Origin: Bacteroidota bacterium
GTDB lineage: Bacteria > Bacteroidota > Ignavibacteria > Kapaibacteriales > UBA2268
Assembly (NCBI GenBank): GCA_017428585.1
Contig: JAFRQN010000154.1
Coordinates: 1 to 46,559 of the forward strand
Length of the DNA: 46,559 bases
Reading direction: 5' to 3'
In this document: positions 1-46,559 of the stretch, one piece after another
Numbering within the stretch: the stretch's first letter is position 1
How the letters are laid out: each line of letters opens with the position of its first letter
The notes under the pieces: model-generated
Database searches by the model: none
What the model was told of the DNA's origin: nothing
What the model saw: only the letters and a program-made list of their open reading frames with translations
Made by a program: the position numbers and the translations under genes

Positions 1-9
1 AAAATTTAT

Positions 10-17
10 TATTTTTG
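10..17 (+). promoter_or_regulatory. Bacteroidota-type -7 promoter box (TAnnTTTG)
   Basis: TATTTTTG inside the ATTATTTTTGTAATA consensus, 22 nt upstream of the ATG at 40. Confidence 0.6.
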
Positions 18-39
18 TAATATGAAATTTTACTAAAAT

Positions 40-489
40 ATGAAAAATAATACAACAAAAATTTTTAATAGTTACGAAGAGTTTGTAAAATATGGATTAG
101 AGAACAATGATACAGATATAAACGGAGTAACACGTGAATATTTAGAAGAGTATGGGTTAAGTTTAGAGGAGTATTCGGAGCAGAATAAGAGTAATAAGCT
201 GTGTTTTAATGTTTATAAATGTGAGAATTGTTTTCAGTGTAATGATTGTTATTCCTGTTATTCGTGTACAAATTGCAAGTTTAGTCATAGCTGTGATAAC
301 TGCAAAGACGTAAAGCATTGTTTTAATTGTAGGTTATGCAATTTATGCATGCGTTGCACAGATTGTACTTGTTGTGTTAATTGTTATGAGTGTGAGGATT
401 GCAGCGACTGCCATAGCTGTTATCGTTTGCTCAAGCAAACCTGCAGAGTTGATGAGCAGGACACACAAGAAGAAGAATTTGAGGAATGA
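40..489 (+). CDS. Cysteine-ladder (C-x2-C)n repeat protein, paralog 1
   Basis: 149 aa. N-terminal motif INGVTREYL...LEEY shared with 4 other ORFs, then 24 Cys mostly at every third residue. Has its own promoter and terminator. Confidence 0.8.
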   Translation: MKNNTTKIFNSYEEFVKYGLENNDTDINGVTREYLEEYGLSLEEYSEQNKSNKLCFNVYKCENCFQCNDCYSCYSCTNCKFSHSCDNCKDVKHCFNCRLCNLCMRCTDCTCCVNCYECEDCSDCHSCYRLLKQTCRVDEQDTQEEEFEE

Positions 490-592
490 ATAGCAGGATT
501 TGAATTATTAATGAACAAAAAACCTAAATAAATTTCAAATTATTCACTTTTCATGCAATAAGTAATTTTAATTCCTAAATTTAAATTATGAT

Positions 593-620
593 AGCTTCCT
601 ATTCTGGAAGCTATTTTTTT
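593..620 (+). terminator. Rho-independent terminator
   Basis: AGCTTCC-tattct-GGAAGCT hairpin followed by ATTTTTTT. Confidence 0.7.
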
Positions 621-635
621 ATATGTTGATAACTT

Positions 636-644
636 TGTGGATAA
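636..644. promoter_or_regulatory. Consensus DnaA box (TGTGGATAA = TTATCCACA on the other strand)
   Basis: Perfect 9-mer at the edge of a nearly pure A+T tract of about 350 bp. Confidence 0.4.
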
Positions 645-766
645 ATTGTTTATAAATAAATTTGGAATTTTCGAATTTATGTGTATATTATAATATATAT
701 ATAATAATATTAATATATAAATATTATAAATAAATATATATATATAATATTATAATTTAAATATTA

Positions 767-934
767 TACTATTAACATTTCATTAATAAATAATTTAAAT
801 ATTACATTAATACATAAAATAATAATTAATACTATTAACATATAATTAACAGATAAATATTAGCATCTAATTATAATATTTGTACTATTAACATATAAGA
901 TAATATTACATTAATAAATAATATTACATTAATA
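767..934. repeat. Iteron-like short direct repeats in an AT-only tract (candidate replication origin)
   Basis: TACTATTAACAT at 767, 830 and 883. ATATTACATTAATA at 799, 903 and 921. No ORF. Confidence 0.45.
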
Positions 935-999
935 GTAATTTAAAAATATATATATAATATTTATTTTAAATATATATAATCGATATTAGGATAAATAAA

Positions 1000-1034
1000 G
1001 CGCGTGCGTGCGCGCGCGAGTGTGTATGCGTGTG
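1000..1034. other. Alternating purine-pyrimidine (Z-DNA-prone) GC/GT tract
   Basis: GCGCGTGCGTGCGCGCGCG (1000-1018) and GTGTGTATGCGTGTG (1020-1034), directly abutting the AT-only tract. Confidence 0.6.
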
Positions 1035-1351
1035 ATTTACTATTTATATGTTCCTTTAATTCAGAATATGCAGAATTACGCACAGAAATGACCAGTATTT
1101 AATTTTTATACTTCCACCCTTATATTTTATCAAATTAAAAATAAAATTAAAATATGAGCAAATAAACGATGTTTTTTGATATAATGAGAAAAGAATATAA
1201 ATTTTTAATTCGATGAGATAATTTTACGCTGATGATTTGATATTTTTTATTTTTCATTCTCTTTTATTTTAGAATATGTGTTTTTGCCGTCATTTGTCCT
1301 CTCTGTTGAGATTTTACAGCTTCACCCTTACAATTTATCATTTGAAAAGAA

Positions 1352-1381
1352 AAACGCCGTAAATCAAAAATAACGGCGTTT
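1352..1381. terminator. Hairpin flanked by A and T runs (possibly a bidirectional terminator)
   Basis: AAACGCCGT-12 nt-ACGGCGTTT, a 9-bp stem. Confidence 0.45.
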
Positions 1382-1426
1382 CTTAATTTTATGAGGTTTT
1401 ATTTGTTTTATATATATAAATTTTAT

Positions 1427-1434
1427 TATTTTTG
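1427..1434 (+). promoter_or_regulatory. -7 promoter box with no ORF downstream
   Basis: TATTTTTG in TTTTATTATTTTTGTAT, about 60 nt upstream of the terminator at 1491-1520. Confidence 0.4.
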
Positions 1435-1490
1435 TATGGTGCTTTTTGCATTATGGTATAATTTTTTTGTTTTTGTTTATAAATCTAAAA

Positions 1491-1520
1491 AGCGGACCTG
1501 TATAGATCCGCTTTCTTTTT
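1491..1520. terminator. Bidirectional terminator (ends the minus-strand recombination operon)
   Basis: AGCGGA-10 nt-TCCGCT flanked by an A-run and TTCTTTTT. Abuts the SSB-like stop codon. Confidence 0.6.
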
Positions 1521-1875
1521 AGTTAATTGCTCCTAAGGAATTAAATGTTTCTATAACTTGCTCTTTCGTATATGACGGCTTGTCTTGCTTTTGTGGATAA
1601 GATAAGATTTCTAATTTATCACATTGGACTTCCGTTTCGTCATCATGATATGTTAAATGTCCCTCAAAATATATTAAACTTCCCACTGCATAATCATTAA
1701 TTAATAAATCCGCTATTCCATTCCACGTTCTAATTTTTACTATGTTAGACTCTCCAGGTTTTCGCTGCAGGTCAAGCCAAGCATACGCCCATCGATGGTT
1801 TGAAGTTTTAGAATTAACAAGTTTGCTTACCTTTATAACTCTGCCTATTAACTCCACTTTATTCAAAGTATCCAC
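1519..1875 (-). CDS. Single-stranded DNA-binding protein-like (OB fold)
   Basis: NKVELIGRV start and the W...FEGHL pattern typical of SSB OB folds. Sits in an operon with ERF and VRR-NUC. Confidence 0.55.
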   Translation of the reverse strand: MDTLNKVELIGRVIKVSKLVNSKTSNHRWAYAWLDLQRKPGESNIVKIRTWNGIADLLINDYAVGSLIYFEGHLTYHDDETEVQCDKLEILSYPQKQDKPSYTKEQVIETFNSLGAIN

Positions 1876-1890
1876 TTTAATAACCTAAAT

Positions 1891-2244
1891 TTATTTGTTT
1901 GATAAATAACTTTTAACTACAATTTGAAATTCCTCTACTGATTTGATTACAATATATTTATAACCTTGTTCTTTTACTTTTTCTTCAAAGAGCTTTTGGC
2001 TTTCTGACTGCTTGTTGTAATCGACCTTAAACTCAATATAAAGACCGTGATATTCATTGTTTGGAACGCTTAGAAACATATCCGCTACGCCTGCCACTAC
2101 TCCTTCTTTTTTTAGATAAGCTGCAGTTTTAATGTTCCTTAATCCGCCATTGGGAATTGCAAATAAAAGACCTCTATATTTTCTATAAATTATATTAAAA
2201 TAATAATAACAATATGTTTGTAAATTATGCTCTTTAGTTTTCAT
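1891..2244 (-). CDS. VRR-NUC domain nuclease
   Basis: FAIPNGG...AGVADMFL...GLYIEFK matches the VRR-NUC D...ExK core. Confidence 0.7.
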   Translation of the reverse strand: MKTKEHNLQTYCYYYFNIIYRKYRGLLFAIPNGGLRNIKTAAYLKKEGVVAGVADMFLSVPNNEYHGLYIEFKVDYNKQSESQKLFEEKVKEQGYKYIVIKSVEEFQIVVKSYLSNK

Positions 2245-2245
2245 A

Positions 2246-3073
2246 TTAAAATTCTATTTCTGCTTTGTCTTCTAATACTGCTTCGTAAGACTCTGTATCT
2301 TTTTTGTATTTGTAATTAAATGCTTTAGTTGCTCTCTCGTGCAGTTCTTTAATTAAACTTGTTTTAATTTCATCTGCTATTTCTAAATTCTTTGCTCTTT
2401 GTTTAATTTCATGCAAAAGAGCAGTAAAATCTTGAGATAAAAAAGTATTATTTATTTTTTCTTTAATCTCTTTTATAAACGTGTCTTTTTGTTCTTTTGT
2501 TATTTCTTTAGGTTTTATTTCCTGTATTTTCATAACAGGTTTTTGCGCCTGTCTTGCTGGCTGTTGAGCTGGCTGTCTTGCTGGTGGTGCTGGCTGTGCT
2601 GGTCTGCTGTTTCTCTGCACTCTGTCCACTTCAACATTGTATTTGCTTTTAGTATTTGCCCATATATCAGGCGCCATAGCGTCCACGTCAATCTCATCAC
2701 AAATTATTATATTCAAAATACTTGATAATAAATAACGTTTTGCGTATGTTATCAATCCACCGAATTTTTGCGGATTGTCTTCTATTTTTTGTCCAATAAT
2801 TAATTCTGTAATTCTCATTTCTTGAGAAGCAGAATGGGTTAATGTACAAGTCAATTTAATTTTTTCATTTTCTAAAGTCTTTAATGAAAAATAGCATTCT
2901 AAACCTACCTCGCTTAAAATAGGAAATATAGCTTGCTGTATAGTTGCCAAATCTGCATAGCTGAATTGAGTTTTGCCGTTGTATTTCACGGTGTTTAATT
3001 TTTCAATAGGTTTAAGCTGTCTTTGAAATTCCAGCATTGCTTCGCTTAATGTTTTGTAAGATTCTTTACTCAT
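2246..3073 (-). CDS. ERF-family single-strand annealing recombinase
   Basis: FSYADLATIQQAIFPIL and GGLITYAKRYLLSSILNI are characteristic of the ERF superfamily. Has a P/Q/A-rich linker. Confidence 0.7.
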   Translation of the reverse strand: MSKESYKTLSEAMLEFQRQLKPIEKLNTVKYNGKTQFSYADLATIQQAIFPILSEVGLECYFSLKTLENEKIKLTCTLTHSASQEMRITELIIGQKIEDNPQKFGGLITYAKRYLLSSILNIIICDEIDVDAMAPDIWANTKSKYNVEVDRVQRNSRPAQPAPPARQPAQQPARQAQKPVMKIQEIKPKEITKEQKDTFIKEIKEKINNTFLSQDFTALLHEIKQRAKNLEIADEIKTSLIKELHERATKAFNYKYKKDTESYEAVLEDKAEIEF

Positions 3074-3371
3074 TGCGTTCTCCTCTGCTGTTCATAATTA
3101 AAGGATTTAAGATTAATAAACTTATATGCTTAAATAAATAAATCAATATATATTTAGCAGTGTTTTTCATTCTGAAAAACAAAGAGTATAAAGAATAATC
3201 ATTATATTCTTTTTTGTAGTATTTAATAATACTTTTTCTATTATCTATTTCTTTAGATAATTGTTTGTAAACTTTTAGATATCTATTATATTTTTCTAAT
3301 TCTAAAAGTTTGATTTGTTTAGTTTCTTTTTCTAATCTTGATAAAATACCGTTATACTTATTGATATTCAT
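3066..3371 (-). CDS. Hypothetical protein (first gene of the recombination operon)
   Basis: 101-aa ORF directly downstream of the minus-strand promoter at 3409-3416. Confidence 0.5.
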   Translation of the reverse strand: MNINKYNGILSRLEKETKQIKLLELEKYNRYLKVYKQLSKEIDNRKSIIKYYKKEYNDYSLYSLFFRMKNTAKYILIYLFKHISLLILNPLIMNSRGERNE

Positions 3372-3408
3372 TGATTACCTCAAATTTATATTAATAATTT
3401 TTGTAATA

Positions 3409-3416
3409 CAAAAATA
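3409..3416 (-). promoter_or_regulatory. -7 promoter box (minus strand)
   Basis: Reverse complement reads TTATTATTTTTGTATTAC. Part of a near-palindrome, TTTTTGTAATACAAAAA. Confidence 0.6.
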
Positions 3417-3451
3417 ATAATTTATTTTGAAAAAAACAAATATATTTTTAA

Positions 3452-3619
3452 TTATTTTAACAAATATTTTTCTTTGTCAAATTTATAATTGCATTTATAA
3501 TTATCTTTTACTTGAATATCAATAATATGGTGTCTATCGAAAGACAAAGAATAGCATTTACTGAAATTATAGCAATAATTACATTTATCGTATAATTTGT
3601 TTTCGTTTATGTACTTCAT
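3452..3619 (-). CDS. Small Cys/His protein (55 aa, below the ORF-track cutoff)
   Basis: ATG preceded by AAGGGAGAATATA. Peptide MKYINENKLYDKCNYCYNFSKC...RHH...KC. Confidence 0.35.
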   Translation of the reverse strand: MKYINENKLYDKCNYCYNFSKCYSLSFDRHHIIDIQVKDNYKCNYKFDKEKYLLK

Positions 3620-3640
3620 TATATTCTCCCTTAAAGATAT

Positions 3641-3958
3641 TTATTTTTTTAATTTAGGAACGTCGAAATATCTCCATAATTTATAATATGTTATATCATA
3701 TTTTTTAGATATTTTAAGTCTTGGAATACCAAGTTCTAAATCTCTTTTAATTTTTTTTACAATATCAGAATTATTAAGAATAGTATATCGTTCTGGAGAA
3801 GGTGTATTTTTATCAATATAACGTCTCTTAAAGAAAACGAATGATTGATAAGTAACTCCCATTTTTTCTGCTATTATTCTTTTTGGCACGCCTTGATCCA
3901 ATAATTTTTTTATTTCTTTTTTATTAGCGTGCAGATTTTTAAGATTCTCATTACTCAT
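3641..3958 (-). CDS. DNA-binding protein with two resolvase-type HTH repeats
   Basis: GVPKRIIAEKMGVTYQSF and GIPRLKISKKYDITYYKL are internal duplicates of an HTH motif. Confidence 0.55.
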   Translation of the reverse strand: MSNENLKNLHANKKEIKKLLDQGVPKRIIAEKMGVTYQSFVFFKRRYIDKNTPSPERYTILNNSDIVKKIKRDLELGIPRLKISKKYDITYYKLWRYFDVPKLKK

Positions 3959-3960
3959 AA

Positions 3961-4188
3961 TTAATACTTGTTTTTAATAGTTGTTTCTAAAACCAACATA
4001 GTTTCAATAAAATTGCTTTTTTTAATATCTTCTACTCTTGTAATATCATAATCTGCAAGGAGCAGATTGTACCAGTTATTTTTTATTGCCCAGTCGAGCC
4101 TTTTTTCGATTTCTTCTTTTTCGAAGAGATGCTTTGAAATAAATTGTTTTCTGACAAGGTCTTTACGGAGTTTGTCATTTTCTCCCAT
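3961..4188 (-). CDS. Hypothetical protein
   Basis: 75-aa helical-looking ORF. Overlaps the 3' end of 4083..4667 by 106 nt in another frame. Confidence 0.45.
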   Translation of the reverse strand: MGENDKLRKDLVRKQFISKHLFEKEEIEKRLDWAIKNNWYNLLLADYDITRVEDIKKSNFIETMLVLETTIKNKY

Positions 4189-4667
4189 GCTTCCGCCAGT
4201 GCCAATAACTCTTCTGTTGGCGTTAGCTTTTTCGGATTTGCTCTGTAAGAGAATGTCAATAGATCCTTTAATCTTCCCCGTTTTAGAAAAAAACTTTCAA
4301 TAATCTTTTGCATTTTTACCTGCATATCGCGAGCGCCGTTTTCTTGGTCTGCTGGTTGTTCCAGAAGACCGTTTCTAACATCAAGACAAGCATCAAGATT
4401 AAATTTTTGTATTTTATTATCTATTTCTTCCAAAAGCAGATAAGAAATTAAAGTCTCTTTCCAATAAGCAAAATCACATTGCAGTAATACATCAAAATCT
4501 TTAGGCACTTGCTTAGAAGACTGCAGGCACCATGTCATGTATTCTGTTGCAATAGACACTTGAGCATTGCAAAGTTTATTATATTGATAAATATATGTTT
4601 TATCGTTAATAATAAACGTTTCTTTTTCATTAGTAAATTGTTCTACAATATCGTTAACCGTTTCCAT
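4083..4667 (-). CDS. Hypothetical protein
   Basis: 194-aa ORF behind the promoter at 4701-4708. The last ~30 aa are low-complexity K/S-rich, so the true 3' end is uncertain. Confidence 0.5.
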   Translation of the reverse strand: METVNDIVEQFTNEKETFIINDKTYIYQYNKLCNAQVSIATEYMTWCLQSSKQVPKDFDVLLQCDFAYWKETLISYLLLEEIDNKIQKFNLDACLDVRNGLLEQPADQENGARDMQVKMQKIIESFFLKRGRLKDLLTFSYRANPKKLTPTEELLALAEAWEKMTNSVKTLSENNLFQSISSKKKKSKKGSTGQ

Positions 4668-4700
4668 AAAATTATATATATATTATTCTTTAACTTATTA

Positions 4701-4708
4701 CAAAAATA
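4701..4708 (-). promoter_or_regulatory. -7 promoter box (minus strand)
   Basis: Reverse complement reads ATTATTATTTTTGTAAT. Confidence 0.6.
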
Positions 4709-4739
4709 ATAATAATTTTTGAATAAATCAAAATTATTT

Positions 4740-5228
4740 TTAATAATTATCTAAATCGTGCAGCATTAAATTTAATTGTTCAAAAAATCTATTTACATTT
4801 ATATTGTCGCATATATCATTATGCCTTGCGCTTTCTGCATAGTCAAAATCCACGCAGTACCAGCATGACTTGCAAACCGTGCATTCTTCACATTCAAAAC
4901 AATTCTTGCAGCTACTGCATTTATAACATTTCGTGCATCCATCACACGCAAGACAACCTATGCAGTCTCTGCAAGTGCTTAAGCATCTTCCTGTGTTGCA
5001 ATTATGGCAATATTCGCATTTATAGCATTCATCGCAATCTGAGCATTTGTAACAATTAAAACAATTTACATTATTAAATTTATTTAAGTAATCTTTATAC
5101 TCTTCAAAATCTAATAGCCAATAATCTAAAAATTCTTGAGTACAACCATTTACTTTTTTTGTTTTTATATCTTCTAACCATTCTTCTTTATCTTTATATA
5201 AAACAAGAGGGATTTCTGGATTATTCAT
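4740..5228 (-). CDS. Cysteine-ladder (C-x2-C)n repeat protein, paralog 2
   Basis: The track ORF starts at a TTG. The ATG at 5228 (MNNPEIP) is preceded by GGAGTAAAA. Motif VNGCTQEFL...FEEY, then 25 Cys. Confidence 0.75.
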   Translation of the reverse strand: MNNPEIPLVLYKDKEEWLEDIKTKKVNGCTQEFLDYWLLDFEEYKDYLNKFNNVNCFNCYKCSDCDECYKCEYCHNCNTGRCLSTCRDCIGCLACDGCTKCYKCSSCKNCFECEECTVCKSCWYCVDFDYAESARHNDICDNINVNRFFEQLNLMLHDLDNY

Positions 5229-5559
5229 TTTTACTCCTTTTTCTTGGTACAATATTTTTTTGATAGTTTAATTTAATGCTTTTGTTTCTCTGTCTCCATT
5301 CATCAAAACATTCTTTCACAGCTTCAAGGAGTGCGTCTCCATTTAATAAATCGTAACACTTCATTCTGTTTATTTTGTCTTGAATAATAGAAGCAAATTT
5401 TTCATGTTCTCTAACATAAGCAACAGCAAATAATTTTTCTGGCATTTCTATTTCATTGTCCAGAATCATTTGGCACAAAGGACTTTCTTTTTGAGCGTTT
5501 ACTTTAGCTTGTCCAATTTGATATGTAATAAAAACATATCCTTCATTTTCATAACACAT
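5221..5559 (-). CDS. Hypothetical protein
   Basis: 112-aa ORF behind the promoter at 5597-5604. Confidence 0.5.
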   Translation of the reverse strand: MCYENEGYVFITYQIGQAKVNAQKESPLCQMILDNEIEMPEKLFAVAYVREHEKFASIIQDKINRMKCYDLLNGDALLEAVKECFDEWRQRNKSIKLNYQKNIVPRKRSKNE

Positions 5560-5596
5560 TGCATTACCTTTTTAAGTTATTACTAATTTTGTATTA

Positions 5597-5604
5597 CAAA
5601 AATA
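5597..5604 (-). promoter_or_regulatory. -7 promoter box (minus strand) within a palindromic TTTTGTATTACAAAA
   Basis: Reverse complement reads ATTATTATTTTTGTAATAC. A plus-strand TAATTTTG box lies at 5584-5591. Confidence 0.55.
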
Positions 5605-5634
5605 ATAATAATTTTTGAAAAAAGCAAATAAAAA

Positions 5635-5658
5635 AACAGCAATCGTAAAATTGCTGTT
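5635..5658 (-). terminator. Terminator of the tape measure gene
   Basis: AACAGCAAT-cgtaaa-ATTGCTGTT, followed on the minus strand by a T-run. Confidence 0.65.
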
Positions 5659-5723
5659 AAGTAATGAAAGTTAAAAAGAACAGTTATTAATTATGAAAAA
5701 TGTAATAAGAAACATTTTCAAAT

Positions 5724-8700
5724 TTAATAATTTCTCAAGCTATTTTCAAATTCTGTACGTTTTACTGATAAAATAATATCACTTCCTTTAATAGTAGAAG
5801 TAAGGTTTATATTGCTTATAGAATTTTGCAAAGACTTGAAGCTGTTTGAAATTTTATTATTTTGATTATCTACTACTTCCTCGACAAGAGAGCGGAGCTG
5901 GTCGTCTCTAAATACCCATTCTTTGTTGTCTCCTCCTAACCTGTTGCCGTCTCCTATTAAAGCTAATGTTGGCGAATCTATACGACCGCCAGATGAGAAA
6001 CTTAACAAACTGCTTGTTATGCTTGTAATCAAAGGACTAATAATTGCTTTTAACGATGCTTTGGCAATAGCCAATAAAGCTGGCACAAAAGCAATAATGC
6101 CGCCTGATTTTAAAGCTATATCTTCCCATAATGAGCTGCTAAATAAATAAGTTTCCAGTGCCGCTTCTGCTTCTTTAATTAAAAACTCGCTAAATGTTTT
6201 TAATATCAATCTAAGACCGTCTTTTATAGAAGTTATTTGTTCGCCAGACGCAATCATGCTGTCAAAAATAGAAACGAAAGTCTTTGCTATTTCTTCACCA
6301 GATAAAGCTATGTTTTGAGACATTGTTCCCATTGTTCCTTCTATTTCCTGTATTTTTAATTTCATTTGTTCCGCATTTTGAGTAACAGAAGCGATTTGAG
6401 CATCATACATTGCTTTAATACTATCATCTTGTGTTTTGTTTCTTTGTTCCTGCAAAGTATTAATTAAATTTAATTGCAGTTCTAAGCTCTTTTTATAATA
6501 TTCTTCTTCTTTCTTTAATTGTTCCGTTCTTTGTTGTTCTTCTAATTCAGCCATACGTCTTTGGTTTTGCAAATTAAGCGATTGCTCTCTGTATGCTGCT
6601 TGGATTTGCAGTTTTTCTTTTTCTTCTTGATATTTCTTTTCAATTTCTAAACGTTTTTTATTATATAATTCTTCTTTGTAAGTAAGTTTTTCTTTTTTGC
6701 CGAATTGCTGGTCTAATTGGTCTAATTCGTTTTGCAGTTCATCGTTTATATTTTCAGTATCAATTTCTAATTTAGTATGGATTGTAGCAATTAAAGATTG
6801 ATTTAAGAAATTAACGAAATTAGTTGCCTGCTCTTTTTGTTTATCCAAAGAGTTTTTATTTAATTCGTTTTCAGTTTCGTATTTTTGTTTTATTAATTCT
6901 ATTTCTTTTTCGTTAGCGTCTTTAGTTGCTTTCAATCTGTTATTAATTATATCATTTACTTTAGATTTAGCTTCATTTAATTCTTTAGTAAGATTAATAA
7001 TATATTCTTGATTAGTTCCTGCTTTCACAGCTTCCTCTAATTTAGCTTTAATTTCTTCTGCTCGTTTAGTCAATATAGAAAGCATATCATCTGTAATACT
7101 ATTAACGTTTTCAGTTGCTATTCTTATGCTGTCGTCATCTATACCGAATTTTAGGTTAATAGTTTTCATTTCGTCTTTTAATCTTTCCTCTAATAAATCC
7201 AATTCAGTTAAATCTACTTTAGCTTCGTAAGTCTGTATATTTTTCAAAGTATTATTATATTCTTTAATAAAATCTACTACTAATTTTTGAGCTTTTTCCA
7301 ATTCGTCTTTTTCTAATTTTATTCCAATAGATAAATCATTTAAATTATCTGTTGTCATAAAATCATCTTTTAATTTCAAATACTCAATTAAATCATTTTT
7401 TTCTTTTTCCAGTGTTTTTAATTGTTCTTGATTGCATTTATAGTCATCGTAATCTGTTCTCTCTCTCTTTTCAGATAAAATTAAATTATCTGTATTTATT
7501 CTAAATATTTCTTGTTCCAATTCATATTTATTTTTCAAAGAGTTTAATATCTTTTCATTTTTTTCAAATTCAGTTTCTTTAGCTTTAGCAGAAGCAGTTG
7601 TAGTTTTCACTGATTTATCAAAAGTTTTATTGAAAGCATCTACATCTTGGTTTGTTTTATCAATCCAATCTGCGTTTTGTTTAGCTTGTTTTAATGCTTC
7701 TTTAGCGGCTGTAACATCTGCTAATAATTGTTTAGCGTGTGGGTCTGATTTAGCGGCTTTAGCAGAATTATTTTGTACCCATTGATTATAGCGTGCCGTC
7801 ATGTCCCATAATCTCTGCTGTGCTTTAGTTACTTCCTCTGTATCTTTTGCTTTGTTGTAAGAAACAGCTTTGTTTACTTCTTCCTGTAATTGTAATTGCT
7901 GCTCTAATAATTGTTTTCTTTGTACTTCTGCTTGAATAACTTTCTTTAATTCTTCTGGTTGTTGTTTAATAGATTTAGCTATGCTGTTATATATTTTATC
8001 TGTTGCCGTTCCCTCTTTTTCCATTTGTTCTAATTGGCTAAGCATTACGTCTTTTTGATTACTCATAGATGTTGCCAATTTATCATATTCAGCTCTTAGC
8101 TGGGAAACGTCTTCACCTCTCATTGATTTAGTTGTAATTTGTTTTTGCAAGTCTTTAAGTTTCTTTTCATTATAAGCAAAGGTTTCACCTTGTTTTTCAA
8201 AAGTCTTTAATAAATTATTTTGGTTGTCAATTAATTCTTTGCTTACAGATTCTTCTAAAGCTTTGCTCATTTCTTCAACGGCTTCGCTTGACACTTCATA
8301 GCTATTGACTAATTTACCGTTTTCATCTACAATAGTATCTACAACCTTAACTGCGGCTGGCGCCCATTCCTGTATTTTTTCTGCAATACGTGCTTTCTCT
8401 GCTGCATCTTTAGCATTTTTAAAATCATCTTCTAATTGTTTAAGAGCTTGTACATCTTTTAATTTTTCAGTTGATTTAACAATATTTTCAATTTGTTCTC
8501 CAATGTTAGCTTTTACAGCCTCGTTTTTAATCTCGTTGTACATCTCTTTTACTTGTTCTACGGTTGTTTCTGTTTGCTCTGCAATTTTCCGCGCTGCCTC
8601 GTCTGTAATCATACCGCCTGCAGTTTCTTTTATATTTTTATCGTATGCTTCTTTTACTGCATTGCTTAATACTTCAACCTTAGCTTTTTCTACTGCTTGA

Positions 8701-11453
8701 ATTTCTTTTACTTTAGCTTCAGTTAAAGCGTCAAAGGATTTCATCAAGCTGTTTTTTTCTTCTGCTGTTGCTTCTTTTTGCCACCATTCGCTTTCAAATA
8801 GTTCCTGCATTTGTTCCTTAGCTTTAGAAAGTTCAGCTTCGCTTGTTGCTTCTTTAATAGAATTGCTTATGTTCATTGCAATCTTTTTAGGATTAGGAGT
8901 AAATACGTCATCTAACAAGCCGAAAGTCTGCCAACCTGCAATAAAGTTCAGAACGTCATTTTTCGTTTGTACAATCCATCCGCCCTCTGTTGCTTCACTT
9001 AGTTTGTCTTTTAATTTATCGATTTCTATATCAACATCGTTGGTTGCAAGTTCTATATCTAAATCAATTTTAGTTTGTTGTAATTCTTTAGCTTCAGTTT
9101 TAAGTTTGCTTAATCCTTCCACGTTTTCAGCTGATTTCTTTTTCAGAATCTCTAAAGATTCAGAATAAGAAAGAATACCGATTTGAGCTTCTGGGATTTC
9201 TTTATTTAATTGAGCTTGTACGTCTGCAAGTTCTTTTTCTTCGTTTTTAGTAAGACTTGTCTTTTTGCCTAACTCATCATATTTTTTAATTAAAGCATCT
9301 ATATTGTTTATAGTATTTTGTCTTTGCTTATTACCTTCGATTAATTCGTCATTGTTTTTCTTTAATTCAAGATTTATTTTCTTTTGTTCCTCTGCAGTTT
9401 TTTTTAATTGAGAAACAATAGCAGCTATTCCTGCACTTGCCATAGCTATTGCAGAAAATACAGCAATCATAGGATTAGCTTTAACAACATTCATTGCTAT
9501 ATTGAGAGCTTTTTGTACAGCGGTTGCGCTTTGTGCGGCTGTGTTGTATTTCATTAAAGATGGGATAAGCTGACCAGTAACAGCAGTAGCAATACCTGTT
9601 AATTGTTGTTTTGTATTACCAAAAAGAGTATTGATGCCGTTAAGAGTGTTTATATAAGGCAGCATTTCGCTAAGAATTTGAATAGAAGCAACACCAGTTT
9701 CACCTATCGGACCTGTAACATTTATAACACTTGTAAGGACGCTTTCCAAAGTAGTTTTTAATTGGTTTGCTCTGTTCTCTATTGTGTTGCTCATATCATT
9801 AAACGCATTTTCAGTTGTACCAGCTGCATTATTGAATTGATTGAGTGTTTCTGCCAATCCGTTAATATCTCCTGTAAGAGTATTAAAAGCAGAAGATGCT
9901 TCGGCGCTTCCGAATGCCTGCGTTGCAGATACACCTGCTTTATCAAAAGCATCTTGTAACATTTGCAATGCACCTATAAAATCTCCTCCTCTTATTCTGT
10001 CTCCTAACTCTTCAATAGTAACACCTGCACCTTCTAAAGCGTTTTTTAATTCAGCAGAAGGTTTTTGCATTTGGATTAACATTTGATTTAATCTTGTTGT
10101 AGCTTGAGCAGTCGGCACACCTTTAGCAGTCATTATAGCAAGGGAAGCTCCTATATCTTTAAGCGATGCACCGTATGCTGCGGCTGTTGGGATTACTTGA
10201 GACAAAGAACGTGATAATTCTGGAATTGTAGTTTTACCTAAATTTACGGTTTGGAATAGAATATCAGAATATTCGGTTGCTTTTTCAGCAGTTTCTCCAT
10301 ACGCATTTAATAGGGAAGATAATACATCGACCGTGTTATTAATAGATTCAGAACCTCCGACCGCCAATTTAGCCGATGCGTCCATAAACGCTTCCATTTT
10401 TTCAGTTGTAGCTTCTATTCCTGCAGATAAAGCATTATAAGATGCGGCTTGTATATCTGCTGCATTGATAGGGATTTTTTTAGACATTGCCAAAGCCATA
10501 CGTTCAAAGTTCTCGGCGTTTTCTTTAGCTGCACCGCCTAATGTTTTAATTTGAGCAGTTGCAGTATCTAAATTTACGAAAGGATCTGTAATAGATTTAA
10601 TAGAAGAAGTAAAAGTATTTAGACCTTGTGCAACAAATCCAAATTCGCTTAAAGCAGAAGAAAAATCTTTTGCTGGTTTTTCAAGATTTATATTTTTGTT
10701 TGCTTCCTCTAATTCTGTTAATTGGTTTTCAGTTTGTTTAATAGCATTAGATAAATCAATATATGCTTGCGTTCCAGTTTTACCAGAAGCCTGCATTTCG
10801 TTTAATGCTTTTCTTTGAGTATCTAATAATTTGCTTATATTTTTGAATGCTTTATCGTATTCTTCCGCTGCAGTCTTAGCGTCATTTCCTATTTTTACTC
10901 CATCTAAACTGTTGCTAAGATTTTGTAAATCTGTATTAAGGTTTTTAATTTCATTTTCTGGCAAGTAAGCCGCGAATTGTTTAAGACTTTCAATATCTAT
11001 ATTGCCAATATCTTTAAGGTTTTGAATAACAGATTTTAATTGTTGTTCAAATTGTTTAGTATCTATACCTAAATCAAGATTTTTAAGAGTATCTTCCAAT
11101 TTAGAAAAAGCACCAGTATCAACATTCAAAGACATTTTAATTTTGTTTATATTTTGTATCATTTCTAAAGTGCTTTGAAGTTGTGCTTCTAATTGTTTGT
11201 ATTCATCAGTACCTTCTTTCCCTGCGGTTTTCATTTCTTTAAGCTGGCTGATTTGAGCGTTAGCTAAATCATCGACTTGTTTTTTGAATTGACCGAATTC
11301 GTTTGACGCTTTTTTCAGACTGACGTTTGCTTCAATAGTAGGGTTCTGTTTATCTATTTCATTTTGAATTTGTTTAGATACATTATCAAGTGATTTTTTA
11401 TCTACAACAGGTTTTATATTTGCCTGTAATTGTACAGAAAATTTTTCGCTCAT
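5724..11453 (-). CDS. Tail tape measure protein
   Basis: 1909 aa. Long coiled-coil E/K/Q-rich stretches plus a hydrophobic core (AAAYGASLKDIGASLAIMTAKGV) typical of tape measure proteins. Confidence 0.85.
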   Translation of the reverse strand: MSEKFSVQLQANIKPVVDKKSLDNVSKQIQNEIDKQNPTIEANVSLKKASNEFGQFKKQVDDLANAQISQLKEMKTAGKEGTDEYKQLEAQLQSTLEMIQNINKIKMSLNVDTGAFSKLEDTLKNLDLGIDTKQFEQQLKSVIQNLKDIGNIDIESLKQFAAYLPENEIKNLNTDLQNLSNSLDGVKIGNDAKTAAEEYDKAFKNISKLLDTQRKALNEMQASGKTGTQAYIDLSNAIKQTENQLTELEEANKNINLEKPAKDFSSALSEFGFVAQGLNTFTSSIKSITDPFVNLDTATAQIKTLGGAAKENAENFERMALAMSKKIPINAADIQAASYNALSAGIEATTEKMEAFMDASAKLAVGGSESINNTVDVLSSLLNAYGETAEKATEYSDILFQTVNLGKTTIPELSRSLSQVIPTAAAYGASLKDIGASLAIMTAKGVPTAQATTRLNQMLIQMQKPSAELKNALEGAGVTIEELGDRIRGGDFIGALQMLQDAFDKAGVSATQAFGSAEASSAFNTLTGDINGLAETLNQFNNAAGTTENAFNDMSNTIENRANQLKTTLESVLTSVINVTGPIGETGVASIQILSEMLPYINTLNGINTLFGNTKQQLTGIATAVTGQLIPSLMKYNTAAQSATAVQKALNIAMNVVKANPMIAVFSAIAMASAGIAAIVSQLKKTAEEQKKINLELKKNNDELIEGNKQRQNTINNIDALIKKYDELGKKTSLTKNEEKELADVQAQLNKEIPEAQIGILSYSESLEILKKKSAENVEGLSKLKTEAKELQQTKIDLDIELATNDVDIEIDKLKDKLSEATEGGWIVQTKNDVLNFIAGWQTFGLLDDVFTPNPKKIAMNISNSIKEATSEAELSKAKEQMQELFESEWWQKEATAEEKNSLMKSFDALTEAKVKEIQAVEKAKVEVLSNAVKEAYDKNIKETAGGMITDEAARKIAEQTETTVEQVKEMYNEIKNEAVKANIGEQIENIVKSTEKLKDVQALKQLEDDFKNAKDAAEKARIAEKIQEWAPAAVKVVDTIVDENGKLVNSYEVSSEAVEEMSKALEESVSKELIDNQNNLLKTFEKQGETFAYNEKKLKDLQKQITTKSMRGEDVSQLRAEYDKLATSMSNQKDVMLSQLEQMEKEGTATDKIYNSIAKSIKQQPEELKKVIQAEVQRKQLLEQQLQLQEEVNKAVSYNKAKDTEEVTKAQQRLWDMTARYNQWVQNNSAKAAKSDPHAKQLLADVTAAKEALKQAKQNADWIDKTNQDVDAFNKTFDKSVKTTTASAKAKETEFEKNEKILNSLKNKYELEQEIFRINTDNLILSEKRERTDYDDYKCNQEQLKTLEKEKNDLIEYLKLKDDFMTTDNLNDLSIGIKLEKDELEKAQKLVVDFIKEYNNTLKNIQTYEAKVDLTELDLLEERLKDEMKTINLKFGIDDDSIRIATENVNSITDDMLSILTKRAEEIKAKLEEAVKAGTNQEYIINLTKELNEAKSKVNDIINNRLKATKDANEKEIELIKQKYETENELNKNSLDKQKEQATNFVNFLNQSLIATIHTKLEIDTENINDELQNELDQLDQQFGKKEKLTYKEELYNKKRLEIEKKYQEEKEKLQIQAAYREQSLNLQNQRRMAELEEQQRTEQLKKEEEYYKKSLELQLNLINTLQEQRNKTQDDSIKAMYDAQIASVTQNAEQMKLKIQEIEGTMGTMSQNIALSGEEIAKTFVSIFDSMIASGEQITSIKDGLRLILKTFSEFLIKEAEAALETYLFSSSLWEDIALKSGGIIAFVPALLAIAKASLKAIISPLITSITSSLLSFSSGGRIDSPTLALIGDGNRLGGDNKEWVFRDDQLRSLVEEVVDNQNNKISNSFKSLQNSISNINLTSTIKGSDIILSVKRTEFENSLRNY

Positions 11454-11485
11454 AAAATTTATATATTTTATTAAATAATTATAAT

Positions 11486-11493
11486 TATATTTG
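11486..11493 (+). promoter_or_regulatory. -7 promoter box
   Basis: TATATTTG, 40 nt upstream of the ATG at 11533. Confidence 0.45.
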
Positions 11494-11532
11494 TAAAAAT
11501 AACAATTAAAAACAATATAAATTTACTATAAA

Positions 11533-12039
11533 ATGGAAACATCTGACGTAAGTAAAGAATTTAAATCCTTTATAGATGGATTTAGCAAATATCTTGCTGG
11601 ATATTCAGGAGACTTGCCAAAACAATATGAGAACGCTATAATTGCCATAATTAAAACAGAGATTGCACAAAATATGGCTAATCACGGTCGCTATGATGGT
11701 TCTGGAACAAGTCTATTCAGCAGCGGCGATATTCAATGGAAAGAATTAAAAGAAAGCACAAAACGTTCATATAAAAGCAAGTGGGGTGATGAATACGACC
11801 CACAACCTACATTAGATAGGACTGGTGCATTGCGTCAAAGTATAGAAGTAGTATATAAAGATAATTTAACATTTGAATTGAGCGCCAATACACCTTATGC
11901 ACGTGTACATCAATATGGCAGTGAAGATGGCAAAATTCCTGCACGTCCTTATTTTGTATTATCTAAGAGTGCATTAAACAAAATCATAGATAATGTAATA
12001 GAAGGATTAGAGGAATATACTAAATCTGCATTAGTATAA
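11533..12039 (+). CDS. Virion morphogenesis protein (Mu gpG-like)
   Basis: The C-terminal HQYGSEDGKIPARPYF motif is typical of the Mu G family. Confidence 0.6.
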   Translation: METSDVSKEFKSFIDGFSKYLAGYSGDLPKQYENAIIAIIKTEIAQNMANHGRYDGSGTSLFSSGDIQWKELKESTKRSYKSKWGDEYDPQPTLDRTGALRQSIEVVYKDNLTFELSANTPYARVHQYGSEDGKIPARPYFVLSKSALNKIIDNVIEGLEEYTKSALV

Positions 12040-13368
12040 TTATTTATGCAGTCTGATAAGATAAGTGTTCCCAGTCTTTATATTGTCAAATACCTTAAAT
12101 TTGTTATTGTTTTTAATAATAATGTCGTTTTTGTTATTAGGAATATAATTTGTTCCCTCTTTGATATAAAATTCATAAAAGAAATTTATTCTCTTTTTGT
12201 CTTCTTTAGTTTTATAAGGATTAAATAAATTCTTGCTGTAGCTGTTGTGTCTTGACAAGCTAAGATTAGAAAAAATATCAAAAGTTATATATTCTCTTCC
12301 GTCAATAATATCTTTACATCTTTGAGGGAGTTCGTCCTCGTAATAACATTCGCCGTAATAATAAACGTTCTTATAGTTTGTTATATATATATTCTTTTCG
12401 AAAGCATCGTTTAGATTATCAACACTTTCTATATCTGTATTTCCGTAAGTAATTAGGGTGTTAATATCTTCAATATTATCTGCTAATTTTTTATTTGTGT
12501 TGTTTAGTTTATTATAGTTTCTTTTAATAGAAACATTTTCAATTTCATCTTTATCTTTAACGTTTTCAGTATAATCATATTTATCAAATTCGTTGTCTCT
12601 CTCTTTCAATTTCATTTTAATTTCTTGAGCGAGTTTCATATCATAAATAGAATAATCTGGAACGTATTTAGAAGTAATTTGTATAGGGTTTTCTTCATCA
12701 TTCACAGGTTTATAATTGCTTCCGCTGTCTACTTTAAGACCGTTTTGTTTAACAAGTTCTTCATCAAGTTCCACCACGTGGCACGCACAATTAAAAGCAG
12801 AAGGCGGATAAATGCTGTTCCATATAGGGTCGTCATATCTAAATACTTTATTGTGCCATTTTTCGTGGTCGTGTCTTTTAGTCTTTCTTTGAAATTGTTT
12901 ATACTGCCAATAAATATTTTTAGTTAATTCTGCAGTTGCCGATTGCTGTTCCCATCTACCTTGAGCATAAGCAACACCCATATTTGTATTGTATATAGTT
13001 GTAAGTCTATGCAAAGGGAGTGTTTCTTGTTTAGTTTTAGGGTCGTAAAGCCACCCTTTCTCTTCTAAATTGCTTCTGACATTATTTTTAAATTCTTTCA
13101 TAGGCAATCCTTCTTTTTTAGCTTTGATAAGGTTGTCAATCACGCATTGCAGTACGTTTGCATTAGTAACGTTGGCAATAGTAAAGCATCTTTTATGTTC
13201 AGCAGAAGTTAAATCACGCCATGAGCTTGTAATTACAATATGTTTTTGTCTTTGATTAAGATATTTAAGAGCTTCGTCCGGCGTTCTTCTCCACATATTG
13301 TTGTATATAGTATTTTTATTATTTTGCTTTTTTGTTTTAGCGAAAGAATTAAATAAATCTTTGTTCAT
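12040..13368 (-). CDS. MuF / SPP1 gp7-family head morphogenesis protein with a ~200-aa C-terminal extension
   Basis: N-terminal half carries a PPSAFNCACHV motif (MuF P..H.nCRC-like) and sits after the portal. C-terminal half is N/K/Y/D-rich with no recognisable match. Confidence 0.65.
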   Translation of the reverse strand: MNKDLFNSFAKTKKQNNKNTIYNNMWRRTPDEALKYLNQRQKHIVITSSWRDLTSAEHKRCFTIANVTNANVLQCVIDNLIKAKKEGLPMKEFKNNVRSNLEEKGWLYDPKTKQETLPLHRLTTIYNTNMGVAYAQGRWEQQSATAELTKNIYWQYKQFQRKTKRHDHEKWHNKVFRYDDPIWNSIYPPSAFNCACHVVELDEELVKQNGLKVDSGSNYKPVNDEENPIQITSKYVPDYSIYDMKLAQEIKMKLKERDNEFDKYDYTENVKDKDEIENVSIKRNYNKLNNTNKKLADNIEDINTLITYGNTDIESVDNLNDAFEKNIYITNYKNVYYYGECYYEDELPQRCKDIIDGREYITFDIFSNLSLSRHNSYSKNLFNPYKTKEDKKRINFFYEFYIKEGTNYIPNNKNDIIIKNNNKFKVFDNIKTGNTYLIRLHK

Positions 13369-13369
13369 A

Positions 13370-14866
13370 TTATAATCCTGCTTCTCCGATTAGTTGCTGG
13401 TAAATAATAACTTTTTCCATAAACTTAGTAAGGTTTTCAGTTGGCATATTTGGGAAGCTCTGGATTAATAAATCCTGTAATTCATCATAATCTGACCCTT
13501 CGTAGTTATCAATCACTTCTTTAATAGTTTTATAAGCACCGTTATTAACATAAGTTTCTAATTCTTTTACTTGTTCTGTAATATCGTTTCCGTTATCGTC
13601 TTTTATTTTAAGTTCTTTATTTTCTTCTTCTTCTTTTAATTCAATAACATCATTGTTATTTTCATTTTTATTAAACATACCGTAGTCTTGTTGGTCTTGG
13701 ATTTCAAAAACGGTTTCGCTTATATTGTAAGTAGAAGCAATATATTTTTTATCAAATCTAATACCTAATTGATAAAGTTTAAGGTCTCTTTCAATTAAAT
13801 CGTTATCGATTTTATAAGGAGCGTATAATTCGAAATAAGGTCTTCTTGATAATTCTTCTGGGTAGTTGTACAAAGTAATATAATAAATCAATCTGTCAAA
13901 CATAGGCATAATCATTTTGCAGTCGCTTTGGATTACGTCTTCACGAATTGCGAAATGTGTTTTGCTCATTGCGTATGAACCTACATTTGAAGTGTTTTCA
14001 GTTGTACCAGTTTGAGACAATACAGCTTTAGAAATTTCGTTATTATGGAAATTAATAAAGGAAGTAAATAGTTCTGGATTAGCAGATATATTATTTAACG
14101 TATTTATTTGTGTATCTGGTCCAACAGCAACAGCTATATTTTTATTATAGTATTGATCAAGAGTATAATTTACTAATGCGTCAGTTTCTGCTTGGTTGGC
14201 AGTTTCGTTTACGTGTATATAAATAAAGTTATCGGAGTTTTTATCTGTTGCTTTAGACCATAATTTAATAGTTTGTTTTTTGAAAAATACAGACCAGTAG
14301 CAAAGAGAAAGAATAGCCAAGCCGTATGGGTTGTCAGGAGTTGGGTCGTGTTGTACAACAAGGAATTTATCCTCTTTTACAGGAATAGGGTCAGTTGTAT
14401 TTTTAATCCAAAGACATTGACCAGCTTGATTGAATTGAAAATACTCGTTAGGTCTTTGAATAATTTTAGTTGGAATAATTTTGCCATTCTCGATTTTCCA
14501 TATTATTTCAAAAACAGAGTAACCATAAAGCACAGCGTCCATCATTTGTTTTATAAGAGTATCTATATTTAATTTTTCAAATACAGCGTCCATAAAAGCA
14601 ATATACTCTTGAGAATTTTCAATAGTAAATTGATTATAGTTCAATTTCCATAACATAGAAGAGACGCCTGATATTCTACTCTGCACGCATGAGAATACGT
14701 GCGGGTCTGTTAATAATTCTTTATATATAACAGGATTAGCTCCTAATTTTCGTAAAATTAAATCTGGGTTAGGTAAAGTAACGTAAAAATCATTAAATTG
14801 TGTTAAATTAGTTTTATATAAGTTAGCTGCAATACCTAACAATCTTTTTCTTTCTGATGCATCCAT
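13370..14866 (-). CDS. Portal protein (DUF935 / Mu gp29-like)
   Basis: 498 aa, positioned between the large terminase and MuF as in Mu-like head modules. Confidence 0.65.
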   Translation of the reverse strand: MDASERKRLLGIAANLYKTNLTQFNDFYVTLPNPDLILRKLGANPVIYKELLTDPHVFSCVQSRISGVSSMLWKLNYNQFTIENSQEYIAFMDAVFEKLNIDTLIKQMMDAVLYGYSVFEIIWKIENGKIIPTKIIQRPNEYFQFNQAGQCLWIKNTTDPIPVKEDKFLVVQHDPTPDNPYGLAILSLCYWSVFFKKQTIKLWSKATDKNSDNFIYIHVNETANQAETDALVNYTLDQYYNKNIAVAVGPDTQINTLNNISANPELFTSFINFHNNEISKAVLSQTGTTENTSNVGSYAMSKTHFAIREDVIQSDCKMIMPMFDRLIYYITLYNYPEELSRRPYFELYAPYKIDNDLIERDLKLYQLGIRFDKKYIASTYNISETVFEIQDQQDYGMFNKNENNNDVIELKEEEENKELKIKDDNGNDITEQVKELETYVNNGAYKTIKEVIDNYEGSDYDELQDLLIQSFPNMPTENLTKFMEKVIIYQQLIGEAGL

Positions 14867-14868
14867 AA

Positions 14869-16290
14869 TTAAAATTTGTTTAGTAAGTAATATCTATTAT
14901 CAATAGCTTTAATATCTACTTGATATTTATTATTAGAAAAATAGTAAAATTTTTTTTGCAAATAATCTAATCCAAGAGTAAGAGCATCGACTTGGTCATC
15001 GTGTTCGCCGTTTGGGAAGTCTGCCAATTCTCCTGTAAATTCCATTAAATAATTTGCATTTTGATTAAGATATACATTTCCACCCTCAATAAGGGACATA
15101 ACTTTTTGTGCGCGTGTTACTTTATCCATAGGTCTTAGTTCTTCAATTCTCATACCGAATTCACCTTTTAATTCTTGTATAAGGGATTTACCACTTGCTG
15201 CACCCTCGATACAAATTTTATCAGGCTTCCATTTGTTTATAAGTTCACGTCCTTTGTTTCTTAACTGCACGAAATCAATTTGTCCACGATACACATCTAA
15301 AATATATATATCTTCATCTTTCTTTCCAAAAGTTACGCAGGCAGAATAATCGCTTGTTTTTTTAGTTTCAAAAGCAGTGTCCCACGTTTGGAGTACGTAA
15401 TCAAATTCTGCTCTGCTCATATAGCTTGGGTCATACCATTGCCAATAATCTGATTTGAATATTGACGCTTGGTCGTTAATAGGTTCTTGTTGATATAAAG
15501 CAGAAAACCAATAATTTCCTTCAAGTTTTCTAATAGAATGTATTTGATTTTCGCTTATAAGGTCTGGACATAAAACTTCGCCTTCTTGTCTTCCTAATTT
15601 ATCGTTTCTGCCTGCGATTGCTGGAATATTAATCATTTTCACGCCATTAAATGCGTCTTTATTGTCTATTATTCTGCCTGTAAGGTCGTTTTTATGCCAT
15701 CGTGTCGCCATGACAATCAATTTAGCTTTTCCCTGCAATCTTGAGTAAAGAGTAGTAGTAAACCATTCCCATATACCGTCTCTTGTACGTCTGCTCATTG
15801 CTTCCTTATTGTTTTTTACAGGGTCATCAATAATAATAAGGTCTCCGCCTTTACCAGTCAATGCGCCGTTAATACCAGTACCAATTACTCCGCCGTTATA
15901 ATAAGTATAAAATTCTTTTTGTGTATTTTTTCTTAAAGACACTCCTAATTTATTGAGGGTGTCTCTTACTCTTGACGTAAACGTTTCTGTTAATTGTACG
16001 CCGTAGCTTGTAAGAATTACTTTAAGATATGGATTATTATATATAAGCCAAACTAAAAGCCAATAACTTACATATTCGCTTTTTCCGTGTCGTGGTGGAA
16101 TAGATAATAATAAAACTTGTAAATCACTATTAAATAAGAAGTTAAGCACTTCTTTTTCGATATATCTAAGATGTTTAAAAGGAAGATAAGAATGACCGCT
16201 TATAATAAAGCCTAAACCTAAAGGAGTATTTAATACTAATTTTTCTTTTTTCTTACTTACTTCTAAAATATCATTAGTTAAATTTTTCAT
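14869..16290 (-). CDS. terL: Terminase large subunit
   Basis: Walker A-like PPRHGKSE, Walker B LIIIDDP, and C-terminal nuclease motif FPNGEHDDQVDAL. Confidence 0.85.
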   Translation of the reverse strand: MKNLTNDILEVSKKKEKLVLNTPLGLGFIISGHSYLPFKHLRYIEKEVLNFLFNSDLQVLLLSIPPRHGKSEYVSYWLLVWLIYNNPYLKVILTSYGVQLTETFTSRVRDTLNKLGVSLRKNTQKEFYTYYNGGVIGTGINGALTGKGGDLIIIDDPVKNNKEAMSRRTRDGIWEWFTTTLYSRLQGKAKLIVMATRWHKNDLTGRIIDNKDAFNGVKMINIPAIAGRNDKLGRQEGEVLCPDLISENQIHSIRKLEGNYWFSALYQQEPINDQASIFKSDYWQWYDPSYMSRAEFDYVLQTWDTAFETKKTSDYSACVTFGKKDEDIYILDVYRGQIDFVQLRNKGRELINKWKPDKICIEGAASGKSLIQELKGEFGMRIEELRPMDKVTRAQKVMSLIEGGNVYLNQNANYLMEFTGELADFPNGEHDDQVDALTLGLDYLQKKFYYFSNNKYQVDIKAIDNRYYLLNKF

Positions 16291-16906
16291 TCTCGTCTTG
16301 AATAAGATTGAATTGTATCTTATCTTTATTTAATAGTTCTATATTATTACCATTCTCTTTATTTTCTTTAGCTTTTTCGTAGCTATATTCAAGGAAATCG
16401 TGAGTTCCTTTCAAGTCAATAGTTATATTATTAATTATATTGTCTTTATTTTCTGTTTCTGTATTGTCTTCTATATCCAAACCGTTTAATTGTCTTAGCT
16501 GTTTTACGCAGTCCATAAGCAATTGGTTATTGTTAGTTTCCATACTTTCAGTAATTTTATTAGTAAGAATATTATAAATTTCAGCTCTAAGCATAGTTTT
16601 ATCTTTTTTTACAAGATTAGATAAAATAAAAGTTTTAGCTGCTTTATAAAGTCTTTCAAATTCACGTTCGACCGTATCGCCTTTTTTATATTGGAATAAA
16701 GTAAGTTTTTGTTTTTCTTTATCTTTTAAGCTGTTCAGGAAGAACGGATAAATTACACCAGTTTTATAACATTTTTTCATAATTTCTGGTTTCGTATAGT
16801 AAGCAAGGTGCAGAGCCGCTATAATTTCAATTTTTTTAGCGTCATCGCATACGAAATCAACGGAATTAGTTTTTCTTTTAGTTTCTTTTCTTTTTAACAC
16901 ACTCAT
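16274..16906 (-). CDS. Putative terminase small subunit
   Basis: 210-aa ORF overlapping the terL start by 17 nt. Called from position only. Confidence 0.4.
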   Translation of the reverse strand: MSVLKRKETKRKTNSVDFVCDDAKKIEIIAALHLAYYTKPEIMKKCYKTGVIYPFFLNSLKDKEKQKLTLFQYKKGDTVEREFERLYKAAKTFILSNLVKKDKTMLRAEIYNILTNKITESMETNNNQLLMDCVKQLRQLNGLDIEDNTETENKDNIINNITIDLKGTHDFLEYSYEKAKENKENGNNIELLNKDKIQFNLIQDENEKFN

Positions 16907-17079
16907 TTTTAGAAATTTTATAAAAATTATTACAAAATTTTACAAATTTTTTATAAAAATAAACTTTTTTTGTAAAAAAAACAAAATATTTTGTAAAAAA
17001 TTTTGATTGTATTGTTAAATATTTATATTTTTACAAAAAAGATACAAAAAATTTATTAACTAATAATAAATAAAGCAAA
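16907..17079. promoter_or_regulatory. Divergent intergenic control region between the packaging and head operons
   Basis: Pure A/T region with repeated TTTGTAAAA / TTTTACAAA elements in both orientations. Confidence 0.4.
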
Positions 17080-18324
17080 ATGAGAAGTTTACAAGGAGTA
17101 GAAATTTTTAAAGCAGGCACATTTACAGATGCCAATGGTCAAGAGGTATCTATAGACGCTGCAGGTTTAGAAAAAATAGCAAAAGAGTACAACGAAAAGA
17201 TAAAAGAGGACGGCAACCTTGATGTTCCAGTAATAAAGGGACATGATACAAGTTCAGATAATCCTGCTGAGGGTTGGGTTAAGAAGTTGTATGTAGAAGA
17301 TGACAAGTTGTACGCTGATTTTGATATAAATGACGACATGGCGGAGCAGATAAAAGAAGAGAAATACAAGAAAGTAAGTATTTGTATTGAGCAAAGTGAT
17401 GACGGTTTCATATTAAAGCATATTGGATTGCTTGGAGCCGCTGCGCCTGCTGTTGCTGGAATGCAGTCAATATCATTAAATGAGCAACAGAACAAACAAC
17501 AATTTATATTTACAAGTTCAATAAGTCAAGAGACATTAGATTTATTAAATTCTTTGCAAGAGATAGAAAAAGAAACAAGAGTTTCAGAAGAAGAATTTGA
17601 AAAGATATGTAATAAAGACTCAGTAAATTACAGTATTAAAAATCTTATAAATTTTTTAACAAAGGAGTTCACTATGGACAATGAAAACGTAAAATCTTTC
17701 TTTGATGGATTAATTGAAGCGTTAAATACATTAGAAATAGGATTAACAGAAGAACAAAAGAGTTCTATTCAAGGCATAGTTAATACATATTTCAATGACC
17801 ATGCTTCAGAATTAATAGTTGAAGTAGAAGTAAAAGAAGACAAGGAAAAAGAAGCAGAAGCTTCAGAACTACAACAACAAAACAATTCATTTGCAAAACA
17901 ATTACAAGAGCAGGTTGAATTATACAAAGCAAAAGTTGCTGATGTAGAAAAGAAATTAAGATTTAGCGAATATCAAAAGCAAGCAGAACAATTAGTTCAG
18001 AGTGGCAAGATAAGACCTAATTCAGAGAAACAATTTATTAATATGCAGGAATTAGCATATCAAAACAACATTACAAAAGAATTCAATGAGTTCTTAAACA
18101 ATTCAACATTTACAAGAGATTTGTTAGTTGACAATTCACAAGAATTTACACAAGAACAACAATCACAAGCAACAAAACAAAGACAAGAATTAGATTTTTC
18201 TGCTTGGGCAGAATTAAATCCACAAAGTTATTTAGTATATAACGAAGTAGAAGATTATGCAAAGAAGCATAATATATCATTTATTCAAGCATACGATGAA
18301 AAACAAAAGAAAGGAGAAATATAG
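17080..18324 (+). CDS. Prohead protease / scaffold protein (Mu gpI-like)
   Basis: N-terminus VEIFKAGTFTDANGQEV resembles the Mu I-type protease. C-terminal half is coiled-coil Q/E-rich, like a scaffold. Lies immediately upstream of the capsid gene. Confidence 0.5.
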   Translation: MRSLQGVEIFKAGTFTDANGQEVSIDAAGLEKIAKEYNEKIKEDGNLDVPVIKGHDTSSDNPAEGWVKKLYVEDDKLYADFDINDDMAEQIKEEKYKKVSICIEQSDDGFILKHIGLLGAAAPAVAGMQSISLNEQQNKQQFIFTSSISQETLDLLNSLQEIEKETRVSEEEFEKICNKDSVNYSIKNLINFLTKEFTMDNENVKSFFDGLIEALNTLEIGLTEEQKSSIQGIVNTYFNDHASELIVEVEVKEDKEKEAEASELQQQNNSFAKQLQEQVELYKAKVADVEKKLRFSEYQKQAEQLVQSGKIRPNSEKQFINMQELAYQNNITKEFNEFLNNSTFTRDLLVDNSQEFTQEQQSQATKQRQELDFSAWAELNPQSYLVYNEVEDYAKKHNISFIQAYDEKQKKGEI

Positions 18325-18326
18325 AT

Positions 18327-19271
18327 ATGAATACAAAAGATTTAGTTGTAAATCCAATGCTTACTAACTTTGCATTAGGTTATAAAAATGCAGCTTATGT
18401 TAGTGAAAAGATATTTCCAGTTACAAAAGTTTCTTCCCCTTATGGAAAAGTAAGAAAATGGGGAATTGAAGATTTTAGAAATTATACAACAATAAGAAAT
18501 GCACGCGGCAATGACAATGTTATTGACAACAACAATTTAACTAACATTGAATATTTATGTCAAGAACACACATTGACAACACGTTTAGACGTTCCTCTTG
18601 AAATAAACATTGCTAAATCTGCATCTGACGGTTTGGATTTAGAACGTGCTGCAGTAAATCAAGTAAGAAACAATTTATTATTATCACGTGAATATGACGA
18701 ATTGACATACGCACAAAATGGTTCTAATTATGGAGCAAATAATAAAGTTACTTACGCTGATGATTATTTAAACGAACCTGATGTAAATCCTATTACTGAA
18801 ATTTTGAAGTATATGGATCAATTACAAACTTCAATGCTTGGCAAACGTCCAAACAAAATCGTTATGAACTCAAAAATTTATAACGTAATTAGAAATCATC
18901 CAAAAGTAAGAGCATACGCAGTCAATAACACACCAGGCGATGCTGTTCCAACAAAATCATTCTTAGAAGATTTACTTGGAGTAAATGAGATTATTTTAGC
19001 TGATGCTACATATACAGCAGATGGTACTACATTCTCAAATGTTTGGGTTAATAATATATTATTATTAAACACTGCATTAGAATTTAATAATGGTATTTTA
19101 GACCCTACATTTGGTTTAACAATAGTAAGCAAAGAACCTGTTGTAGATGAATACTATGATTTTGGCGGCAAGATTAAGAACATACGTATAACAGAAGAAT
19201 ACGATTTCAAGATAACAATGCCAGATGCTGCATTCTTAATGATAACACCTATTGACCCTCTTGAGTATTAA
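18327..19271 (+). CDS. Major capsid protein
   Basis: 314 aa with GGAG upstream, located between the scaffold and decoration genes. N-terminus resembles the lambda E / Mu T class. Confidence 0.7.
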   Translation: MNTKDLVVNPMLTNFALGYKNAAYVSEKIFPVTKVSSPYGKVRKWGIEDFRNYTTIRNARGNDNVIDNNNLTNIEYLCQEHTLTTRLDVPLEINIAKSASDGLDLERAAVNQVRNNLLLSREYDELTYAQNGSNYGANNKVTYADDYLNEPDVNPITEILKYMDQLQTSMLGKRPNKIVMNSKIYNVIRNHPKVRAYAVNNTPGDAVPTKSFLEDLLGVNEIILADATYTADGTTFSNVWVNNILLLNTALEFNNGILDPTFGLTIVSKEPVVDEYYDFGGKIKNIRITEEYDFKITMPDAAFLMITPIDPLEY

Positions 19272-19283
19272 TAGGAGGCTGTC

Positions 19284-19550
19284 ATGGCTTTTCAGAAAAA
19301 GAAACCTGTTAAGAAAGCAGAAGAGAATATAGAAAAAGAAGAGATTAAACAAGAAGTGGAGCAAGTTGTAGAAGAAGCAAATAAAATAAAATATCGTGCT
19401 TTAACTACATTCAGCTTTAAGAAAAGAATATACAAAGAAAACGAATTATATGAATTAGAAGATGAAGCAACAATTAACAGATTGCTTGATTTAAAATTAA
19501 TAGAAGGCGTTTTAATAAAAGAAAATAATGAAAATATAGGAGAAAAATAA
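19284..19550 (+). CDS. Hypothetical E/K-rich head-module protein
   Basis: 88-aa ORF with AGGAGG 5 nt upstream. Confidence 0.5.
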   Translation: MAFQKKKPVKKAEENIEKEEIKQEVEQVVEEANKIKYRALTTFSFKKRIYKENELYELEDEATINRLLDLKLIEGVLIKENNENIGEK

Positions 19551-19551
19551 A

Positions 19552-19914
19552 ATGGCTTTAAATAAAAAGACACAAAAAATAGGTATGGCTGTTGGCGATG
19601 TAAAAGCTGGCGGTACAATTCACAAATACAGATTAGTAAAATTATCTGCATATAATACAATAGTAGAAACAACAAGTGCAGCAGTAGCAGTTGGCGTTGT
19701 ATTAGAAGATTATGCAGAAGGCGATACAGCAACATATTATTCACATTCAATAGTTCCTGTTGAATGCAGTGCTGCAATCGCAATCGGCGCAAAAGTTTCA
19801 GCAGATTCTAATGGTAAAGCAGTAACTACATCCAGTACTAATTTTGTTGTTGGTATTTGTGTAGAAGCAACAGCTGCAGCAGGCGACCTTGCTATGGTTC
19901 AATTATTAGTATAA
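19552..19914 (+). CDS. DUF2190-type head decoration / cement protein
   Basis: A/G/V-rich 120 aa (VKAGGTI...VGVVLEDYAEGD...IGAKV), typical of DUF2190 proteins found next to capsid genes. Confidence 0.6.
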   Translation: MALNKKTQKIGMAVGDVKAGGTIHKYRLVKLSAYNTIVETTSAAVAVGVVLEDYAEGDTATYYSHSIVPVECSAAIAIGAKVSADSNGKAVTTSSTNFVVGICVEATAAAGDLAMVQLLV

Positions 19915-20029
19915 GGTGCGTTTTGGATAAATACTTAATAAAATAATACCTATAAAATATAAAATTATATATTATAATTTGATTTAATTAAATAAAGGGG
20001 CGGGCGACCGCTCCTACAATATAAAGCTT

Positions 20030-20464
20030 ATGACAAATACACAATATACGACGGTAGCAGATATAAAAGCATATTTTGATGATAACTATTTGAATCAATT
20101 TACAATAGATACAGGAGCGACAAGCACTACTGATGATGTTGTAATCGGAGCGGCTGTTGATGCTTCTAATAATCTGATTGATGGGTTTGTATCAAAACGA
20201 TATTCTGTACCAATAACAGATTCAACAAAGATACCAGATATACTAAAACAGGTTGCTCGATACTTTACATATTACGATTTATATATACGTCGTGATGGGT
20301 TTCCAGATGAAAAGATGTTAAAGCAAAGAGAGGAGTATATGGATTTGTTGAAACGAATAGCAAAAGGTGATATATTACTTGATGGACTTGAAATAGTTAA
20401 TGGCAATGTTATTTTTGGCGGTCGTCGTTTAGTTTTTACAGATGATATACTAAATATGTATTAA
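20030..20464 (+). CDS. DUF1320 (Mu gp36-like) head-tail connector protein
   Basis: The YTTVADIKAYFDD start and size are typical of DUF1320. Confidence 0.55.
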   Translation: MTNTQYTTVADIKAYFDDNYLNQFTIDTGATSTTDDVVIGAAVDASNNLIDGFVSKRYSVPITDSTKIPDILKQVARYFTYYDLYIRRDGFPDEKMLKQREEYMDLLKRIAKGDILLDGLEIVNGNVIFGGRRLVFTDDILNMY

Positions 20465-20465
20465 T

Positions 20466-20921
20466 ATGGTAAGCGAAAAGAAAGTAATTGATGAAGTTAA
20501 GAAGTTATTAAAAGCAGAATTTAGTCAAGCAAATAAAGATAAATTTGCTGTTGAAAGTTATCCTGTTTCCTTATCAAATTACACATTGAAGCATGCCAAT
20601 GGAGTAATAATGGTAAAGGAGTTAGGAATGAGCGTTAATTTAACACAATCTGAAGCTGGACATTATTATTACAATAAATTTGCATGGAATATGTTAAGCG
20701 TTGGGTTGGCTGTATTGTTTCGCCGTACATATATCAGACAGGATAGGGTTACTGAAATATGTGAAGTGTGTGATAGAATAAGAGCATGTTTACAAGATCA
20801 CGCAATTTTTAATAGGAATTTATATGTTACTGATATGAGTGAGAGCATATATGATTCTAATAAAGATTGGTATTATAGAACAATAGATTTAACTTTCCCT
20901 TACATAGTTGAGGTAAGATAA
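20466..20921 (+). CDS. Hypothetical head-completion protein
   Basis: 151-aa ORF tightly coupled to its neighbours. Confidence 0.45.
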   Translation: MVSEKKVIDEVKKLLKAEFSQANKDKFAVESYPVSLSNYTLKHANGVIMVKELGMSVNLTQSEAGHYYYNKFAWNMLSVGLAVLFRRTYIRQDRVTEICEVCDRIRACLQDHAIFNRNLYVTDMSESIYDSNKDWYYRTIDLTFPYIVEVR

Positions 20922-21244
20922 TGAGTGCAGAATTTGTAGCAAGTGTAATCTTAGCAGTATGTTCATTAGCTGGATTAATCATTAAATTAATAATGGACTT
21001 TAGAAGATTACGAAAAGAAATTTTTGAAAAAGACAAAAACATAGAAAATATACAAGACAAGTTTGTAGAAAGCATAGAACGTATAATGCTTCCTATAACA
21101 CAAAGAATGGATAGAATTGAAGACGATTTCAATAAATTAGAATTAAAGATAAAAGACAATAATTCTAAAATCCAAGACTTAAAACAGAATGAAATTAATA
21201 TAAACAATAGAATAGATAAAATATTAACAACAAAGAAAGATTAA
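20921..21244 (+). CDS. Membrane-anchored coiled-coil protein (lysis cassette)
   Basis: N-terminal TM segment (FVASVILAVCSLAGLIIKLI) followed by a charged coiled coil. Confidence 0.5.
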   Translation: MSAEFVASVILAVCSLAGLIIKLIMDFRRLRKEIFEKDKNIENIQDKFVESIERIMLPITQRMDRIEDDFNKLELKIKDNNSKIQDLKQNEININNRIDKILTTKKD

Positions 21245-21245
21245 T

Positions 21246-21632
21246 ATGAAATTAGAATTTAATATAAATGAAATTAGGAAAAATAAATTATTAAGTTTAG
21301 CAATAAGCATATTATTAATTATAATAACTATTGTAGGTATATATTGGATAGACTCACCATTTTTATATACTATTGCAAATATATTTACATTAATATTAAC
21401 ATATATAATAAGTATTAGTTTAGTAACGTATGCTTCTACAAAATTAAACTTTTTCAAAATTGGTTTTGATATAGAAGAGTATAGAAAAATTGAAAATCTT
21501 AAAGAAAAAGACGCATATATAGAAATAGAAAAAATTAAGTTATTAGGAAAAGATATTATATATGCTTTTTTGCTTTTAGGAATTGCTGTTATAATTGGTT
21601 ATGGATATAGTTTGATACAATTTAGAATGTAG
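21246..21632 (+). CDS. Holin-like multi-pass membrane protein
   Basis: Three hydrophobic segments, located immediately upstream of the endolysin. Confidence 0.5.
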   Translation: MKLEFNINEIRKNKLLSLAISILLIIITIVGIYWIDSPFLYTIANIFTLILTYIISISLVTYASTKLNFFKIGFDIEEYRKIENLKEKDAYIEIEKIKLLGKDIIYAFLLLGIAVIIGYGYSLIQFRM

Positions 21633-21635
21633 GCA

Positions 21636-22268
21636 ATGAAAAAGGTTTTATTATTATTCTTGATTATTTCATATAGTTTATTTTGCAAAGAAAGTTATAC
21701 AATAATAGACAATAACAATGTTTCTTTGTTAGCTTTGGAAATTGCAAAAACACAAATTGGAGTAAAAGAAACAGCAGGTAAAAATAGAAGCTCACAAATA
21801 GATTTATACAATAAGACAGCAGGTGTGAGTTTAGGTTCACCTTATTGTGCAGCAGGCATTTATTGGAGCTTTAAGACAGCCGCAGATTCATTAAAAGTAA
21901 AGAATATAATAAAACAGACAGCGTCAGCCAATGGACAATATGATTATTGCAAAAGCAAAGGTACAAAAGACAGCATTTACAAAGCTAATAAATCAAGTTT
22001 AATAGTATGGAAATATTCTAATTCTTACAATGGACACATTGAAATAATAAACAAAGTATTAAACAATGGAAACGTGGAAACAATAGGTTTTAACACTTCT
22101 TCAGGCGCCAGTGGTTCTCAAAGGGACGGCGAGGGAGTATATAAAAGACAAAGAAACATAAAATATAAATTAGGAAAGATGTTAGTTAGAGGAGTAATAA
22201 ATTTTGAAAAAGAAAAGAATAATAACAATAATACTAATTATTATAAATGTACTTTGTATAAGTTGTAA
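21636..22268 (+). CDS. Endolysin, CHAP / NlpC-P60-like peptidase with N-terminal signal sequence
   Basis: GSPYCAAGIYWSF (catalytic Cys), NGHIEII (His) and GFNTSSG. Hydrophobic N-terminus MKKVLLLFLIISYSLFC. Confidence 0.65.
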   Translation: MKKVLLLFLIISYSLFCKESYTIIDNNNVSLLALEIAKTQIGVKETAGKNRSSQIDLYNKTAGVSLGSPYCAAGIYWSFKTAADSLKVKNIIKQTASANGQYDYCKSKGTKDSIYKANKSSLIVWKYSNSYNGHIEIINKVLNNGNVETIGFNTSSGASGSQRDGEGVYKRQRNIKYKLGKMLVRGVINFEKEKNNNNNTNYYKCTLYKL

Positions 22269-22629
22269 ATCTAATCAAGATATAATAAAAGATACTACAA
22301 TAAATATAAAAGATGTAGAAACTGATTACAAATTTCAAAATGTACCCAGTTTAGTTTATGACAACAACCTTAATTTGATTTATTTTGAGAATGATACAAT
22401 AATATATGTAGATAATACTAAACTACATATAAAACAAAAATACGATGTAAAAAAGAATTTACTAAATACTGATATACAAATAAAAAGACAAGATACTACT
22501 ACCATAATAAAAGAAACAAAGGAAATAAAAAAAGAAATAGAAAAAAAAGATTACTTTTTTTTAATTACAGCAGGTTTTTTATTAGGTATTTTAGGAACAA
22601 TATTTTTAATATATAAAATAAAGAAATAA
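22204..22629 (+). CDS. Unimolecular spanin candidate
   Basis: Lipoprotein-like signal (IIINVLCISC) plus a C-terminal TM helix (FFLITAGFLLGILGTIFLIY). Overlaps the endolysin 3' end. Confidence 0.5.
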   Translation: MKKKRIITIILIIINVLCISCKSNQDIIKDTTINIKDVETDYKFQNVPSLVYDNNLNLIYFENDTIIYVDNTKLHIKQKYDVKKNLLNTDIQIKRQDTTTIIKETKEIKKEIEKKDYFFLITAGFLLGILGTIFLIYKIKK

Positions 22630-22634
22630 AAAAT

Positions 22635-23351
22635 ATGTATTTGCAAAAGATAGGCAACAATAATCTAAAAACATACGAAGCATTTGGAAAATTAGAATTT
22701 GATGATTTAGGAACAGGTTTTATAAATGTAATGAATAGTTACAATGTATTAAATCTTGATACTAATTCGCAATATGCAGGGGACAACGTTTTACAATGGA
22801 TGGACGCATTAGCAAATACAAAGGTGCCGCAGGGCTCAGCTTCGCATCATCAATATGTTGCAGGTGATTACATAGTACAATGTGTAATAAATGTAAAAGA
22901 TAATACAAATAATACAATAATACATTATAACATAGACAAAGACCGTCTGCCAACAGGAAGAGATAGGTTAGAAATTGTATTTGATGATATAATACAAAGT
23001 GATGTTTCAGGTTTTACTAATAAGAATTTAGATTATGATAGCTACGTAACTATTTATAATCCAAGCAATATGAATATAAGAACATATTTTGGATATAGGA
23101 ATATATATTCTGCTTCTTTGGATGCTGATTACGCGCGGGATAAAAATCCAGCTTTTTATTTTCAAAGGGAGCATATATCATTATATCAAGGTACGGCTTT
23201 TGTTGGTATAAATGAAATGATGGTTTTACATATTAAATATAATGTATATAGTGGTTTGATGGTATTTATAGAAAATTATAAATATTCTGATTTTAGCTAT
23301 GATAATACTCAGGATACAAAAAACAATGCAAATATATTTAAATTCATTTAG
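22635..23351 (+). CDS. Hypothetical virion protein
   Basis: 238-aa ORF between the lysis and fibre genes. Confidence 0.45.
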   Translation: MYLQKIGNNNLKTYEAFGKLEFDDLGTGFINVMNSYNVLNLDTNSQYAGDNVLQWMDALANTKVPQGSASHHQYVAGDYIVQCVINVKDNTNNTIIHYNIDKDRLPTGRDRLEIVFDDIIQSDVSGFTNKNLDYDSYVTIYNPSNMNIRTYFGYRNIYSASLDADYARDKNPAFYFQREHISLYQGTAFVGINEMMVLHIKYNVYSGLMVFIENYKYSDFSYDNTQDTKNNANIFKFI

Positions 23352-23390
23352 GAAATAATTTTTTTAATCAATAAATAAAAGTAAACAATT

Positions 23391-24986
23391 ATGGCAGAAC
23401 GTTTAGATATAGTTTCACAAAGTAACTTTCCAACAAATAAAAGCAATACAGTTGAAATAGTTACTACAACAAAGAAAAAAGTAACAACGGCGTCAGCTTC
23501 CGATATTGCAACGTTAGTAACGCCAGCAATTAGCAATTTGGATATAGCAACACAAACAAACTTTCCAATCCAATCAAGCGACGCTCAGTCTGATTTTATA
23601 ATAACAACAGACGGCGGCGTAAACAATGTAACAGCGGAGGCGGCTGCAGGTTTGATTAGTTCATACATACCAACAGGCGGCGGCGACCCACATGAGCCAG
23701 AATTTACAGAAGATTACAGCACAAATTATAGTGATTTTTCAAATTTTACAGGGAGCGGAACAGAAGCAGACCCTTATCAAATTTGGAACGAAAAAATGTT
23801 TTTGAATGCACGTTTTAAGGTAAATAATGGTGGATTGTCTGATGCAACATATTTTAAACAGATGAGAGATATAGATTGGCATTTTGATGGTATAGGTTTT
23901 TGTATGACAGCAGGTACTTTTTATATTTATGATACAAACAACACAGATCTTCTTGATACTGCTTTTTATGGTTCGAGTACTGCGTTTCAATATTTTAATT
24001 ATGAAGGCGGTTTACATACATTAAATTTACATTTAGATGATTTTACATTTAATACTGATTTTGTAGCAAATTTAATTAATTTTACTGCGCCTCATGGAAA
24101 AATAACTACTTCTACTACATCTAATAGTTGTGCTATTCTCTTTTCTTTTATAGCTGCTAATATAATTAAAGATTTAACATTTTCTTTAAAAGGGAAATTT
24201 TATTCTTCTTTATCATATATATATTGGAAATTGTTAGAATTTAAGACAAAATTAGAAAATGTTACAATAAAAGACTCTCAAGTTATTGTTACTTCAAATA
24301 ATTCTAAATTTGAGCAGCTGATATTGAGTAATTATGCAACAGCCGAATTTAATAATATAAAGATTATAGATTGTAATGTAGTTGGTGGTAGTTCTACACC
24401 TTTAATTAATATTTCATGTGATACTAATAATTTATTAATTGAAAATTGTGATTTTTCAAATACTAGTAATCCTATATATAATTCTTATTATTCCAAAGAT
24501 ATTAATTATTTTCATATTAATAATTGTATAATTAAAGGTACGCCGAGTAATAGTACAGGATTGATTACTGGTGGTAAAATATATAATTGTTTAATAGAAA
24601 ATACTAAATTTTATAGTGGTTTGCCAAATTATGCTTTTATTTTAGTAAAAGCAGATTATATATATAATTCATGTTTAAAGAATTTATATATAGAAGGAAA
24701 ATCTTTTTATGGTTTCAGTGTAAATTATAAATTATATGGATGTTCATTTTTAGGTTCTATATGGTGCAAGCAATTAGACAACAGCGGCGAATTTTATCTT
24801 TGTAGATTTATTGGTTCGAGTGCTTTGCCAACGGGAGAACATGCAGTAAATTATTGTAAAAATTCGTGTGCTTTCTTTGTAGATAGTAATTCATATACAT
24901 ACGATTCATCTGTCCACGCTTACTTGGATCCAAATACTACTGGGAATAAAGCGGATGCTTCAGGCTTACAAATAGGAAATATGTAA
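23391..24986 (+). CDS. Tail fibre / receptor-binding protein with beta-helix-like repeats
   Basis: 531 aa. The C-terminal two-thirds has recurring N-C-x-[IF] / N-x-[ST] rungs (IDCNVVGG, ENCDFSNT, NNCIIKGT, YNCLIENT). Confidence 0.5.
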   Translation: MAERLDIVSQSNFPTNKSNTVEIVTTTKKKVTTASASDIATLVTPAISNLDIATQTNFPIQSSDAQSDFIITTDGGVNNVTAEAAAGLISSYIPTGGGDPHEPEFTEDYSTNYSDFSNFTGSGTEADPYQIWNEKMFLNARFKVNNGGLSDATYFKQMRDIDWHFDGIGFCMTAGTFYIYDTNNTDLLDTAFYGSSTAFQYFNYEGGLHTLNLHLDDFTFNTDFVANLINFTAPHGKITTSTTSNSCAILFSFIAANIIKDLTFSLKGKFYSSLSYIYWKLLEFKTKLENVTIKDSQVIVTSNNSKFEQLILSNYATAEFNNIKIIDCNVVGGSSTPLINISCDTNNLLIENCDFSNTSNPIYNSYYSKDINYFHINNCIIKGTPSNSTGLITGGKIYNCLIENTKFYSGLPNYAFILVKADYIYNSCLKNLYIEGKSFYGFSVNYKLYGCSFLGSIWCKQLDNSGEFYLCRFIGSSALPTGEHAVNYCKNSCAFFVDSNSYTYDSSVHAYLDPNTTGNKADASGLQIGNM

Positions 24987-25144
24987 TGATTAAAACTAAT
25001 TTACAAAAAGAATACAATAAATATCTTCAATCAAGATTAAATAAATGTATAGAAGATTACAATGAAAAGGTAGAAGCTAAGAAGTTATTATTAAAAGCAA
25101 TAGAAACATTAAACAATAATAAAAAAGTCAATGGAAAAAGATAA
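24986..25144 (+). CDS. Small hypothetical protein (52 aa)
   Basis: TAATG overlap with the fibre gene stop. Peptide MIKTNLQKEYNKYLQSRLNKC... Confidence 0.35.
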   Translation: MIKTNLQKEYNKYLQSRLNKCIEDYNEKVEAKKLLLKAIETLNNNKKVNGKR

Positions 25145-25325
25145 GTTTAATTTTGATACAAAGAAAAAAGAAGACGAAAAAGAAAAAGAAATAATTAAAA
25201 CTTTTAACATAAACATAAAAGATTTTATAAAATTCTTAAAAGAGAACAATATAAAATTTATTTATAAAAACGAAATGAAGGTGGAAGATTTACAAAGAAT
25301 ATTCAATGATTATCTAAAAGATTAA
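25131..25325 (+). CDS. Small K/E-rich hypothetical protein
   Basis: 64-aa ORF. Confidence 0.4.
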   Translation: MEKDKFNFDTKKKEDEKEKEIIKTFNINIKDFIKFLKENNIKFIYKNEMKVEDLQRIFNDYLKD

Positions 25326-25479
25326 AAATTTCGTTTATATTTTGTTTCTAAGACGTTTTTATTATTGACTTGATAAATTATACTAAAAAGAAATAAAAAT
25401 TTAATACTCACAAAATAAACATTAAAAAAAAATATATTTTTTTAACATTATATTAAAAATAAATAGGAGAAATTAAAAA

Positions 25480-26253
25480 ATGGCTAAGACAGTTAGTGCA
25501 ACATTAGGAAATGAAAGCGATACCACGTTATTGTGCGCCTATCCAGCGGTGGCAATGTGGAAAGTATCCAGCGGTTCTTTAGTTCCTTTATATAGTTTTT
25601 ATGATACAGGCGATACGACAACAACATGGGCGGCTGATCCATCCAGTACATCTGGTTCAGAAGCTACAAACTATGAAATAACAGCAGGAGACGGCACGGT
25701 GGTTCAGTTCCCAAAAAATACAAGACGCATCGATGGTACAGACGGCACTTTAGTTACTACAAGTTCAACAAGCGATGGTAACTTCTCAAACGTAGGTACA
25801 ATGCAATTTACAGCACAATTTGCGCCAAAAGCATACGGCGGATCAAGTTTCGCAAAACAGACATGGTCAAGTTTCATAAATCAATTAACACAAGGCACTA
25901 CGCCAGTTAGAGATATGGAATTATTGGTTGCAATGCCGACAGGTCAAACATACACTGATATAAACACAAATAATACTGGTACTGGTCAAGTTGATGGTTG
26001 GATTTTTATGTTTGGAAAAATTAATTCTGATATTACAGTTGCTGCAGGCAGTGCAAATCCAACAAATTTACAAATAACACTTGCTTCATACCGTCCGCAT
26101 GGTATAGATGCAGAAGATATAGGCGGGATGACTGCTATTGCTTTGTTAGTTCCAGATGGTACACAAACAGGCATCACCGTAACAACACCTTCTTTATCAA
26201 GTGATGATGCGGCAGTTCTTTTGGCAGGTAAAATTTTACTAAAAGCTAATTAA
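25480..26253 (+). CDS. Abundant virion structural protein, probably the major tail protein
   Basis: 257 aa, T/S/G/A-rich, AGGAG 10 nt upstream, with noticeably GC-richer codons than neighbouring genes. Confidence 0.45.
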   Translation: MAKTVSATLGNESDTTLLCAYPAVAMWKVSSGSLVPLYSFYDTGDTTTTWAADPSSTSGSEATNYEITAGDGTVVQFPKNTRRIDGTDGTLVTTSSTSDGNFSNVGTMQFTAQFAPKAYGGSSFAKQTWSSFINQLTQGTTPVRDMELLVAMPTGQTYTDINTNNTGTGQVDGWIFMFGKINSDITVAAGSANPTNLQITLASYRPHGIDAEDIGGMTAIALLVPDGTQTGITVTTPSLSSDDAAVLLAGKILLKAN

Positions 26254-26364
26254 TATATTGAATATCTTATAAAGTTGGTTTATTTAATTATTTAATATTA
26301 TTATTTGAGGGAATTATGAATAATTTGTAATTCCCTTTTTTTATAAAACTATTTATTTTTAATT

Positions 26365-29259
26365 ATGGATTTTATATTTCAAACATACAAAAGACAGGAG
26401 ACTAATTTTGGCAATAAGTATATTTGTTTTATTGTATCCAAAGATTTAAAACATTTATATGCGGGTGGCAATAACTACATACAAACAAATATATTTCAAT
26501 TATCATCTATAAAAAAAGATTTGGAAAACAGCAAAGGTGGTTTTGTTAGTGATTCTGTTTCTTTTTCGTGCATAGATTACGAAGATATGTACACATTAAG
26601 CAGCGGCAATTTAATTGCAAACAACGATGCTAAATGTATTCATTTTATACTACAAAATATAGAAAAGTGTTTTTGCAGTATATTCATGAGCAATGAAAAT
26701 TTTATAATTAATAATGGTATAAACTACAATGAGCTTATAGAAGATAATTTATTATATTTAGGCAAGTTAGACGCAAAAACAACAAGTACGGATTTGAAAT
26801 GGTTGTATAATGAATATTCAAGCGACCGCCGACCATCCAAAGAATATAAATTTAATAGTAAAAGTTTAGATGCCTCACTATTGGAGGATTGTTTATTCAA
26901 TGGCAGTATTCAAGATATACGCGGGTATGATATAAAAAACGTATATGAAAGATTTGTAGAAAGTGAAGACTCGGCAGGTAATGCGTATTCTATGTTTACT
27001 AATTATTGCAAATATAGATTGTTTCATTTGCAAAAAGGAAACGACCGAGTATTATATCCATCTTTTACGTATGGAATGATTAATTTATATGAATGTTTAA
27101 GAATATATTTAGAAACTTGTCAAGATTTAATAAATGAAAAGTATAATTTAACTGATGATGATTGTATAAGCATAGTTTTAGATAATACTACATATAATGA
27201 CACAAAATTAAAAGGTATAACGTGCAATTATAACGTAAAACATAAAGCAGGCACAAAAAACTATTTAAGGTGCGTGGACGCAATAGAAGCTACAAACAAA
27301 CAATATGAATTATATATTACAGATGATGCAACAATAGATATATTAAATGCGGGTCATACTATATCAAGTAGAAATTCTGCTGCAGCTTTGTATATCCATA
27401 GAGGTATGATTTCAGGCGAGTTGATGAATGAAATTTGGCTTGGCTACACTTCTACAGATGGAACATATAGAAAAACATTAAAAGAAATAAAATTATTATT
27501 AGAAACTAATTCAGAAACTTTAACTGATGATGATAAAAAAGCAATAGAAGATTATCAAAAGAAATTAAATTATTCTAATTATTCAGACAGCTTATCATTT
27601 GAAAAGTTATATAAAAATATGTTAGAATTATTGAATGCAGTTACACAAAGTTTAGGATTAAAACTAATAATAAAATTTACTGATCCTAATACAATTACAG
27701 TTTATCTAAAAAATAGAAGCCAGTTGTCAAGCAAGGCAATAAGTTTCAAGAGTTCTACAAGTTCAAATACAAATTATTCTTATAATTTAGGAAGTACTGA
27801 TTATAAACATTACACACAAACGACCGTTAATACTTTTGGTGGTTTTAACAATTTGCGCATTCAGCCAGACGCAGGCTACATTCCACAGGAAAAACTATAT
27901 ACGAATGAAACTGAGTATTTATTTTTTACAAACAAAGTTTTTGCAGACAGCAAAGTGATGTATGAAAAGTCGGACAGACTTCAAACAGACGAATTGATTA
28001 GGCAAATAGACAAAGACAAACGAAAAATAGAAGCAATTTATAATTGTTTCAGCGTTACGCATCCGCCTATGCTTACATACGATGAGAACTATTTTTCATT
28101 TAGGCGAAGCGTATTAAATGATAAGTCAGTATTTATTAATGTAACAGATAGTATTTCAAATAGTTTAACTGAGTATGCAGAAGATTATTATTATAATTTT
28201 CATTGGGGATTTTATCAATCAATAGATTTTGAAGGTTATATATTAGAGGGTTTGACTTGTGAATATTTGCTTACTAATCTATTTATAAGAGCGAAAGCGT
28301 CTTATTTTACTGATACTTACACTGATAATTACGGCGAGCTTATAGATGTAGAAAGCACCGACAAGGCAGGTTTGTATTTTACGCGCCCTTTGGTTGGAAT
28401 AAATGCAAATATCAATAATAATACTAAATGTTATACTACATTACATGATTATTTAAATGATATATACGCATTAGATGCTTCAACATATACAACCGAAATT
28501 GATTTAGATATTCCTTACTGGTCAGCTTTTAGACAGGTTCTAAGCAACACAAATATAGATGTTTTAGATATATCAATGTGTGATTTAATAACATTAAAAA
28601 ATTATACAATAGATGCTAATAATGTATTAGTATCAACAGATGCTACATATTGTATAACTTCTATTGAAATTGATTTAACAAGACCATACGTAAAAATGAA
28701 ATTACAGAACAATAGTAAATTAGGTATGTATGATGTTAGTTTAGAATATGAGCCTGTTATAATTGAAGATAATAACAATTTTGATGTATCAAATAAGAAT
28801 ATACAAGTATATGAGGCGGGTTCGCCAATCACGAAAGGTTATGCCGTGAGGTCATACATAGATAATAGGGACGTTTCAGTTGTAGAAATTGCAGAGTCTA
28901 TATTTGATGATTACAAAGTAAACAACATAATAGGAATTGCTTTAAACGATGCTTTAACTGGTGAGTTAGTAAACATTGCAACAGGCGGTGTGGTTAATGT
29001 TGATTTTGGAAATTCGCCATGCGAAATTGGAAAAGAATTATTTGTTAGATATGGTGCAGGCGGTGTTCTTCCTGCCGACCATACAGGCAATATTGGTTAT
29101 GCAAATAGTAAATTAAATATATCATATCAAGATATTATTACAGCAAAAGACAATAACAATTTGATACAAGACGAAAATTTATATGCTAAAATTGGTTTTG
29201 TAAAAAACAAAAATTCAATAGAAATTAATATATTAGAATACAAATACGAAGGAGAATAA
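26365..29259 (+). CDS. Large tail / baseplate-associated protein with a C-terminal DUF2190-like domain
   Basis: 964 aa. The last ~130 aa (YEAGSPITKGYAV...IGIALNDALTGELV...) align by eye with the 19552 decoration protein. Confidence 0.5.
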   Translation: MDFIFQTYKRQETNFGNKYICFIVSKDLKHLYAGGNNYIQTNIFQLSSIKKDLENSKGGFVSDSVSFSCIDYEDMYTLSSGNLIANNDAKCIHFILQNIEKCFCSIFMSNENFIINNGINYNELIEDNLLYLGKLDAKTTSTDLKWLYNEYSSDRRPSKEYKFNSKSLDASLLEDCLFNGSIQDIRGYDIKNVYERFVESEDSAGNAYSMFTNYCKYRLFHLQKGNDRVLYPSFTYGMINLYECLRIYLETCQDLINEKYNLTDDDCISIVLDNTTYNDTKLKGITCNYNVKHKAGTKNYLRCVDAIEATNKQYELYITDDATIDILNAGHTISSRNSAAALYIHRGMISGELMNEIWLGYTSTDGTYRKTLKEIKLLLETNSETLTDDDKKAIEDYQKKLNYSNYSDSLSFEKLYKNMLELLNAVTQSLGLKLIIKFTDPNTITVYLKNRSQLSSKAISFKSSTSSNTNYSYNLGSTDYKHYTQTTVNTFGGFNNLRIQPDAGYIPQEKLYTNETEYLFFTNKVFADSKVMYEKSDRLQTDELIRQIDKDKRKIEAIYNCFSVTHPPMLTYDENYFSFRRSVLNDKSVFINVTDSISNSLTEYAEDYYYNFHWGFYQSIDFEGYILEGLTCEYLLTNLFIRAKASYFTDTYTDNYGELIDVESTDKAGLYFTRPLVGINANINNNTKCYTTLHDYLNDIYALDASTYTTEIDLDIPYWSAFRQVLSNTNIDVLDISMCDLITLKNYTIDANNVLVSTDATYCITSIEIDLTRPYVKMKLQNNSKLGMYDVSLEYEPVIIEDNNNFDVSNKNIQVYEAGSPITKGYAVRSYIDNRDVSVVEIAESIFDDYKVNNIIGIALNDALTGELVNIATGGVVNVDFGNSPCEIGKELFVRYGAGGVLPADHTGNIGYANSKLNISYQDIITAKDNNNLIQDENLYAKIGFVKNKNSIEINILEYKYEGE

Positions 29260-29261
29260 AT

Positions 29262-29636
29262 ATGAATATCTATTTATCTACAAATGCAAACAATAGTTCG
29301 CCAGAATTATTTAAATGTTTAAGAAAATATACAAATGAAATAGAGTCTGCTTCAGATACGAGCACCTGCTTAGATGGTACAATAGTAAAACATATAAAGT
29401 ATTATCATAGAAAACACAATATAACTATTGGTGCAGATGTATTAAGCAATAATAGTAAACTTAATTACTTAAATAGTTTTTTGGTTTCGCCGATAAAAAA
29501 ATTATCTTTTGATGGTACAAATTATGTAAATGTGATTATGAATTCTGAAACATTAAATTTATCATACGTTGATAATTTAGATTTTTTAAGAGAAGCTACA
29601 ATTACATTTATAGAAACAAATGCGGGAGGAAATTAG
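29262..29636 (+). CDS. Hypothetical tail-module protein
   Basis: 124-aa ORF with GGAG upstream. Confidence 0.5.
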   Translation: MNIYLSTNANNSSPELFKCLRKYTNEIESASDTSTCLDGTIVKHIKYYHRKHNITIGADVLSNNSKLNYLNSFLVSPIKKLSFDGTNYVNVIMNSETLNLSYVDNLDFLREATITFIETNAGGN

Positions 29637-29637
29637 A

Positions 29638-30258
29638 ATGAGTTTAGTATTAGATAAAATAAAAGGCAGTATGCTTTTATTGCCTATAACGTCAGTTCGT
29701 TTTTATTCTGATCCAGTAATTTCAAATAACACAATAACAGGCTACACAAATGATTTAACTATTTTGTATCCAGAACAGGAGAGCAGTTATTTATTTACGA
29801 AATTAGGCAATAAAAACAGCAAAGGAACATACGTAAATTATGGTTGGAATTTTGAATTGATTGTTTACGTTCCTAATAACAATTTTTATAAAGATACAAC
29901 AGAAGCTCAATTAAATGGTTTAGGTTATGATATGTTATTAGAATTAAAAAAACTAATGAATTATGGTAGTTGTTTATTAGATTTAAGACTTGGCAATGTT
30001 CCTGATGGTTCTCAATCATTAGTTGATGAGACTTTGCCTATGGGCGACCAAGAAGCGCCAACAAATATAAACTTTTCATTGCTTAGAAAAATTATAATTA
30101 AAAATGGTTCTATTGGTTATGATGTAGAACATACTGAAATACGTCCGCGCACAAAAATAACATATAATGCTTTTATTACAGATTTAACTAATAGTAATGA
30201 AATAGAATACACAGGCACGAAATATGTAGACAATGAAGAGCCAGAAGAAACTACATAA
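29638..30258 (+). CDS. Hypothetical tail-module protein
   Basis: The track start is 29620. The ATG at 29638 (MSLVLDK) follows GGGAGG and lies 2 nt after the upstream stop. Confidence 0.5.
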   Translation: MSLVLDKIKGSMLLLPITSVRFYSDPVISNNTITGYTNDLTILYPEQESSYLFTKLGNKNSKGTYVNYGWNFELIVYVPNNNFYKDTTEAQLNGLGYDMLLELKKLMNYGSCLLDLRLGNVPDGSQSLVDETLPMGDQEAPTNINFSLLRKIIIKNGSIGYDVEHTEIRPRTKITYNAFITDLTNSNEIEYTGTKYVDNEEPEETT

Positions 30259-30494
30259 AAATACGTTTTATTTTTGATTTAAGAGCATTTTGTTATTTAT
30301 CTAATAAAATATATCAAAAAAGAATAAAAATTGAATGTATGCAAAATAAACAATAAATTTTTACGTTTTAGAATAATTGCAACAATAATAACAAAAATTT
30401 TTAATAAAATTAAAAAATAATTTTATTTTTAATTAAAAAATTGTTATTTTTGTATATAACTAATTAACAATTTTTATTAACTATACTAAAAAAT

Positions 30495-30517
30495 CCTGCC
30501 GCGTTTGGAGGGGTAGG
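30495..30517 (+). ncRNA. Conserved-loop hairpin HP1
   Basis: CCTGCC-GCGTTTGGAGG-GGTAGG. Confidence 0.6.
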
Positions 30518-30762
30518 CTGAATAAACATTTAATTTTAATAATCTGTTTTTTTTGATTTATATTTCATCAACATTGAATGCTTAGAATAAAATAGCTTAA
30601 ATTCTTTTTAGGTTATGAAAGTATTTTGAAGTAATATGAAAGATATTAGAAAAGACTAAGAGATGTTTATAAGGAAGATTTTTAATAACAATAGTAAATT
30701 AGTTGTGTGTGTGAAAATAGTCAGGCGCAGTGAGTATCTGCGCCTATTATTCCACAAAATAT

Positions 30763-30837
30763 CGCGGGGTGGTGTAATTGGTAAACACGCGAGGCTGTGT
30801 ACCTTGTTAGCTGGGAGTTCGAGTCTCCCCCCTGCTA
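30763..30837 (+). tRNA. tRNA-like gene 1, anticodon position GTG (His-like), atypical
   Basis: Hand-folded cloverleaf: D arm GTGT/ACAC with a GG loop, anticodon stem CGAGG/CCTTG with loop CTGTGTA, T arm GGAG-TTCGAGT-CTCCC. C1xT72 mismatch, T at position 37, no encoded CCA. Confidence 0.55.
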
Positions 30838-30873
30838 CGAATTTAATTAATGATTGTTTAATAAATATAAAAT

Positions 30874-30896
30874 CCTGCCGTGTGCGGAGGGGCAGG
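30874..30896 (+). ncRNA. Conserved-loop hairpin HP2
   Basis: CCTGCC-GTGTGCGGAGG-GGCAGG. Confidence 0.6.
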
Positions 30897-31038
30897 TGTA
30901 TTGAGTTATAATAACATTAATTATTTTTTTTAGACATAAATAATCAAATAATTCTTCAATTTAATATCATACTAATTTTAGTATGATATTTTTTTTATTC
31001 TGCAATAAGAATTATTTTGTAATTAATTAAAAAAGTAT

Positions 31039-31261
31039 TATTTTTGTATTGTCTTTAGACATTAGGTTTGATAGGTTTAATGTAACGACAACACAACATG
31101 ATAAGGAGAATGCTTAGGAGGGTCGGCGTTCTCCTTTATTTATTTATAACATAGCGGGGTGATGTAATTGGTAAACATAGCAGGGTGGTTGCTTGCTTAT
31201 TGTAGGTTCGAATCCTTCCTCCGCAACAAAAAATTTACTTTGTATTTTAATAAAAAAGAAT
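31039..31261 (+). ncRNA. Noncoding unit b carrying tRNA-like 2
   Basis: -7 box at 31039-31046, stem AAGGAGAA/TTCTCCTT at 31103-31136, then the tRNA-like gene. No hairpin terminator before the next promoter. Confidence 0.4.
31153..31226 (+). tRNA. tRNA-like gene 2, anticodon position GGT (Thr-like), atypical
   Basis: Same 5' half as gene 1 (GCGGGGTGnTGTAATTGGTAAACA). Anticodon stem GCAGG/CTTGC with loop GTGGTTG, T loop TTCGAAT. A1xA72 mismatch, one T-stem mismatch, T at position 37. Confidence 0.5.
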
Positions 31262-31425
31262 TAATTTTGTAGTATAATTAAATTATGTTTAACTAATTAA
31301 AATCGCGCCGTGTTTGGAGGGGCGCGTGGTTTGGTTTGACATACTATCTACCTATAAAAATTTATTATAAAATTAACTTTTTGTTTTAATTAAATATCAT
31401 ACTATTCCAGTATGATATTTTTTTA
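31262..31425 (+). ncRNA. Noncoding unit c with hairpin HP3
   Basis: -7 box at 31262-31269, GTTTAACTAATTAA box, HP3, and terminator at 31394-31425. Confidence 0.55.
31304..31326 (+). ncRNA. Conserved-loop hairpin HP3
   Basis: CGCGCC-GTGTTTGGAGG-GGCGCG. Confidence 0.6.
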
Positions 31426-31466
31426 TTATAGAATAAGAATTATTTTGTAATTAATTAAAAATGTAT

Positions 31467-31643
31467 TATTTTTGTATTACAATTAATTTAATATGTTTAA
31501 CTAACTAAATTCGTACCGTGTTTGGAGGGGTACGTGTGTTGGTGTTTGGATAAACATAACTACCTGTTAATATTATTTAGTTTTATTAAATTAGAATTTT
31601 CTTGAATTTCCTTAAGATGGATAAATAATTTATCCATCTTTTT
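31467..31643 (+). ncRNA. Noncoding unit d with hairpin HP4
   Basis: -7 box at 31467-31474, GTTTAACTAACTAA box, HP4, and terminator at 31615-31643. Confidence 0.55.
31512..31534 (+). ncRNA. Conserved-loop hairpin HP4
   Basis: CGTACC-GTGTTTGGAGG-GGTACG. Confidence 0.6.
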
Positions 31644-31797
31644 ATATTAGAATTCCCAAAACAAAAGGTGCAGGTGGTTGCTCTTCTGCATCTATAAAAT
31701 ATAATTTTTCATATTTATAATAAAATTAAATTATTAAAAATAGTATTAGACTTATTTTTATTCTTTAGCAATAGATTAAAATTCTATTGCTTTTTTT
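31644..31797 (+). ncRNA. Noncoding segment e with an anticodon-arm-like hairpin
   Basis: TGCAG-GTGGTTGCTCTT-CTGCA at ~31670-31691, and terminator AGCAATAGA/TCTATTGCT+T6 at 31767-31797. No canonical promoter seen. Confidence 0.3.
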
Positions 31798-31822
31798 ATT
31801 TTGTTATTGATTAAAAATATAT

Positions 31823-32023
31823 TATTTTTGTATATAAATTTTTTCGTAATTAACAATTTTTTTAACTATTAATTTCCTTGTAATAGGGACTTCTTACAGA
31901 AGAGTTATACGTAGAAAAAGAATATAACTAATGGTAGAATTAAAGTGTTAAAGAAAAATTTTGTAATGTAGTAAAAAAAAGAAAAAAGGGATGTTAGAGA
32001 GGTTTTATGCCTCTCTTTTTTTT
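31823..32023 (+). ncRNA. Noncoding unit f
   Basis: -7 box at 31823-31830 and terminator AGAGAGG/CCTCTCT+T7 at 31996-32023. Only ORFs of 6 codons or fewer. Confidence 0.45.
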
Positions 32024-32066
32024 CTAAAAATTTACAAAAAAATTTTATTTTTAATTAAAAAATTAT

Positions 32067-32478
32067 TATTTTTGTAATATATTTGATTTTCAAATTGACT
32101 GATTCATAAGAGGTGGTTGTTACAGCTCGCCGCCTCTTATACTGGCAATAATTATTATTTATTGTATAGATTATAACTTAAAAATTGCGTTCCTTTTTTA
32201 TTTAAGTTATCATTGTTTACAGCTCACTTTATGAAATTTTTTGGCTGGTTCATGTGTGAGTTAATGAAAAAGAAAAAGAGACAAGTTTTTTTTGTGTTTC
32301 CTCTTATTTAGCTTGTCTCTTATCTTTTAACTAAGACAGCAATATTTTTTTAATTCTTATATAATCTTTAAATAATTTTTTCATATACTTTTAACATTAT
32401 TTGTTTATAAAAATTTATTTTTTGATATACTTTTGATTTTTTCATGGATAACAGAACCTATTTAGGTTCTGTTTTTTT
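32067..32478 (+). ncRNA. Noncoding unit g (or micropeptide unit)
   Basis: -7 box at 32067-32074, 11-bp stem at 32106-32140, 10-bp stem at 32276-32321, terminator at 32451-32478. Contains a 26-codon ORF at 32231-32311. Confidence 0.4.
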
Positions 32479-32523
32479 ATGCAATAAGAATAAAAATTAT
32501 TTTGTTTTTAATTAAAATTTTTG

Positions 32524-32776
32524 TATTTTTGTATTACAATTAATTAACATTTTTTTTTACAAATAATTTTTTATATTTCTATTAAATCTATACATAAATA
32601 TATTTTAATATGTTATTTGATATCCTGCTTTATCTATTACTCAGTGCCAATTAAATAAGTTTATCATAATAGAAAAGCAAAAAATGTTATTAAATGTAGT
32701 TAATATATATAAAATCATCCAGAATAATAATGAGCAACAGAATTATTAAAAAAATTTAATAATTCTGTTTTTTTAT
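32524..32776 (+). ncRNA. Noncoding unit h
   Basis: -7 box at 32524-32531 and a 12-bp-stem terminator at 32736-32776. Only ORFs of 14-21 codons. Confidence 0.4.
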
Positions 32777-32791
32777 TTGCTCCAGAATTTA

Positions 32792-32901
32792 TATTTTTGT
32801 ACAATAATTAACTATTTATTCAAAATTTCAATAAAATGGTTTAATTTTTGATTCAGTATTATTTATATATCTTCAAGCAGGATGCCTCTCCTGCTTTTTT
32901 T
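32792..32901 (+). ncRNA. Noncoding unit i (~95 nt)
   Basis: -7 box at 32792-32799 and terminator AGCAGGA/TCCTGCT+T6 at 32876-32901. The only ATG opens a 2-codon ORF. Confidence 0.5.
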
Positions 32902-32935
32902 ATATAAAAAGTTTTGTTATTTGAAATAAAATTAT

Positions 32936-33094
32936 TATTTTTGTATATAATTATTTTTGTTTAACTAATTAAATAATAATTGCTTATCAATTTTATTTAT
33001 TTAACTCTCAAATTATATAAAGACTTAAACATAAATAATTGCAAGTGTTCGGCTAATTGGAAATTTAGGGAAGCAAAAACTTCCCTTTTTTTTT
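32936..33094 (+). ncRNA. Noncoding unit j (~140 nt)
   Basis: Tandem -7 boxes at 32936-32943 and 32952-32959, GTTTAACTAATTAA box, terminator GGGAAG/CTTCCC+T9 at 33068-33094. No ATG in the unit. Confidence 0.5.
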
Positions 33095-33114
33095 GATATT
33101 TATTAAAAATTTAT

Positions 33115-33193
33115 TATTTTTGTTTACAAGATATAGATTCATTGAAGTAAAAAGGAAAATTTGAAGCAATAATTTTATATTATTGCTTTTTTT
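33115..33193 (+). ncRNA. Noncoding unit k (~65 nt)
   Basis: -7 box at 33115-33122 and terminator AGCAATAAT/ATTATTGCT+T6 at 33165-33193. No ATG. Confidence 0.5.
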
Positions 33194-33218
33194 ATTTGTA
33201 AATAATCCAGGAAATATA

Positions 33219-33301
33219 TATTTTTGTACTGCCTTTATAAAAATATAAATTTTAATAGCTCTGATAAGATGGGACGGTATGCCTAACCGTCCCAATTTTT
33301 T
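33219..33301 (+). ncRNA. Noncoding unit l (~70 nt)
   Basis: -7 box at 33219-33226 and hairpin GGGACGG/CCGTCCC followed by AATTTTTT at 33271-33301. Confidence 0.45.
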
Positions 33302-33316
33302 AAAATTTTCGGCTTC

Positions 33317-33625
33317 CCAAGACCGAGACTGGTTCGCGGCACTCGTGGAAACCATCAGTCGTATGCATCCGATACGAGACTACTTAAAAGCGCCGGGTCT
33401 ATACCTTCTGCATTACACGTCTATACTCGATACTACTAAAAAACATCGAATTTTTTGGGTCTCCAAGACCGAGACCGGTTCGCGGCGAGCGCGGTTTCAT
33501 CCCCCTTCTCATCCGAGACTCGGTGTTACCCGAGACTTCTTAAAAGCGCGGTTCTTGACTTCCTGCAATACTAAGATTTACTGGATACTACTAAAAAGCA
33601 TCGAAAAAATGCCAAAAAATCCGAA
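33317..33625. repeat. GC-rich island A: two tandem ~150-bp repeat units plus a partial third
   Basis: CCAAGACCGAGACyGGTTCGCGGC at 33317 and 33463. GAGACTwCTTAAAAGC at 33376, 33532 and 33703. GATACTACTAAAAArCATCGAA at 33429 and 33584. Confidence 0.7.
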
Positions 33626-33640
33626 AAAATGGGTCAAAAA
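33604..33640. other. Four helically phased A-tracts (predicted intrinsic DNA bend)
   Basis: A6 at 33604, 33614 and 33624, and A5 at 33636, giving a 10-12 bp period. Confidence 0.6.
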
Positions 33641-33650
33641 TTGTGGTTGT

Positions 33651-33670
33651 CCCCCCCCCGCACCCCCCCC
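33651..33670. repeat. Paired homopolymers C9-GCA-C8
   Basis: CCCCCCCCCGCACCCCCCCC. Slippage-prone, with G-quadruplex / i-motif potential. Confidence 0.7.
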
Positions 33671-33785
33671 AAGTTTTTTCAAAAAAAGTCCCGCTGTTGC
33701 CCGAGACTTCTTAAAAGCAGTATTTCTATACTCTCTGCGAAACTATACTTAAAAATAAGACTTTGCTATACTTAAAGAATATACC

Positions 33786-33814
33786 AAAAAAAAAGCACGC
33801 TCAATGCGTGCTTT
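33786..33814 (-). terminator. Terminator of cysteine-ladder gene 3
   Basis: AAAGCACGC-tcaat-GCGTGCTTT with a T-run on the minus strand. Confidence 0.7.
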
Positions 33815-33830
33815 GACCAAAGAAAAAATA

Positions 33831-34376
33831 CTACAAATATTTGTAAACTAATCTGCGTTTAATTAATTTAGAATCATACAGGTTGATTTTTCTTGCTCTG
33901 TTATAATTTAGCAGGCTGTCAATATAAGCGTTGCTGCACATTTCGGCGTTATTGCAGAAATTGCAGTTATTACAGCAGTAACAATTAGTGCAGGCTTCGC
34001 ATTTATAGGACATTTCGCAATTAAGGCAATGTTCGCATTTGATGCAGTTATAAATATTTACGCAGTCGTAATTGCCGTAAGATTTAGAGGCGTTGTTGCA
34101 TTTTATGCAATCTATGCAATTAATACAGGACATACAGGACGCACAGCATTCACAATAGGAGCATTTGACGCAGTCTGTGCAGTTTTTACAATTATAACAA
34201 TTAAAGCAATGAAAATTATTTTGATTTAGGTTTTCGTATTCTTCAAGGGTTAAATTTGCCCAATTTAGGAAATCTTGCGTTACGCCGTTTATTATATATT
34301 TCCAGTTCCATTTTTTATATTCTTTAAATTCGTTATAATCTTTAAATAATAGAGTTTTGATTTTATATTTTAACAT
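33831..34376 (-). CDS. Cysteine-ladder (C-x2-C)n repeat protein, paralog 3
   Basis: 181 aa. Motif INGVTQDFL...LEEY, then 27 Cys. Leader is ATAGGAATTAAAAATT-ATG. Confidence 0.8.
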   Translation of the reverse strand: MLKYKIKTLLFKDYNEFKEYKKWNWKYIINGVTQDFLNWANLTLEEYENLNQNNFHCFNCYNCKNCTDCVKCSYCECCASCMSCINCIDCIKCNNASKSYGNYDCVNIYNCIKCEHCLNCEMSYKCEACTNCYCCNNCNFCNNAEMCSNAYIDSLLNYNRARKINLYDSKLIKRRLVYKYL

Positions 34377-34399
34377 AATTTTTAATTCCTATAAAATTT

Positions 34400-34435
34400 T
34401 AATAAAAGATACAGGAGAGGCTAATCCTCTCCTGT
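34400..34435 (-). terminator. Hairpin overlapping the stop of cysteine-ladder gene 4
   Basis: ACAGGAGAGG-ctaat-CCTCTCCTGT, followed on the minus strand by a T-rich stretch. Confidence 0.5.
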
Positions 34436-34918
34436 TAATATATAATGGTATAAATCGACCATTTTATTTTTTAATTTAATATTAGAAATTTCGTTTCCAT
34501 ATTTTACATTTGTGCAATTTTTGCTTTTGCGGAGCGTTTCGCATTTTTCGCATTTTGTGCAGTCGTCGCAGTCTTCACAATCGGTGCAAAAACTCGCTCT
34601 TTTACAATAGAAGCATCTAATATCAAAGAAGCAGTAATGACAACCTATGCAGTCATCGCAATCTTGGCAATTAAAGCAATTATGGCAAGATTGGCAATTT
34701 ATGCAATCTTCGCAACCCATGCAGTTCCAGCAATAGTAGTTTGTTTCGTTGAACTTTTGGTAAAGTTCGAAAGAGAGGAGATAATTTTTTAAGAAAAGCT
34801 CGGAGCATCCGTTTATTTTTTCGTTCGGATGATATTCAAGGTAATTTTGAAAATCCTCATAGCTTTCAAAAATTTTAGTTAAAAATTTTTGTTCAGAATT
34901 GTTTTGTTTTTTCAGCAT
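34421..34918 (-). CDS. Cysteine-ladder (C-x2-C)n repeat protein, paralog 4
   Basis: The track ORF begins at a TTG inside the promoter. The ATG at 34918 (MLKKQNN) follows ATAGGAATTAAAATT. Motif INGCSELFL, then 22 Cys. Confidence 0.75.
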   Translation of the reverse strand: MLKKQNNSEQKFLTKIFESYEDFQNYLEYHPNEKINGCSELFLKNYLLSFELYQKFNETNYYCWNCMGCEDCINCQSCHNCFNCQDCDDCIGCHYCFFDIRCFYCKRASFCTDCEDCDDCTKCEKCETLRKSKNCTNVKYGNEISNIKLKNKMVDLYHYILTGED

Positions 34919-34959
34919 AATTTTAATTCCTATAAAATTTGATTTTCGAAAAAGAGTTG

Positions 34960-34980
34960 TATTTTTGTAATACAAAAATA
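34960..34980. promoter_or_regulatory. Palindromic bidirectional promoter (TATTTTTGTAATACAAAAATA)
   Basis: Plus-strand box at 34960-34967 and minus-strand box at 34973-34980. Confidence 0.55.
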
Positions 34981-35100
34981 CAAAAATTTTTCGAAAACTC
35001 CAAAAAATTTTTAATTTTTTGGATGGAAATATTCGAAAATTTTTTTGAAAAATTTTTTTATTTTTTTCAAAAAAAATTTGGTTTTTTCGAAAAAAAGTGT

Positions 35101-35108
35101 TATATTTG
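35101..35108 (+). promoter_or_regulatory. -7 promoter box preceded by a T6-CG-A7 palindrome
   Basis: TATATTTG. TTTTTTCGAAAAAAA at 35082-35096, the same arrangement as at 40130-40157. Confidence 0.5.
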
Positions 35109-35142
35109 TATTATAAAAAATGAAAAAAAAAAGGAACGCACA

Positions 35143-35400
35143 ATGAAACGCAAGAACAGATATTCAAAAGTTACAAACGCAATGATTCTCGAAGAGCTAA
35201 GGAAAATCCGCCAATGCCGCAACGCGGAGGAATACATCGCATTAAAAAAAGCGGAGCGAAGAGCAAGGCGGATTAAAATTGCGAAAAAGATATTTTTCGG
35301 AATTTTAAAAGCTCCGTTTGTCCTCGCCGAGCTCTATTTAGTTTTATTTGATTTTTCAGATTTGCGCAGCAGAGGCGGACGCCCAGAGAGGCGGTACTAA
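35143..35400 (+). CDS. Small basic protein with a C-terminal hydrophobic helix
   Basis: Internal ATG of track ORF 34939..35400. Peptide MKRKNRYSKV...IFFGILKAPFVLAELYLVLF. The 3' end runs into GC island C. Confidence 0.4.
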   Translation: MKRKNRYSKVTNAMILEELRKIRQCRNAEEYIALKKAERRARRIKIAKKIFFGILKAPFVLAELYLVLFDFSDLRSRGGRPERRY

Positions 35401-35590
35401 ACAGGAGCAGGAAGCAAGGGAGCAGGGACGGCGGGAGCCGCCAAGAGGAGCGGACGCCCAAAGGGGCGCCACCCAGCCACCCTTCTTACAAACCTAAAAA
35501 AAAGAGCAGGAAGAAAAAGGAGACAAGGCGTTCCGCCCAAAGAGACTAAAAAAAATAAAAAAAAATCTTGCATAATTCAAAAAAAAGTAT

Positions 35591-35598
35591 TATTTTTG
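35591..35598 (+). promoter_or_regulatory. -7 promoter box
   Basis: AAAAAAGTATTATTTTTGTAATACAAAAAT. Confidence 0.6.
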
Positions 35599-35652
35599 TA
35601 ATACAAAAATTAACAATAAATAAAAACAAAAACAAAAATAGGAATTAAAACA

Positions 35653-36000
35653 ATGCAAAGTACAGAAAAGAGATTTATTTGTTTAAGACGTGGGATTTTT
35701 ACACGCAAGCCTTATATAGTAACAGAAAAAGCCACTCTAAGATTAAACAACACATTAAAAGGAGATTTCCCTATGGTTTTTAATTTAGCATTATTAAAGA
35801 CAAAAGATGCTTTTTATTTTGAGCAATATATAAAAAGCAAATTAAAGGGAATAAACGAATACGATTACCCAGTAAATTACATAATACGATTATTTATGGA
35901 ATGTTGGGATATGTCAAGTGATGGCGAATTAAAGATAGGAGATAAAAAAGCAGTTAACAAACCAAGATATACAGTAGAGGAGGGTTTAGTATGTTTATAA
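35653..36000 (+). CDS. Hypothetical protein
   Basis: 115-aa ORF with leader ATAGGAATTAAAACA-ATG. Confidence 0.55.
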   Translation: MQSTEKRFICLRRGIFTRKPYIVTEKATLRLNNTLKGDFPMVFNLALLKTKDAFYFEQYIKSKLKGINEYDYPVNYIIRLFMECWDMSSDGELKIGDKKAVNKPRYTVEEGLVCL

Positions 36001-36107
36001 TAAAATTATTATCTATATTTTGGTTTACGGTATTAGGACCCGTAATAGTAGGCGGGATAATAGGAGCGTATATAAAACGCAACGAAGAAGAGCCTATACA
36101 AAAATAA
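35991..36107 (+). CDS. 38-aa single-pass membrane micropeptide
   Basis: GGAGGG upstream. Peptide MFIIKLLSIFWFTVLGPVIVGGIIGAYIKRNEEEPIQK. Overlaps the previous stop. Confidence 0.4.
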   Translation: MFIIKLLSIFWFTVLGPVIVGGIIGAYIKRNEEEPIQK

Positions 36108-36131
36108 TTTGTATAATAGAAAATTTATTAT

Positions 36132-36139
36132 TATTTTTG
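36132..36139 (+). promoter_or_regulatory. -7 promoter box
   Basis: TTATTATTATTTTTGTAATAC. Confidence 0.6.
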
Positions 36140-36199
36140 TAATACAATAAGTACTTCAATTTTATATTAAAAATATATTCTTCCTCAAAGAGAATAAAA

Positions 36200-36260
36200 A
36201 GCAGGTTCAGTCTTCCCCATTTGTATCTTAATAAAATAATTGAGCCTGCTTATTTTTATT
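36200..36260 (+). promoter_or_regulatory. Terminator-like hairpin inside a 5' leader (possible attenuator)
   Basis: AGCAGGTTCA-31 nt-TGAGCCTGCT followed by TATTTTTATT, located between the promoter at 36132 and the ATG at 36271. Confidence 0.4.
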
Positions 36261-36270
36261 ATTAATAAAA

Positions 36271-36969
36271 ATGATAACAGACATTTACTCATTTACACAA
36301 TCTATTGTTGAAGTAGTAAAGGCGTATTACAAGAATAATCCGACATTAGACAATTACAATGCGTCATCGCCATTATTTCCAAAATATATAGCAGAGTACA
36401 TATTACGCACCAGATATGGGATATTGCGTAATACAGGGTTTAAGGTTTTAGATTTGATATTAACAAACAATGAGAGCAATCATATTTATAAAAAGATTGA
36501 AGCTGGGAATTTTGGATTAAAGCGTGATGTTATATTAATAAACAAAGAAATAGACAAGATAAAAGAGAATAATATATTAACATCAGAGCAGAATATATTA
36601 TTTGGCTTTATATATCATACATTATTAGATTATTACAAAGACCGTGAATTTTTGGAGCGTTACAATTTAAGGACGTTAACCAAACAGAAGACATTTTTAG
36701 CACAGTATTTAGTTTATTTTTCAGTAAGCACATATTGTGGTACCTTTGACAGGTTAAAGCGGACTGAGAACGTATTTGATTCAGATTTTACGACCACCCG
36801 CATTAGTTTTTTATATACTAAGATGGTGAGCAGATTCAAAAAGCAGGATAAAACGGCGATTGACATATACAATGAGTTATTAAATTTTTTCAATGCTTCA
36901 AAATTCAAAGAATATTTTAATCATATTAAACAGATAGAATATGGACACAGCAACAGAGAAGAAAATTAA
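36271..36969 (+). CDS. Hypothetical protein
   Basis: 232-aa ORF. Confidence 0.55.
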   Translation: MITDIYSFTQSIVEVVKAYYKNNPTLDNYNASSPLFPKYIAEYILRTRYGILRNTGFKVLDLILTNNESNHIYKKIEAGNFGLKRDVILINKEIDKIKENNILTSEQNILFGFIYHTLLDYYKDREFLERYNLRTLTKQKTFLAQYLVYFSVSTYCGTFDRLKRTENVFDSDFTTTRISFLYTKMVSRFKKQDKTAIDIYNELLNFFNASKFKEYFNHIKQIEYGHSNREEN

Positions 36970-36973
36970 TTTA

Positions 36974-37264
36974 ATGGACAGCCTATTACAAAAGATTTTT
37001 GAGGTTATTCCAGAATATAATTTTGAAGATTGGTCTGTATTTCAGTATAACATAGAGCCGTTATATATGGACACTATTTTATACGTATTAGACACTTTAG
37101 AAATTCCACGTTTTATACTTGCAGAACGTTTTAATTATGACATTGACGAATTGACAAATATTTTACACAAGACTTATTGTTCTATAAATTTAGACAAAGA
37201 ATACATAGAATTTTACAAAAAAGTTAAAACTAAATTAAAAGAGTATAATATTTTTATCATATAG
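36974..37264 (+). CDS. Small HTH-like hypothetical protein
   Basis: The ATG at 36974 (MDSLLQK) lies just after the upstream stop (track start is 36941). Has an ILAERFNYDIDELTNIL HTH-like segment. Confidence 0.5.
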   Translation: MDSLLQKIFEVIPEYNFEDWSVFQYNIEPLYMDTILYVLDTLEIPRFILAERFNYDIDELTNILHKTYCSINLDKEYIEFYKKVKTKLKEYNIFII

Positions 37265-37265
37265 A

Positions 37266-37613
37266 ATGTATAAAAAATTTGAAAATGTAGTTACTCCATA
37301 CTATACATTTAATTTTAAATATATAAATGAGATTATTAATATATTCTTAAAATTTTACAATGTATCATATTTTGAGCTTACAAATTTGGAAAAGAGTTAT
37401 AATAAGATTTTCAGATTATTTATTTATTATATTTTCAAAAATTGCAAATTAAGTATGGATGAAATTTCTTTTATTTTTAATGTTCCAATAGATGCAGTAA
37501 TTGCTATAAGTGGAGAATTTAATAAAGAATTTAACAAAAAAGAAAAGACGGATTTTTTTCAAAGTTTATACTCTGACTATTTAACGCTTCAAGAATTGAT
37601 TAATGATTTATAA
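37266..37613 (+). CDS. Small HTH-like hypothetical protein
   Basis: 115 aa with an MDEISFIFNVPIDAVIAI segment. Similar in size and layout to the previous ORF. Confidence 0.5.
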   Translation: MYKKFENVVTPYYTFNFKYINEIINIFLKFYNVSYFELTNLEKSYNKIFRLFIYYIFKNCKLSMDEISFIFNVPIDAVIAISGEFNKEFNKKEKTDFFQSLYSDYLTLQELINDL

Positions 37614-37631
37614 ACAAAACGGATTTTATCA

Positions 37632-39107
37632 ATGTTAAATTTTAATATTTCGACTTTTAAATTTATTGAGCTGGTAAAAAGTAGTTATTCTATTTGTACA
37701 GATTTAAGGTCAAGAGGAAGAAAAAATGACAACGCTTTAATGTATATTTATCAAAAAGATTTAGAAGTTTCTTTTTGTTCTTCTTTTCACAATATATCTA
37801 CAAAGAAAAATTTTTTTACTGATAAACCGAATGAAGGGTTTGCATTAGTAAAATTGTCTTCTTTATATTATGTATTAAATCAATTCAATCATTATCAAGA
37901 TAGAGTACTTGACACTCTCAATCCTATATTTAACGTTTTCTATGATGAAATTACTTCTCAATTAGTTATTTCTTTTGAAAATACTTCTTTCAAAATTAAT
38001 ACGTTTAATAATGACGAAGTAAAATGCAGTGAGTTTTTTTCTTTATTCAAAAACTTCAAGAATAACTTTGAAAATTTAACGTCTTTCTATTTGCCAAAAT
38101 ATTCTCATTTCTTTATTGACACTATTAAAGGTACAGAACAGAGCTCTTTTTATGACGGCTTCCCGTCTTGTACTTTCAAAATAGATTTTAATAATGGGAT
38201 TTTTAATTTTATAGACAATAGACTTGACGGTCTTTTATTTTATTCTTCTACAGAAATGAATTTTGTAAATAAATTTGATTATGGAGTTTATTATTATAAT
38301 ATTCCTTATAAATTTTTTACTTGGTTCTCCAATTTCAGATATAAAGAAAAAAATATAATGTTTTATATTTCTGGAAATGATATTTATATCGTCCGTGATT
38401 TAGTCAATTCTATTTCTGATTATTACGCGACTTTCTCACTTAAAAGATTAAACGAAAATAAACTTAAAGCATCTCAACAATCACTCTTTGAGAATGCGTC
38501 TGAAACTTTAAGAAAATACAGAAAACTTAAACTCCACGATAATCAAGATTTTAACAATGTGCTTAACTTTAAAGATATTATTAAAATTTCTAATGTAAAA
38601 GTTTCTTCCTTTGAAAATATTTATAATGATGTAGATAATTATAATGTAAACTTTGGTACTATTCAAGTTAATTTTAATAATCTTTATAATTCTTTGGCTC
38701 TCTTTAATATCGGAGCTGTTGCAGAAAATAAATATTCTTCCTGCTCTTTTAGAGCTTCTGGAAATAATTTAACTTTTTCTGTTACTTCTCCTCATTCTAA
38801 AATTAATGTTATACAGACTATCCCTATTGTTAATCCTGATAATGCTAAATTTAGCGTATCCTCCCAATTAAACCCTATTAAATTATTCTTAAACTCTTTT
38901 AGAGCTAAATTCTTTGAAGAATATTCTAATACTAAAGATTATGATTTATATCTTTCTTTATTTGGCAACGATAAAAACAATAATGCACGTATTACTTTTA
39001 GAAAAAAATCTTTTGTTGATAATCATTCAATTAATAATTTCAAATATCAATTAAATGTTTCTCTTTCTAAAGATTATAAATTTTATAAAAAATCATTGGG
39101 TATATAA
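37632..39107 (+). CDS. Hypothetical protein (N/F/S-rich, 491 aa)
   Basis: Long uninterrupted ORF with no motif I can name. Confidence 0.55.
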   Translation: MLNFNISTFKFIELVKSSYSICTDLRSRGRKNDNALMYIYQKDLEVSFCSSFHNISTKKNFFTDKPNEGFALVKLSSLYYVLNQFNHYQDRVLDTLNPIFNVFYDEITSQLVISFENTSFKINTFNNDEVKCSEFFSLFKNFKNNFENLTSFYLPKYSHFFIDTIKGTEQSSFYDGFPSCTFKIDFNNGIFNFIDNRLDGLLFYSSTEMNFVNKFDYGVYYYNIPYKFFTWFSNFRYKEKNIMFYISGNDIYIVRDLVNSISDYYATFSLKRLNENKLKASQQSLFENASETLRKYRKLKLHDNQDFNNVLNFKDIIKISNVKVSSFENIYNDVDNYNVNFGTIQVNFNNLYNSLALFNIGAVAENKYSSCSFRASGNNLTFSVTSPHSKINVIQTIPIVNPDNAKFSVSSQLNPIKLFLNSFRAKFFEEYSNTKDYDLYLSLFGNDKNNNARITFRKKSFVDNHSINNFKYQLNVSLSKDYKFYKKSLGI

Positions 39108-39108
39108 T

Positions 39109-39606
39109 ATGAAAAATATTTTTCTCTTTTTGCTTCTTTCTCTATTCTTTAGCAATTCTTTAATTGCTCAATCTGATACTATACACAAAAATGATAAAGA
39201 AGCATATCATTTATTTTTTGTTCACAAAAAAACTTTGGACACTCTCGTTTCTAAATCTAAACATTTACAATTAACAGAAGAAAATTTTTTACTCCTCTGT
39301 GATTTGTTCAAAATACAACATCCTCGCTTTGTTTTAAAACAAGCTATTCTTGAAAGCGGAAATTTTAAGTCTAATGTCTTTAACAATACAAATAATTTAT
39401 TTGGTATGAAAAGACCTGGAGCAAGAAGAACGTATGCTCTCAAAAAAAAATATAAATTAAATTACGCTTGCTATGAAAGCTGGATACATTCACTCGCTGA
39501 TTATAAACTCTGGCAAGGCAACAAAACTATTACTGGAAATTATGCAGATTATCTCGAAAAACGAAGTTTTGCAGAAGCCAAAGATTACAAAGAGAAATTA
39601 AAATAA
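39109..39606 (+). CDS. Secreted glucosaminidase-domain peptidoglycan hydrolase
   Basis: Signal peptide MKNIFLFLLLSLFFSNSLIAQ. AILESGNFKSNVFNNTNNLFGMK matches the FlgJ-type glucosaminidase motif. Confidence 0.65.
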   Translation: MKNIFLFLLLSLFFSNSLIAQSDTIHKNDKEAYHLFFVHKKTLDTLVSKSKHLQLTEENFLLLCDLFKIQHPRFVLKQAILESGNFKSNVFNNTNNLFGMKRPGARRTYALKKKYKLNYACYESWIHSLADYKLWQGNKTITGNYADYLEKRSFAEAKDYKEKLK

Positions 39607-39610
39607 AAAA

Positions 39611-39636
39611 AGCACCTTTTATGGTGCTTTTCTTTT
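39611..39636. terminator. Bidirectional terminator
   Basis: AGCACC-ttttat-GGTGCT flanked by A7 and TTTCTTTT. Confidence 0.65.
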
Positions 39637-39691
39637 AACTTGTAGGGATTATTTTATCGGAAATAAATTAATGAAAGCTCTTACGCATTTA

Positions 39692-39699
39692 CAAAAATA
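39692..39699 (-). promoter_or_regulatory. -7 box on the minus strand facing the 39611 terminator
   Basis: Reverse complement reads CTTTATTTTTGTAAATG. Would give an ORF-less transcript of ~70 nt. Confidence 0.35.
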
Positions 39700-40028
39700 A
39701 AGACTTCCTGTAACTTTTCAAAATTTTAACTACAAAAGTTCGAAAGTATACATAAATCCCCTCATTCCATGCACTTTTTTTACGATGCGAGCCAATACGC
39801 CGCAAAGCGAACCCCTTTAACCTTCTTGTTTTGTTAGAGTTACGTTTTCGCTTTTTTTGACCGCTTTTTTCATTGAGGCGGGAGCGGGCGGGAGCGGACT
39901 GCTTTGGACAAGGAGCAGGACGCCCGCACGACTGCCGCCGATATGAGGGCGGGAACAAATTTAGTGCAGTTCACGAGAGCGGATGGGAAAGAAGCAAGTT
40001 GAAGGTAGTATCTGCACGCCGCCAGGAA

Positions 40029-40062
40029 GCAGGGTCATTGGGAAACCCAGCGACTAGCGGCG
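40029..40062 (+). repeat. 34-nt direct repeat, copy 1 (extended hairpin)
   Basis: GCAGGGTCATTGGGAAACCCAGCGACTAGCGGCG. Inner TGGG-aaa-CCCA and GGTC/GACC pairings, with outer CGCCGC/GCGGCG. Confidence 0.7.
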
Positions 40063-40149
40063 ATGCAGAGCTTGATGACAAAGGGTGGGGAACCAAAAAC
40101 ACAATACAAATAAAATAAAAAGATGTTTGTTTTTTTCGAAAAAAAGTAT

Positions 40150-40157
40150 TATTTTTG
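40150..40157 (+). promoter_or_regulatory. -7 promoter box preceded by a T7-CG-A7 palindrome
   Basis: TTTTTTTCGAAAAAAAGTATTATTTTTGTAATAT. Fires into GC-rich island B2. Confidence 0.6.
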
Positions 40158-40164
40158 TAATATA

Positions 40165-40849
40165 AAAATAAGCGACTGGGAGCGCGGCGCGGCGGCAGGC
40201 TTTTCCTCCAAGCCGAACGACACGACGACGCTCCCAGAAGCCAAAAAGCACGAGATTTTGTCCAATCCTTCCCTTCGATACTTTACACTCTCACAGGGTT
40301 GGAATACTTCGATACTAAGTCTCGGGCAACAGCGGGAAGCGGGGTGGGACAAGGTAAACTAAAGCGAGGCGGTCCCTGCACCGCCGAGCGGACTCCCTGT
40401 TCGTTTGGAAGTAAAATGTTTGGGAAATAGAGTAGGCGGGCTGCCGCACGCCTGCAAGAGTACGCATTCAGGGCAACGTGTTTATAAACGCATCGGTCTG
40501 ATGCGTTGCGTGTAGGCGGGCGAAGGGCACGCCTGCGAACAAAGGGGCGTCCTCTTGGGGGTGGGACTGAGAAACTTCAAGGCTTCGCCCCAGACGATGG
40601 CAATCGTCAAAGGACTTGCTTCAATCCGATACTTTTACAAAGCACTTGGATTTTGCACGATTCACACACTTAAGCGCAAGCAGGCGAGAAATTGAGTTAA
40701 TTCGATAGTTGATAGATAATTTGCCGTCCGCCGGGAGCAGGGTCATTGGGAAACCCAGCGACCAGCGGCGGCGGCTAAGCGAACGAGCGAAACGAATGTG
40801 GAGCGAGTGAGCGACAGCAATCATTTTTATTTTTTTACAGGATTTAATT
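40165..40849 (+). ncRNA. GC-rich structured RNA / ~680-nt leader upstream of the hsdMS operon
   Basis: No credible ORF. Stems: 40176-84/40229-37, 40368-85, 40432-55, 40488-506, 40512-36, 40544-49/40586-91, 40593-608, 40728-70. Confidence 0.45.
40737..40770 (+). repeat. 34-nt direct repeat, copy 2
   Basis: Identical to copy 1 except for one base (T to C). Outer stem here is CCGCCG/CGGCGG. Confidence 0.7.
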
Positions 40850-40999
40850 ATGAATAAGAAACAAAGTCATCTTAAAAAAAAGAAAAAGAAAAAAGAATTT
40901 GACAATAACAAAAGAGTTTTTATTGATGGAGCTTGGAAATTGTTAAATGATGAAATTAGGAATTACTTTGACAATGTAAACAAAAAGTGGAGGGATTAA
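40850..40999 (+). CDS. 49-aa lysine-rich small protein abutting hsdM
   Basis: Peptide MNKKQSHLKKKKKKKEFDNNKRVFIDGAWKLLNDEIRNYFDNVNKKWRD. Its stop is immediately followed by the hsdM ATG. Confidence 0.4.
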   Translation: MNKKQSHLKKKKKKKEFDNNKRVFIDGAWKLLNDEIRNYFDNVNKKWRD

Positions 41000-42475
41000 A
41001 TGGAAAGTCAAGATAATTTATTTGGAATTGAAGCGAATGAAGCACCTGTTCAAGTTAATACAGAGTTAGATTTAGAGCAGTCAATTACTAATCTTGCTAA
41101 AGAGTTTCAAGGAGTAGTTGATGATAATGATTTTAAGAATTGTTTTATAATAGTTTTATTTTATCGTTTTATTTCAGAGAATTACGATGATATAATAGAA
41201 AAAGAATGTTTATTTAATTATGTAAAAGAACAATTAAAACAAGATATCAATTTGAATGATTACTTAAAGTCTGTATTTAGTAAAGTAGAAAAAGCAAAAT
41301 ACAGCACAGAATGGTCTTCACAATTTGAAGGATTGTTTGATGATTTCAAAGGATTAGACAACAGACATATAAAATTATTGTTTGATTGTATAGCAAGGTT
41401 GGATATAAGCAACAAAGATCATACTGATTATTTTGGTTTTATCTTTGAATACTTTTTAATGTTTTATTCCAGTAACAGCAGGAAGTACAGCGGAGCTTTT
41501 TTTACTCCTGTTTGTGTTAGTAAATTATTGGCAAGGTTAGTACGCAGGGATTATTACGGTACAGAATTAGAAGACCCATATTTTAGAATATACGACCCTA
41601 CGTGTGGAAGTGGTACATTGTTATTATCAACATATAAAGAATTAAAAAGAGATGGATTTAATCTAAAAGTAAAAGGACAAGAGATTAATAAAACTTCATC
41701 ACGATTAGCAAGAATGAATATGATAATAAACAACATACAGATATATAATATAGGATGTGGTGATACTTTATTAAATCCATTGTATAAGAATGAGAGGTTT
41801 GATGCTATTGTAAGTAATCCGCCATATAGTATAAAGTGGGCTGGTTCAGATAATCCTGATTTAATAAAAGATGAACGTTATTCACCTGCTGGCGTATTAG
41901 CTCCAAAAGGCAAAGCAGATTATGCTTTTATTATGCATTCATTATATCATTTGAAAGAAAGCGGGAGTTATTATGGTGTTGTATTTCCTGGTGTATTGTA
42001 TAGAGATGGAGCAGAAGCAAAGATAAGAAAGTATTTGATTGATAATAATTTTGTAAAAGCAATAATACAATTACCATCAAATTTATTTTATGGCACACAG
42101 ATTTCAGTTTGTATAATGATATTATCAAAGAAGAAAGAAAGAGAAGGAGTAGTATTTATAGATGCAAGCAATGAATGTATAAAAGATGGCAAATTTAATA
42201 CATTGACAGATGAGAATATAAATAATATATGTTCTTGGGTTAATGTTATAGAAAGTTATAGAAGCCAATTTGTAACGAATGAAGAAATAGCAAAGAATAG
42301 ATATGCATTGACTGTAACTCAATATGTAGAACAGGAAGACAAGAAAGAAAAGATTGATATTGTTGCATTGAATAGAGAAATTAGAGAATTGCACGCAAGG
42401 AACGAAGCTAATTTTCAGAAGATGGAAGCGTGGGTAAGAGAAATGAATGAATTGTTAGGAATAGTAGATGAATAA
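41000..42475 (+). CDS. hsdM: Type I restriction-modification N6-adenine DNA methyltransferase subunit
   Basis: GAFFTP, DPTCGSGTLL (AdoMet motif I) and SNPPYS (motif IV). Confidence 0.85.
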   Translation: MESQDNLFGIEANEAPVQVNTELDLEQSITNLAKEFQGVVDDNDFKNCFIIVLFYRFISENYDDIIEKECLFNYVKEQLKQDINLNDYLKSVFSKVEKAKYSTEWSSQFEGLFDDFKGLDNRHIKLLFDCIARLDISNKDHTDYFGFIFEYFLMFYSSNSRKYSGAFFTPVCVSKLLARLVRRDYYGTELEDPYFRIYDPTCGSGTLLLSTYKELKRDGFNLKVKGQEINKTSSRLARMNMIINNIQIYNIGCGDTLLNPLYKNERFDAIVSNPPYSIKWAGSDNPDLIKDERYSPAGVLAPKGKADYAFIMHSLYHLKESGSYYGVVFPGVLYRDGAEAKIRKYLIDNNFVKAIIQLPSNLFYGTQISVCIMILSKKKEREGVVFIDASNECIKDGKFNTLTDENINNICSWVNVIESYRSQFVTNEEIAKNRYALTVTQYVEQEDKKEKIDIVALNREIRELHARNEANFQKMEAWVREMNELLGIVDE

Positions 42476-43049
42476 TAGATTAAAAGAGTTTATAGAATTA
42501 AAGAAACAAGGTTTTAATTATGGGTTATTGTGTGAATGCTGTAATATCTTAGACAACAAAAGAGAAAGAATAAGAAAAGCAGACCGTGAAGCTGGGATAT
42601 ATCCATATTATGGACCGAATGGAGTACAGGCTTACGTAAACAAATATACATTTGATGGAGAGTTTGTATTAGTTGCAGAGAAAGGCGTTGTAACAACAGA
42701 AGAAGGGCGTCCCATAGTAAACTGGGCAACAGGCAAGATTGGTTGTGGTGATAGTGTGCATATCATAAGCGAAAGGCAAGGCACATTATTAAGATTTTTA
42801 TATTATTATTTGCAATGTGTAGATATAAGAATGATAGTAACTACAGGAATGATACCATCATTAACAATTACAGCTTTTAGAAATATAAGAGTTCCAATTA
42901 TTCCCATAGAATATCAACAAGAAATAGTAAACGTTTTAGATATGGTTTATTATAGTTATAAAGATTTAGAAAAGGAATACAAATTGATAGACAAGTTATT
43001 AAAGCAGAATCTTACTTCAAAATTATTAAATTTTAAGGATTTGAAATAA
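42468..43049 (+). CDS. hsdS: Half-size type I specificity subunit (single target-recognition domain)
   Basis: 193 aa. IYPYYGPNGVQAYVNKYTFDGEFVLVAEKG is the typical HsdS TRD core. Overlaps hsdM by 8 nt. Confidence 0.75.
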   Translation: MNNRLKEFIELKKQGFNYGLLCECCNILDNKRERIRKADREAGIYPYYGPNGVQAYVNKYTFDGEFVLVAEKGVVTTEEGRPIVNWATGKIGCGDSVHIISERQGTLLRFLYYYLQCVDIRMIVTTGMIPSLTITAFRNIRVPIIPIEYQQEIVNVLDMVYYSYKDLEKEYKLIDKLLKQNLTSKLLNFKDLK

Positions 43050-43282
43050 TGTGGGATTTAAGCACAGCAGATTGCAAAGAGTGTAGTTTAGACAATATGA
43101 AAATGAGACATAAACTATGTAATAATTGTATATTAAAATATTATATAGAATATAGTGATTATTTAAGTTCAGATAGTTTTAATTATTATAAACATAAGAA
43201 AGGAAGATGTTATTTAATTAAAGCGGAGCGTGAACGAATAGAAAAAGAGTTAAAGAAATTAAAAAGGAAGAATAAAAATTAA
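43049..43282 (+). CDS. Small zinc-ribbon protein, paralog Z1
   Basis: CKEC...CNNCILKYY followed by a basic tail. Confidence 0.5.
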   Translation: MWDLSTADCKECSLDNMKMRHKLCNNCILKYYIEYSDYLSSDSFNYYKHKKGRCYLIKAERERIEKELKKLKRKNKN

Positions 43283-43324
43283 AGTTTTTTATAAAAAATG
43301 TTTGTTTATTTCAAAAGAAATTAT

Positions 43325-43332
43325 TATTTTTG
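43325..43332 (+). promoter_or_regulatory. -7 promoter box only 12 nt from an ATG (near-leaderless)
   Basis: ATGTTTGTTTATTTCAAAAGAAATTATTATTTTTGTAATACAGAATT-ATG. Confidence 0.55.
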
Positions 43333-43344
43333 TAATACAGAATT

Positions 43345-43524
43345 ATGCAAAACATAGAAGAATTAATAAGAATAATAAAAGATGTTAGGAAGCTGGATGA
43401 TCATTTAGGCAATCGGCTTTCGATGTATATATTAAATGAATTATATAATGAGATAAGTGAGTATAGTTCAAAGAAACGTGAAGTAATGGATAATATAATC
43501 TATTTTAGAAATCATAATAAATAA
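43345..43524 (+). CDS. 59-aa hypothetical protein
   Basis: Peptide MQNIEELIRIIKDVRKLDDHLGNRL... Just below the ORF-track cutoff. Confidence 0.45.
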   Translation: MQNIEELIRIIKDVRKLDDHLGNRLSMYILNELYNEISEYSSKKREVMDNIIYFRNHNK

Positions 43525-43539
43525 ATTAAGGGTTTAACA

Positions 43540-43770
43540 ATGATAACAATTAATGAAAGCAAAAAAGAATGTAGGTTTTGTGATTTAGAAGCTATGCTTA
43601 ACAAATCACCAGTAAGCTATAATGGCGATTACAGCAAATTAACGGAATGTGATAAATGTATATTACATTTTTCATTGGTAATGTTGAGAAGGCAGGCGGA
43701 GTTTTTGCCGTTTGAGTATGAGGAAGCGTTTAATTTTTACAAATATGCGAATAGGAAGGTTGAGCAATGA
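43540..43770 (+). CDS. Small zinc-ribbon protein, paralog Z2
   Basis: CRFC-x21-CDKCILHFSL. Confidence 0.55.
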   Translation: MITINESKKECRFCDLEAMLNKSPVSYNGDYSKLTECDKCILHFSLVMLRRQAEFLPFEYEEAFNFYKYANRKVEQ

Positions 43771-44147
43771 AATTGACATGCAAGCACTGCTCTAATGAGT
43801 TTGAAATAGAAGATAATCGAATAGACACGTACTATGACTTTGAATTAGATATAAACACAGATAATCCGAATTGGCGCTATAATGCAGAAATGAGTTCTGC
43901 CATAATGAACACATACAGAGGGTTATTTGAGCGTATAGGATTTAAGGTAAACAGCGTAAAGAATTTAGAGATTAGCAAAGGTTTATATTGTCCGAATTGT
44001 GAATACTTTTATACAAATAATGAATTAGTAAAGATATTAAGCGAACGTTGTATATTTTTGTTAGATGAGTTTATTTCTAAGTTAGATTTACATCAAAGAA
44101 TAAGAAAAGCTGCAATAGATTATTTTAAGGAGAAGCAGAATGTATGA
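43767..44147 (+). CDS. Zinc-ribbon protein
   Basis: CKHC...CPNC pairs, 126 aa. Confidence 0.55.
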   Translation: MKLTCKHCSNEFEIEDNRIDTYYDFELDINTDNPNWRYNAEMSSAIMNTYRGLFERIGFKVNSVKNLEISKGLYCPNCEYFYTNNELVKILSERCIFLLDEFISKLDLHQRIRKAAIDYFKEKQNV

Positions 44148-44295
44148 TTATGTAATAATATTTTTAATAACATTTTTATGTTGCTGTTGTTTTAGCTGTA
44201 TGAGCAGACTAAACGACATAAGAGAAGATATAGCACAAATAAAATATAATTTAATGTACCAAGACTATAAGGAGAATAAAGATGGGAAATCTTAA
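44140..44295 (+). CDS. 51-aa membrane micropeptide with a CCCC motif
   Basis: AAGGAG upstream. Peptide MYDYVIIFLITFLCCCCFSCMSRL... Confidence 0.4.
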   Translation: MYDYVIIFLITFLCCCCFSCMSRLNDIREDIAQIKYNLMYQDYKENKDGKS

Positions 44296-44545
44296 AATGA
44301 AAGTTGAAGCTTTATGTTTGTATGTCTTAAAGGATGAATTTTCAAAAAGATATATAAAACATATTTATGCAGGATATACATTAACAACAGATAGTGTATT
44401 TGAAGCTAAATTATATAGCACATGGGATGAAGCTGAGGATTATCTAAGCAAGCCATATACTATAAAAAAAGTATATTTTGATTTATTAGGCAATATGGTT
44501 GGTCATGATGTAAACGTATTAGAAAGTGATTTGAAAGAGGATTAA
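44282..44545 (+). CDS. Hypothetical protein
   Basis: 87-aa ORF with AAGGAG 8 nt upstream. Confidence 0.5.
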   Translation: MGNLKMKVEALCLYVLKDEFSKRYIKHIYAGYTLTTDSVFEAKLYSTWDEAEDYLSKPYTIKKVYFDLLGNMVGHDVNVLESDLKED

Positions 44546-44546
44546 T

Positions 44547-44768
44547 ATGGTTGAAGATTGTAAACATTGTAATATTTATAGAGTCCGAGATTATATTGAA
44601 AATCATCGTAAGGAATTTGATTTAAATTCAGAATGTGGGCAGTGTATAGCATCATTTAGTTTACGTCTTTTATTAGATAAGTGTGAATATTATGATCCAC
44701 GAAGTAAAAAATATTTTGACCAAATAGAAAAAGATTTTGAAGCATATAAGAATAAAGATGATGAATAA
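44547..44768 (+). CDS. Small zinc-ribbon protein, paralog Z3
   Basis: CKHC-x21-CGQCIASFSL. Confidence 0.55.
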   Translation: MVEDCKHCNIYRVRDYIENHRKEFDLNSECGQCIASFSLRLLLDKCEYYDPRSKKYFDQIEKDFEAYKNKDDE

Positions 44769-44976
44769 ATGTCAAGAATGTAAAGTTACATTTGAAGATT
44801 ATAATGAGTTAAAAAAAAACTTTTCATTAACAGACTGCTATATGTGTAAATTAGCATTTTTTACGTGTTATCCTTTTAATTTAGCAGTTTCACGTTATAA
44901 AGAAGAATATAAATTAGAAGTATTAAATAAAATTTTTACAGTATATAAGAAAGTTAAAGGGAGAATTAAAGAATGA
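44758..44976 (+). CDS. Small zinc-ribbon protein, paralog Z4
   Basis: Likely start is MMNKCQEC (track start 44737). CQEC-x19-CYMCKLAFF. Confidence 0.5.
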   Translation: MMNKCQECKVTFEDYNELKKNFSLTDCYMCKLAFFTCYPFNLAVSRYKEEYKLEVLNKIFTVYKKVKGRIKE

Positions 44977-45467
44977 GAACAAAAGTTTTCAATAATTTAG
45001 AGGATTATAAGACATACGTCAAATTAAATCCAGGTACTCTTATAAATGGAGTAACACAAGAATTTTTAGATGATTTTTATGAGTCATCATTAGAGGATTG
45101 CAATTCTGACAATGCAACAAATGAATTATGTTTTAATTGTTATAATTGCAAAGAATGCCATAGATGTATGGAGATGTGGTGTTCTAAATGTTGCAATAAT
45201 TGTTCAGAGTGTACAAATTGTAAAAATTGCAATGACTGCTATGATTGCAGTGAATGCATAGGCTGTTCGTATTGCTGTGAATGTGTAAAGTGTGAGAATT
45301 GCAGCAAATCATTTGAATGTGAGAGTTGTTATTTATGTAAAGGAATTTCAAACTCAAGCAATAGAGCATTTATTAAACATATAGTATTAGATAAAGATGT
45401 AATAGTATTTAATAGTTTATTTAATTTTGTAGAAAATTATAAATGCTATTTATCTGATGTTTTATGA
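44973..45467 (+). CDS. Cysteine-ladder (C-x2-C)n repeat protein, paralog 5
   Basis: 164 aa. Motif INGVTQEFL, then 26 Cys. GGGAG upstream. ATGA overlaps with both neighbouring genes. Confidence 0.8.
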   Translation: MRTKVFNNLEDYKTYVKLNPGTLINGVTQEFLDDFYESSLEDCNSDNATNELCFNCYNCKECHRCMEMWCSKCCNNCSECTNCKNCNDCYDCSECIGCSYCCECVKCENCSKSFECESCYLCKGISNSSNRAFIKHIVLDKDVIVFNSLFNFVENYKCYLSDVL

Positions 45468-46492
45468 TAGAATTAAATAAAGAATATAAAGACAAGCTAA
45501 AAGGAATTAAATTTATAGATTTATTTTGTGGGTTGGGAGGTTTTAGATTAGCTTTAGAATCATTTGGTGCAGAATGTGTATTTAGTTCAGACATAGACAA
45601 GAACGTAAGCAAAACATACTTTGATAATTTTAATGATAATTGTTTGAATGATATAACAAAGACGGAGGCGGTAGAAATACCGTCTCATAATATTTTGTGT
45701 GGTGGGTTCCCTTGTCAAGCATTTAGTATAGGTGGATACAAGAAAGGTTTTGATGATGAGCGTGGAGTTCTATTTTTGGATATAATAAGAATAGCAAAAT
45801 ACCATCTGCCAGAATTATTGTTTTTAGAAAATGTAAAAGGATTAGTTGAGCATGACGAAGGAAAGACATTTAAAATAATTGTTGATTGTTTAGAAGATTT
45901 AGGATATAATGTTTATACAAAGGTTCTAAACAGCAAGTATTTTGACGTTCCGCAGTCAAGAGAACGTATTTATTTTATATGTATAAGACAAGATATAGAC
46001 AATAAGACTTTTGAATTTCCAAAAGAAACAAAGATTAATAAAACAATAAAAGACATATTGCTTTCTTCTGATGAGATAAAAGAGAATTTGTTTATAGATA
46101 GAGAACGGTGTCATTTGAATCATAAATATACAAATAACAATTTATTTGATACAGAAGAAAAAAGGCTGTTGGTTGCTGGATACAATGGGATTAAAGACCA
46201 TAACAACAACAGGATATATTACGCTGACGGTTTATTTTGTACCTATACAAAAAGCACAGGTTCAACAAATAACGGTGGTGGGATTGTATTAAACAACAAA
46301 GTAAGACGTTTGCAAAAGAGGGAAGTGATGCGTTTGTTTGGCTTTCCTGATAGTTACAAGATTGATTATTCACATTATAAGATATGCCAACAAGCTGGGA
46401 ACAGCGTTGTAGTAAATGTAATACAAAGTATAATAAAGAATTTGATTGATACAAAGGCAATAAAAAGCTATCATAAATTTAATATAAAATGA
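45464..46492 (+). CDS. dcm: DNA (cytosine-5) methyltransferase
   Basis: FCGLGGF (motif I), GGFPCQAFS (IV), ENVKGL (VI), QSRERIYF (VIII), GNSVVVNV (X). Confidence 0.9.
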   Translation: MIELNKEYKDKLKGIKFIDLFCGLGGFRLALESFGAECVFSSDIDKNVSKTYFDNFNDNCLNDITKTEAVEIPSHNILCGGFPCQAFSIGGYKKGFDDERGVLFLDIIRIAKYHLPELLFLENVKGLVEHDEGKTFKIIVDCLEDLGYNVYTKVLNSKYFDVPQSRERIYFICIRQDIDNKTFEFPKETKINKTIKDILLSSDEIKENLFIDRERCHLNHKYTNNNLFDTEEKRLLVAGYNGIKDHNNNRIYYADGLFCTYTKSTGSTNNGGGIVLNNKVRRLQKREVMRLFGFPDSYKIDYSHYKICQQAGNSVVVNVIQSIIKNLIDTKAIKSYHKFNIK

Positions 46493-46559
46493 TTTTTTCT
46501 CATCATTTTTGTTTATCAAATAATCTCCTTAATTAATTATTAGTGATACATATTTAACG

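Follow-up and report, generated by a model that had tools for sequence, protein, structure and literature searches.

The 46-kb genome of a phage linked to rumen Bacteroidota contains a protein-free stretch of approximately 2.9 kb, which holds about twelve promoter-to-terminator mini-genes and whose contents include two tRNAs and a four-copy hairpin RNA. This array (positions 30416-33301 of the window, the whole 46,559-nt stretch of DNA analysed) lies 3' of the last tail gene, and its 11-12 units are all on the + strand. On balance, it appears to be a cluster of independent small non-coding RNA genes that grew by tandem duplication. Because each unit has a promoter of the host (Bacteroidota sigma-A) type and its own intrinsic terminator, host RNA polymerase alone should suffice to produce discrete RNAs of ~65-540 nt; we infer transcription from these sequence signals. 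The predicted products are a tRNA-His, an atypical tRNA-Thr, four GGAGG-loop hairpin elements and about six AU-rich RNAs. These last would share the layout of base-pairing sRNAs in Bacteroides: an unstructured 5' part, then a terminator hairpin.

Relatives of the phage fall into about three lineages from ruminant-gut metagenomes, which are mosaic and 7-13% apart. Across the three lineages the array is colinear: lineage B shares its order of units, lineage C keeps the first unit, and nine further contigs from different samples carry an identical copy. No homologues of the array were found outside this phage group.

Promoters and terminators

The tandem promoter-terminator cassettes proposed in the initial annotation are borne out, with signals far above chance and confined to the + strand; the one exception, at 31644-31797, has a terminator and no recognisable promoter. 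All 12 of the TAnnTTTG boxes listed there are present (30445, 31039, 31262, 31467, 31823, 32067, 32524, 32792, 32936, 32952, 33115 and 33219). In 30259-33301, this motif occurs 16 times on the + strand (4.9 +/- 2.1 expected from 500 dinucleotide shuffles) and never on the - strand (2.4 expected). The bipartite form TTTG-N17-22-TAnnTTTG occurs eight times (0.33 expected) and TATTTTTGTA nine times (0.10 expected). The unit consensus is a -33 TTTG, a spacer of 19-20 nt and a -7 TAnnTTTG. An extended form, TTATTTTTGTA, also precedes protein genes outside the array, on either strand of the phage genome, and is therefore the promoter type at work in this phage and its host. Judged by their spacers, the array promoters form a sub-class apart from the gene promoters: T(T/A)A(T/A)TAAAAA is present in 8/11 of the former and 0/13 of the latter, nine of which have TTC(G/A)AAAA instead.

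The 11 terminators listed in the same annotation are likewise real by consensus scan and folding. The scan returns 10 terminator-like sites, nine of them on the + strand, where 0.6 +/- 0.9 are expected. It misses four AT-rich examples (30964-30997, 31394-31425, 32736-32776 and 33165-33193), each of which folds into a perfect stem of 11-15 bp with a T-run behind it. Across lineages, terminator loops vary and stems stay. Signals of the first units are as follows.

30416-30457, + strand: promoter P1, with -33 TTTA, spacer TTTTTAATTAAAAAA and -7 box TATTTTTG at 30445-30452; kept in lineages B and C
30964-30997, + strand: terminator T1, a 12-bp AT-rich stem and T8, closing unit 1 (~540 nt); stem kept and loop changed in lineage B
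31010-31051, + strand: promoter P2, TTTG-N19-TATTTTTG
31233-31274, + strand: promoter P3, with -7 box TAATTTTG at 31262; 42/42 identical in lineage B
31394-31425, + strand: terminator T3, a paralogue of T1
31438-31479, + strand: promoter P4, a paralogue of P2 (93% over 61 nt)
31615-31643, + strand: terminator T4, found by consensus scan

Duplication is evident at the junctions between units, as had been noticed initially: 30958-31050 and 31388-31478 are 90% identical over 93 nt, with a 61-nt core at 93%. The leaders are paralogous too, as are the hairpin modules and both tRNAs in their 5' halves, in agreement with growth by tandem duplication. Most likely, modules consisting of leader, hairpin, terminator and next promoter were duplicated in tandem and then diverged; their copy number is still changing.

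tRNAs and further units

Two bona fide tRNA matches mark the array as an RNA-gene region. From the sequence, only two units had been seen to bear tRNA-like folds, and the remaining units could not be assigned to any RNA family; an Rfam scan of the array indeed matches nothing beyond these two, and the tRNA model detects no tRNA remnants even at E up to 10.

30722-30746, + strand: GC-rich hairpin (z = -5.3), separated by 16 nt from the tRNA-His downstream of it
30763-30838, + strand: tRNA-His (GTG), 47.5 bits; lineage B has an identical copy (100%), lineage C one with a single change
31103-31136, + strand: hairpin with GGAGGG in its loop, then a T-rich tract, upstream of tRNA-Thr (z = -3.2)
31153-31227, + strand: tRNA-Thr (GGT), atypical, 38.3 bits

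In one relative (L009), the hairpin upstream of tRNA-His differs in sequence, with position and shape kept. The first 24 nt of tRNA-Thr match tRNA-His at 23/24 positions. An 8-mer from the tRNA-Thr anticodon arm, GGTGGTTG, is also present in one hairpin each of two further units; its three copies in the window all lie within the array (0.24 expected). The hairpin at 31103-31136 was considered as a member of the GGAGG-loop family described below and rejected, as the covariance model does not match it. The units beyond T4 are listed here.

31644-31797, + strand: unit lacking any recognisable promoter; hairpin 31666-31693 with GGTGGTTG, terminator 31767-31797; body 97.6% identical in lineage B
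31794-32023, + strand: unit 5; box 31823, ~160-nt AU-rich body, terminator 31996-32023
32038-32478, + strand: unit 6 (z = -3.9); box 32067, hairpin 32106-32140 with GGTGGTTG, hairpin ~32279-32320, terminator 32451-32478
32495-32776, + strand: unit 7; box 32524, AU-rich body (16% GC), terminator 32736-32776
32763-32901, + strand: unit 8; box 32792, terminator 32876-32901
32907-33094, + strand: unit 9; double -7 box (32936, 32952), no ATG, leader homologous to units 3 and 4, terminator 33068-33094
33086-33193, + strand: unit 10; box 33115, predicted ~65-nt RNA without ATG, terminator 33165-33193
33190-33301, + strand: unit 11 (z = -3.0); box 33219, predicted ~70-nt RNA, terminator 33271-33301 abutting a GC-rich island

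No complementarity was found between the predicted array RNAs and the phage's own transcripts, a point against the small-RNA reading.

The GGAGG-loop hairpin family

A 6-bp stem topped by a loop of 11-12 nt, within which GGAGG is invariant, defines a new structured element, present in four copies. The core motif occurs four times in the window (0.02 expected).

30495-30517, + strand: copy 1, stem CCTGCC/GGTAGG, loop GCGTTTGGAGG
30874-30896, + strand: copy 2, stem CCTGCC/GGCAGG; 3' of tRNA-His, not of a promoter
31304-31326, + strand: copy 3, stem CGCGCC/GGCGCG, inside an outer AU stem ATGTTT.../...GACAT (unit z = -4.4)
31512-31534, + strand: copy 4, stem CGTACC/GGTACG

Compensatory changes are seen at four of the six stem pairs, and 100% of 66 cells are paired. 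The covariation score is 0.536, which none of 500 shuffles reaches, vs 0.167, and all slid controls collapse; RNAalifold independently predicts the same hairpin. In lineage B, copy 3 shows a compensatory change (CGCACC/GGTGCG). Because the stems covary, selection on pairing is indicated, and one G-U pair is compatible with a + strand RNA only. The hairpins of units 3 and 4 are enclosed by an outer AU stem. Copy 1 is precisely deleted in lineage B, duplicated in L009 and has the stem CCTCAC/GTGAGG in lineage C, giving zero, one or two hairpins in unit 1 among close relatives.

Divergence among relatives

The same comparisons bear on an unlikely alternative, in which the array is a cluster of RNA genes or "morons" undergoing erosion. 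A tRNA cassette of promoter, tRNA and terminator would have been duplicated and its cargo would since have mostly decayed, leaving most bodies functionless and promoter and terminator shells that persist as young or harmless. Unit bodies are 91.6% identical to those of the nearest lineage, with 9.4 gap columns per 100 nt, where the flanking genes show 87% identity at codon position 3 and 95.5-96.7% at the first two positions. The bodies change almost as fast as synonymous sites, which tempers the small-RNA claim. Individual elements are dispensable, whole ones being lost or doubled among close relatives: besides the changes in hairpin copy 1, a 28-nt deletion in lineage B takes the 5' end of tRNA-Thr (21 nt of the tRNA). 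The shared 5' ends of the two tRNAs, the recurrence of GGTGGTTG and the lack, by folding, of body structure beyond the terminator in units 5 and 7-10 would also be in keeping with decay. However, the 11 promoters, only 64-93% alike as paralogues, keep both boxes and their spacing, and the 11 terminators are all perfect, with stems unrelated in sequence between units; both observations argue for maintained function. The covarying stems require selection on pairing, the body of unit 9 is 119/119 identical in lineage B, and the expected tRNA remnants were not detected by the tRNA model. Since only about three such mosaic lineages, 7-13% apart, are available, purifying selection on unit bodies cannot be demonstrated.

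Genomic context

A decidedly less probable reading is that the array is a cis-acting DNA or transcription device whose RNAs are not its products. It could be a replication origin region, in which an extremely AT-rich tract giving many short primer-like transcripts lies beside iteron-like direct repeats (33303-33720), a sink that soaks up host RNA polymerase, or an insulator whose terminators separate the late operon from the convergent genes at 33831-34975. Several features of the locus fit such a device. The lowest GC content of the whole window (18.8%, at 32-33 kb) falls inside the array, and all units point toward the GC island at 33303-33720 that adjoins its 3' end and carries five copies of an iteron-like 19-nt direct repeat, CGA(G/T)ACT(A/T)CT(T/A)AAAAGC. 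The next protein genes are convergent, and in lineage B promoters (93.4%) and terminators (95.4%) are better conserved than bodies. However, hairpin covariation and tRNAs point to RNA products, and 11 promoter-terminator pairs far exceed the needs of any known origin or insulator. Moreover, cumulative GC skew has no turning point at the array, and no initiator gene was identified beside it.

The hairpins, ~30-45 nt past the promoters, might instead serve processive antitermination in the manner of lambda nut or HK022 put sites, letting RNA polymerase read through the stacked terminators later in infection. Three of the four copies sit 40-48 nt past a -7 box and precede terminators, and a conserved loop on a covarying stem recalls boxB and put RNAs. 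This is very improbable, however, as there is no read-through target (the first protein gene on the + strand comes only at 35653, and the genes that follow the array are convergent), copy 2 follows a tRNA, copy 1 is dispensable in lineage B, and searches turned up no protein resembling N, Q or NusG.

Racr, or solitary repeat units, are RNA anti-CRISPRs (PMC10651486), and the promoter-proximal position of the short structured phage hairpins resembles theirs (PMC10651486). A CRISPR-repeat mimic or other nucleic-acid decoy of host defence would have GGAGG loops that copy the core of 36-nt GTTG...CAAC repeats from ruminant Bacteroidales CRISPR arrays. A scan of GTDB genomes did recover repeats with (C)GTTTGGAGGGG in a rumen Prevotellaceae MAG (L127, six repeats) and a yak Bacteroides MAG (L129), which share 11-14 nt with the array: 14 identical nt (CGTTTGGAGGGGTA) with hairpin 1 and 13 with hairpin 4. 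However, these repeats were chosen for holding the 10-mer, so only about four extra identical bases are informative, and inspection of the sequences reveals no full-length similarity or any outside the core. GGAGGG is a stem arm in the CRISPR repeat and a loop in the phage hairpins. The hairpin covariance model finds no match in CRISPR repeats, no spacer from the L127 or L129 arrays matches the phage, and no cas gene was seen in the DNA examined. That the RNAs serve host takeover or counter-defence, as put forward initially, is a conjecture; the CRISPR-repeat mimic, its one concrete form here, is not supported by covariance model, spacers or fold, and the probability of such a mimic is slight.

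Coding content

The array has a GC content of 19-27%, a composition from which an absence of ORFs is expected. As described initially, a single + strand ORF of at least 60 aa (30663-30911) is present, and it passes through tRNA-His. Units lettered j and k in the initial annotation do lack ATG, as does unit e (31644-31797); units i and l hold ATG ORFs of 2-7 codons, rather than the 2-5 reported. That every cassette codes for a very small protein is scarcely credible: there are short ATG/GTG/TTG ORFs in several units, including 26 codons at 32231-32311, and the GTG codons that follow hairpins 3 and 4 have a GGAGG 5 nt before them, but the 26-codon ORF is not conserved, almost every + strand ORF of at least 10 codons is start-less, stop-bearing or frameshifted in lineage B (with 1-nt indels directly 3' of hairpins 3 and 4), three units have no ATG, and gene callers find nothing in the array gap of any relative. 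The conserved micropeptide ORFs that might have explained the units are therefore rejected, and the stretch is non-coding.

Comparison with known systems

The tRNA regions of phages T4 (with RNAs C and D) and T5 are tRNA-gene clusters with interspersed small stable RNAs. The array is similarly an ORF-poor RNA-gene block of a tailed phage, with tRNAs and small RNAs outside the structural operon. Unlike those regions, only two of its ~12 units are tRNAs and the others match no known family; and whereas T4 and T5 process polycistronic precursors, each unit here carries a host-type promoter and a terminator of its own. Lambdoid and Mu-like phages have morons, autonomous promoter-gene-terminator units that are often found behind the tail genes. 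The array units share this autonomy, flanking signals and placement, but morons are single protein genes, and here ~12 units without ORFs stand in tandem.

The GibS and FopS sRNAs of Bacteroides have a sigma-ABfr promoter, a single-stranded 5' part and an intrinsic terminator, and FopS belongs to a "family of paralogous sRNAs" with 12-15 paralogues per genome, one copy of which is reported in a Caudovirales phage (PMC11697453). Array units resemble them in their sigma-ABfr-type promoter, short unstructured 5' part, intrinsic terminator and multi-copy paralogy. There is, however, no sequence or Rfam match, FopS genes are dispersed in the host chromosome rather than in tandem in a phage, and FopS lacks a structured element like the GGAGG-loop hairpin.

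Sponge RNAs of the CsrB/RsmZ type contain many hairpins that expose GGA in loops. The phage family is comparable in its repeated stem-loops, freely varying stems, invariant short G-rich loop motif and variable copy number, although its copies lie on separate predicted transcripts rather than on one RNA and its motif is GGAGG in an 11-12-nt loop. We know of no CsrA-like partner in the uncultured host. The array looks like a battery of small RNAs, which may have trans-acting roles in infected cells, either regulatory or as decoys; most likely, the multi-copy GGAGG loops would titrate an RNA-binding factor.

Genomic setting and relatives

The window holds the genome of a tailed phage (46.6 kb, ~28% GC) with Mu-like morphogenesis genes (Portal_Mu, Mu F, Mu gp36), a large terminase of the T4 type, recombination genes that include ERF, SSB and VRR-NUC, a glucosaminidase lysis gene, and HsdM/HsdS-type and Dcm methyltransferases. 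One of its proteins is identical to an NCBI protein named 'MAG: Bacteroidetes bacterium'. Several metagenomes contain near-identical contigs of 44.6-47.2 kb, and the names of these records (XIEF21, TONG22, GLEN20, 'Yak', 'Sheep') suggest a ruminant or other animal gut origin. The array, a run of 11-12 promoter-to-terminator units on the + strand, is bounded by the last tail gene (stop at 30258) and by a GC-rich island starting at 33303, and makes up ~6% of the 46-kb genome.

No DNA match was found among cultured phages, and the head protease is only 25-39% identical to those of Mu-like and other phages. Searches of IMG/VR, JGI metagenomes and GTDB genomes yielded nothing similar, and the homologue search with the downstream 181-aa protein was empty. 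Relatives were obtained solely from ENA and Logan assemblies, by way of the flanking proteins.

Table. Relatives of the phage and their coverage of the array
Lineage B (L005-L008): tail protein 72% identical, other neighbours 87-100%; whole array covered
Close relative fragment (L009): tail protein 97% identical; first ~650 nt of the array covered
Lineage C (L011): mosaic; first 675 nt of the array covered
Window lineage (nine further contigs): identical except for one base, 33809 (outside the array), in L014; six whole, three with the right-hand part only

The region of the last tail gene (29638-30413) is a swapped cassette, 72-74% identical in amino acids to lineages B and C between neighbours that are 96-100% identical. 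The 115-155 nt that follow the stop have no counterpart in either lineage, which places an exchange boundary at the first array promoter. Five Cys-rich paralogues matching phrog_15341 (unknown function), genes with 9-nt periodic repeats, are scattered over the window, and two of them flank the array region convergently:
40-489, phrog_15341 paralogue
4740-5252, - strand, phrog_15341 paralogue
33831-34376, - strand, phrog_15341 paralogue
34421-34975, - strand, phrog_15341 paralogue
44973-45467, phrog_15341 paralogue

Promoters and terminators

All twelve of the TAnnTTTG boxes claimed in the initial annotation are present, and its coordinates were confirmed throughout. Between 30259 and 33301 the box occurs 16 times on the + strand, against 4.9 +/- 2.1 in dinucleotide shuffles, and is absent from the - strand (2.4 expected). 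The bipartite Bacteroidota motif TTTG-N17-22-TAnnTTTG is found eight times on the + strand (0.33 expected) and not at all on the other, and the extended motif TATTTTTGTA nine times in the array against an expected 0.10. By sequence, the array promoters have the form of sigma-ABfr promoters, with TAnnTTTG at -7, TTTG at -33 and a spacing of ~19-21 nt; the -33 element is TTTA in the promoters of units 1 and 6 (P1, P6), and P8 consists of the -7 box alone. Sigma-70-type promoters are not enriched (23 vs 26 expected), as is expected for a Bacteroidota host.

Elsewhere in the window the extended motif, with TTTG 19-20 nt upstream, also occurs in intergenic positions before protein genes on both strands (for example 1427, 35591, 36132, 40150 and 43325 on the + strand; 3407, 4699 and 5595 on the - strand). 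It is thus presumably the working promoter type of this phage rather than a quirk of AT-rich sequence, and about half of the phage's recognisable promoters lie within 6% of its genome. The spacers fall into two sets without overlap: T(T/A)A(T/A)TAAAAA, often as the palindrome TTTTTAATTAAAAA, in 8 of 11 array promoters, and TTC(G/A)AAAA, often as the palindrome TTTTTCGAAAAA, in 9 of 13 gene promoters. Either TTTTTCGAAAAA or TTTC(A/G)AAAA stands between the -33 and -7 boxes of protein-gene promoters such as those at 34960, 35101 and 40150 (+) and 34971 (-). The two classes may be explained by shared ancestry of the array promoters, by a separate mode of regulation, or by both, and the palindromes themselves suggest two regulatory classes or operator sites.

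A consensus scan finds ten terminator-like sites in the array against 0.6 +/- 0.9 expected, nine of them on the + strand. Its GC rule leaves out four further AT-rich terminators, which folding reveals as perfect stems of 11-15 bp followed by T-runs. The sites have the form of intrinsic terminators, with a stable stem-loop and then a T-run on the transcribed strand, and their changes between the window and lineage B are confined to loops, the stems being intact.

Coding potential, tRNAs and duplication

Three units contain no ATG, and two contain only ORFs of 2-7 codons. Absence of long ORFs is expected from composition at 19-27% GC and is by itself no evidence. In lineage B, nearly all + strand ATG ORFs of at least 10 codons, including the 26-codon ORF of unit 6, are start-less, stop-containing or frameshifted, and the indels that separate the two arrays (25, 28, 17, 13, 28, 7 and 1 nt) are mostly not multiples of three. 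Single-base indels fall directly after hairpins 3 and 4 of the family described below, where GGAGG followed by GTG might suggest tiny genes. No gene is called in the ~3.2-3.6-kb gap in any relative. Micropeptide genes were therefore rejected, since neither ORF, start nor frame is conserved, and the non-coding reading of the initial annotation is borne out.

ARAGORN and Rfam agree on two tRNAs and find nothing else in the window:
30763-30838, tRNA-His
31153-31227, tRNA-Thr(GGT)

The earlier statements that only two units have tRNA-like folds and that most units fit no RNA family thus hold: searches against Rfam gave no further family at the gathering threshold or at E up to 10, the permissive scan of 30200-34000 yielding noise. 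With two tRNAs and no other match to a tRNA model at E up to 10, the array as a whole is not a tRNA array. Model searches detected no tRNA remnants, only an anticodon-arm similarity of 8-10 nt, GGTGGTTG(CT), in two units. The 8-mer GGTGGTTG has three sites in the window (0.24 expected), all of them on the + strand of the array: in the anticodon arm of tRNA-Thr and in the GC-rich hairpins of unit 6 and of the promoterless unit (31644-31797).

The proposal that the array grew by tandem duplication is also supported. The junction from the terminator of unit 1 to the promoter of unit 2 is 90% identical over 93 nt to that between units 3 and 4, these two units themselves align over 89 nt with 71% identity, and the leader of unit 9 belongs to the same paralogue family. 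The 5' ends of the two tRNAs match at 23 of 24 nt. The tRNA-Thr is atypical (38 bits, an unusual anticodon loop and, on our reading, U at position 37) and looks like a diverged duplicate of tRNA-His. In lineage B (L005, L006) a 28-nt deletion takes its 5' end and leaves a pseudogene, so it is probably dispensable.

A family of GGAGG-loop hairpins

A 31-nt repeat occurs four times in the array, each time with a hairpin, and its core is found four times in the window against 0.02 expected:
30495-30517, hairpin 1, in unit 1
30874-30896, hairpin 2, in unit 1
31304-31326, hairpin 3
31512-31534, hairpin 4

Each consists of a 6-bp stem and a loop of 11-12 nt that ends in an invariant GGAGG. Among copies and lineages the stem takes the forms CCTGCC/GGTAGG, CCTGCC/GGCAGG, CGCGCC/GGCGCG, CGTACC/GGTACG, CGCACC/GGTGCG and CCTCAC/GTGAGG. 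Across 11 distinct sequences, pairing is kept in 66 of 66 cells, with compensatory double changes in four of the six pairs; covariation scores 0.536 (shuffles: 0.167), a value that none of 500 shuffles reaches. Pairing collapses when the partner is slid by 1-3 columns, and RNAalifold arrives unaided at the same helix. Run on the window and its relatives, a covariance model recovers the known copies and nothing more, and an exact hairpin 15-mer matched only GC-rich chance sequences in IMG/VR. Three copies lie 40-48 nt past a -7 box and the fourth ~35 nt past tRNA-His. The hairpins of units 3 and 4 sit within an outer AU stem, ATGTTT.../...(G/A)ACAT, and the unit 3 fold has z = -4.4.

Copy number is labile. 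Hairpin 1 is absent from lineage B through a clean 25-nt deletion, single in the window and in lineage C, and double in L009, where leader and hairpin form a tandem duplication of ~105 nt. Of 14 GGAGG sites on the + strand of the window, five belong to the array; the fifth of these is in the loop of a hairpin before tRNA-Thr. The covarying hairpins constitute a candidate new family of structured RNA motif. Their free stems, invariant G-rich loop and labile copy number suggest an element that binds a ligand or protein, or serves as a decoy, rather than a base-pairing seed. A minority of phage genes use GGAGG as a Shine-Dalgarno-like element (for example before 19284, 29638 and 41000), so that a ribosome-related role of the loops is conceivable.

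A small hairpin, GGCTT-TTCCTCC-AAGCC (40198-40214), lies ~45 nt past the promoter of a second GC-rich island, and its CCTCCAA (40205-40211, loop and 3' arm) is complementary to 7 nt, TTGGAGG, of the array hairpin loops; it could be a kissing-loop partner or a chance match. Tandem CCCCTCC-TTT-GGAGGGG palindromes with a period of 30-63 nt occur in diverse genomes, many of them Bacteroidota (examples at L037, L044, L052, L098, L101, L108, L111 and L142), including Sphingobacteriales, Flavobacteriia, Lutibacter and Tannerella. They are unrelated to the phage hairpin, in which GGAGG lies in the loop.

Divergence of the array

Positions 30414-33450 are colinear with lineage B at ~86% identity, gaps included.

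Table. Divergence between the window and lineage B by array element
Promoters: 93.4% substitution identity; 1.5 gap columns per 100 nt
Terminators: 95.4% substitution identity; 3.1 gap columns per 100 nt
Unit bodies: 91.6% substitution identity; 9.4 gap columns per 100 nt

In 16 flanking genes, codon positions 1, 2 and 3 are 95.5%, 96.7% and 87.0% identical, so that promoters and terminators are conserved about as well as constrained codon positions and the bodies barely better than third positions. The best-kept bodies are those of unit 9 (119/119), unit 10 (37/37), tRNA-His (76/76) and the promoterless unit (97.6%); in mosaic phage genomes such striking conservation may be due to recent exchange. 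The selection test with lineage C was dropped, as flanking genes that range from 48% to 100% amino acid identity make that genome too mosaic to compare rates.

GC-rich islands

Island A (33303-33800), directly after the last terminator, has ~36-50% GC in a genome of 28% GC. It holds five direct copies of a ~19-nt motif, CGA(G/T)ACT(A/T)CT(T/A)AAAAGC (at 33375, 33428, 33531, 33583 and 33702), and a tandem duplication of ~150 nt (33303-33450/33449-33605). A 144-nt deletion in lineage B (~33366-33509) leaves one copy of the motif. As a structured RNA the island was rejected, since it folds no better than shuffles (z = -0.07); as a gene likewise, since its 157-aa ORF (33279-33752), whose ATG lies inside the loop of terminator T11, has no Pfam match and is fragmented in lineage B. 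The repeats could be origin iterons or another protein-binding array.

Island B (39730-40830, ~46-55% GC) is found immediately upstream of the HsdM/HsdS-like methyltransferase genes. After a consensus promoter (40126-40157) it has ~650 nt that hold no convincing ORF, a stretch enclosed by a pair of 38-nt direct repeats with 95% identity (40025-40062 and 40733-40770). The island has no Rfam match.

Nature of the array

The simplest account, and the most likely one, is that the array is a cluster of predicted small non-coding RNA genes with independent signals, each of which host sigma-A RNA polymerase would transcribe from its own promoter. The earlier interpretation is supported in part: the units are non-coding, modular, duplicated and mostly unassignable, while their expression is predicted and a part in host takeover or counter-defence is hypothetical. 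With a sigma-ABfr promoter, a mostly unstructured short 5' part and an intrinsic terminator, the units are built like base-pairing sRNAs known from Bacteroides, such as GibS and the FopS family, which has 12-15 members and of which a phage was reported to carry one copy (PMC11697453). Architecture alone is shared, and Rfam searches at gathering or E-value thresholds indicate no sequence relationship. The unit bodies show no complementarity to the phage's own transcripts, only promoter-to-promoter similarity, so base-pairing targets, if any, would be in the host.

Alternatively, the array may be an eroding tRNA or 'moron' cluster, a possible if unlikely reading to which the near-neutral bodies, the dispensable elements and the tRNA-like remnants lend some weight. 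Erosion fails to account for eleven terminators that are all intact though unrelated in sequence, for promoters whose two boxes persist as their other positions diverge, and for the covariation of the hairpins.

A role in cis, as a replication origin, polymerase sink or insulator, is improbable. It would suit the extreme AT content, promoters and terminators that outlast the bodies, the convergent genes downstream and the five 19-nt direct repeats in the adjoining island, yet it leaves the structured RNAs unexplained, and neither a skew inflection nor an initiator gene was identified.

An elaboration of the RNA-gene reading that we regard as doubtful is that the array acts as an RNA 'decoy battery'. 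Host RNA polymerase would fill the cell with several paralogous hairpin RNAs whose GGAGG, together with GU-rich tracts (GGUGGUUG), would sequester some host factor that binds RNA, and duplication and deletion would tune their copy number in an arms race. The factor might be a defence effector that is guided by RNA or senses it, 16S rRNA at its anti-Shine-Dalgarno end, or a protein that binds RNA globally; the first would draw on a hairpin loop core common to 36-nt CRISPR repeats of ruminant Bacteroidales.

Antitermination sites of the nut/put kind are very unlikely: hairpin shape and promoter-proximal place fit three of the four copies, but there are no co-oriented downstream genes to read into and no antiterminator protein was found.

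Mimicry of CRISPR repeats is a weak lead. A GTDB scan for tandem TTTGGAGGGG led to two genuine CRISPR arrays, one in a rumen Prevotellaceae MAG (L127, RUG14519, reverse strand, ~2173-2536) and one in a yak Bacteroides MAG (L129, Bacteroides sp. RGIG9498, 191-293), which look like type VI-B. Their 36-nt GTTG...CAAC repeats, separated by spacers of 29-30 nt, agree with hairpin 1 over 14 nt and with hairpin 4 over 13 nt, and the repeat core CGTTTGGAGGGGTA is part of hairpin 1. However, the repeats were pre-selected by the scan for the 10-mer, the likeness stops at the core (at most 14 of 36 nt), the fold differs, the hairpin covariance model finds no match in them, and no spacer of either array matches the phage. 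No cas genes lie in the 8 kb around the two arrays. By sequence, the phage array does not qualify as a CRISPR array, mini-array or Racr, as similarity does not extend over the full repeat and the hairpin copies lie 208-430 nt apart instead of 60-75 nt. Type VI is the one CRISPR type for which no solitary repeat units have been reported (PMC10651486).

Set against known systems, the predicted RNA genes would be a new variation on phage RNA-gene clusters and sRNA 'morons', together with a candidate new RNA motif. To our knowledge, phage non-coding RNAs are barely charted, with almost nothing known for phages of Bacteroidota, a phylum in which we know of no Hfq, ProQ or CsrA. If the units are expressed, the array would be among the densest phage sRNA batteries known and a tractable model of how phages use RNAs made by the host polymerase, whether as regulators, decoys or tRNA supplements. 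Units visibly arise and vanish between phages that are nearly identical, which provides a natural experiment in sRNA gene evolution.

Follow-up and report, generated by a model that had tools for sequence, protein, structure and literature searches.

A compact RNA hairpin, confined to a single small clade of uncultivated phages, occurs in four copies in the genome of a tailed phage of about 46.6 kb; it is a genuine, multi-copy motif specific to that clade. All four copies are found on the + strand of the window (the whole 46,559-nucleotide stretch of DNA that was analysed), within a 3.5-kb array without genes that holds Bacteroidota-type promoters, terminators and two tRNAs. HP1 (30495–30517, CCTGCC-GCGTTTGGAGG-GGTAGG), which contains a G·U pair, is followed by HP2 (30874–30896, CCTGCC-GTGTGCGGAGG-GGCAGG), HP3 (31304–31326, CGCGCC-GTGTTTGGAGG-GGCGCG) and HP4 (31512–31534, CGTACC-GTGTTTGGAGG-GGTACG). 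The sequences and coordinates given for these hairpins in the initial annotation are correct. The core, of 23–24 nt, was searched for as CCGYGTNNGGAGGGG with up to two mismatches, and this gave four matches in the window where 0.04 were expected, a number reached in none of 100 shuffles. A covariance model run over the window revealed no fifth copy, the next best match scoring 18.5 bits (E = 0.3).

Comparison of the four hairpins with seven further copies from three related lineages, 11 copies from four phage lineages in all, points to + strand RNA stem-loops in which the stem is kept by compensatory change. Every one of the 66 stem cells is paired across the 11 copies, three of the six base pairs change on both sides, and none of 500 shuffles gave a stem score as good as that of the 11 copies. 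Sliding the register causes the pairing to collapse to 24–61%. One compensated change separates HP3 from its orthologue in the relative L147, where a G-C pair has become A-U (CGCACC/GGTGCG); the non-coding regions of these two genomes are 86.5% identical. These observations agree with the earlier proposal of selection on RNA pairing. The accompanying description of the stems as fully compensated is sound for the matched changes and a slight overstatement for HP1, whose arms (CCTGCC/GGTAGG) include a G·T wobble. The wobble helps to tell the strands apart: it is a pair on the + strand alone, and on the − strand it gives a C·A mismatch and no fold. The + strand module is at least as stable as its − strand counterpart in nine of the 11 copies, although in two of these nine the difference is only 0.1–0.5 kcal/mol, and the folding energies summed over the 11 copies are −192 kcal/mol for the + strand and −158 kcal/mol for the − strand.

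Two assignments of the hairpins as terminators were rejected. On the − strand the hairpins have A/U-rich tails, but the loop is 11 nt long and HP1, with its C·A mismatch, does not fold; there are no − strand genes within 2 kb upstream of the hairpins. On the + strand there is no U-run 3′ of the hairpins, and the single match of a terminator scan in the hairpin region, at 31309–31326, is in a shifted register with a 4-nt loop.

The promoter consensus TTTG-N19-TAnnTTTG, which is of the Bacteroidota type, has 27 occurrences where 5.3 are expected, and from the promoters we judge the host lineage to be Bacteroidota. Predicted + strand promoters lie 34–42 nt upstream of HP1, HP3 and HP4, with + strand terminators after them, and transcription of the hairpins is deduced solely from these promoter and terminator matches. 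The promoter-proximal position reported for HP3 and HP4 is confirmed, the hairpins starting 34 and 37 nt, respectively, past the −7 element, and it extends to HP1, at 42 nt. In unit A the promoter (30421–30452) has the −7 element TATTTTTG at 30445–30452 and a −33 element that reads TTTT/TTTA in this phage and TTTG in L147; the unit A terminator (30964–30996), a terminator-like hairpin followed by a U-run, has a paralogue at 31394–31424. This paralogue, likewise a terminator-like hairpin with a U-run, is the terminator of unit C, whose promoter (31239–31269) reads TTTG-N19-TAATTTTG, so that a small RNA of about 150 nt carrying HP3 is predicted. Unit D runs from a promoter at 31444–31474 (TTTG-N19-TATTTTTG) to a terminator at 31614–31645, with a predicted HP4 small RNA of about 165 nt.

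The two genes first described as tRNA-like are tRNA-His(GTG) at 30763–30838 (Rfam score 47.5 bits) and tRNA-Thr(GGT) at 31153–31227 (38.3 bits), both on the + strand and both identified by ARAGORN as well as Rfam. They are the only features to pass the Rfam gathering score. The tRNA-His gene, which is kept in L146–L149 and L155, is bracketed by HP1 and HP2, as had been proposed. HP1 is placed ahead of tRNA-His, in the 5′ leader of its transcript; HP2 starts 36 nt past tRNA-His and is presumably within its 3′ trailer, since no promoter lies between them. A further stem at 31103–31136 on the + strand (AAGGAGAA.../...TTCTCCTT), situated between a promoter at 31016–31046 and tRNA-Thr, does exist as the initial annotation had it. 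It displays AGGAGGG in its loop and is identical in L147; its stem is unrelated to those of HP1–HP4, and it constitutes a fifth GGAGGG-in-loop element.

Closely related phages differ in how many copies they carry, which makes any single copy appear dispensable and redundant. HP1 is absent at the orthologous site of L147 (a 25-nt gap), duplicated in L150 and has a G-C pair in L155; HP3 has lost its 5′ arm in L146, where it scores 30.5 bits against 71.5; HP4 is identical in L147. Searches of IMG/VR, JGI metagenomes and GenBank phages returned no additional copy. Scans of IMG/VR with exact and degenerate motifs gave nothing, or G+C-rich chance matches without complementary stems, and two scans of JGI metagenomes gave zero matches and then two chance matches, with no hairpin copy. 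A scan of genome contigs with an overly loose pattern yielded no informative hairpin copy; all of the matches listed, at least 120, were G+C-rich, those with three stem pairs, among the matches listed, being in genomes with a G+C content of at least 0.58. A triple match in L035, among the genome-contig matches listed, is an unrelated repeat. Among GenBank phages there is no DNA match to the 3.5-kb region and no match to the 964-residue protein, and TerL and the major capsid protein find distant relatives only (less than 37% identity). A PDB sequence search with the neighbouring Cys-rich protein gave nothing meaningful. Three anchor proteins, of 964, 212 and 238 residues, retrieve only close homologues, 72–97% identical. 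The available clade is therefore shallow, with non-coding identity of at least 86%, and for this reason the conservation of GGAGG carries limited weight.

The hairpins are preceded by a segment that the initial annotation took for a conserved linear box. Exact copies of this box, GTTTAACTAAYTAA, lie beside HP3 and HP4, and a related A/T-rich segment is present 5′ of the hairpin in all 11 copies. A third exact copy, at 32959, is without a hairpin, and with up to two mismatches allowed the box has seven matches in the window against 5.65 expected, which is not above chance. Nor is the box predicted to be linear; instead, it probably supplies the 5′ side of a lower stem that is itself weak. The HP3 box (31285–31303, ATGTTTAACTAATTAAAAT) is predicted to pair with 31327–31343 (TGGTTTGGTTTGACATA), a G/U-rich strand that begins UGG, with z = −2.3 relative to shuffled 3′ flanks, although support for this stem is weak because its pairs are A/U-rich and mostly invariant. 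The HP4 box (31493–31511, ATGTTTAACTAACTAAATT) is predicted to pair with 31535–31558 (z = −2.26), and an A-to-G change in L147 preserves a U·G pair. For HP2, the box at 30856–30873 (GTTTAATAAATATAAAAT) is predicted to pair with 30897–30923, with z = −3.1 for a 101-nt segment; when the flanks alone are shuffled z is −1.17 and 13% of the shuffles fold as well, and the L155 orthologue gives z = −3.3. The A/T-rich segment 5′ of HP1 (30476–30494, ATTAACTATACTAAAAAAT) forms no convincing lower stem (z = +1.3). Consensus folding of all the copies supports the apical stem only; the lower stem emerges solely from folds of the HP3/HP4 subfamily or of single sequences.

The loop is less uniform than the term invariant, first applied to it, would imply. 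Three of its 11 positions vary between the copies in the window, and the fixed portion is (U/C)GGAGG only. Among the relatives, both the sequence and the length (6–7 nt) of the 5′ half differ, giving a loop of 11–12 nt in total; in L147 and L155, the orthologue of HP2 carries GATGTTTGGAGG, which is 12 nt long. Constant in all 11 copies are the outer C-G pair, the closing CC/GG pairs and the 5′ flank AAAWTC; the 3′ flank is mostly UG. In predicted whole-transcript ensembles, GGAGG is unpaired, its position in the predicted RNAs being roughly +40 to +50.

In the phage genome, GGAGGG occurs seven times on the + strand, as two real Shine–Dalgarno (SD) sites and five hairpin loops, and not at all on the − strand. 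In the two real sites, AGGAGGG precedes the ATG of a 38-residue ORF by 7 nt and GGAGGG precedes the methyltransferase ATG by 5 nt. SD-like tetramers are present at positions −18 to −4 in 21 of the 48 genes, compared with 4/48 and 1–6/48 in control windows, and host ribosomes therefore evidently read SD sequences. The remark that the phylum rarely uses SD-led initiation thus fails for this phage. Of the three hypotheses offered at the outset, a phage RNA-binding protein site, pairing with the anti-SD and a decoy for a host system, we favour anti-SD pairing most. In the form that we prefer, to which we assign a probability of roughly 0.35, the hairpin would be a non-coding mimic of an SD sequence, with the 3′ end of 16S rRNA as its partner, acting either in the manner of a STAB-SD or as a decoy.

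In such an SD mimic, the 6-bp G+C clamp, in most copies set atop a weak A/U-rich lower stem, would hold the loop of 11–12 nt open so that GGAGG(G) stays single-stranded, displaying the same sequence as the strongest SD site of the phage. Through pairing of the loop with CCUCC at the 16S rRNA 3′ end, the RNA would attach to 30S subunits, yet no conserved product would be translated from it. As a consequence, the small RNAs and the tRNA precursor may be shielded from 5′-end decay, as with STAB-SD, or SD-competent ribosomes may be titrated and redirected. The variation of the 5′ half of the loop in sequence and length is spacer-like, and the fifth hairpin displays AGGAGGG on an unrelated stem; both observations speak for the SD mimic. 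The complementarity to the canonical anti-SD extends over only 5 nt (UGGAGGG compared with the ideal AGGAGGU), which speaks against it.

STAB-SD elements are 5′-proximal SD sequences that bind the 30S subunit without starting translation and block 5′–3′ decay (PMC4113751), and the known STAB-SD and polypurine 5′ stabilisers include those of Bacillus thuringiensis cry3A and of the early RNA of the B. subtilis phage SP82 (references in PMC3997798). The hairpins share with them an accessible SD-like GGAGG near the predicted 5′ end of the transcript, with no conserved ORF after it. They differ in that STAB-SD is linear and belongs to mRNA leaders of Firmicutes, whereas here GGAGG is in a covarying loop, in multiple copies, in predicted non-coding RNAs and a tRNA precursor of a phage with Bacteroidota-type promoters. 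The anti-SD of typical Bacteroidota is sequestered (PMC7797042), which counts against an SD mimic if the host is typical. We consider rather improbable an extension in which decoy RNAs would engage this normally sequestered anti-SD of the Bacteroidota host and capture the ribosomes or turn them towards the unusually SD-rich mRNAs of the phage, or a variant of it in which the hairpins would also bait a Cas5c-type CRISPR nuclease by means of an I-C-like stem.

The alternative that survives best, possible but on the whole doubtful, is that the hairpin is the site of a dedicated phage or host RNA-binding protein that reads the closing pairs together with UGGAGG. The constant outer C-G, closing CC/GG and AAAWTC elements are unneeded for anti-SD pairing and suit a protein site equally; together with the 3′ flank, mostly UG, they speak for it. 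Three of the four copies are promoter-proximal with a terminator after each, HP1 and HP2 lie on either side of tRNA-His, and the occurrence of the loop variant GATGTTTGGAGG in two L147 paralogues may reflect co-evolution with a partner, though gene conversion would explain it equally well. Against this, no N-like, NusG-like, KH, RRM, Cas6-like or other RNA-binding domain was recognised in the ORFs scanned, although many ORFs are unannotated, and a loop of variable length with a variable 5′ half is unusual for shape-specific protein recognition. Antitermination would have no obvious beneficiary, because there is no + strand protein gene from 31534 to about 34939 (some 3.4 kb) and the next genes, two of which lie in between, are convergent.

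The nut-like arrangement of boxA and boxB suggested initially goes no further than a resemblance. As in lambda nut and HK022 put, a short hairpin whose loop is conserved comes within a few nucleotides of an A/U-rich box upstream of it; the arrangement is promoter-proximal, has several copies per genome and is followed by terminators. The boxA of the E. coli/lambda type, with the consensus GCUCUUUA..., is a single-stranded NusB/NusE site. The box considered here, (A)UGUUUAAC(U/A)AA, is without GCUC, has only UUUAAC(A/U)A in common with the E. coli sequence and is apparently base-paired rather than linear, as the predicted 5′ strand of the lower stem in HP2, HP3 and HP4; it is unlikely to be a boxA. 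Lambda boxB has a stem of roughly 5 bp and a GNRA-like pentaloop bound by the arginine-rich N protein, whereas the hairpins have a 6-bp stem and a loop of 11–12 nt that is not of this kind, with no obvious downstream operon in need of read-through.

A parallel for a protein site is found in Bacteroides, where NusG paralogues are loaded through promoter-proximal nascent-RNA hairpins plus leader sequence (PMC11685472). In this opsX system of UpxY/NusG paralogues the hairpin and its adjacent leader precede the ops DNA element and serve long capsule operons with a cognate UpxY (PMC11685472), whereas the phage hairpins have neither a NusG paralogue among the ORFs scanned nor an operon. The presence of several hairpins per locus with GGA in each loop also recalls the CsrB/RsmZ sponges, but the loops carry UGGAGG where the sponges have A(N)GGA, there is one hairpin per transcript instead of many, and no CsrA-like ORF was found among the phage ORFs scanned. 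We know of no CsrA in Bacteroidota. Hfq and ProQ are stated to be absent (PMC7366714).

Membership of, or kinship with, the RNA anti-CRISPRs (Racr, solitary repeat units) is quite unlikely in our assessment; such hairpins would mimic the stem and cleavage site of type I-C-like repeats and bait the Cas5c or Cascade proteins of the host. The decoy hypothesis of the initial annotation may nevertheless have an unexpected lead in the I-C-like stem of HP3. HP3 with its flanks, TCGCGCC...GGGCGCGTGG, equals the arms and first three 3′ nucleotides of the Pseudomonas aeruginosa I-C repeat GTCGCGCCCCGCACGGGCGCGTGGATTGAAAC (PMC7761518), and its L147 orthologue, TCGCACC...GGGGTGCGTGG, equals those of the Bifidobacterium longum I-C repeat GTCGCACCCCACTGGGGTGCGTGGATTGAAAT (PMC5626976); the stem, the 5′ TC and the 3′ UGG of HP3 are identical to published repeats of unrelated bacteria. 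Covariation of the middle pairs of the stem, with the outer pairs fixed, is likewise seen among the three I-C repeats cited. Recognition by Cas5c is centred on the base of the stem and on U22-G23-G24, which directly follow the cut on its 3′ side, and needs neither loop nor 5′ overhang (PMC8524198), and the flux in copy number and diversification of stems would fit an arms race. Like RNA anti-CRISPRs, these are promoter-proximal hairpin RNAs of a phage without cas genes, the predicted promoters being 34–42 nt upstream (the criterion is about 250 bp) and no cas-like ORF being found among those scanned. What stands in the way is that the hairpins lack ATTGAAAY, the 3′ handle and best-conserved portion of I-C repeats, that the stem has 6 bp and not 7, and that the loop is far larger (11–12 nt instead of 3–5), with an invariant GGAGG that has no role in the model. 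UGG and an I-C-type stem occur together in HP3 only, one of the four paralogues, and no published repeat was found that joins the arms of HP4 or HP1/HP2 to the I-C handle. The resemblance was noticed post hoc, and the genome scan gave only G+C-rich chance matches among those listed. Possible likenesses to Cas13b repeats, to the stem of the I-F repeat (CTGCC/GGCAG) and to 16S helix 45 were considered but not relied on.

HP3 and HP4 might instead belong to ordinary trans-acting sRNAs, paralogues in the style of FopS/GibS, with the loop or the box as a seed for CCUCC-containing host mRNAs and HP1 and HP2 as leftovers of duplication; this we regard as distinctly unlikely. The order of promoter, 5′ stem-loop, A/U-rich linker and terminator, the predicted length of about 150–165 nt and the 75–77% identity of the paralogous units would fit such RNAs, and in Bacteroides there are multicopy families with sigma-A promoters, a phage carrying one of their members (PMC11697453). 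FopS and GibS are likewise paralogous, terminator-ended small RNAs with promoters of the sigma-A type and a conserved short element (PMC11697453). The FopS seed, however, is in a single-stranded 5′ end, whereas the phage motif is in a hairpin loop, and the two have no sequence match; in Rfam, searched at E up to 10 over 30200–33900, no family overlaps the hairpins, FopS included. The invariant seed would be short, at only 5 nt, and within the phage genome the loop has 18 complementary matches against 12.9 expected, no more than chance would give, none of those outside the hairpins being better than three mismatches.

The hairpins are very unlikely to be real translation starts, with the SD in the loop, GUG at the stem base and the act of translation mattering rather than the peptide, for instance by opening the lower stem or by coupling to the downstream terminator. 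The spacing GGAGG-N5-GUG is found in eight of the 11 copies, which also counts against the SD mimic since real, non-conserved mini-ORFs are possible, and GGAGGG stands 5–7 nt from ATG in two real phage genes. Yet the ORFs of orthologues differ in frame and length (14 versus 4 codons for HP3, 23 versus 8 for HP4, and 2, 7 and 4 for HP2), CUG or UAA replaces GUG in the HP1 lineage, and the G of GUG is buried in the stem. The same divergence of frame and length among orthologues led us to reject a peptide-coding role.

Scarcely tenable is a DNA element, a cruciform or single-strand hairpin for replication, packaging or recombination: a probable ori/pac block is nearby at 33295–33790, the inverted repeats are in a non-coding region that also has G+C-rich direct repeats and phased A-tracts, and copy number changes through indels, but the G·T wobble of HP1 and many G·U pairs in the lower stem make the structure strand-specific, all copies have one orientation and a fixed distance from same-strand promoters, variable arms around a conserved asymmetric centre are the opposite of a dimeric DNA-binding site, and the hairpins are 1.8–2.8 kb away from the G+C-rich block.

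The non-coding RNAs of phages are poorly charted, and those of Bacteroidota phages almost not at all. The hairpin adds a compact, covarying motif with a clear candidate ligand, the 16S 3′ end or the 30S subunit. Should the resemblance to I-C repeats be true, RNA anti-CRISPRs would reach a new group of hosts and gain a new hybrid design; should neither that nor the ribosome-binding reading hold, the hairpin would still be a clean new RNA motif. Ribosome binding by the SD mimic, if it occurs, would tie phage small RNAs to the question of when and how Bacteroidota ribosomes use their anti-SD.

The window, which is A/T-rich (25–38% G+C), encodes a tailed phage in which the tape-measure protein, portal, large terminase, Mu-type head protease and major head protein were recognised, together with Erf, SSB, VRR-NUC and two methyltransferases. 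Contigs in public assemblies, 39.7 and 46.6 kb long, are identical to the window, and we conclude that it is close to the whole genome. Matches to the Bacteroidota promoter pattern TTTG-N17-22-TAnnTTTG number 27 (5.3 expected), and there are 12 terminator-like sites (1.7 expected). The region 30259–33830, which includes tRNA-His(GTG) and tRNA-Thr(GGT), has no credible genes; about ten Bacteroidota-type promoters and about nine terminator-like hairpins lie in it, all on the + strand. Judged from its sequence, it is an array of predicted short non-coding transcription units. The units are paralogous, and their 75–77% identity indicates that the array grew by duplication.

Four hairpins reported in the initial annotation, HP1 (30495–30517), HP2 (30874–30896), HP3 (31304–31326) and HP4 (31512–31534), are indeed present at those positions. 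Each has a 6-bp stem and an 11-nt loop on the + strand, and their core pattern is matched four times in the window, against 0.04 expected. HP1 fails to form on the − strand because its G·U pair turns into C·A. HP1, HP3 and HP4 start 42, 34 and 37 nt, respectively, from the −7 element of a + strand promoter, and HP2 starts 36 nt past tRNA-His with no intervening promoter. No Rfam family matched the hairpins, even at E-values up to 10.

Motif scans of IMG/VR and the JGI metagenomes returned G+C-rich chance matches only, as did, among the matches listed, a scan covering part of the GTDB genomes; nothing similar was found in GenBank phages. The loose motif used on the genomes picked out a repeat with CCGGCCCGCGTTTGGAGGGGGTCGCATCC(G/C)CAAACGCGG, in three copies 64 nt apart, in an Acidimicrobiia MAG (JAXLRM010000004.1, 6592–6742), which we rejected as unrelated: it is G+C-rich and of tandem or CRISPR-like type. 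Relatives were obtained through exact-protein look-ups of flanking genes. Two contigs (L130 and L131) are the same phage, 99.95% identical and with identical hairpins; four of 44.6–44.9 kb (L146–L149) form a second lineage, 86.5% identical over the non-coding region (30259–33300 in the window), many segments of which are identical; and L150 and L155 are two related fragments. Together, the relatives add seven hairpin copies. Copy number is fluid: HP1 is absent from L147, which shows a clean gap of 25 nt in its place; the window and L155 each have one copy, and L150 has two in tandem.

The stems occur as CCUGCC/GGCAGG, CCUGCC/GGUAGG, CGCGCC/GGCGCG, CGCACC/GGUGCG and CGUACC/GGUACG. The compensated stem changes noted originally hold across all 11 copies, with 66 of 66 stem cells paired and both-sided changes at each of pairs 2, 3 and 4. 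A compensated G-C to A-U change separates the HP3 orthologues, and one HP1 pair is G-C in L155 and G·U in the window. In 500 shuffles, neither the pairing nor the covariation score rose to the value observed, and pairing fell to 24–61% once the 3′ arm was slid by 1–3 columns. A covariance model of nine copies recovered the known copies only (61–79 bits), plus a damaged copy in L146 that has lost its 5′ arm (30.5 bits). We conclude that the hairpins are a real RNA-level family, backed by covariation and with an established structure, that is new to Rfam and, within the collections searched, limited to one shallow clade of uncultivated phages.

The loop had been described as invariant, which the relatives contradict. 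Its 5′ half reads GCGUUU, GUGUGC, GUGUUU, GAUGUUU, GUAGAUU or ACGUUU before GGAGG and is thus a variable spacer of 6–7 nt, leaving (U/C)GGAGG as the only fixed element. The outer C-G pair, the closing CC/GG pairs and a 5′ AAAWTC are also constant, with mostly UG on the 3′ side, but the constancy of these pairs and flanks is weak evidence of constraint because there were only four or five stem substitution events.

The A/T-rich box directly 5′ of the core, at 31285–31303 (HP3) and 31493–31511 (HP4), had been proposed as a linear, boxA-like element. The copies at HP3 and HP4 are exact; a third exact copy, at 32959, has no hairpin after it. When predicted full transcripts and 101-nt segments were folded, the box paired with a G/U-rich tract and ACAUA 3′ of the hairpin, so that the predicted module is a hairpin some 60 nt long whose lower stem is A/U-rich. 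The subfamily consensus fold retains ten lower-stem pairs, with almost no informative variation, and an A-to-G change in L147 maintains a U·G pair. Relative to shuffled 3′ flanks, the gain from the lower stem is significant for HP3 (z = −2.3), HP4 (z = −2.3) and HP2 of L155 (z = −3.3), marginal in most other copies, and absent in HP1 and one L150 copy (L150-a). The + strand fold is at least as stable as the − strand fold in 9 of 11 modules, two of these differing by just 0.1–0.5 kcal/mol. From these folds, we consider a structural role for the box probable and a boxA identity unlikely.

The function of the hairpins is inferred. The + strand of the window has seven GGAGGG sites and the − strand none. 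One occurrence is a Shine–Dalgarno (SD) sequence 5 nt upstream of a methyltransferase ATG; another lies within a perfect AGGAGGG SD 7 nt upstream of the ATG of a strongly hydrophobic 38-aa ORF (35992–36108, + strand), which is likewise among the called genes of related contigs. The remaining five sit in loops, those of the four hairpins and of an unrelated stem at 31103–31136. Of 48 genes, 21 carry an SD-like tetramer at −18 to −4; the corresponding counts are 4 for positions further upstream and 1–6 inside genes, which indicates that the phage's host reads SDs. Such motifs thus precede 44% of genes, yet the promoters are of the type of Bacteroidota, a phylum reported to be without SD-led initiation. 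In ensembles of whole predicted transcripts, GGAGG is predicted to be unpaired, and an SD core that stays fixed while the other half of its open loop varies would fit recognition through pairing to the 3′ end of 16S rRNA. There is precedent in STAB-SD, a 5′-proximal SD that binds 30S subunits, is not used for translation, and stabilises the RNA (PMC4113751). Eight of the 11 copies have a GUG 5 nt downstream of GGAGG; the resulting ORFs, however, vary in frame and length among orthologues, ruling out a conserved peptide. Our tentative reading, to which we assign a probability of about 0.35, is that the hairpins are SD mimics.

A dedicated protein-binding site, which would account for the constancy of stem ends and flanks and for hairpins placed between promoter and terminator, is doubtful: the ORFs scanned yielded no candidate protein, loop length varies, and antitermination would have no downstream gene to serve. 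It is distinctly improbable that the hairpins mimic CRISPR repeats, even though HP3 and the bases flanking it (TCGCGCC...GGGCGCGTGG) are identical to the published Pseudomonas aeruginosa I-C repeat (PMC7761518) in both arms and in the first three nucleotides on the 3′ side, and its L147 orthologue (TCGCACC...GGGGTGCGTGG) matches that of Bifidobacterium longum (PMC5626976). Cas5c recognises the stem base and UGG and ignores the loop (PMC8524198), and viral solitary repeats usually sit after a promoter; against this, just one paralogue fits, the ATTGAAAY handle is absent, the loop is much too large, and GGAGG is left without explanation. A small-RNA seed, initiation of mini-ORFs and a DNA-level role are less likely readings, the first a slim prospect and the others, in that order, very slight ones.

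Several neighbouring elements also deserve mention. The tRNA-Thr gene (31153–31227; 38 bits) has an unusual U at position 37; L146–L149 have lost its 5′ half by deletion between ACATAGC repeats (window 31153–31227 versus L147 11350–11410), and their leftover anticodon and T arms and upstream GGAGGG-loop hairpin are still identical. Two more G+C-clamped hairpins with 12–13-nt loops (31667–31692 and 32107–32139), 100% conserved in L147, have GGTGGTTG in common with the tRNA-Thr anticodon arm (31181–31197; anticodon GGT), from which they may derive. A G+C-rich block at 33295–33790 (genome 28% G+C) contains a pair of direct repeats, each about 150 nt long and 69% identical to the other, as well as phased A6 tracts, CCCCCCCCGCACCCCCCCC and CCGAGACTTCTTAAAAGC, the last in three copies. 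L147 lacks one repeat unit, and a probably spurious 157-aa ORF across the block is identical in 14 contigs. The block is a candidate origin or packaging site. Directly right of the array, and converging on it, are the genes of paralogous proteins of 181 aa (33831–34376, − strand) and 165 aa (34421–34918, − strand), each with about 25–30 Cys, arranged in extended stretches where every third residue is Cys (C-x-x-C-x-x-C...), and with no Pfam, PHROG or meaningful PDB match.

The 3 kb from 30259 to 33300 comprise about ten promoter-to-terminator units of 100–300 nt, without ORFs. As a phage small-RNA locus, this region would be unusually dense.

Follow-up and report, generated by a model that had tools for sequence, protein, structure and literature searches.

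Two tRNA-like sequences lie in an ORF-free island of the window, the whole 46,559-nucleotide stretch of DNA analysed here, and raise the question of whether they are ordinary tRNA-His and tRNA-Thr genes, decaying copies of a tRNA gene, or RNAs that serve the phage in some other way. The island comprises about ten small units with ~10 promoters and ~8 terminators. The genes belong to a lineage of tailed phages with genomes of ~46-48 kb, which we infer to come from ruminant-gut metagenomes. The closest cultured phages share at most 36% identity in TerL and at most 30% in the portal protein, and the host is therefore not assignable in that way. Neither the 4-kb region nor the two tRNA genes had a DNA match among 50,697 deposited phages; IMG/VR contained neither the exact 5' half nor the hairpin motif, and no relatives of the two island-flanking proteins, and the 964-aa neighbour protein is an orphan. 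Contigs found via a 181-aa protein were 99.97% identical and therefore uninformative, and the contigs of variant P0001 are too short to reach the island. No tRNA-related, formylation, integrase or defence/anti-defence domains were recognisable in the phage ORFs of the window.

The two genes are as follows:
30763..30837, + strand: tRNA gene 1 (positions 1-73), from ARAGORN and Rfam (47.5 bits)
31153..31226, + strand: tRNA gene 2 (positions 1-73), from ARAGORN and Rfam (38.3 bits)

ARAGORN called a tRNA-His(gtg) at 30763-30838 and a tRNA-Thr(ggt) at 31153-31227, both on the + strand. Moreover, the Rfam model RF00005, which has a gathering score of 29, matched 30763-30837 and 31153-31226 with alignments that span model positions 1-71 and form a full-length cloverleaf in both genes. 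The energy of the cloverleaf is at most 1.5-1.8 kcal/mol above the minimum free energy (MFE), and only in gene 1 is it the MFE fold itself. An earlier sequence-only reading had folded both loci by hand and had proposed a check with tRNA predictors; ARAGORN drew the same folds, with the same anticodons and with every feature that had been listed. An alternative canonical fold, which would have meant that the hand-drawn cloverleaves were in error, was rejected, as ARAGORN, Rfam and the energy evaluation agree on the fold already drawn.

In gene 1, the acceptor stem is CGCGGGG/CCCUGCU with a C1xU72 mismatch, the D arm is GUGU-AAUUGGUAA-ACAC, the anticodon stem is au/GC/GC, the anticodon loop is CUGUGUA with anticodon GUG at 30797-30799 and U37 at 30800, the variable loop has 6 nt and the T loop is UUCGAGU (TTCGAGT in DNA). 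In gene 2, the acceptor stem is AGCGGGG/CUCCGCA with an A1xA72 mismatch, the D loop is as in gene 1, the anticodon stem is au/gu/GC, the anticodon loop is GUGGUUG with anticodon GGU at 31187-31189 and U37 at 31190, the T stem has a U50xU64 mismatch and the T loop is TTCGAAT in DNA. CCA is encoded in neither gene. Both have T at position -1, A73, U8 and U33, and the set of bases U8, A14, G18G19, T54-Psi55-C56, A58 and U33, which includes those for tertiary interactions, is complete in both. The 5' halves share GCGGGGTG-N-TGTAATTGGTAAACA, with 27/30 bases equal when the leader is included (repeat family D14). In total, we conclude that 30763-30837 and 31153-31226 are genuine tRNA genes, a conclusion that is well supported.

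Charging as tRNA-His requires G-1 and C73, and charging as tRNA-Thr requires G1-C72 and C2-G71 (PMC9976931). Gene 1 has U(-1) (T at 30762) and A73 (30837) in place of G-1 and C73, and gene 2 has A1xA72 and G2:C71 in place of G1-C72 and C2-G71. Thus, the anticodons that had been read as GTG (His) and GGT (Thr) are present as read, but the isotypes attached to them do not hold by their own identity elements. The sampled tRNAs point in the same direction: among about 300 comparison tRNAs, a sample that is biased since it was gathered with patterns from genes 1 and 2, nearly all ordinary phage tRNA-His had C73, while G1 was found in 16/16 tRNA-Thr, C2 in 13/16 and A37-A38 in all of them. With the exception of position 37, the gene 1 anticodon loop equals CUGUGAA, the most frequent His loop in the sample. 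Gene 2 has G35 and U36 as in tRNA-Thr; however, U37 and G38 replace A37, which is the t6A site, and A38, and position 32 is G. We conclude that genes 1 and 2 are not ordinary tRNA-His and tRNA-Thr genes; this, too, is well supported.

The other oddities that the two genes had been said to share are of unequal weight. The rule of a purine at position 37 is broken by U37 in genes 1 and 2 and by C37 in a related copy from Treponema (described below), and in the biased sample a pyrimidine at this position was found in only 3/277 tRNAs outside the family (about 1%). By contrast, three others range from ordinary to mildly unusual: in the same comparison tRNAs, CCA, which neither gene encodes, was encoded in only 34%, a variable loop of 6 nt as in gene 1 occurred in 4% and a mismatched T stem as in gene 2 in 5%. 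RNase P prefers a U at position -1. The bases for the proposed T(-1):A73 pair are present in both genes, but they are more simply explained as a U(-1) favoured by RNase P.

The 1x72 mismatch turned out to be part of a larger feature. It is present as proposed (C1xU72 and A1xA72) but is not an isolated oddity, as it occurs together with CGCGGGG in gene 1, G2:C71, C3:G70 and A73. Genes 1 and 2 and the Treponema copy bear the acceptor stem of a bacterial initiator tRNA, i.e. N1xN72, G2:C71, C3:G70, GGGG and A73; the 1x72 mismatch, both pairs and A73 were found in gene 1, gene 2 and L019. We confirmed the sequence of Escherichia coli tRNA-fMet, and its first 10 bases are those of gene 1. Likewise, 16/18 matches to the pattern TCGCGGGGTG...CCCYGCTA were phage tRNA-Met(CAU), and NGCGGGG was found exclusively in Met(CAU) tRNAs and in the family of the two genes among 321 unique tRNAs. 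In initiators, the mismatch at 1x72 and the pairs 2:71 and 3:70 have roles in formylation, avoidance of EF-Tu and resistance to peptidyl-tRNA hydrolase (Pth) (PMC6393288). Genes 1 and 2 share with tRNA-fMet and with the initiator-type tRNA-Met(CAU) genes, which are frequent in phages, C or A at position 1 unpaired with N72, G2:C71, C3:G70, G4-G7, U8 G9 and A73. Phage initiator-type tRNAs have varied 1x72 mismatches, and some have a UAU anticodon; those with CAU include C1xU72, A1xA72 and A1xC72 variants and au/GC/GC or ua/GC/GC anticodon stems.

Outside the acceptor stem, the likeness to initiators is partial. G30/G31:C39 at the foot of the anticodon stem and, in gene 1, C32, U33 and A38 are as in tRNA-fMet. 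For the initiator G-C pairs 29:41, 30:40 and 31:39, of which G30 is the least that an initiator needs, gene 1 has au/GC/GC, gene 2 has au/gu/GC and L019 has ua/GC/GC; in the phage lineage L069, gene 2 carries G30U. Stems of the au/GC/GC type and G30.U40 work in initiators (PMC5389676). G30G31/C39C40 was considered as a strong initiator marker, but it was downgraded because it occurs in 18% of the other tRNAs of the biased sample. Unlike tRNA-fMet, the family has the anticodons GUG and GGU, and AAG in the Treponema copy, instead of CAU, and MetRS should not charge it; moreover, position 37 is a pyrimidine, G29:C41 is replaced and the D arm, with U11:A24 and the loop AAUUGGUAA, is elongator-like. 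In E. coli tRNA-fMet, the initiator criterion at this place in the D stem is purine 11:pyrimidine 24 (A11:U24).

The D arm of both genes is of the type found in Leu and Gln phage tRNAs with a short variable arm. The 28 metagenome matches to the D arm TGTAATTGGTAAACA were almost only tRNAs with a Leu anticodon (22 without the family) and tRNA-Gln (4). The elements A73, U8-A14, A15-U48, G18G19:U55C56 and U54-A58, through which E. coli LeuRS recognises its tRNA while not reading the anticodon (PMC6614811), are complete in both genes; however, A14/A15/U48 is present in 39% of the tRNAs of the biased sample. A15-U48 was therefore rejected as a Leu marker. Type-I tRNA-Leu of Streptomyces, mitochondria and phage clusters share with the two genes the identical D arm UG-R-UGUAAUUGGUAAACA, A73, A15-U48 and a short variable loop, and the Treponema copy also has a Leu anticodon. 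The sampled type-I tRNA-Leu have fully paired, diverse acceptors, A37 and Leu anticodons, whereas genes 1 and 2 have initiator acceptors, U37 and non-Leu anticodons.

The copy referred to above is on an integrated element of a Treponema metagenome-assembled genome; it has the same body, anticodon AAG, C37 and the loop AUAAGCU. L019, L034 and L036 have the same 29-nt 5' stretch and also C1xU72, A73, C37 and a variable loop of 6 nt. Across the three members of the family, the pairs 10:25, 27:43, 28:42, 29:41, 50:64, 51:63 and 52:62 have changed on both sides in a compensatory way, which shows that the cloverleaf is under selection. With the anticodon arm masked, the family members are mutual nearest neighbours, gene 1 or gene 2 being 83-85% identical to the Treponema copy and gene 1 being 75% identical to gene 2. 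The earlier view that the two genes arose by duplication, with divergence in the anticodon arm, holds in part: genes 1 and 2 do belong to one family, but each is closer to the Treponema copy than to the other. We conclude, with good support, that genes 1 and 2 and the Treponema copy are a small tRNA family borne on mobile elements and characterised by an initiator acceptor, a Leu/Gln-type D arm, G30/G31 and a variable anticodon loop with U33 and a pyrimidine at position 37. The tRNA is the only gene shared between the phage and the Treponema element, hairpins like those beside genes 1 and 2 were not found around the Treponema copy, and this copy had no match among 72,556 plasmids. The family has three distinct members, on two kinds of element.

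We compared eight related rumen-phage genomes in which the RNA island has diverged by 7-15%; variable columns were counted in an alignment of four of the lineages, and all eight were compared by sequence. In the four-lineage alignment, 0/76 columns of gene 1 and 2/76 columns of gene 2 are variable, compared to 32% for the island overall; at the island-wide rate, the probability of at most one variable column in 151 is P = 4e-24. Gene 1 is identical in all eight lineages. The only changes in gene 2 are A59G in L065 and, in L069, G30U and the replacement of C66U67 by U66C67, which keeps wobble pairing. The anticodons of both genes are invariant in the eight lineages. The identity of gene 1 and the three changes in gene 2, in an island that differs by 7-15%, demonstrate that the oddities of the two genes are under strong purifying selection and are not signs of decay. 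The proposal that the shared deviations reflect function rather than decay is thus borne out, all oddities being kept unchanged in the eight diverged lineages.

Several elements of the island lie close to the two genes:
30422..30452, + strand: promoter-like element TTTA-N19-TATTTTTG (repeat families D1-D3; 2/32 columns variable)
30723..30745, + strand: leader hairpin 17 nt upstream of gene 1, with an 8-bp stem AGGCGCAG/CUGCGCCU and a 7-nt loop (fold z-score -5.1)
30873..30896, + strand: hairpin b, between the tRNA genes and 35 nt after gene 1 (repeat family D5)
30958..30990, + strand: intrinsic-terminator-like hairpin and T run, read from the sequence, closing the unit of gene 1 and hairpin b
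31016..31046, + strand: Bacteroidota-type promoter TTTG-N19-TAttTTTG driving the gene 2 unit, from a pattern scan
31103..31137, + strand: leader hairpin AAGGAGAA...UUCUCCUU with a U-rich run after it, 15 nt upstream of gene 2 (fold z-score -3.6)

The promoter motif TTTG-N19-TAttTTTG is documented in the Bacteroides literature, and the pattern scan gave 27 matches in the window where 4.2 were expected, with seven exact matches in the island, all on the + strand. The element at 30422..30452 heads the unit of hairpin a and, as no clear terminator intervenes, of gene 1 and hairpin b; gene 1 is provisionally assigned to it. A counterpart of the terminator at 30958..30990 recurs after hairpin c at 31395-31425. 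In the leader hairpin of gene 1, 3/8 pairs are changed on both sides among five distinct sequences and 97.5% of cells are paired; this hairpin is probably a piece of the tRNA precursor. The leader hairpin of gene 2 was classed as terminator-like and has 0/35 variable columns in the four lineages; it may be an attenuator-like or stabilising element.

Hairpins a-d are paralogous. Their 6-bp stem covaries (100% paired; both sides altered in three pairs), their 11-nt loop GYGUKYGGAGG is conserved, and they may resemble a Cas13b repeat. Outside the loop, hairpin c matches a Xanthomonas type I-C-style CRISPR repeat in 24/26 aligned bases, which was equalled in 0/1000 shuffles, although its loop has 11 nt compared to about 5 in the repeat; in the same shuffle test, hairpins a, b and d were not significant. 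Hairpins a, c and d each have a promoter 35-45 nt upstream. The four covarying hairpins are just downstream of promoters like solitary repeat units, RNA anti-CRISPRs that have a promoter immediately upstream and no cas genes nearby (PMC10651486). The ORFs of the window contain no cas-like domains.

How these genes function can be explained in several ways. Codon supplementation would make them ordinary elongators, a tRNA-Thr(GGU) and a tRNA-His(GUG) that serve the ACU and CAU codons of an AT-rich phage and whose oddities are tolerated quirks. G34 anticodons read NNY boxes, and in the 12,285 codons of the phage ACT is used 284 times versus 33 for ACC and CAT 100 times versus 32 for CAC; the invariant anticodons, U33, the 7-nt anticodon loop and the canonical GG and T loops also fit. 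However, G-1/C73 for His and G1-C72, C2-G71 and A37 for Thr are missing, both genes use a common acceptor stem and D arm, whereas HisRS and ThrRS recognise distinct features of the acceptor, and the initiator-type acceptor disfavours EF-Tu. In addition, His makes up 1.1% of the phage codons, and ACA, the commonest Thr codon, is outside the reach of GGU. We therefore consider this explanation unlikely. That the cloverleaves are mainly RNase P and RNase Z sites, which free the leader and CRISPR-repeat-like hairpins with defined ends, is very unlikely in our view; this idea and that of decoys or replacements had both been raised in the earlier reading. Such processing of adjacent RNAs is already established for tRNAs, as in mitochondrial punctuation and the sRNAs from tRNA 3'ETS, and the locus is similar to these cases and to other tRNA-spacer sRNAs in having structured, conserved RNAs 15-35 nt from the tRNA ends, apparently on one transcript: a conserved hairpin, covarying for gene 1 and invariant for gene 2, lies 15-17 nt before each gene, and hairpin b follows gene 1 at 35 nt without a promoter between them. 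Yet the acceptor/T domain is what RNase P and RNase Z recognise, and gene 1 is without any substitution; the invariant anticodon, variable and D loops, which these enzymes do not require, argue against a mere processing signal. Moreover, among the four flanking-type hairpins, c and d form units that have a promoter and a terminator of their own but lack a tRNA, and the Treponema copy has no such hairpins nearby. Finally, we give next to no credence to the genes being remnants of an initiator tRNA gene, either as pseudogenes in decay or as scars of recombination. Their Rfam scores are low for tRNAs, the cloverleaf of gene 2 is not its MFE fold and the tRNA body looks chimeric, but the near-invariance in eight lineages, where 32% of the surrounding columns are variable, contradicts decay, as do the compensatory changes in the family and the wobble-preserving swap at 66/67 in L069, and we rejected this explanation on the conservation data.

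Two further explanations keep the genes in translation. In one, which we regard as quite unlikely, mobile elements of gut bacteria carry re-targeted initiator-type tRNAs (GUG and GGU here and AAG in the Treponema element) that would be charged by any accepting synthetase, be it anticodon-driven or anticodon-blind, formylated by Fmt and used in the P site, for starts at CAY/ACY or for P-site occupancy, as an orthogonal initiation channel or as a bypass if host tRNA-fMet is attacked. The determinants for Fmt (the 1x72 mismatch, G2:C71, C3:G70 and A73) are present in 3/3 family members, the au/GC/GC, au/gu/GC and ua/GC/GC stems keep G30, the critical initiator base, phage initiator-type tRNAs show the same 1x72 variety and in part UAU anticodons, and the invariant anticodon loop suggests decoding. 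Initiators with a changed anticodon are charged by another synthetase, formylated and start at the complementary codon, e.g. i-tRNA-CUA at UAG with fGln (PMC6393288); like these and the chimeric Cys-tRNAj, which also has elongator-derived body parts, genes 1 and 2 combine an initiator acceptor with a non-CAU anticodon, but the engineered initiators are laboratory constructs whereas the combination described here is natural and conserved. Against re-targeted initiation, the phage has no gene for Fmt or deformylase, a pyrimidine at position 37 is not initiator-like, A11:U24 is absent and gene 2 of L069 has G30U. Long stop-to-stop frames without a canonical start were not found, which is a weak test, and a search for headless ORFs starting at CAY/ACY gave nothing convincing. 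In the other explanation, the Leu-type core would make the RNAs substrates of an anticodon-blind LeuRS, and Leu would be placed at His and Thr codons, inserted or as a start. The near confinement of the D arm to tRNA-Leu and tRNA-Gln (22 and 4 of the 28 matches), the AAG anticodon of the third family member and the presence of the E. coli LeuRS identity elements are in favour of such mis-charging. We nevertheless judge it highly improbable: A14/A15/U48, at 39% of the biased sample, is not diagnostic, type-I tRNA-Leu is not charged by E. coli LeuRS, and a proteome-wide misreading of His and Thr as Leu would harm the phage's own proteins too.

The explanation that we tentatively favour, while giving it somewhat less than an even chance, is that genes 1 and 2 encode non-elongator tRNA surrogates for counter-defence. 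Each gene would be transcribed from a Bacteroidota-type promoter behind its conserved leader hairpin, RNase P, aided by the U at -1, and a 3' endonuclease would release the tRNAs, and the CCA-adding enzyme of the host would complete their ends. The unpaired 1x72 end may disfavour EF-Tu and peptidyl-tRNA hydrolase, and the RNAs would in this way be excluded from routine elongation. As abundant, stable tRNA-shaped RNAs, they could then offer His-like and Thr-like anticodon loops, altered on the 3' side at positions 37-38, to a host effector that targets tRNAs, and might act as uncleavable competitors or as spare tRNAs beside the CRISPR-repeat-like hairpin RNAs of the island. The setting in an RNA-only island with these hairpins is in favour of a counter-defence role.

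Phage tRNAs are known to neutralise tRNA attack by PARIS, retrons and VapC-type toxins by virtue of changes in the 3' part of the anticodon loop or stem; examples are T5 tRNA-Lys/Thr/Asn against the PARIS effector AriB, tRNA-Tyr against retron effectors and mycobacteriophage tRNAs against VapC. AriB reads U36-A37-A38-U39-C40|A41 and targets tRNA-Thr. Genes 1 and 2 resemble these tRNAs in being phage-encoded and unusual in the anticodon loop or stem 3' of the anticodon, tRNA-Thr is a documented target, and the setting is similar, i.e. a genome region of small RNAs with a likely counter-defence flavour. However, the known anti-defence tRNAs keep their isotype identity elements and are chargeable, whereas genes 1 and 2 lack these elements and have an acceptor that steers them away from elongation. 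This weighs on the surrogate explanation: a replacement must be correctly charged, yet the elements for His and Thr identity are missing; a decoy ought to look like its target, yet the loop of gene 2, with G32, U37 and G38, is not very Thr-like. Also against a counter-defence role, the window has no recognisable tRNA-related or anti-defence protein and the likeness to CRISPR repeats is confined to hairpin c; against the initiator-type part of the description, G30 is lost in gene 2 of L069, the D arm lacks A11:U24 and G30G31/C39C40 occurs in 18% of the biased sample.

Altogether, genes 1 and 2 are probably not ordinary translation tRNAs and may act in counter-defence or in an unusual form of translation. 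The documented anti-immunity phage tRNAs are chargeable copies of normal elongators, and genes 1 and 2 break the rules of isotype identity. If they are decoys, it would follow that phages build tRNA-shaped inhibitors besides spare parts; should they initiate translation, bacteria would have their first natural non-AUG initiator tRNAs, a natural form of orthogonal initiation by which a phage controls or protects its own gene expression. In either case, they are a natural, selection-tested chimera for probing recognition by Fmt, EF-Tu, IF2 and synthetases. The neighbouring hairpins hint that phages of gut anaerobes contain entire counter-defence islands composed of RNA genes only.

Parts of gene 2 recur further downstream in the island, in two hairpins:
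31666..31694, + strand: unit e hairpin, which has GCAGG-TGGTTGCT in common with the 5' strand and loop of the gene 2 anticodon arm (fold z-score -3.0)
32106..32140, + strand: unit g hairpin, with the third copy of GGTGGTTG (fold z-score -3.6)

The anticodon arm of gene 1 does not recur elsewhere in the island, 939/1000 shuffles scoring as high. For gene 2, the anticodon arm matches unit e in 13/14 bases with one gap, a score reached by 8/1000 shuffles, and GGTGGTTGCT is present at 31184 and 31673. The anticodon arm of gene 2 had been thought to recur in unit e as an isolated hairpin; the string is common to both, but the fold is different, with a 9-bp stem AGGUGCAGG/UCUGCAUCU instead of a 4-bp stem. 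The unit e hairpin has 1/30 variable columns. The further recurrence proposed at 32111-32119 was confirmed: exact copies of AGGTGGTTG lie at 31672-31680 and 32111-32119, where 0.06 were expected.

ARAGORN detected exactly two tRNAs in the whole 46.5-kb window, both on the + strand:

30763-30838, + strand, gene 1, called tRNA-His(gtg) by ARAGORN; Rfam tRNA model, 47.5 bits
31153-31227, + strand, gene 2, called tRNA-Thr(ggt) by ARAGORN; Rfam tRNA model, 38.3 bits

The gathering score of the Rfam tRNA model is 29. The ARAGORN drawings matched, base for base, the folds drawn by hand in the sequence-only reading: position 1x72 is mismatched (C1xU72 in gene 1, A1xA72 in gene 2), both genes have T at -1, A73, U8, U33 and a GG D loop, and the T loops are TTCGAGT and TTCGAAT. 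Position 37 is U in both genes, neither encodes CCA, gene 1 has a 6-nt variable loop, and the T stem of gene 2 contains a U50xU64 mismatch. The cloverleaf lies at most 1.5-1.8 kcal/mol from the minimum-energy fold, and is that fold in gene 1 but not in gene 2. We conclude that both loci fold as real tRNAs.

The first contigs obtained represent the same phage at 99.97% identity and are uninformative for conservation; seven more lineages (L061/L062 and L065-L069), apparently from ruminant-gut metagenomes, were reached via homologues of a 531-aa protein encoded upstream. Their islands, i.e. the ORF-free small-RNA stretches holding both tRNA genes, are 85-93% identical to that of the window. In an alignment of four lineages, 32% of the 3274 island columns are variable as compared to 0/76 in gene 1 and 2/76 in gene 2, and at the island-wide rate, no more than one variable column in 151 would occur with a probability of 4e-24. 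Gene 1 is identical in all eight lineages compared, while the only changes in gene 2 are A59G (L065) and, in L069, G30U together with a C66U67 to U66C67 swap in which G.U wobble preserves both pairs. Because every oddity listed in the sequence-only reading is retained in the related lineages, decay is excluded, and its argument for function rather than decay is supported. In total, we conclude that very strong selection acts on the tRNAs over their whole length, the anticodon and variable loops included.

Scanning metagenomes for the shared D arm together with the T loop yielded 28 loci. Nearly all of them are tRNA-Gln or have a Leu anticodon (CAA, UAG, UAA, CAG) on a body with a short variable arm; the two exceptions, L019 and L034, are identical to locus L036 from a Treponema MAG. 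The tRNA of these loci, the Treponema copy, shares with gene 1 the first 25 bases, T(-1), C1xU72, A73, the 6-nt variable loop and the T loop UUCGAGU, with a run of exact identity of 29 nt; by contrast, its anticodon arm is unrelated to that of gene 1 (loop AUAAGCU, anticodon AAG, C37). It is located at one edge of an integrated element, where it adjoins tRNA-Pro att remnants and immediately precedes a ParA gene, and the phage and the Treponema element were found to share nothing beyond the tRNA. Once the anticodon arm is masked, the three tRNAs are mutual nearest neighbours (83-85% identity of the window genes to the Treponema copy, 75% between gene 1 and gene 2), and among them pairs 10:25, 27:43, 28:42, 29:41, 50:64, 51:63 and 52:62 are changed on both sides with pairing kept. 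Only three distinct tRNAs make up the family. We conclude that gene 1 and gene 2 belong to a small tRNA family borne on mobile elements and that its members are chimeric in make-up.

Near the Treponema copy (L019 9420-9870, L036 110-560), we observed three tandem repeats of ~190 nt, each with a terminator and, on the - strand, a 3' tRNA-Pro(UGG) fragment. Their appearance is that of att-site scars stacked up by successive integrations beside this element. Moreover, tRNA-Leu with a short variable loop (type I) is common in phage tRNA clusters, with anticodons CAA, UAG and UAA (L010 7090-7604; L032; L035; L037-L042); bacterial tRNA-Leu is reported to be almost always type II (PMC6614811).

Bacterial His identity depends on G-1, C73 and the anticodon, and Thr identity on G1-C72, C2-G71 and G35-U36 (PMC9976931). 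At these sites, gene 1 has U(-1) and A73, and gene 2 has A1xA72 and G2:C71, then U37-G38. Judged by these elements, the two genes are predicted not to be cognate His and Thr tRNAs. Among the comparison tRNAs, C73 and a purine at position 37 are found in nearly all ordinary phage His tRNAs, and G1 with a U33-NGU-A-A loop in 16/16 Thr tRNAs; the gene 1 loop CUGUGUA departs from the most frequent His loop solely at position 37. Alpha-proteobacteria without G-1 follow a His rule resembling A73 and U72 (PMC9976931), but non-His family members share both bases, making them features of the tRNA body. In comparison sets that are biased, having been gathered with patterns derived from gene 1 and gene 2, a pyrimidine at position 37 is present in 8/282 tRNAs (five of these eight in the family), an encoded CCA in 34%, a 6-nt variable loop in 4% and an unpaired T-stem position in 5%. 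Among the listed oddities, the 1x72 mismatch, as part of an initiator-type acceptor stem, and the pyrimidine at position 37 stand out; the missing CCA, the variable loop and the T-stem mismatch do not.

The acceptor-stem pattern TCGCGGGGTG...CCCYGCTA matched 18 times in viral contigs, and 16 of the 18 matches are initiator-type tRNA-Met(CAU). The 5' acceptor strand CGCGGGGUG matches that of E. coli tRNA-fMet (sequence confirmed against 5,426 E. coli genomes), and an NGCGGGG strand is restricted, among the 321 unique tRNAs of all loci collected, to Met(CAU) tRNAs and this family. The initiator 1x72 mismatch is the formyltransferase determinant, disfavours EF-Tu and protects against peptidyl-tRNA hydrolase (PMC6393288). 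Natural initiators with au/GC/GC anticodon stems exist; the critical base is G30, and G30.U40 is tolerated (PMC5389676). The anticodon stems are au/GC/GC in gene 1, au/gu/GC in gene 2 and ua/GC/GC in the Treponema copy, and the sampled phage initiator-type Met tRNAs have the same stems and the same range of mismatches (C1xU72, A1xA72, A1xC72). However, several points count against full initiator membership: anticodons other than CAU, a D stem with U11:A24, the loss of G30 in gene 2 of L069, and the presence of G30G31/C39C40 in 18% of the other sampled tRNAs. In the literature, we found no description of natural tRNAs joining an initiator acceptor stem, a non-CAU anticodon and a pyrimidine at position 37, and the phage and plasmid collections searched held no similar tRNA.

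Two genes called tRNA-Ile(tat), at L016 1186-1259 (-) and L027 2561-2635 (-), combine a mismatch at 1x72 with three G-C pairs at 29-31:39-41, which makes them initiator-type tRNAs with a UAU anticodon and, thus, further natural initiator bodies without CAU. A phage initiator-type tRNA-Met (L046 770-845 (-)) has the full three G-C pairs and the loop UUCAUUA with U37, so that bona fide initiator-type tRNAs of phages, too, occasionally have a pyrimidine at position 37.

The window represents a tailed phage of high AT content (about 29% GC) encoding a Mu-type portal, large terminase, Mu F-like protein, tape-measure protein, ERF recombinase, SSB, endolysin and several DNA methyltransferases; no close cultured phage was found (TerL identity ≤36%). 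The island (30258-33065, 2.8 kb) has no ORFs, about ten copies of the Bacteroides-type promoter consensus TTTG-N19-TAnnTTTG, all on the + strand (27 matches in the whole window, 4.2 expected), and about eight intrinsic terminators (1.1 expected), likewise on the + strand. Thus, the island consists of small RNA units in a row, running from promoter to terminator. Two of the units carry the tRNAs, and the units have promoter and leader sequences in common but differ in their structured payloads. A stable hairpin lies 15-17 nt upstream of each tRNA (fold z-scores -5.1 and -3.6); three pairs are changed on both sides in that of gene 1, and that of gene 2 is invariant.

The sequence-only reading had proposed that the gene 2 anticodon arm recurs as a free-standing copy in unit e, one of these units. 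GGTGGTTGCT is indeed present both in gene 2 (31184) and in unit e (31673), and GGTGGTTG occurs three times in different island RNAs, all on the + strand (31184, 31673, 32112). GTGGTTG has four + strand copies in the window, three of them inside the island, and GTGGTT is also found at 31326. The arm aligns with unit e over 13/14 bases with one gap, a score reached by 8/1000 shuffles; the gene 1 arm has no counterpart elsewhere. Unit e folds its own 9-bp hairpin, which is nearly invariant among lineages. The string thus does recur, but what the two have in common is a motif rather than a copied arm. GGTGGTTG could be a shared seed or protein-binding motif.

The island also contains four paralogous hairpins:

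30493-30520, island, hairpin a
30873-30896, island, hairpin b
31303-31326, island, hairpin c
31511-31534, island, hairpin d

In all four, a common 6-bp stem (100% paired, with changes to both bases in three pairs) carries a conserved 11-nt loop, GYGUKYGGAGG, and a promoter lies 35-45 nt upstream of hairpins a, c and d. Solitary repeat units and RNA anti-CRISPRs are described as having this promoter-then-repeat architecture (PMC10651486). Hairpin c matches the stem and the start of the 3' handle of a published type I-C-style CRISPR repeat, GTCGCGCCCTCACGGGCGCGTGGATTGAAAC (0/1000 shuffles); hairpins a, b and d do not match this repeat. The four hairpins are candidate RNA anti-CRISPRs or solitary repeat units, and their architecture together with the hairpin c match makes a counter-defence character of the island plausible but unproven. 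The loops end in a Shine-Dalgarno-like GGAGG, followed 5 nt on by GTG in b, c and d and CTG in a (30507-30530, 30886-30905, 31316-31360, 31524-31600); the tiny ORFs thus opened, of 2, 14 and 25 codons, are not conserved. The loops could be sequestered ribosome-binding sites, instead of or besides repeat mimics.

Known cases of PARIS, retron and VapC evasion, together with the setting in the island, lead us to suggest tentatively, as the likeliest of the roles considered, that the tRNAs may act as counter-defence surrogates, i.e. as an uncleavable competitor or a spare tRNA for a tRNA-targeting effector. They would be transcribed from the island promoters, processed by RNase P and at the 3' end and then receive CCA, and the unpaired 1x72 end would divert them from EF-Tu. 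Ordinary elongators for ACU and CAU codons would have codons to read (ACT 284, CAT 100 among 12,285 phage codons), but the missing identity elements and the acceptor stem common to both genes make this unlikely. Re-targeted initiation is less likely still, being without positive support because we looked for headless ORFs and for formylation genes in the phage and found neither.

A role as processing punctuation is slightly less probable again, and the invariant loops argue against pure punctuation. That the tRNAs are mischarged with Leu seems very improbable, and that they are pseudogenes scarcely credible.

Elsewhere in the window, a type I HsdM methylase, an HsdS specificity subunit and another DNA methyltransferase are encoded (41000-43049, 45464-46492), HsdR was not detected, and these enzymes likely serve self-methylation against host restriction. 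The 531-aa protein (23391-24986) is only 48-86% identical among phages that are ~90% identical in other genes and the island; this hypervariable protein is probably a receptor-binding protein. L062 (GCA_017475185.1, contig JAFVGB010000001.1, 47.5 kb) is a near-complete related phage from an NCBI MAG labelled 'Clostridia bacterium', a label that is probably a binning artefact and therefore unusable as host evidence. Finally, a GC-rich 38-nt direct repeat (33303-33340 and 33449-33486, 84% identical; ...CCAAGACCGAGAC-GGTTCGCGGC) sits inside a 157-aa ORF just after the island.

Follow-up and report, generated by a model that had tools for sequence, protein, structure and literature searches.

Island A, a non-coding segment of 495 bp (33296-33790) flanked by two convergent terminators in a very AT-rich phage genome, is most likely a protein-binding DNA site or dispensable repeat DNA, and neither a gene nor a folded RNA. 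This choice of readings follows from the number of units, which ranges from one to three in the arrays of close relatives. The interpretation preferred here, with a probability of about 0.4, is that of a cis-acting, one-directional array of putative protein-binding sites whose copy number drifts. In what follows, the window is the whole stretch of DNA analysed (46,559 nucleotides).

Anatomy of the repeat array

The left boundary of island A is the intrinsic terminator of the last small-RNA unit (33271-33301, + strand), a GGGACGG/CCGTCCC hairpin followed by T6. This terminator is kept in all lineages and its T-run directly precedes the array in every allele. On the right, the array ends at the intrinsic terminator of the convergent Cys-rich-protein operon (33785-33810, - strand), with a GCACGC/GCGTGC hairpin and U9 on the - strand, which is invariant among relatives. 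Both boundaries were assigned from the sequence. Upstream lie tRNA and small-RNA units, clustered over 3 kb. The GC content of 47.4% at 33305-33720, compared with 29.1% for the genome (sd 6.0, 416-bp windows), bears out the GC-rich island of the original prediction, and this level is matched in the genome only by islands C and B. Across the left edge the GC content steps up from 23%, the value of the non-coding region upstream, to 47% in island A. The identical array was found in independent assemblies from several samples and several sources, and is thus not an assembly artefact. Public assemblies contain many related contigs, the 49-aa ORF alone being indexed in 60 blocks. Assembly breaks fall inside or beside islands A, B and C.

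Island A consists of three diverged tandem units of about 150-185 bp each, all read on the + strand. U1 (33303-33448, 146 bp, 46.6% GC) carries box 1 at 33317-33340, the a-box at 33376-33391, the b-box at 33429-33450 and six CKAKAC hexamers. In U2 (33449-33603, 155 bp, 49% GC), box 1 lies at 33463-33486, the a-box at 33532-33547 and the b-box at 33584-33605, and two copies of CCGAGAC are present at 33513 and 33530, 17 bp apart. U3 (33604-33790, 187 bp, 37% GC) differs in its 5′ half, which is made up of phased A-tracts (~33593-33645; 10-bp period, beside sites) and C9-GCA-C8 (33651-33670); further on it contains a segment shared with island B (33689-33709), an a-box (33703-33718) and a tail with CTATACT subrepeats at 33726, 33743 and 33766. 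The three families of repeat blocks predicted from the sequence were all confirmed at their positions: box 1, CCAAGACCGAGACYGGTTCGCGGC, at 33317 and 33463 with 23 of 24 bases identical; GAGACTWCTTAAAAGC at 33376, 33532 and 33703; and GATACTACTAAAAAR at 33429 and 33584. The third unit, which had been described as partial, is instead full but diverged and extends to 33790; its 3′ half is picked up by a profile built from the units (E = 1e-6).

Identity between U1 and U2 is 74% overall and 64% in the 5′ half (range 64-79%). Box 1, the a-box and the b-box are nearly intact between these paralogues, while the intervening spacers have been swapped for unrelated sequence, in at least three variants. 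With a merged 16-nt pattern, GAKACTWCTWAAAARC, six matches were obtained against 1.2 expected; five of them are exact, all five inside island A, and exact copies occur nowhere else. A 32-nt repeat family with 63-88% identity and spacings of 53, 103, 52 and 119 was also recognised. A CRISPR array or a phage mimic of its repeats was ruled out by that level of identity and the irregular spacing, and a DGR template/variable pair was rejected since reverse transcriptase is absent and the units differ by indels.

The most distinctive element of the array is the hexamer CKAKAC, usually followed by T, which occurs 13 times on the + strand between 33324 and 33772 and not once on the - strand of island A (in 1000 shuffled sequences the mean was 0.6 and the highest count 5). 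These 13 copies are drawn from only 31 on the + strand of the whole window, and the genome has no second cluster. The strand bias is retained in every allele, with five to nine same-strand sites kept in each. CGAGAC is enriched 62-fold. Spacing between CKAKAC(T) sites is mostly 17-24 or 42-52 bp, and the well-conserved core is only 6-7 bp long, with weak flanks. In orthologous units, 20% of motif columns and 17% of other columns are variable, a comparison of low power (p = 0.49); two G/T swaps that preserve the K position were seen in the motif.

Alleles in relatives and the maintenance of GC content

Among phages 90-99% identical to each other, six alleles of 179, 202, 324, 347, 350 and 495 bp were found. 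Each shorter allele corresponds to the three-unit array minus one product of unequal crossover or microhomology deletion (145, 171, 316 or 293 bp), and the shorter forms are deletion derivatives rather than empty sites. U1 is missing in lineage L007-L009, fused with U2 in L020/L027 and fused with the U3 tail in L025. Indel junctions lie within homologous boxes, one junction carries TAAAA microhomology, and the phage encodes an ERF recombinase. The split between U1 and U2 long predates the splits between lineages.

Only about 100 bp (~33690-33790) is common to all six alleles. Box 1, the b-box, the A-tracts and the poly-C stretch are each lost from at least one allele, the A-tract module from two. 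Since unequal crossover cannot delete the last unit, its universal retention is no proof of function. The original prediction had named absence or lack of conservation in close relatives as a sign of inert DNA, and this was found in part, two of the three units being lost or fused in relatives.

The substitution spectrum predicts an equilibrium GC content of ~51% in island A as against 29% in its flanks (p ~1e-3), and changes are more frequent in the island (0.21 per site) than in the flanks (0.12 per site). Islands B and C show indels and the same GC-maintaining spectrum. The GC-richness of island A is thus maintained, and the island is not decaying foreign DNA.

Sources of the island were sought in several collections. 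A BLAST search with islands A and B found nothing among 50,697 phage records, and megablast of a 13-kb stretch of structural genes (17000-30000) had no match there either. Island A also had no BLAST match among 72,556 plasmids, and none came from two motif scans that covered 185,579 species genomes. Exact-motif scans of IMG/VR returned only chance matches with dissimilar flanks, and a scan of JGI metagenomes returned one chance match. No relatives were reached in IMG/VR through the Cys-rich neighbour or the 964-aa protein. A homologue search with the Cys-rich protein gave no match, and its own sequence was not recovered either. No description of this phage group was found in the literature. 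A mobile GC cluster or MITE was considered and set aside: there is only one 21-nt inverted fragment (in island B), there are no convincing terminal repeats, and the collections scanned hold no copies.

Recent acquisition from a host or another mobile element, with the GC content of the source now decaying, had been among the original suggestions and is very unlikely. The step from 23% to 47% GC, the loss or shortening of the island in relatives and the TAAAA microhomology at an indel junction would agree with it. Against this, the phages, plasmids and 185,579 species genomes offer no donor, the viral and metagenome scans having yielded chance matches alone, and the spectrum stands at an equilibrium of ~51% GC and lacks the AT bias of the flanks. 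The units diverged long before the lineages split, the shorter alleles arose by deletion, and island A has neither terminal inverted repeats nor convincing target duplications.

Absence of coding and RNA-structure signals

An ORF of 157 aa (33279-33752) runs uninterrupted across island A and is called by some gene callers. As the original prediction had noted, the first repeat block is read in different frames in the two units. The start codon lies within the terminator loop. Length differences between alleles are mostly not multiples of three, so that the frame is broken in other alleles, where ORF calls are truncated or in another frame (39 aa in P0007, 65 aa in P0008). Among 1.84 billion representative proteins, a homologue search recovered only the ORF itself, the two fragments from other alleles and, as weak matches, a pair of unrelated repeat translations; Pfam had no match to any ORF of the island. 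In GC-rich DNA, long ORFs would be expected without any coding function, all three stop codons being AT-rich.

Conservation is thus at the nucleotide and not at the protein level, as had been proposed; a conserved protein frame in relatives, the alternative finding that would have spoken for a gene, is lacking. In favour of a real protein are the open frame that covers the island and its prediction by some callers. The start in the terminator loop, the frame shift between units, the six allele lengths, the two truncated calls and the want of a family match or true homologue make such a protein extremely improbable.

The other gene-like proposal, a structured RNA transcribed from either strand, is not supported. 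Folding z-scores of the units on both strands range from +0.09 to -1.86. The consensus of seven unit variants folds at -8.6 kcal/mol with a positive covariation term, its structure conservation index is 0.26 (+) and 0.21 (-), and no covariation was detected in the unit alignment. A hairpin in the middle of the unit was examined; it is present in U2 and lost in other variants. With Rfam 15, the gathering threshold returned two tRNAs only, and island A had no match even at E values up to 5. Degenerate tRNA genes were rejected, ARAGORN and the tRNA model finding only the two tRNAs. No promoter box was present within the island on either strand (TAnnTTTG motif, TATTATTTTTGTA box or -7 motif); island A has no promoter or terminator of its own, and both flanking terminators point inward. 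The G-rich - strand folds more stably than the + strand.

A link with island B exists at one place. An inverted copy of the unit middle lies at 40317-40337 (- strand), a 21-nt exact match to 33689-33709; the match extends to 24 nt in L029 and is 14 nt long or interrupted in other lineages. One C/T change is common to U3 and island B across lineages, and the remaining changes are not. Of the motifs thought to be shared with islands C and B, this 21-mer holds, inverted and in island B only, whereas GGAGCGGAC, AGGAGCAGGA and GGACGCCC are common to islands C and B and absent from island A. The RNA of island B is driven by a promoter and folds more stably than its shuffled controls (z = -3.3); its structure conservation index of 0.73 on both strands is non-discriminating at 93% identity.

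Island A could still work as RNA without a conserved fold, either as a largely unstructured transcript, produced by read-through at a flanking terminator, that titrates an RNA-binding protein by its recurring linear motifs or as a + transcript that pairs with the island B leader through the 21 nt. Its position after the tRNA/small-RNA cluster, the perfect complementarity to a promoter-driven RNA (longest in L029), the shared C/T change, the more stable fold of the - strand and the stability of the island B RNA are consistent with such a role. The absence of promoter box and -7 motif on both strands, the inward-facing terminators, the weak z-scores and alignment fold, the low index, the lack of covariation and of any Rfam match, and the drop in complementarity in other lineages render it improbable.

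Candidate functions and comparison with known systems

In the preferred reading, the candidate sites are the CKAKAC(T) core, often extended to GAKACTWCTWAAAARC, in three tandem units within a transcription-free gap between terminators. The array would be coated cooperatively by a DNA-binding protein, either from the phage or from its host, much as initiators coat iterons, partition proteins the repeats of a centromere and small terminase subunits the boxes of pac. Several sites would do the same job, so that unequal homologous recombination could change the number of units and leave the function intact; the ERF recombinase of the phage is the probable agent. In iteron and centromere arrays such as F sopC and P4 crr, the number of copies typically varies above a minimum required for function. 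Both the binding of a protein and the process that the array serves are inferred; an auxiliary replication or maintenance site is our first guess, ahead of packaging.

The strand-biased hexamers (13 versus 0) and their sole cluster in the genome, the five exact 16-nt boxes and the enrichment of CGAGAC argue for protein binding. So do the boxes, which outlast their spacers and are nearly intact in units only 74% identical, the missing promoter box, the convergent-terminator setting, the phased A-tracts beside the sites in the window-type allele, the spectrum (~51% versus 29% GC) and the same-strand sites kept in each allele. Counted against it are the lack of a candidate binding protein among the neighbours, motif columns as variable as others (at low power), the loss of box 1, b-box, A-tracts and poly-C each from at least one allele, the uninformative retention of the last unit, the origin-like region elsewhere, the distant terminase and the raised rate of change per site.

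The main alternative takes island A for repeat DNA that is prone to recombination and can be dispensed with, comparable to a minisatellite or selfish spacer. Its GC content would be upheld by a GC-biased process tied to recombination, for instance biased gene conversion, and not by function; its one-directional motifs would be a legacy of tandem duplication, and its units would be in the course of loss by unequal crossover. This reading ranks somewhat below the preferred one. It would account for six alleles at 90-99% identity, each one crossover or microhomology deletion away from the three-unit array, for a universal part of only ~100 bp in a last unit that crossover cannot remove, for motif columns without extra constraint, for a substitution rate about twice that of the flanks, and for the indels and GC-maintaining spectrum of islands B and C; the ERF recombinase and the assembly breaks in or beside the islands also fit. 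However, U1 and U2 are 64-79% identical and still carry intact boxes of 16-24 nt between unalignable spacers, which is not what simple decay or long-tract conversion would leave. The multi-unit array is also far older than the lineage splits, GC-biased conversion is unproven in phages, and the genome has no other cluster of the hexamer. Alternatively, islands A, B and C may form one linked system held at ~50% GC in a 29% GC phage. Island A and the island B element may then act like the P4 ori/crr pair, with A as a second iteron-type cis site, or A may be the antisense partner of the leader RNA of island B; or the islands may be hot spots of recombination in which local GC-biased gene conversion keeps the GC content high. 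We give this linked system a slim chance.

Protein-binding repeats are thus the part of the original proposal (a replication or packaging site built from iterons) most compatible with the 13 versus 0 hexamers, and the role in replication or packaging is not supported. An origin-like region of more canonical make-up is found at 620-1035, with AT-rich repeats at 660-1000. The perfect DnaA boxes are at 636 and 1592; no DnaA box or AT-rich unwinding element was found in or beside island A. The terminase genes (large terminase, 14869-16290) are 17 kb away. Contig starts differ between samples and the contigs are circularly permuted, with no fixed ends visible and no terminal repeat of the window. 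Cos ends were rejected because of this permutation, and attP because integrase is absent from the whole window. Pfam, PHROG and NCBIfam searches of the neighbouring ORFs gave no match to Rep, Par or terminase-small families; with NCBIfam and PHROGs the neighbours yielded an endolysin and one uncharacterised family, and nothing further. ParA, ParM, TubZ and ParB domains were absent from every ORF scanned. A PDB sequence search with the 491-aa and 232-aa ORFs gave no match, and the single-sequence AlphaFold model of the latter (pLDDT 37) was unusable.

Iteron arrays take part in replication control at lambda ori, P1 oriR/incA and plasmid oriV. The closest likeness among them appears to be phage P4 crr, which has two direct repeats of ~120 bp with three octamer iterons each, lies several kb from ori and needs only one repeat. 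Like island A, such arrays are non-coding, with short motifs in one orientation inside direct repeats (here ~150 bp), redundant copy number and bent A-tract DNA alongside (in some alleles here), and a related motif copy lies 6.6 kb off in island B. They differ in having a Rep-type initiator nearby, none being recognised here, whereas island A is GC-rich, has a 6-7 bp core with weak flanks, and lacks the unwinding element and DnaA box found at 620-1035. Partition centromeres include F sopC (12 x 43 bp, one repeat sufficient), R1 parC and P1 parS, with hexamer and heptamer boxes around an IHF bend. Island A likewise has tandem direct repeats at one unique site in the genome, with variable, redundant copy number and a bend in some alleles. 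In contrast to these systems, no ParA, ParM, TubZ or ParB gene accompanies it in the ORFs scanned, and a plasmid-prophage lifestyle is hinted at only by the missing integrase.

Terminase sites (the seven TGATCA/G hexamers of P1 pac, the boxes and A-tract bend of SPP1 pacL, lambda cosB) share with island A clustered, oriented short motifs beside bent DNA, unique in the genome, and circularly permuted contigs are expected under headful packaging. The 17 kb to the terminase genes and the loss of the A-tract module from two alleles set island A apart. The mobile GC clusters of AT-rich yeast mitochondrial genomes are also short GC-rich modules in AT-rich non-coding DNA, with presence/absence polymorphism and modules common to several islands; unlike them, island A shows neither clusters of inverted repeats or hairpins nor a signature of target sites, and varies by unequal crossover in a tandem array and not by insertion. 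GOLLD, ROOL and the T4 stable RNAs resemble island A as GC-rich non-coding sequence beside a phage tRNA/small-RNA cluster, but no covariance model matches island A, which also lacks its own promoter and terminator and a conserved secondary structure.

As a lineage-restricted repeat array, island A is at present of limited wider importance. The promoters of this phage group look Bacteroidota-type, and its replication proteins are all unannotated. If the array is protein-binding, it would mark an unrecognised cis function of this uncultured phage group, be it in replication control, maintenance or packaging, and would be a handle for finding its binding protein. The substitution result matters whatever the function: three non-coding islands equilibrate at ~50% GC within a ~29% GC genome, so that selection or a local GC-biased process must act on them. 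Were the islands recombination hot spots, they would provide direct evidence of GC-biased gene conversion shaping a phage genome.

Repeat units and hexamer motif of island A

Island A, the GC-rich stretch at 33305-33720, occupies the entire gap between two terminators, one (33271-33301, + strand) ending the last small-RNA unit and the other (33785-33810, - strand) a convergent Cys-rich-protein operon. Its repeat blocks, ORF and frame shift were all located where the original prediction had placed them, and its GC content of 47.4% exceeds the genome mean by 3 sd, a level matched only by islands C and B. The supposed partial third unit is in fact a full, diverged unit reaching 33790. The array comprises U1 (33303-33448), U2 (33449-33603) and U3 (33604-33790). 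Overall identity of U1 to U2 is 74%, falling to 64% in the 5′ half, yet near-perfect boxes are common to both (CCAAGACCGAGACYGGTTCGCGGC, a-box GAGACTWCTTAAAAGC, b-box GATACTACTAAAAARCATCGAA), separated by spacers that cannot be aligned. In U3, 4-5 A-tracts recurring every 10-12 bp, and after them C9-GCA-C8, take the place of the 5′ half. Neither a promoter -7 motif nor a promoter box was found inside the island on either strand.

The most striking feature of island A is an array of the hexamer CKAKAC, usually followed by T, which occurs 13 times on the + strand and 0 times on the - strand. In 1000 shuffles the mean count was 0.6 and the maximum 5. The whole genome has 31 copies on the + strand, these 13 included, and no other cluster; CGAGAC alone is 62-fold enriched.

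The poly-C tracts of U3 (33651-33670) differ in length by lineage (C9/C8, C8/C9, C8/C8, C9/C6), and at least one assembly (L011) breaks exactly at this site. This points to genuine slippage or to a sequencing fault. Read on the - strand, the tract could form a G-quadruplex.

Alleles and base composition in related phages

Related loci were retrieved via the neighbouring proteins, and their flanks are 90-99% identical to the window. Between the two invariant terminators, six alleles of island A were distinguished. The 495-bp allele of the window, also present in L024 and L032, carries U1, U2 and U3. One hybrid unit followed by U3 makes up the alleles of 350 bp (L020, L026, L030) and 347 bp (L027). 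The 324-bp allele (L029) consists of a U1-type unit and a U2/U3 fusion and is devoid of A-tracts and poly-C, while the 202-bp allele (L007-L009) retains U3 only and the 179-bp allele (L025, L028, L031) is a U1/U3 fusion. The L020 hybrid unit is closer to U1 in its 5′ half (89% vs 64% to U2) and to U2 in its 3′ part (91% vs 78% to U1). The second unit of L029 resembles U2 in its 5′ half (74% vs 63% to U1) and continues into a U3 tail at 91%; in L025 the U1 5′ half (92%) is joined to the U3 tail (86%). From these junctions, one unequal crossover between units turns the window-type array into each of the three fusion alleles, with losses of 145, 171 and 316 bp, and a 293-bp deletion at a TAAAA microhomology turns it into the 202-bp allele. 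The three-unit state therefore looks ancestral, with units that predate the splitting of the lineages. All alleles have in common only ~100 bp, made up of the unit middle, the a-box and a tail carrying three copies of a CTATACT subrepeat. Retention of this part is no proof of function, as the last unit is out of reach of crossover.

To polarise substitutions, the majority state among six lineages was used (S, G or C; W, A or T). In the flanks, rates of 0.148 (S>W) and 0.059 (W>S) per site predict an equilibrium GC of 0.29, equal to that of the genome. Island A showed 20 S>W and 28 W>S changes (14 and 22 without a mosaic unit), giving an equilibrium of 0.51-0.53 (p = 9e-4 and 1.7e-3 vs flank rates). 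The corresponding values were 35 and 35 for island B (39760-40830; 0.50, p = 1e-4) and 10 and 8 for island C (35360-35545; 0.54, p = 0.024). With equilibria of ~0.5, the islands are therefore being kept GC-rich, whether selectively or through some local GC-biased process, and their composition is not that of a fading import. No donor of island A was found in any of the phage, plasmid, species-genome, viral and metagenome collections searched, and an origin as foreign DNA is very unlikely.

Island A changes ~2x faster than its flanks (0.21 vs 0.12 changes per site). U3 is 90-95% identical between lineages, compared with 86-88% at third codon positions and ~95% at first and second positions. In orthologous units, 20% of motif columns are variable vs 17% of other columns (p = 0.49, at low power), and of the 4 changes within the KAKAC core, 2 exchange G and T in a way that leaves the motif intact, again at low power.

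Islands B and C and the phage genome

The proposal that short motifs are common to the islands was borne out for island A only by a 21-mer that links island A to island B in inverted orientation (24 nt in L029); GGAGCGGAC, AGGAGCAGGA and GGACGCCC (8-10-mers) are confined to C and B. CCCGCTG is found in both U3 and B of the window, and CCTGCTG in both in two other lineages. Other changes in the 21-mer are unshared, the match falling to 14 nt or being interrupted, and a profile of the island A unit gave no significant detection of island B (E = 2.6). The 21-mer is read as a probable old inverted paralogous fragment rather than a maintained antisense pair.

The three 8-10-mers have the same orientation in island C and in the first half of B (39880-39925), each of which lies just upstream of promoter class TTTTCGAAAAAAAGTATTATTTTTGTAAT. 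The second half of B (40163-40837) is a GC-rich untranslated leader of 675 nt, transcribed from a promoter at 40147-40159, that precedes a 49-aa ORF and orphan hsdM/hsdS genes. The leader folds better than shuffled sequences (z = -3.3, 20 shuffles). A 35-nt hairpin element occurs twice in island B (40028 and 40736), and window positions 40177-40233 and 40606-40811 are missing from L027.

Some twelve units lie at 30400-33300, each made up of a promoter box (TATTATTTTTGTA), short transcript and terminator; tRNA-His (30763) and tRNA-Thr (31153) are among them. A hairpin at 30487, 30866, 31296 and 31504 has a conserved loop (GTGTTTGGAGG) and stems that vary by compensatory changes (CCTGCC/GGCAGG, GCGCC/GGCGC, GTACC/GGTAC); the set looks like a small-RNA family. 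Five paralogous proteins (40-489, 4740-5252, 33831-34376, 34421-34975, 44973-45467), two of which flank island A, combine a conserved N-terminal domain with densely packed CxxC repeats behind it. Their sole match is PHROG 15341, of unassigned function; a word-index homologue search with one of them returned no match, self included.

The window, at ~46.6 kb and 29.1% GC, represents an essentially complete genome of a tailed phage, with genes for tape-measure protein, portal protein, large terminase and major head protein, for ERF recombinase, SSB and VRR-NUC nuclease, and two orphan methyltransferase systems; no integrase was found in it. The box TATTATTTTTGTA (18 copies vs 1.6 expected) fits TAnnTTTG, which we take to be the Bacteroidota -7 promoter consensus, and from this match we infer a Bacteroidota host. 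Several samples and sources yielded the same genome, as contigs 44.6-47.6 kb long. As the start point differs in each and the window has no terminal repeat, the assemblies are circularly permuted. L028, a near-complete genome of the group (47,491 bp; GCA_017475185.1, JAFVGB010000001.1), is contig 1 of a GenBank metagenome-assembled genome, and the taxonomy of that bin could give a clue to the phage host.

Coding, RNA and cis-acting readings of island A

The 157-aa ORF was rejected as a protein gene, its frame being broken by the allele lengths; other alleles yield gene calls of 39 aa and 65 aa. Among 1.84 billion representative proteins it had five matches: itself, the 39-aa and 65-aa allele fragments, and two weak ones to spurious translations of unrelated repeats. 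No protein family matched it. A coding role can be virtually discounted, and the simplest account of the ORF is as a by-product of DNA whose GC-richness leaves it without AT-rich stop codons. Action at the RNA level is improbable, though less so. No Rfam match was obtained in the island, and its units fold no better than shuffles (z +0.09 to -1.86). The consensus fold of seven unit variants reaches only -8.6 kcal/mol whichever strand is taken, with a positive covariation term and structure conservation indices of 0.26 and 0.21 for the two strands, and a small hairpin in mid-U2 is lost in other variants.

A role as primary origin or pac is not supported, because the region at 620-1035 is a more canonical candidate for the replication origin, 17 kb separates the island from the terminase genes, and no gene near the island could be assigned to a Rep, Par or small-terminase family. 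At 620-1035, two adjacent DnaA boxes (624-632, 636-644) are followed by TA-rich tandem repeats over ~330 bp and by a GC cluster of alternating purines and pyrimidines at ~1000-1035; the SSB, VRR-NUC and ERF genes adjoin this region. Somewhat less likely than the reading favoured below is that island A is dispensable repeat DNA, prone to recombination and held GC-rich by some biased process. Island A itself is real: a non-coding tandem array restricted to its lineage, in which a short motif is strongly oriented, copy number varies through recombination and GC content is maintained. We tentatively favour, at a probability of about 0.4, a cis-acting array of putative protein-binding sites; it may act as an auxiliary site like P4 crr or sopC.

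Follow-up and report, generated by a model that had tools for sequence, protein, structure and literature searches.

What does a phage do with five proteins built around a ladder of regularly spaced cysteines? The window, i.e. the whole stretch of 46,559 nucleotides analysed here, carries five such paralogous open reading frames (ORFs), and paralogs 3 and 4 occupy positions 33,831 to 34,918. We ask whether the ORFs are genes, how widely the family is found, how the ladder may fold and which role would fit.

Five genes and evidence of purifying selection

All five ORFs reported in the first-pass annotation were found at the positions and on the strands given there, encoding 149-181 aa, and the Cys counts reported for paralogs 1-5 proved exact (Table 1). 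The placement of Cys at every third residue was likewise reproduced: a Cys-Cys spacing of three residues occurs in 17-20 cases per protein (17-20 overlapping C-x-x-C pairs in each of paralogs 1-5). No further ladder ORF was found in the window, where the other six-frame stop-to-stop segments of at least 50 aa carry at most 3 overlapping C-x-x-C pairs.

Table 1. Positions of the ladder genes and of the features around them in the window.
Feature	Position	Strand	Remarks
Paralog 1	40..489	+	149 aa, 24 Cys, pI 4.6; C-terminal tail acidic
Paralog 2	4740..5228	-	162 aa, 25 Cys, pI 4.6
Paralog 3	33831..34376	-	181 aa, 27 Cys, pI 8.2; basic C-terminal tail, predicted helical
Paralog 4	34421..34918	-	165 aa, 22 Cys, pI 5.1
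Paralog 5	44973..45467	+	164 aa, 26 Cys, pI 4.7
-7 box TATTTTTG of a Bacteroidota-type promoter before paralog 1	10..17	+	window junction versus L001
Terminator-like hairpin about 100 nt 3' of paralog 1	590..615	+	
Bacteroidota-type promoter match	5595..5628	-	would drive ORF 5221-5559 and paralog 2
Terminator-like hairpin after paralog 3	33792..33814	-	
Terminator-like hairpin between paralogs 4 and 3	34411..34435	-	overlaps the paralog 4 stop codon
Bacteroidota-type promoter match upstream of paralog 4	34971..35004	-	
Nearest upstream promoter match for paralog 5	43301..43334	+	
Cytosine-5 DNA methyltransferase (dcm)	45464..46492	+	translationally coupled to paralog 5

Each protein starts with a conserved head of about 50 aa (order strand-helix-strand-helix-helix; motif x-I-F-x-x-x-E-F ... 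N-G-[VC]-[TS]-x-x-F-L), followed by a conserved junction, N-x-[TS]-N-x-x-C-[FW]-N-C, and by the ladder, a tripeptide repeat (C - x1 - x2)n. Cys makes up about one third of the ladder residues; x1 is frequently Tyr, Phe or Trp, with aliphatic residues also common, and x2 is mostly N, D or G. The tails are unlike one another. The heads share 31-47% identity, the other paralogs are 34-39% identical to paralog 1, and paralogs 3 and 4 match each other with a BLASTP E-value of 2e-14. Invariant in all five are N-G in the head and C-[FW]-N at the junction. The head motif originally proposed, [IV]NG[VC][TS]x[ED][FY]L, describes paralogs 1, 2, 3 and 5 and not paralog 4 (INGCSELFL), and its second part, [LF]EEY, fails in paralog 5 (LEDC) and paralog 4 (FELY). 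The pI is acidic (4.6-5.1) in four of the five proteins, paralog 3 being basic. The five N-termini, read directly, contain no hydrophobic signal-like stretch, which argues that the proteins are cytoplasmic.

Selection was measured against related 46.9-kb phage contigs and gave dN/dS values of 0.17-0.30 for the three paralogs compared (about 0.2 for paralog 1, 0.18 for paralog 2 and 0.26-0.30 for paralog 5). Divided by codon class, dN/dS is 0.01 for ladder Cys, 0.29 for ladder non-Cys, 0.22 for the head and 0.23 for the tail, and the changes in Cys codons are 8 synonymous versus 1 non-synonymous. The existence of five copies had been read as implying strong selection. The comparison shows purifying selection and does not bear out that implication; diversifying selection was not seen, and at the available divergence exposed ladder positions (dN/dS 0.29) gave no sign of positive selection.

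A 9-nt TGY-periodic DNA repeat might also stay open by chance without encoding anything, and a periodicity at the DNA level does exist (direct-repeat family D8). Against this stand the dN/dS values, the piling up of synonymous changes at Cys codons, a non-repetitive conserved head common to about 2,000 clusters, and the presence of Shine-Dalgarno-like stretches, promoter matches and terminator-like hairpins; chance is for practical purposes refuted as an explanation. The five ORFs are real, diverged and separately maintained genes.

The promoter consensus TTTG-N17-21-TAnnTTTGTA has 18 matches in the window versus 0.36 expected, an enrichment from which the host is probably a member of the Bacteroidota. 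In four of the five genes, AG-rich Shine-Dalgarno-like stretches (AGGA, AGGAG, GGGAG) lie just 5' of the start. Four copies had been described as self-contained, moron-like cassettes, a description that holds for two or three copies only. In relatives, paralog 1 also has a -33 box with a terminator before it, both of which the window lacks at its edge. Paralog 2 follows ORF 5221-5559 in a unit of two genes, the promoter of which is preceded by a terminator at 5635-5658; as had been noted, a gene that matches tape-measure families lies upstream of paralog 2. For paralog 3 no match to the promoter consensus was found. Paralog 5 sits inside a predicted operon of small genes starting at 43301-43334, and its reported coupling to dcm is borne out by a stop codon overlapping the dcm start (ATGA); in related phages dcm is absent at this place and paralog 1 directly follows paralog 5. 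The leader ATAGGAATTAAAA, reported as shared by paralogs 3 and 4, precedes both exactly, and it also precedes the unrelated ORF 35653-36000; it is a common leader of the phage rather than a family-specific mark. An Rfam scan of the GC-rich islands flanking paralogs 3 and 4 gave no match, nor did megablast of the whole window against GenBank phages.

A widespread family

An exhaustive profile search seeded by the five paralogs returned 1,965 clusters (defined at 50% identity) at E <= 1e-3 and 469 at E <= 1e-10. PHROG 15341 (function unknown) matches all five paralogs with E = 4e-6 to 1e-11, the match spanning only the ladder part of its 276-position profile; the entry has no function or description and shows that the family has been clustered before. 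Smaller searches were less productive. With the five paralogs as query, a viral contig collection gave 3 loci only, and searches for homologous proteins gave 19, 35 and 21 matches, few next to the exhaustive search. A scan of genome contigs with back-translated CWNCxxCxxCxxCxxC picked up mostly simple DNA repeats in other reading frames; of 124 ORFs only about 10 were true members. Pfam and NCBIfam scans of relatives gave no match, and literature searches found no description of the family. It is thus large and widespread, yet undescribed, and has neither a Pfam or NCBIfam model nor a structure.

All five paralogs have the head motif, the C-[FW]-N-C junction and the (C-x-x)n ladder, and every complete protein returned has a head followed by at least 4 Cys; P0206 is a 37-aa fragment that ends before the junction. 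The paralogs are not private to this genome and are no closer to one another than to outsiders; P0026 is the orthologue of paralog 4. Minimal members of 59-66 aa consist of a head and 4-6 Cys, the longest ladders reach about 60 Cys (L120), and up to 8 head-plus-ladder units occur in one protein (P0020). Many members stop right behind the ladder with no tail, and ladders are found behind at least three unrelated heads. Among the short members 73% have a pI below 5.5. The median net charge is modest, about -5 per 100 aa, and Arg-rich ladders occur in some relatives (L064, L120).

Family members occur in phages or prophages assigned to Bacteroidota, Pseudomonadota and Cyanobacteria as well as in Vibrio and Flavobacterium phages, and several ladder genes per phage are common (four in L007, three in L012). 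The homologues lie in early, replication or accessory regions, with neighbours such as Cro/CI-like regulators, methyltransferases, NinG, Erf and an Acb2/Tad1-like gene, and in L139 a divergent intergenic region is followed immediately by the homologue. Early phage regions hold many kinds of genes. Guessed assignments of P0028 (Api92/DUF1281-like) and of P0020 and P0030 (DUF1599/MazG-like) were dropped, as Pfam confirmed neither.

The ladder as a possible repeat fold

At 148 places a single ladder Cys is missing, and the in-register residue is Ser in 52%, Leu in 16%, Ile in 8% and Ala in 5% of cases. Small or aliphatic replacements amount to 93% over the 148 places versus 33% in the background, and N, Q, D, E, K and R to 2.7% versus 54% (p of about 1e-53). 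Since Leu, Ile and Ala are unreachable from TGY by one base change, these replacements reflect selection and not mutational proximity. We infer that the ladder Cys behave like residues buried in a core.

The architecture had been called unassignable to any characterised family, and so it stays: the paralogs have no Pfam or NCBIfam match at E <= 1 and no fold match. A DnaJ CxxCxGxG domain had been dismissed, rightly, as there is no Pfam match and Gly is not enriched after the second Cys. The ladder also departs from the CxxCxxCxxxCP motif of 2[4Fe-4S] ferredoxins, its fourth Cys being at +3 and the ladder having no Pro; an HMM of the head alone found only adenylylsulfate reductase subunit B among PDB sequences, at a non-significant E = 0.22. 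AF2 gave the head a pLDDT of about 90 in two independent runs, with the confident part reaching the first 3-5 Cys, and the ladder a pLDDT of about 30-55 (for paralog 1, about 90 and about 50, respectively). Foldseek with both AF2 models, whose ladders are of low confidence, returned no match in PDB or BFVD.

The best sequence match in the PDB is the antifreeze beta-helix of Tenebrio (1EZG), a weak one with an HMM E-value of 9e-4 and biased by composition (bias score 39.2 versus domain score 20.9). A Vibrio phage homologue is annotated as 'insect antifreeze protein' via InterPro IPR016133. The antifreeze protein of Tenebrio molitor is a disulfide-stapled right-handed beta-helix with 12-residue coils. 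In its repeat, TCTxSxxCxxAx, the inward-pointing residues (Cys, Ser, Cys, Ala) come at every third position. These residues are the set seen at the in-register position of the ladder (Cys, then Ser, Leu, Ile, Ala), and the coil length equals a super-period of 12 residues in the ladder, which is weak (z = 3.6) and marginal after multiple testing. In other respects the two differ: the Cys of the antifreeze protein are six apart and those of the ladder three, the five translations have no TCT array corresponding to the Thr-Cys-Thr ice-binding face, only the ladder proteins have a folded head of about 50 aa, and neither AF2 nor Foldseek reproduced the Tenebrio fold for the ladder.

If the likeness to 1EZG, a helix held by disulfides, is taken at face value, the proteins might be exported, disulfide-stapled analogues of the secreted insect fold or else parts of the virion, and the position of paralog 2 downstream of the tape-measure-like gene would fit. 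We regard this as very unlikely, given that the Tenebrio protein is secreted whereas the five N-termini have no signal-like stretch, that paralog 2 stands in a separate promoter unit following a terminator, that homologues lie in early or replication regions, and that disulfides are improbable if the host is an anaerobe, as we assume.

A second likeness is to pentapeptide-repeat proteins. Prophage members of the family carry a C-terminal domain, 'IENIH...WH.C.TTHCRAGW', behind the Cys ladder, and in proteins of the Ralstonia phages Bakoly and RsoP1IDN this domain stands behind a variable number of pentapeptide repeats. The layouts are cap, variable repeats and IENIH...HCRAGW domain in the one case, and head, Cys ladder and the same domain in the other, so that the ladder occupies the same slot. 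Both kinds vary in repeat number and lie in early regions or else at, or close to, the point where the annotation of a record begins, the Bakoly protein being annotated as gp01 of its record. The repeat units are different, namely five residues, A(D/N)LXX, with a core of Leu or Phe, versus three residues with a core of Cys; the ladder has no A(D/N)LXX and no match to Pfam Pentapeptide. Pentapeptide-repeat proteins form a four-sided beta-helix, and two of them, Qnr and MfpA, act on gyrase as mimics of DNA.

Taken together, the in-register replacement, the 1EZG match and the pentapeptide-repeat slot suggest that the ladder folds as a repeat in which every third residue faces inward. The solenoid proposed in the first-pass annotation gains indirect support from the same three observations and loses from the ladder pLDDT of about 30-55, a plain beta-solenoid being usually predicted well.

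The ladder might instead have no regular fold and wrap clusters of Zn, Cu, Cd or Fe-S as a metallothionein-like store or buffer. The head would then be a folding or solubility module, and the phage would sequester or supply metal or disturb the redox or metal balance of the host. Such metal buffering is the main rival to the decoy set proposed below. Metallothioneins are small proteins of about 30% Cys without aromatic residues, which fold only around metal clusters. High Cys content, C-x-x-C spacing and a ladder lacking confident AF2 secondary structure are points in common; Cys at about one third of the ladder, very strongly constrained Cys codons, uncertainty of AF2 as for a metal-dependent fold, and multiple copies that would raise the dose all agree with a store. 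The strict three-residue register, the head of about 50 aa and the aromatic and aliphatic x1 residues do not resemble metallothioneins. A lost Cys becomes another metal ligand rarely (His in 1 and Asp in 3 of the 148 places), polar residues being rare; because lost Cys become Ser, Leu, Ile and Ala, a packed core fits better than a chelating site. Dose alone leaves both the head identity of 31-47% and the differing tails unexplained, and related architectures exchange the ladder for a pentapeptide repeat, which binds no metal. On balance we consider a metal store unlikely.

The sequences could also be read as precursors of modified peptides (RiPPs), the head being a leader and the Cys-Xaa-Xaa core being converted to thiazoles or thioethers by host enzymes. 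Heterocycloanthracin precursors do have a conserved leader followed by a variable number of Cys-Xaa-Xaa repeats, and the genes for their maturation may lie far away (Haft 2009, PMC2674419). The heterocycloanthracin/sonorensin TOMM precursors share with the ladder proteins insertions and deletions in three-residue units. Nevertheless this reading is highly improbable. There is no NCBIfam match at E <= 1 in a library that presumably includes the heterocycloanthracin model TIGR03601, and the scanned window ORFs and relatives contain no cyclodehydratase, dehydrogenase, radical SAM or export gene and no docking protein of TOMM systems. The ladder proteins have 150-180 aa with structured tails versus 50-90 aa for precursors, a two- to threefold difference in length, the head is confidently folded by AF2, eight-unit polyproteins exist, and the family is spread over phages of many phyla with no enzyme genes conserved beside it.

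A possible early decoy set

The explanation that we tentatively favour, with something short of even confidence, is that of a large phage family of head-capped, rigid repeat proteins with a Cys core, acting as an early set of binders or decoys. The ladder most likely folds into a slender, stiff repeat structure akin to the 12-residue antifreeze coil, with about 4 inward residues per turn and with the head as its cap. The Cys core would be held by bound metal (Zn or Fe) rather than by disulfides, metal being more likely for cytoplasmic proteins in a probably anaerobic Bacteroidota host, and x1 and x2 would make up the surface, variable and for the most part acidic. The paralogs would be expressed early, each with its own surface and tail, and may hold host DNA-targeting or defence proteins, possibly by mimicking nucleic acid.

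An early set of decoys or inhibitors on a metal-stapled scaffold is our best guess, and we have less confidence in this function than in the fold; the function, anti-defence role included, is proposed from genome position and from analogy with the pentapeptide-repeat proteins in the same slot. Counting against decoys, the acidity is moderate and not like that of Ocr, and paralog 3 is basic; DNA mimicry is not supported by charge alone. A PADLOC scan of the five paralogs and five relatives gave no match at E <= 0.01, and the EVADES preprint, which covers 268 anti-defence proteins, contains none of the words cysteine, zinc, pentapeptide and solenoid. The boldest form of the proposal, seems to us doubtful at best. 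It is an undescribed fold in which a tripeptide mini-solenoid with turns of about 12 residues and an unbroken column of metal-bound thiolates as its core makes a compact, highly negative rod of adjustable length; with it, phages of many phyla would mimic nucleic acid and disarm restriction or defence proteins of the host, and the five paralogs would serve as a multi-target counter-defence set.

The ladder may also be no more than a rigid spacer of adjustable length, in an adaptor or tether of which the head binds a common partner and the tail or a fused domain acts. The variation from 4 to about 60 Cys among homologues, the differing tails of the paralogs and the conserved C-terminal domain of the prophage subfamily would suit this, as would single predicted proteins in which head and ladder are joined to a dUTPase (P0119), an M78 peptidase (P0145), a helicase fragment (P0141) or an S-adenosylmethionine lyase, some of which may be gene-calling read-through in metagenome contigs. 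Many members, however, end at the ladder without any tail, and since ladders turn up with three or more unrelated heads, it is the ladder that would be the functional element in common. We hold a mere spacer to be rather improbable.

The family of about 2,000 clusters, often with several copies per genome, is one for which we have so far found no literature. The exchange of ladder and pentapeptide repeat before a shared C-terminal domain connects two repeat families in a concrete way that can be tested. Should the ladder prove to be a metal-stapled solenoid, protein design and metalloprotein chemistry would gain a new minimal scaffold of repeats. Should the proteins prove to be early decoys, the counter-defence repertoire known from phages would grow by a broad class, and this would also account for the several diverged copies that phages keep.

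Five Cys-ladder genes and their selection

Complete open reading frames were found by translation at all five positions listed in the table, with lengths of 149, 162, 181, 165 and 164 amino acids and 24, 25, 27, 22 and 26 cysteines for paralogs 1-5, respectively. Each paralog has 17-20 overlapping C-x-x-C pairs, and the step from one cysteine to the next is three residues in 17-20 cases. Elsewhere in the six frames of the window, open segments of 50 amino acids or more have at most three such pairs. The alignable part consists of an N-terminal domain of approximately 55 amino acids (the head) and the cysteine run (the ladder, (C-x1-x2)n). Paralogs 2-5 are 34-39% identical to paralog 1, and all five share without change the N-G of the head, C-[FW]-N at the junction and a large number of the cysteine columns. 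Paralogs 3 and 4 match each other by BLASTP with E = 2e-14 using composition adjustment. The five-member family proposed in the first-pass annotation is right and well past chance.

Orthologues of paralogs 1, 2 and 5 are carried by related contigs of ~46.9 kb (ENA records named WILK20-1). Compared with related contigs, dN/dS was 0.19-0.23 for paralog 1, 0.17-0.18 for paralog 2 and 0.26-0.30 for paralog 5. By codon class it was 0.01 for ladder cysteines (one non-synonymous against eight synonymous changes), 0.29 for the other ladder codons, 0.22 for the head and 0.23 for the tail following the ladder. The five reading frames are real genes under protein-level selection, and a non-coding DNA repeat has a negligible chance of explaining the ladder. 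That the ladder does no more than keep head and tail apart is improbable. Nucleotide identity to the relatives is 88-92% for paralogs 1 and 2, below that of their neighbouring genes (96-97%). Head identity is 31-47% among the five paralogs and up to 51% to outsiders; the five are old duplicates or separate acquisitions rather than a recent expansion.

Coordinates of the ladder genes, predicted expression signals and other features of the window
Feature	Position	Strand	Basis
Paralog 1	40-489	+	complete ORF
Paralog 2	4740-5228	-	complete ORF
Paralog 3	33831-34376	-	complete ORF
Paralog 4	34421-34918	-	complete ORF
Paralog 5	44973-45467	+	complete ORF
dcm	45464-46492	+	
-7 box of paralog 1	window start	+	comparison with relatives
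Terminator after paralog 1	590-615	+	predicted hairpin
Promoter match starting the unit with paralog 2 as second gene	5595-5628	-	
Terminator after paralog 3	33792-33814	-	predicted hairpin
Terminator after paralog 4	34411-34435	-	predicted hairpin
Promoter match ahead of paralog 4	34971-35004	-	consensus match
Promoter match starting the operon containing paralog 5	43301-43334	+	
Promoter-consensus matches	30390-33230 (+); also 1402, 3407, 4699, 5595, 34938-35110, 36108, 39690, 40126, 43301		exact matches
Copies of AAATCCTGCCGYGTTTGGAGGGGYAGG	30487-30517, 30866-30896, 31296-31326, 31504-31534	+	
tRNA-His	30763-30838		
tRNA-Thr	31153-31227		
GC-rich islands	33270-33760, 35200-35600		
C-rich tract in first island	near 33652-33672		

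Expression signals and genome layout

The pattern TTTG-N17-21-TAnnTTTGTA, the Bacteroidota promoter consensus, has 18 exact matches in the window against 0.36 expected, which backs the earlier guess of a Bacteroidota host. Paralog 3 is without a match to this consensus, and in the relatives paralog 1 has a full promoter, itself preceded by a terminator. The leader ATAGGAATTAAAA does precede both paralogs 3 and 4 as annotated, but it is not confined to the family, since an unrelated ORF also has it.

Seven of the exact matches, or about ten copies when counted as the wider repeat family D1-D3, form an array at 30400-33230 (+) with a spacing of 180-600 nt; this arrangement suggests many very short transcription units. 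Downstream of one arrayed promoter each, and interleaved with two tRNA genes, are four copies of a GC-rich element with self-complementary ends, AAATCCTGCCGYGTTTGGAGGGGYAGG, which had no match in Rfam and may represent small RNAs or processing signals. The pair of paralogs 3 and 4 is flanked by two islands of 45-55% G+C (29% for the genome). The first contains a C-rich tract and direct repeats, i.e. five 'CCGAGACTTCTTAAAAGC'-like units and a 38-nt and a 57-nt pair approximately 150 nt apart. Long reading frames called in the islands look spurious, and the islands, without a match in Rfam even at E <= 1, may encode structured non-coding RNA.

The window represents a tailed phage of 29% G+C, with genes for the large terminase subunit, portal, head protease, major head protein and Erf, two methyltransferase systems, and a 1,909 amino acid product matching tape-measure families. 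The gene for this product (5724-11453, -) lies on the opposite strand from the head and tail genes at 17080-30258 and comes after the terminase, portal and 'minor head protein and DNA pilot' genes, an odd location for a tape measure; it may encode an ejected internal protein.

The proposed coupling of paralog 5 to dcm, a cytosine-5 DNA methyltransferase gene, holds, as stop and start overlap as ATGA. The relatives are without dcm, and in them paralog 1 comes directly after paralog 5; these two paralogs are thus adjacent in the genome, of which the window is a permuted form. The insertion of dcm falls precisely on the paralog 5 stop codon, and the paralog 5 product is one residue longer in the relatives (...SDVLE). 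Missing from the window junction are ~55 nt that in the relatives lie between the two genes and carry a terminator and a -33 box. The region 41000-43049 (+) encodes a 491 amino acid N6-adenine methyltransferase (PHROG 2713/6380; orthologues with Pfam N6_Mtase and Eco57I domains) followed by a 193 amino acid type I specificity-like subunit (Methylase_S), and no nuclease was recognised. Together with dcm this gives the phage two DNA methylation systems.

Predicted fold of head and ladder

Two of the proteins were modelled with AlphaFold2, paralog 3 from an input of 17 sequences and paralog 1 from one of 27. In both runs the head reached a pLDDT of ~90, with a strand-helix-strand-helix-helix order extending across the first few cysteines, and the ladder only ~30-55. 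The head is folded and conserved. That the proteins are modified-peptide precursors like heterocycloanthracin (PMC2674419) is most improbable beside such a head.

The top PDB sequence match was the Tenebrio antifreeze beta-helix 1EZG, with a composition-biased E-value of 9e-4. At 148 sites across the family where a single cysteine is missing, the residue in register was Ser (52%), Leu (16%), Ile (8%) or Ala (5%). Small or aliphatic residues made up 93% against a background of 33%, and N, Q, D, E, K and R together 2.7% against 54% (p ~1e-53). Tyr, Phe, Arg, Gly and Trp, the one-step neighbours of TGY, were rare; as Leu, Ile and Ala require more than one base change, this argues for selection for a buried position. 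The substitutions thus indicate a strict three-residue register with the cysteine position buried. In the 12-residue Tenebrio coil, Cys, Ser, Cys and Ala occupy the inward positions. The x2 position is N, D or G in ~60% of triplets, residues that are usual at solenoid turns. A super-period of four triplets (12 residues) was weak (z = 3.6 for N/D at x2) and marginal after multiple testing.

The ladder would form a slender repeat structure resembling the antifreeze helix. As the proteins lack a signal peptide and their host is likely an anaerobic Bacteroidota bacterium, the core is probably stapled by metal and not by disulfides; exported, disulfide-bonded proteins are very unlikely. A metallothionein-like metal store would also bind metal through the ladder, and we regard it as unlikely beside a buried register. 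Of known proteins, Cys-rich beta-solenoids come closest, and the ladder proteins differ from them in their all-Cys tripeptide register, dedicated head, cytoplasmic phage setting and the exchangeability of the ladder with pentapeptide repeats.

The wider family and its possible role

As the first-pass annotation had it, no characterised family can be assigned: Pfam, NCBIfam and PADLOC scans of the five paralogs and Foldseek searches of the models against PDB and BFVD all gave no match. PHROG 15341 (function unknown) matches the ladder in all five. Word-indexed protein search recovers few relatives; an exhaustive profile search gave 1,965 clusters with a cut-off of E <= 1e-3 and 469 with one of E <= 1e-10. 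The common form has 60-150 amino acids and reads M-K-T-x-I-F-x-x-Y-x-E-F-x-x-R-x-D-K-x-x-N-G-V-S-x-E-F ... N-x-T-N-x-G-C-W-N-C-(x-x-C)n. Ladders range from 4 to ~60 cysteines, some members have up to eight head-plus-ladder units, and the ladder is also found behind other heads ('DGYWIDENGNRW...' and 'ADENGNINC...'). Wherever a complete protein was returned, a ladder came after the head; one 37 amino acid fragment stops short of the junction. Among 50,697 GenBank phage records, matches were confined to Flavobacterium phage FL-1 (annotated 'hypothetical protein') and the N4-like Vibrio phages 1.238.A and B ('insect antifreeze protein' via InterPro IPR016133). A literature search found no paper describing the family, which is large and was known before only as the PHROG 15341 cluster and one InterPro label, being otherwise undescribed and unstudied.

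A prophage subfamily (records assigned to Dyadobacter, Chamaesiphon, Cytophagales, Candidatus Kapaibacterium, and Gamma- and Betaproteobacteria MAGs) has head, ladder and a conserved C-terminal domain 'P-x-I-E-N-I-H ... L-D-M-x-x-W-H-x-C-x-T-T-H-C-R-A-G-W', of which the window has no copy. The domain is also found in 19 Ralstonia phage records (e.g. RSK1, RsoP1IDN, Bakoly), two Ralstonia syzygii replicons and one Bordetella plasmid, where it is preceded by pentapeptide repeats of variable number, ~7 in Bakoly gp01 (first annotated gene of the record) and ~27 in RsoP1IDN gp04. As the same domain follows either repeat, the Cys ladder occupies the place of a four-sided beta-helix in a related architecture. 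Examples are L135 25-516, L136 3516-4310 and L064 2187-2924 (related loci); the domain is without a Pfam or NCBIfam model, and conserved Cys and His residues in it point to a possible metal-binding or catalytic site.

Homologues sit amid small genes in early, replication or accessory regions: after Cro/CI-like regulators (L064), adjoining dcm and NinG (L096), between two methyltransferases (L138) or first past a divergent intergenic region (L139). Phages commonly carry more than one ladder gene (four in L007, three in L012). The four of L007, a 64.7-kb phage-like contig, lie within 5 kb (2354-6932) near an Acb2/Tad1-like gene and a dCMP deaminase; their head is of another type ('MDKKELLELGYSRYLK') and their tail is conserved ('YMIQNIQLTEEEY'). 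Occasionally the head-plus-ladder module shares a predicted protein with a dUTPase (P0119), M78 peptidase (P0145), helicase fragment (P0141) or S-adenosylmethionine lyase; some of these fusions may be gene-calling artefacts. One member (L069 5357-6055, Cellvibrionales MAG) has chromosomal-looking surroundings, with neighbours that by eye are presumably coaE-, yacG- and mutT-like.

The pI is 4.6-5.1 in four of the five paralogs and below 5.5 in 73% of short family members; metal bound in the ladder would raise the negative charge via thiolates. Ladder genes have a phage early or accessory context and are frequently multiple, and, with less confidence than for the fold, we propose that their products may act as early binders or decoys, possibly as nucleic-acid mimics.
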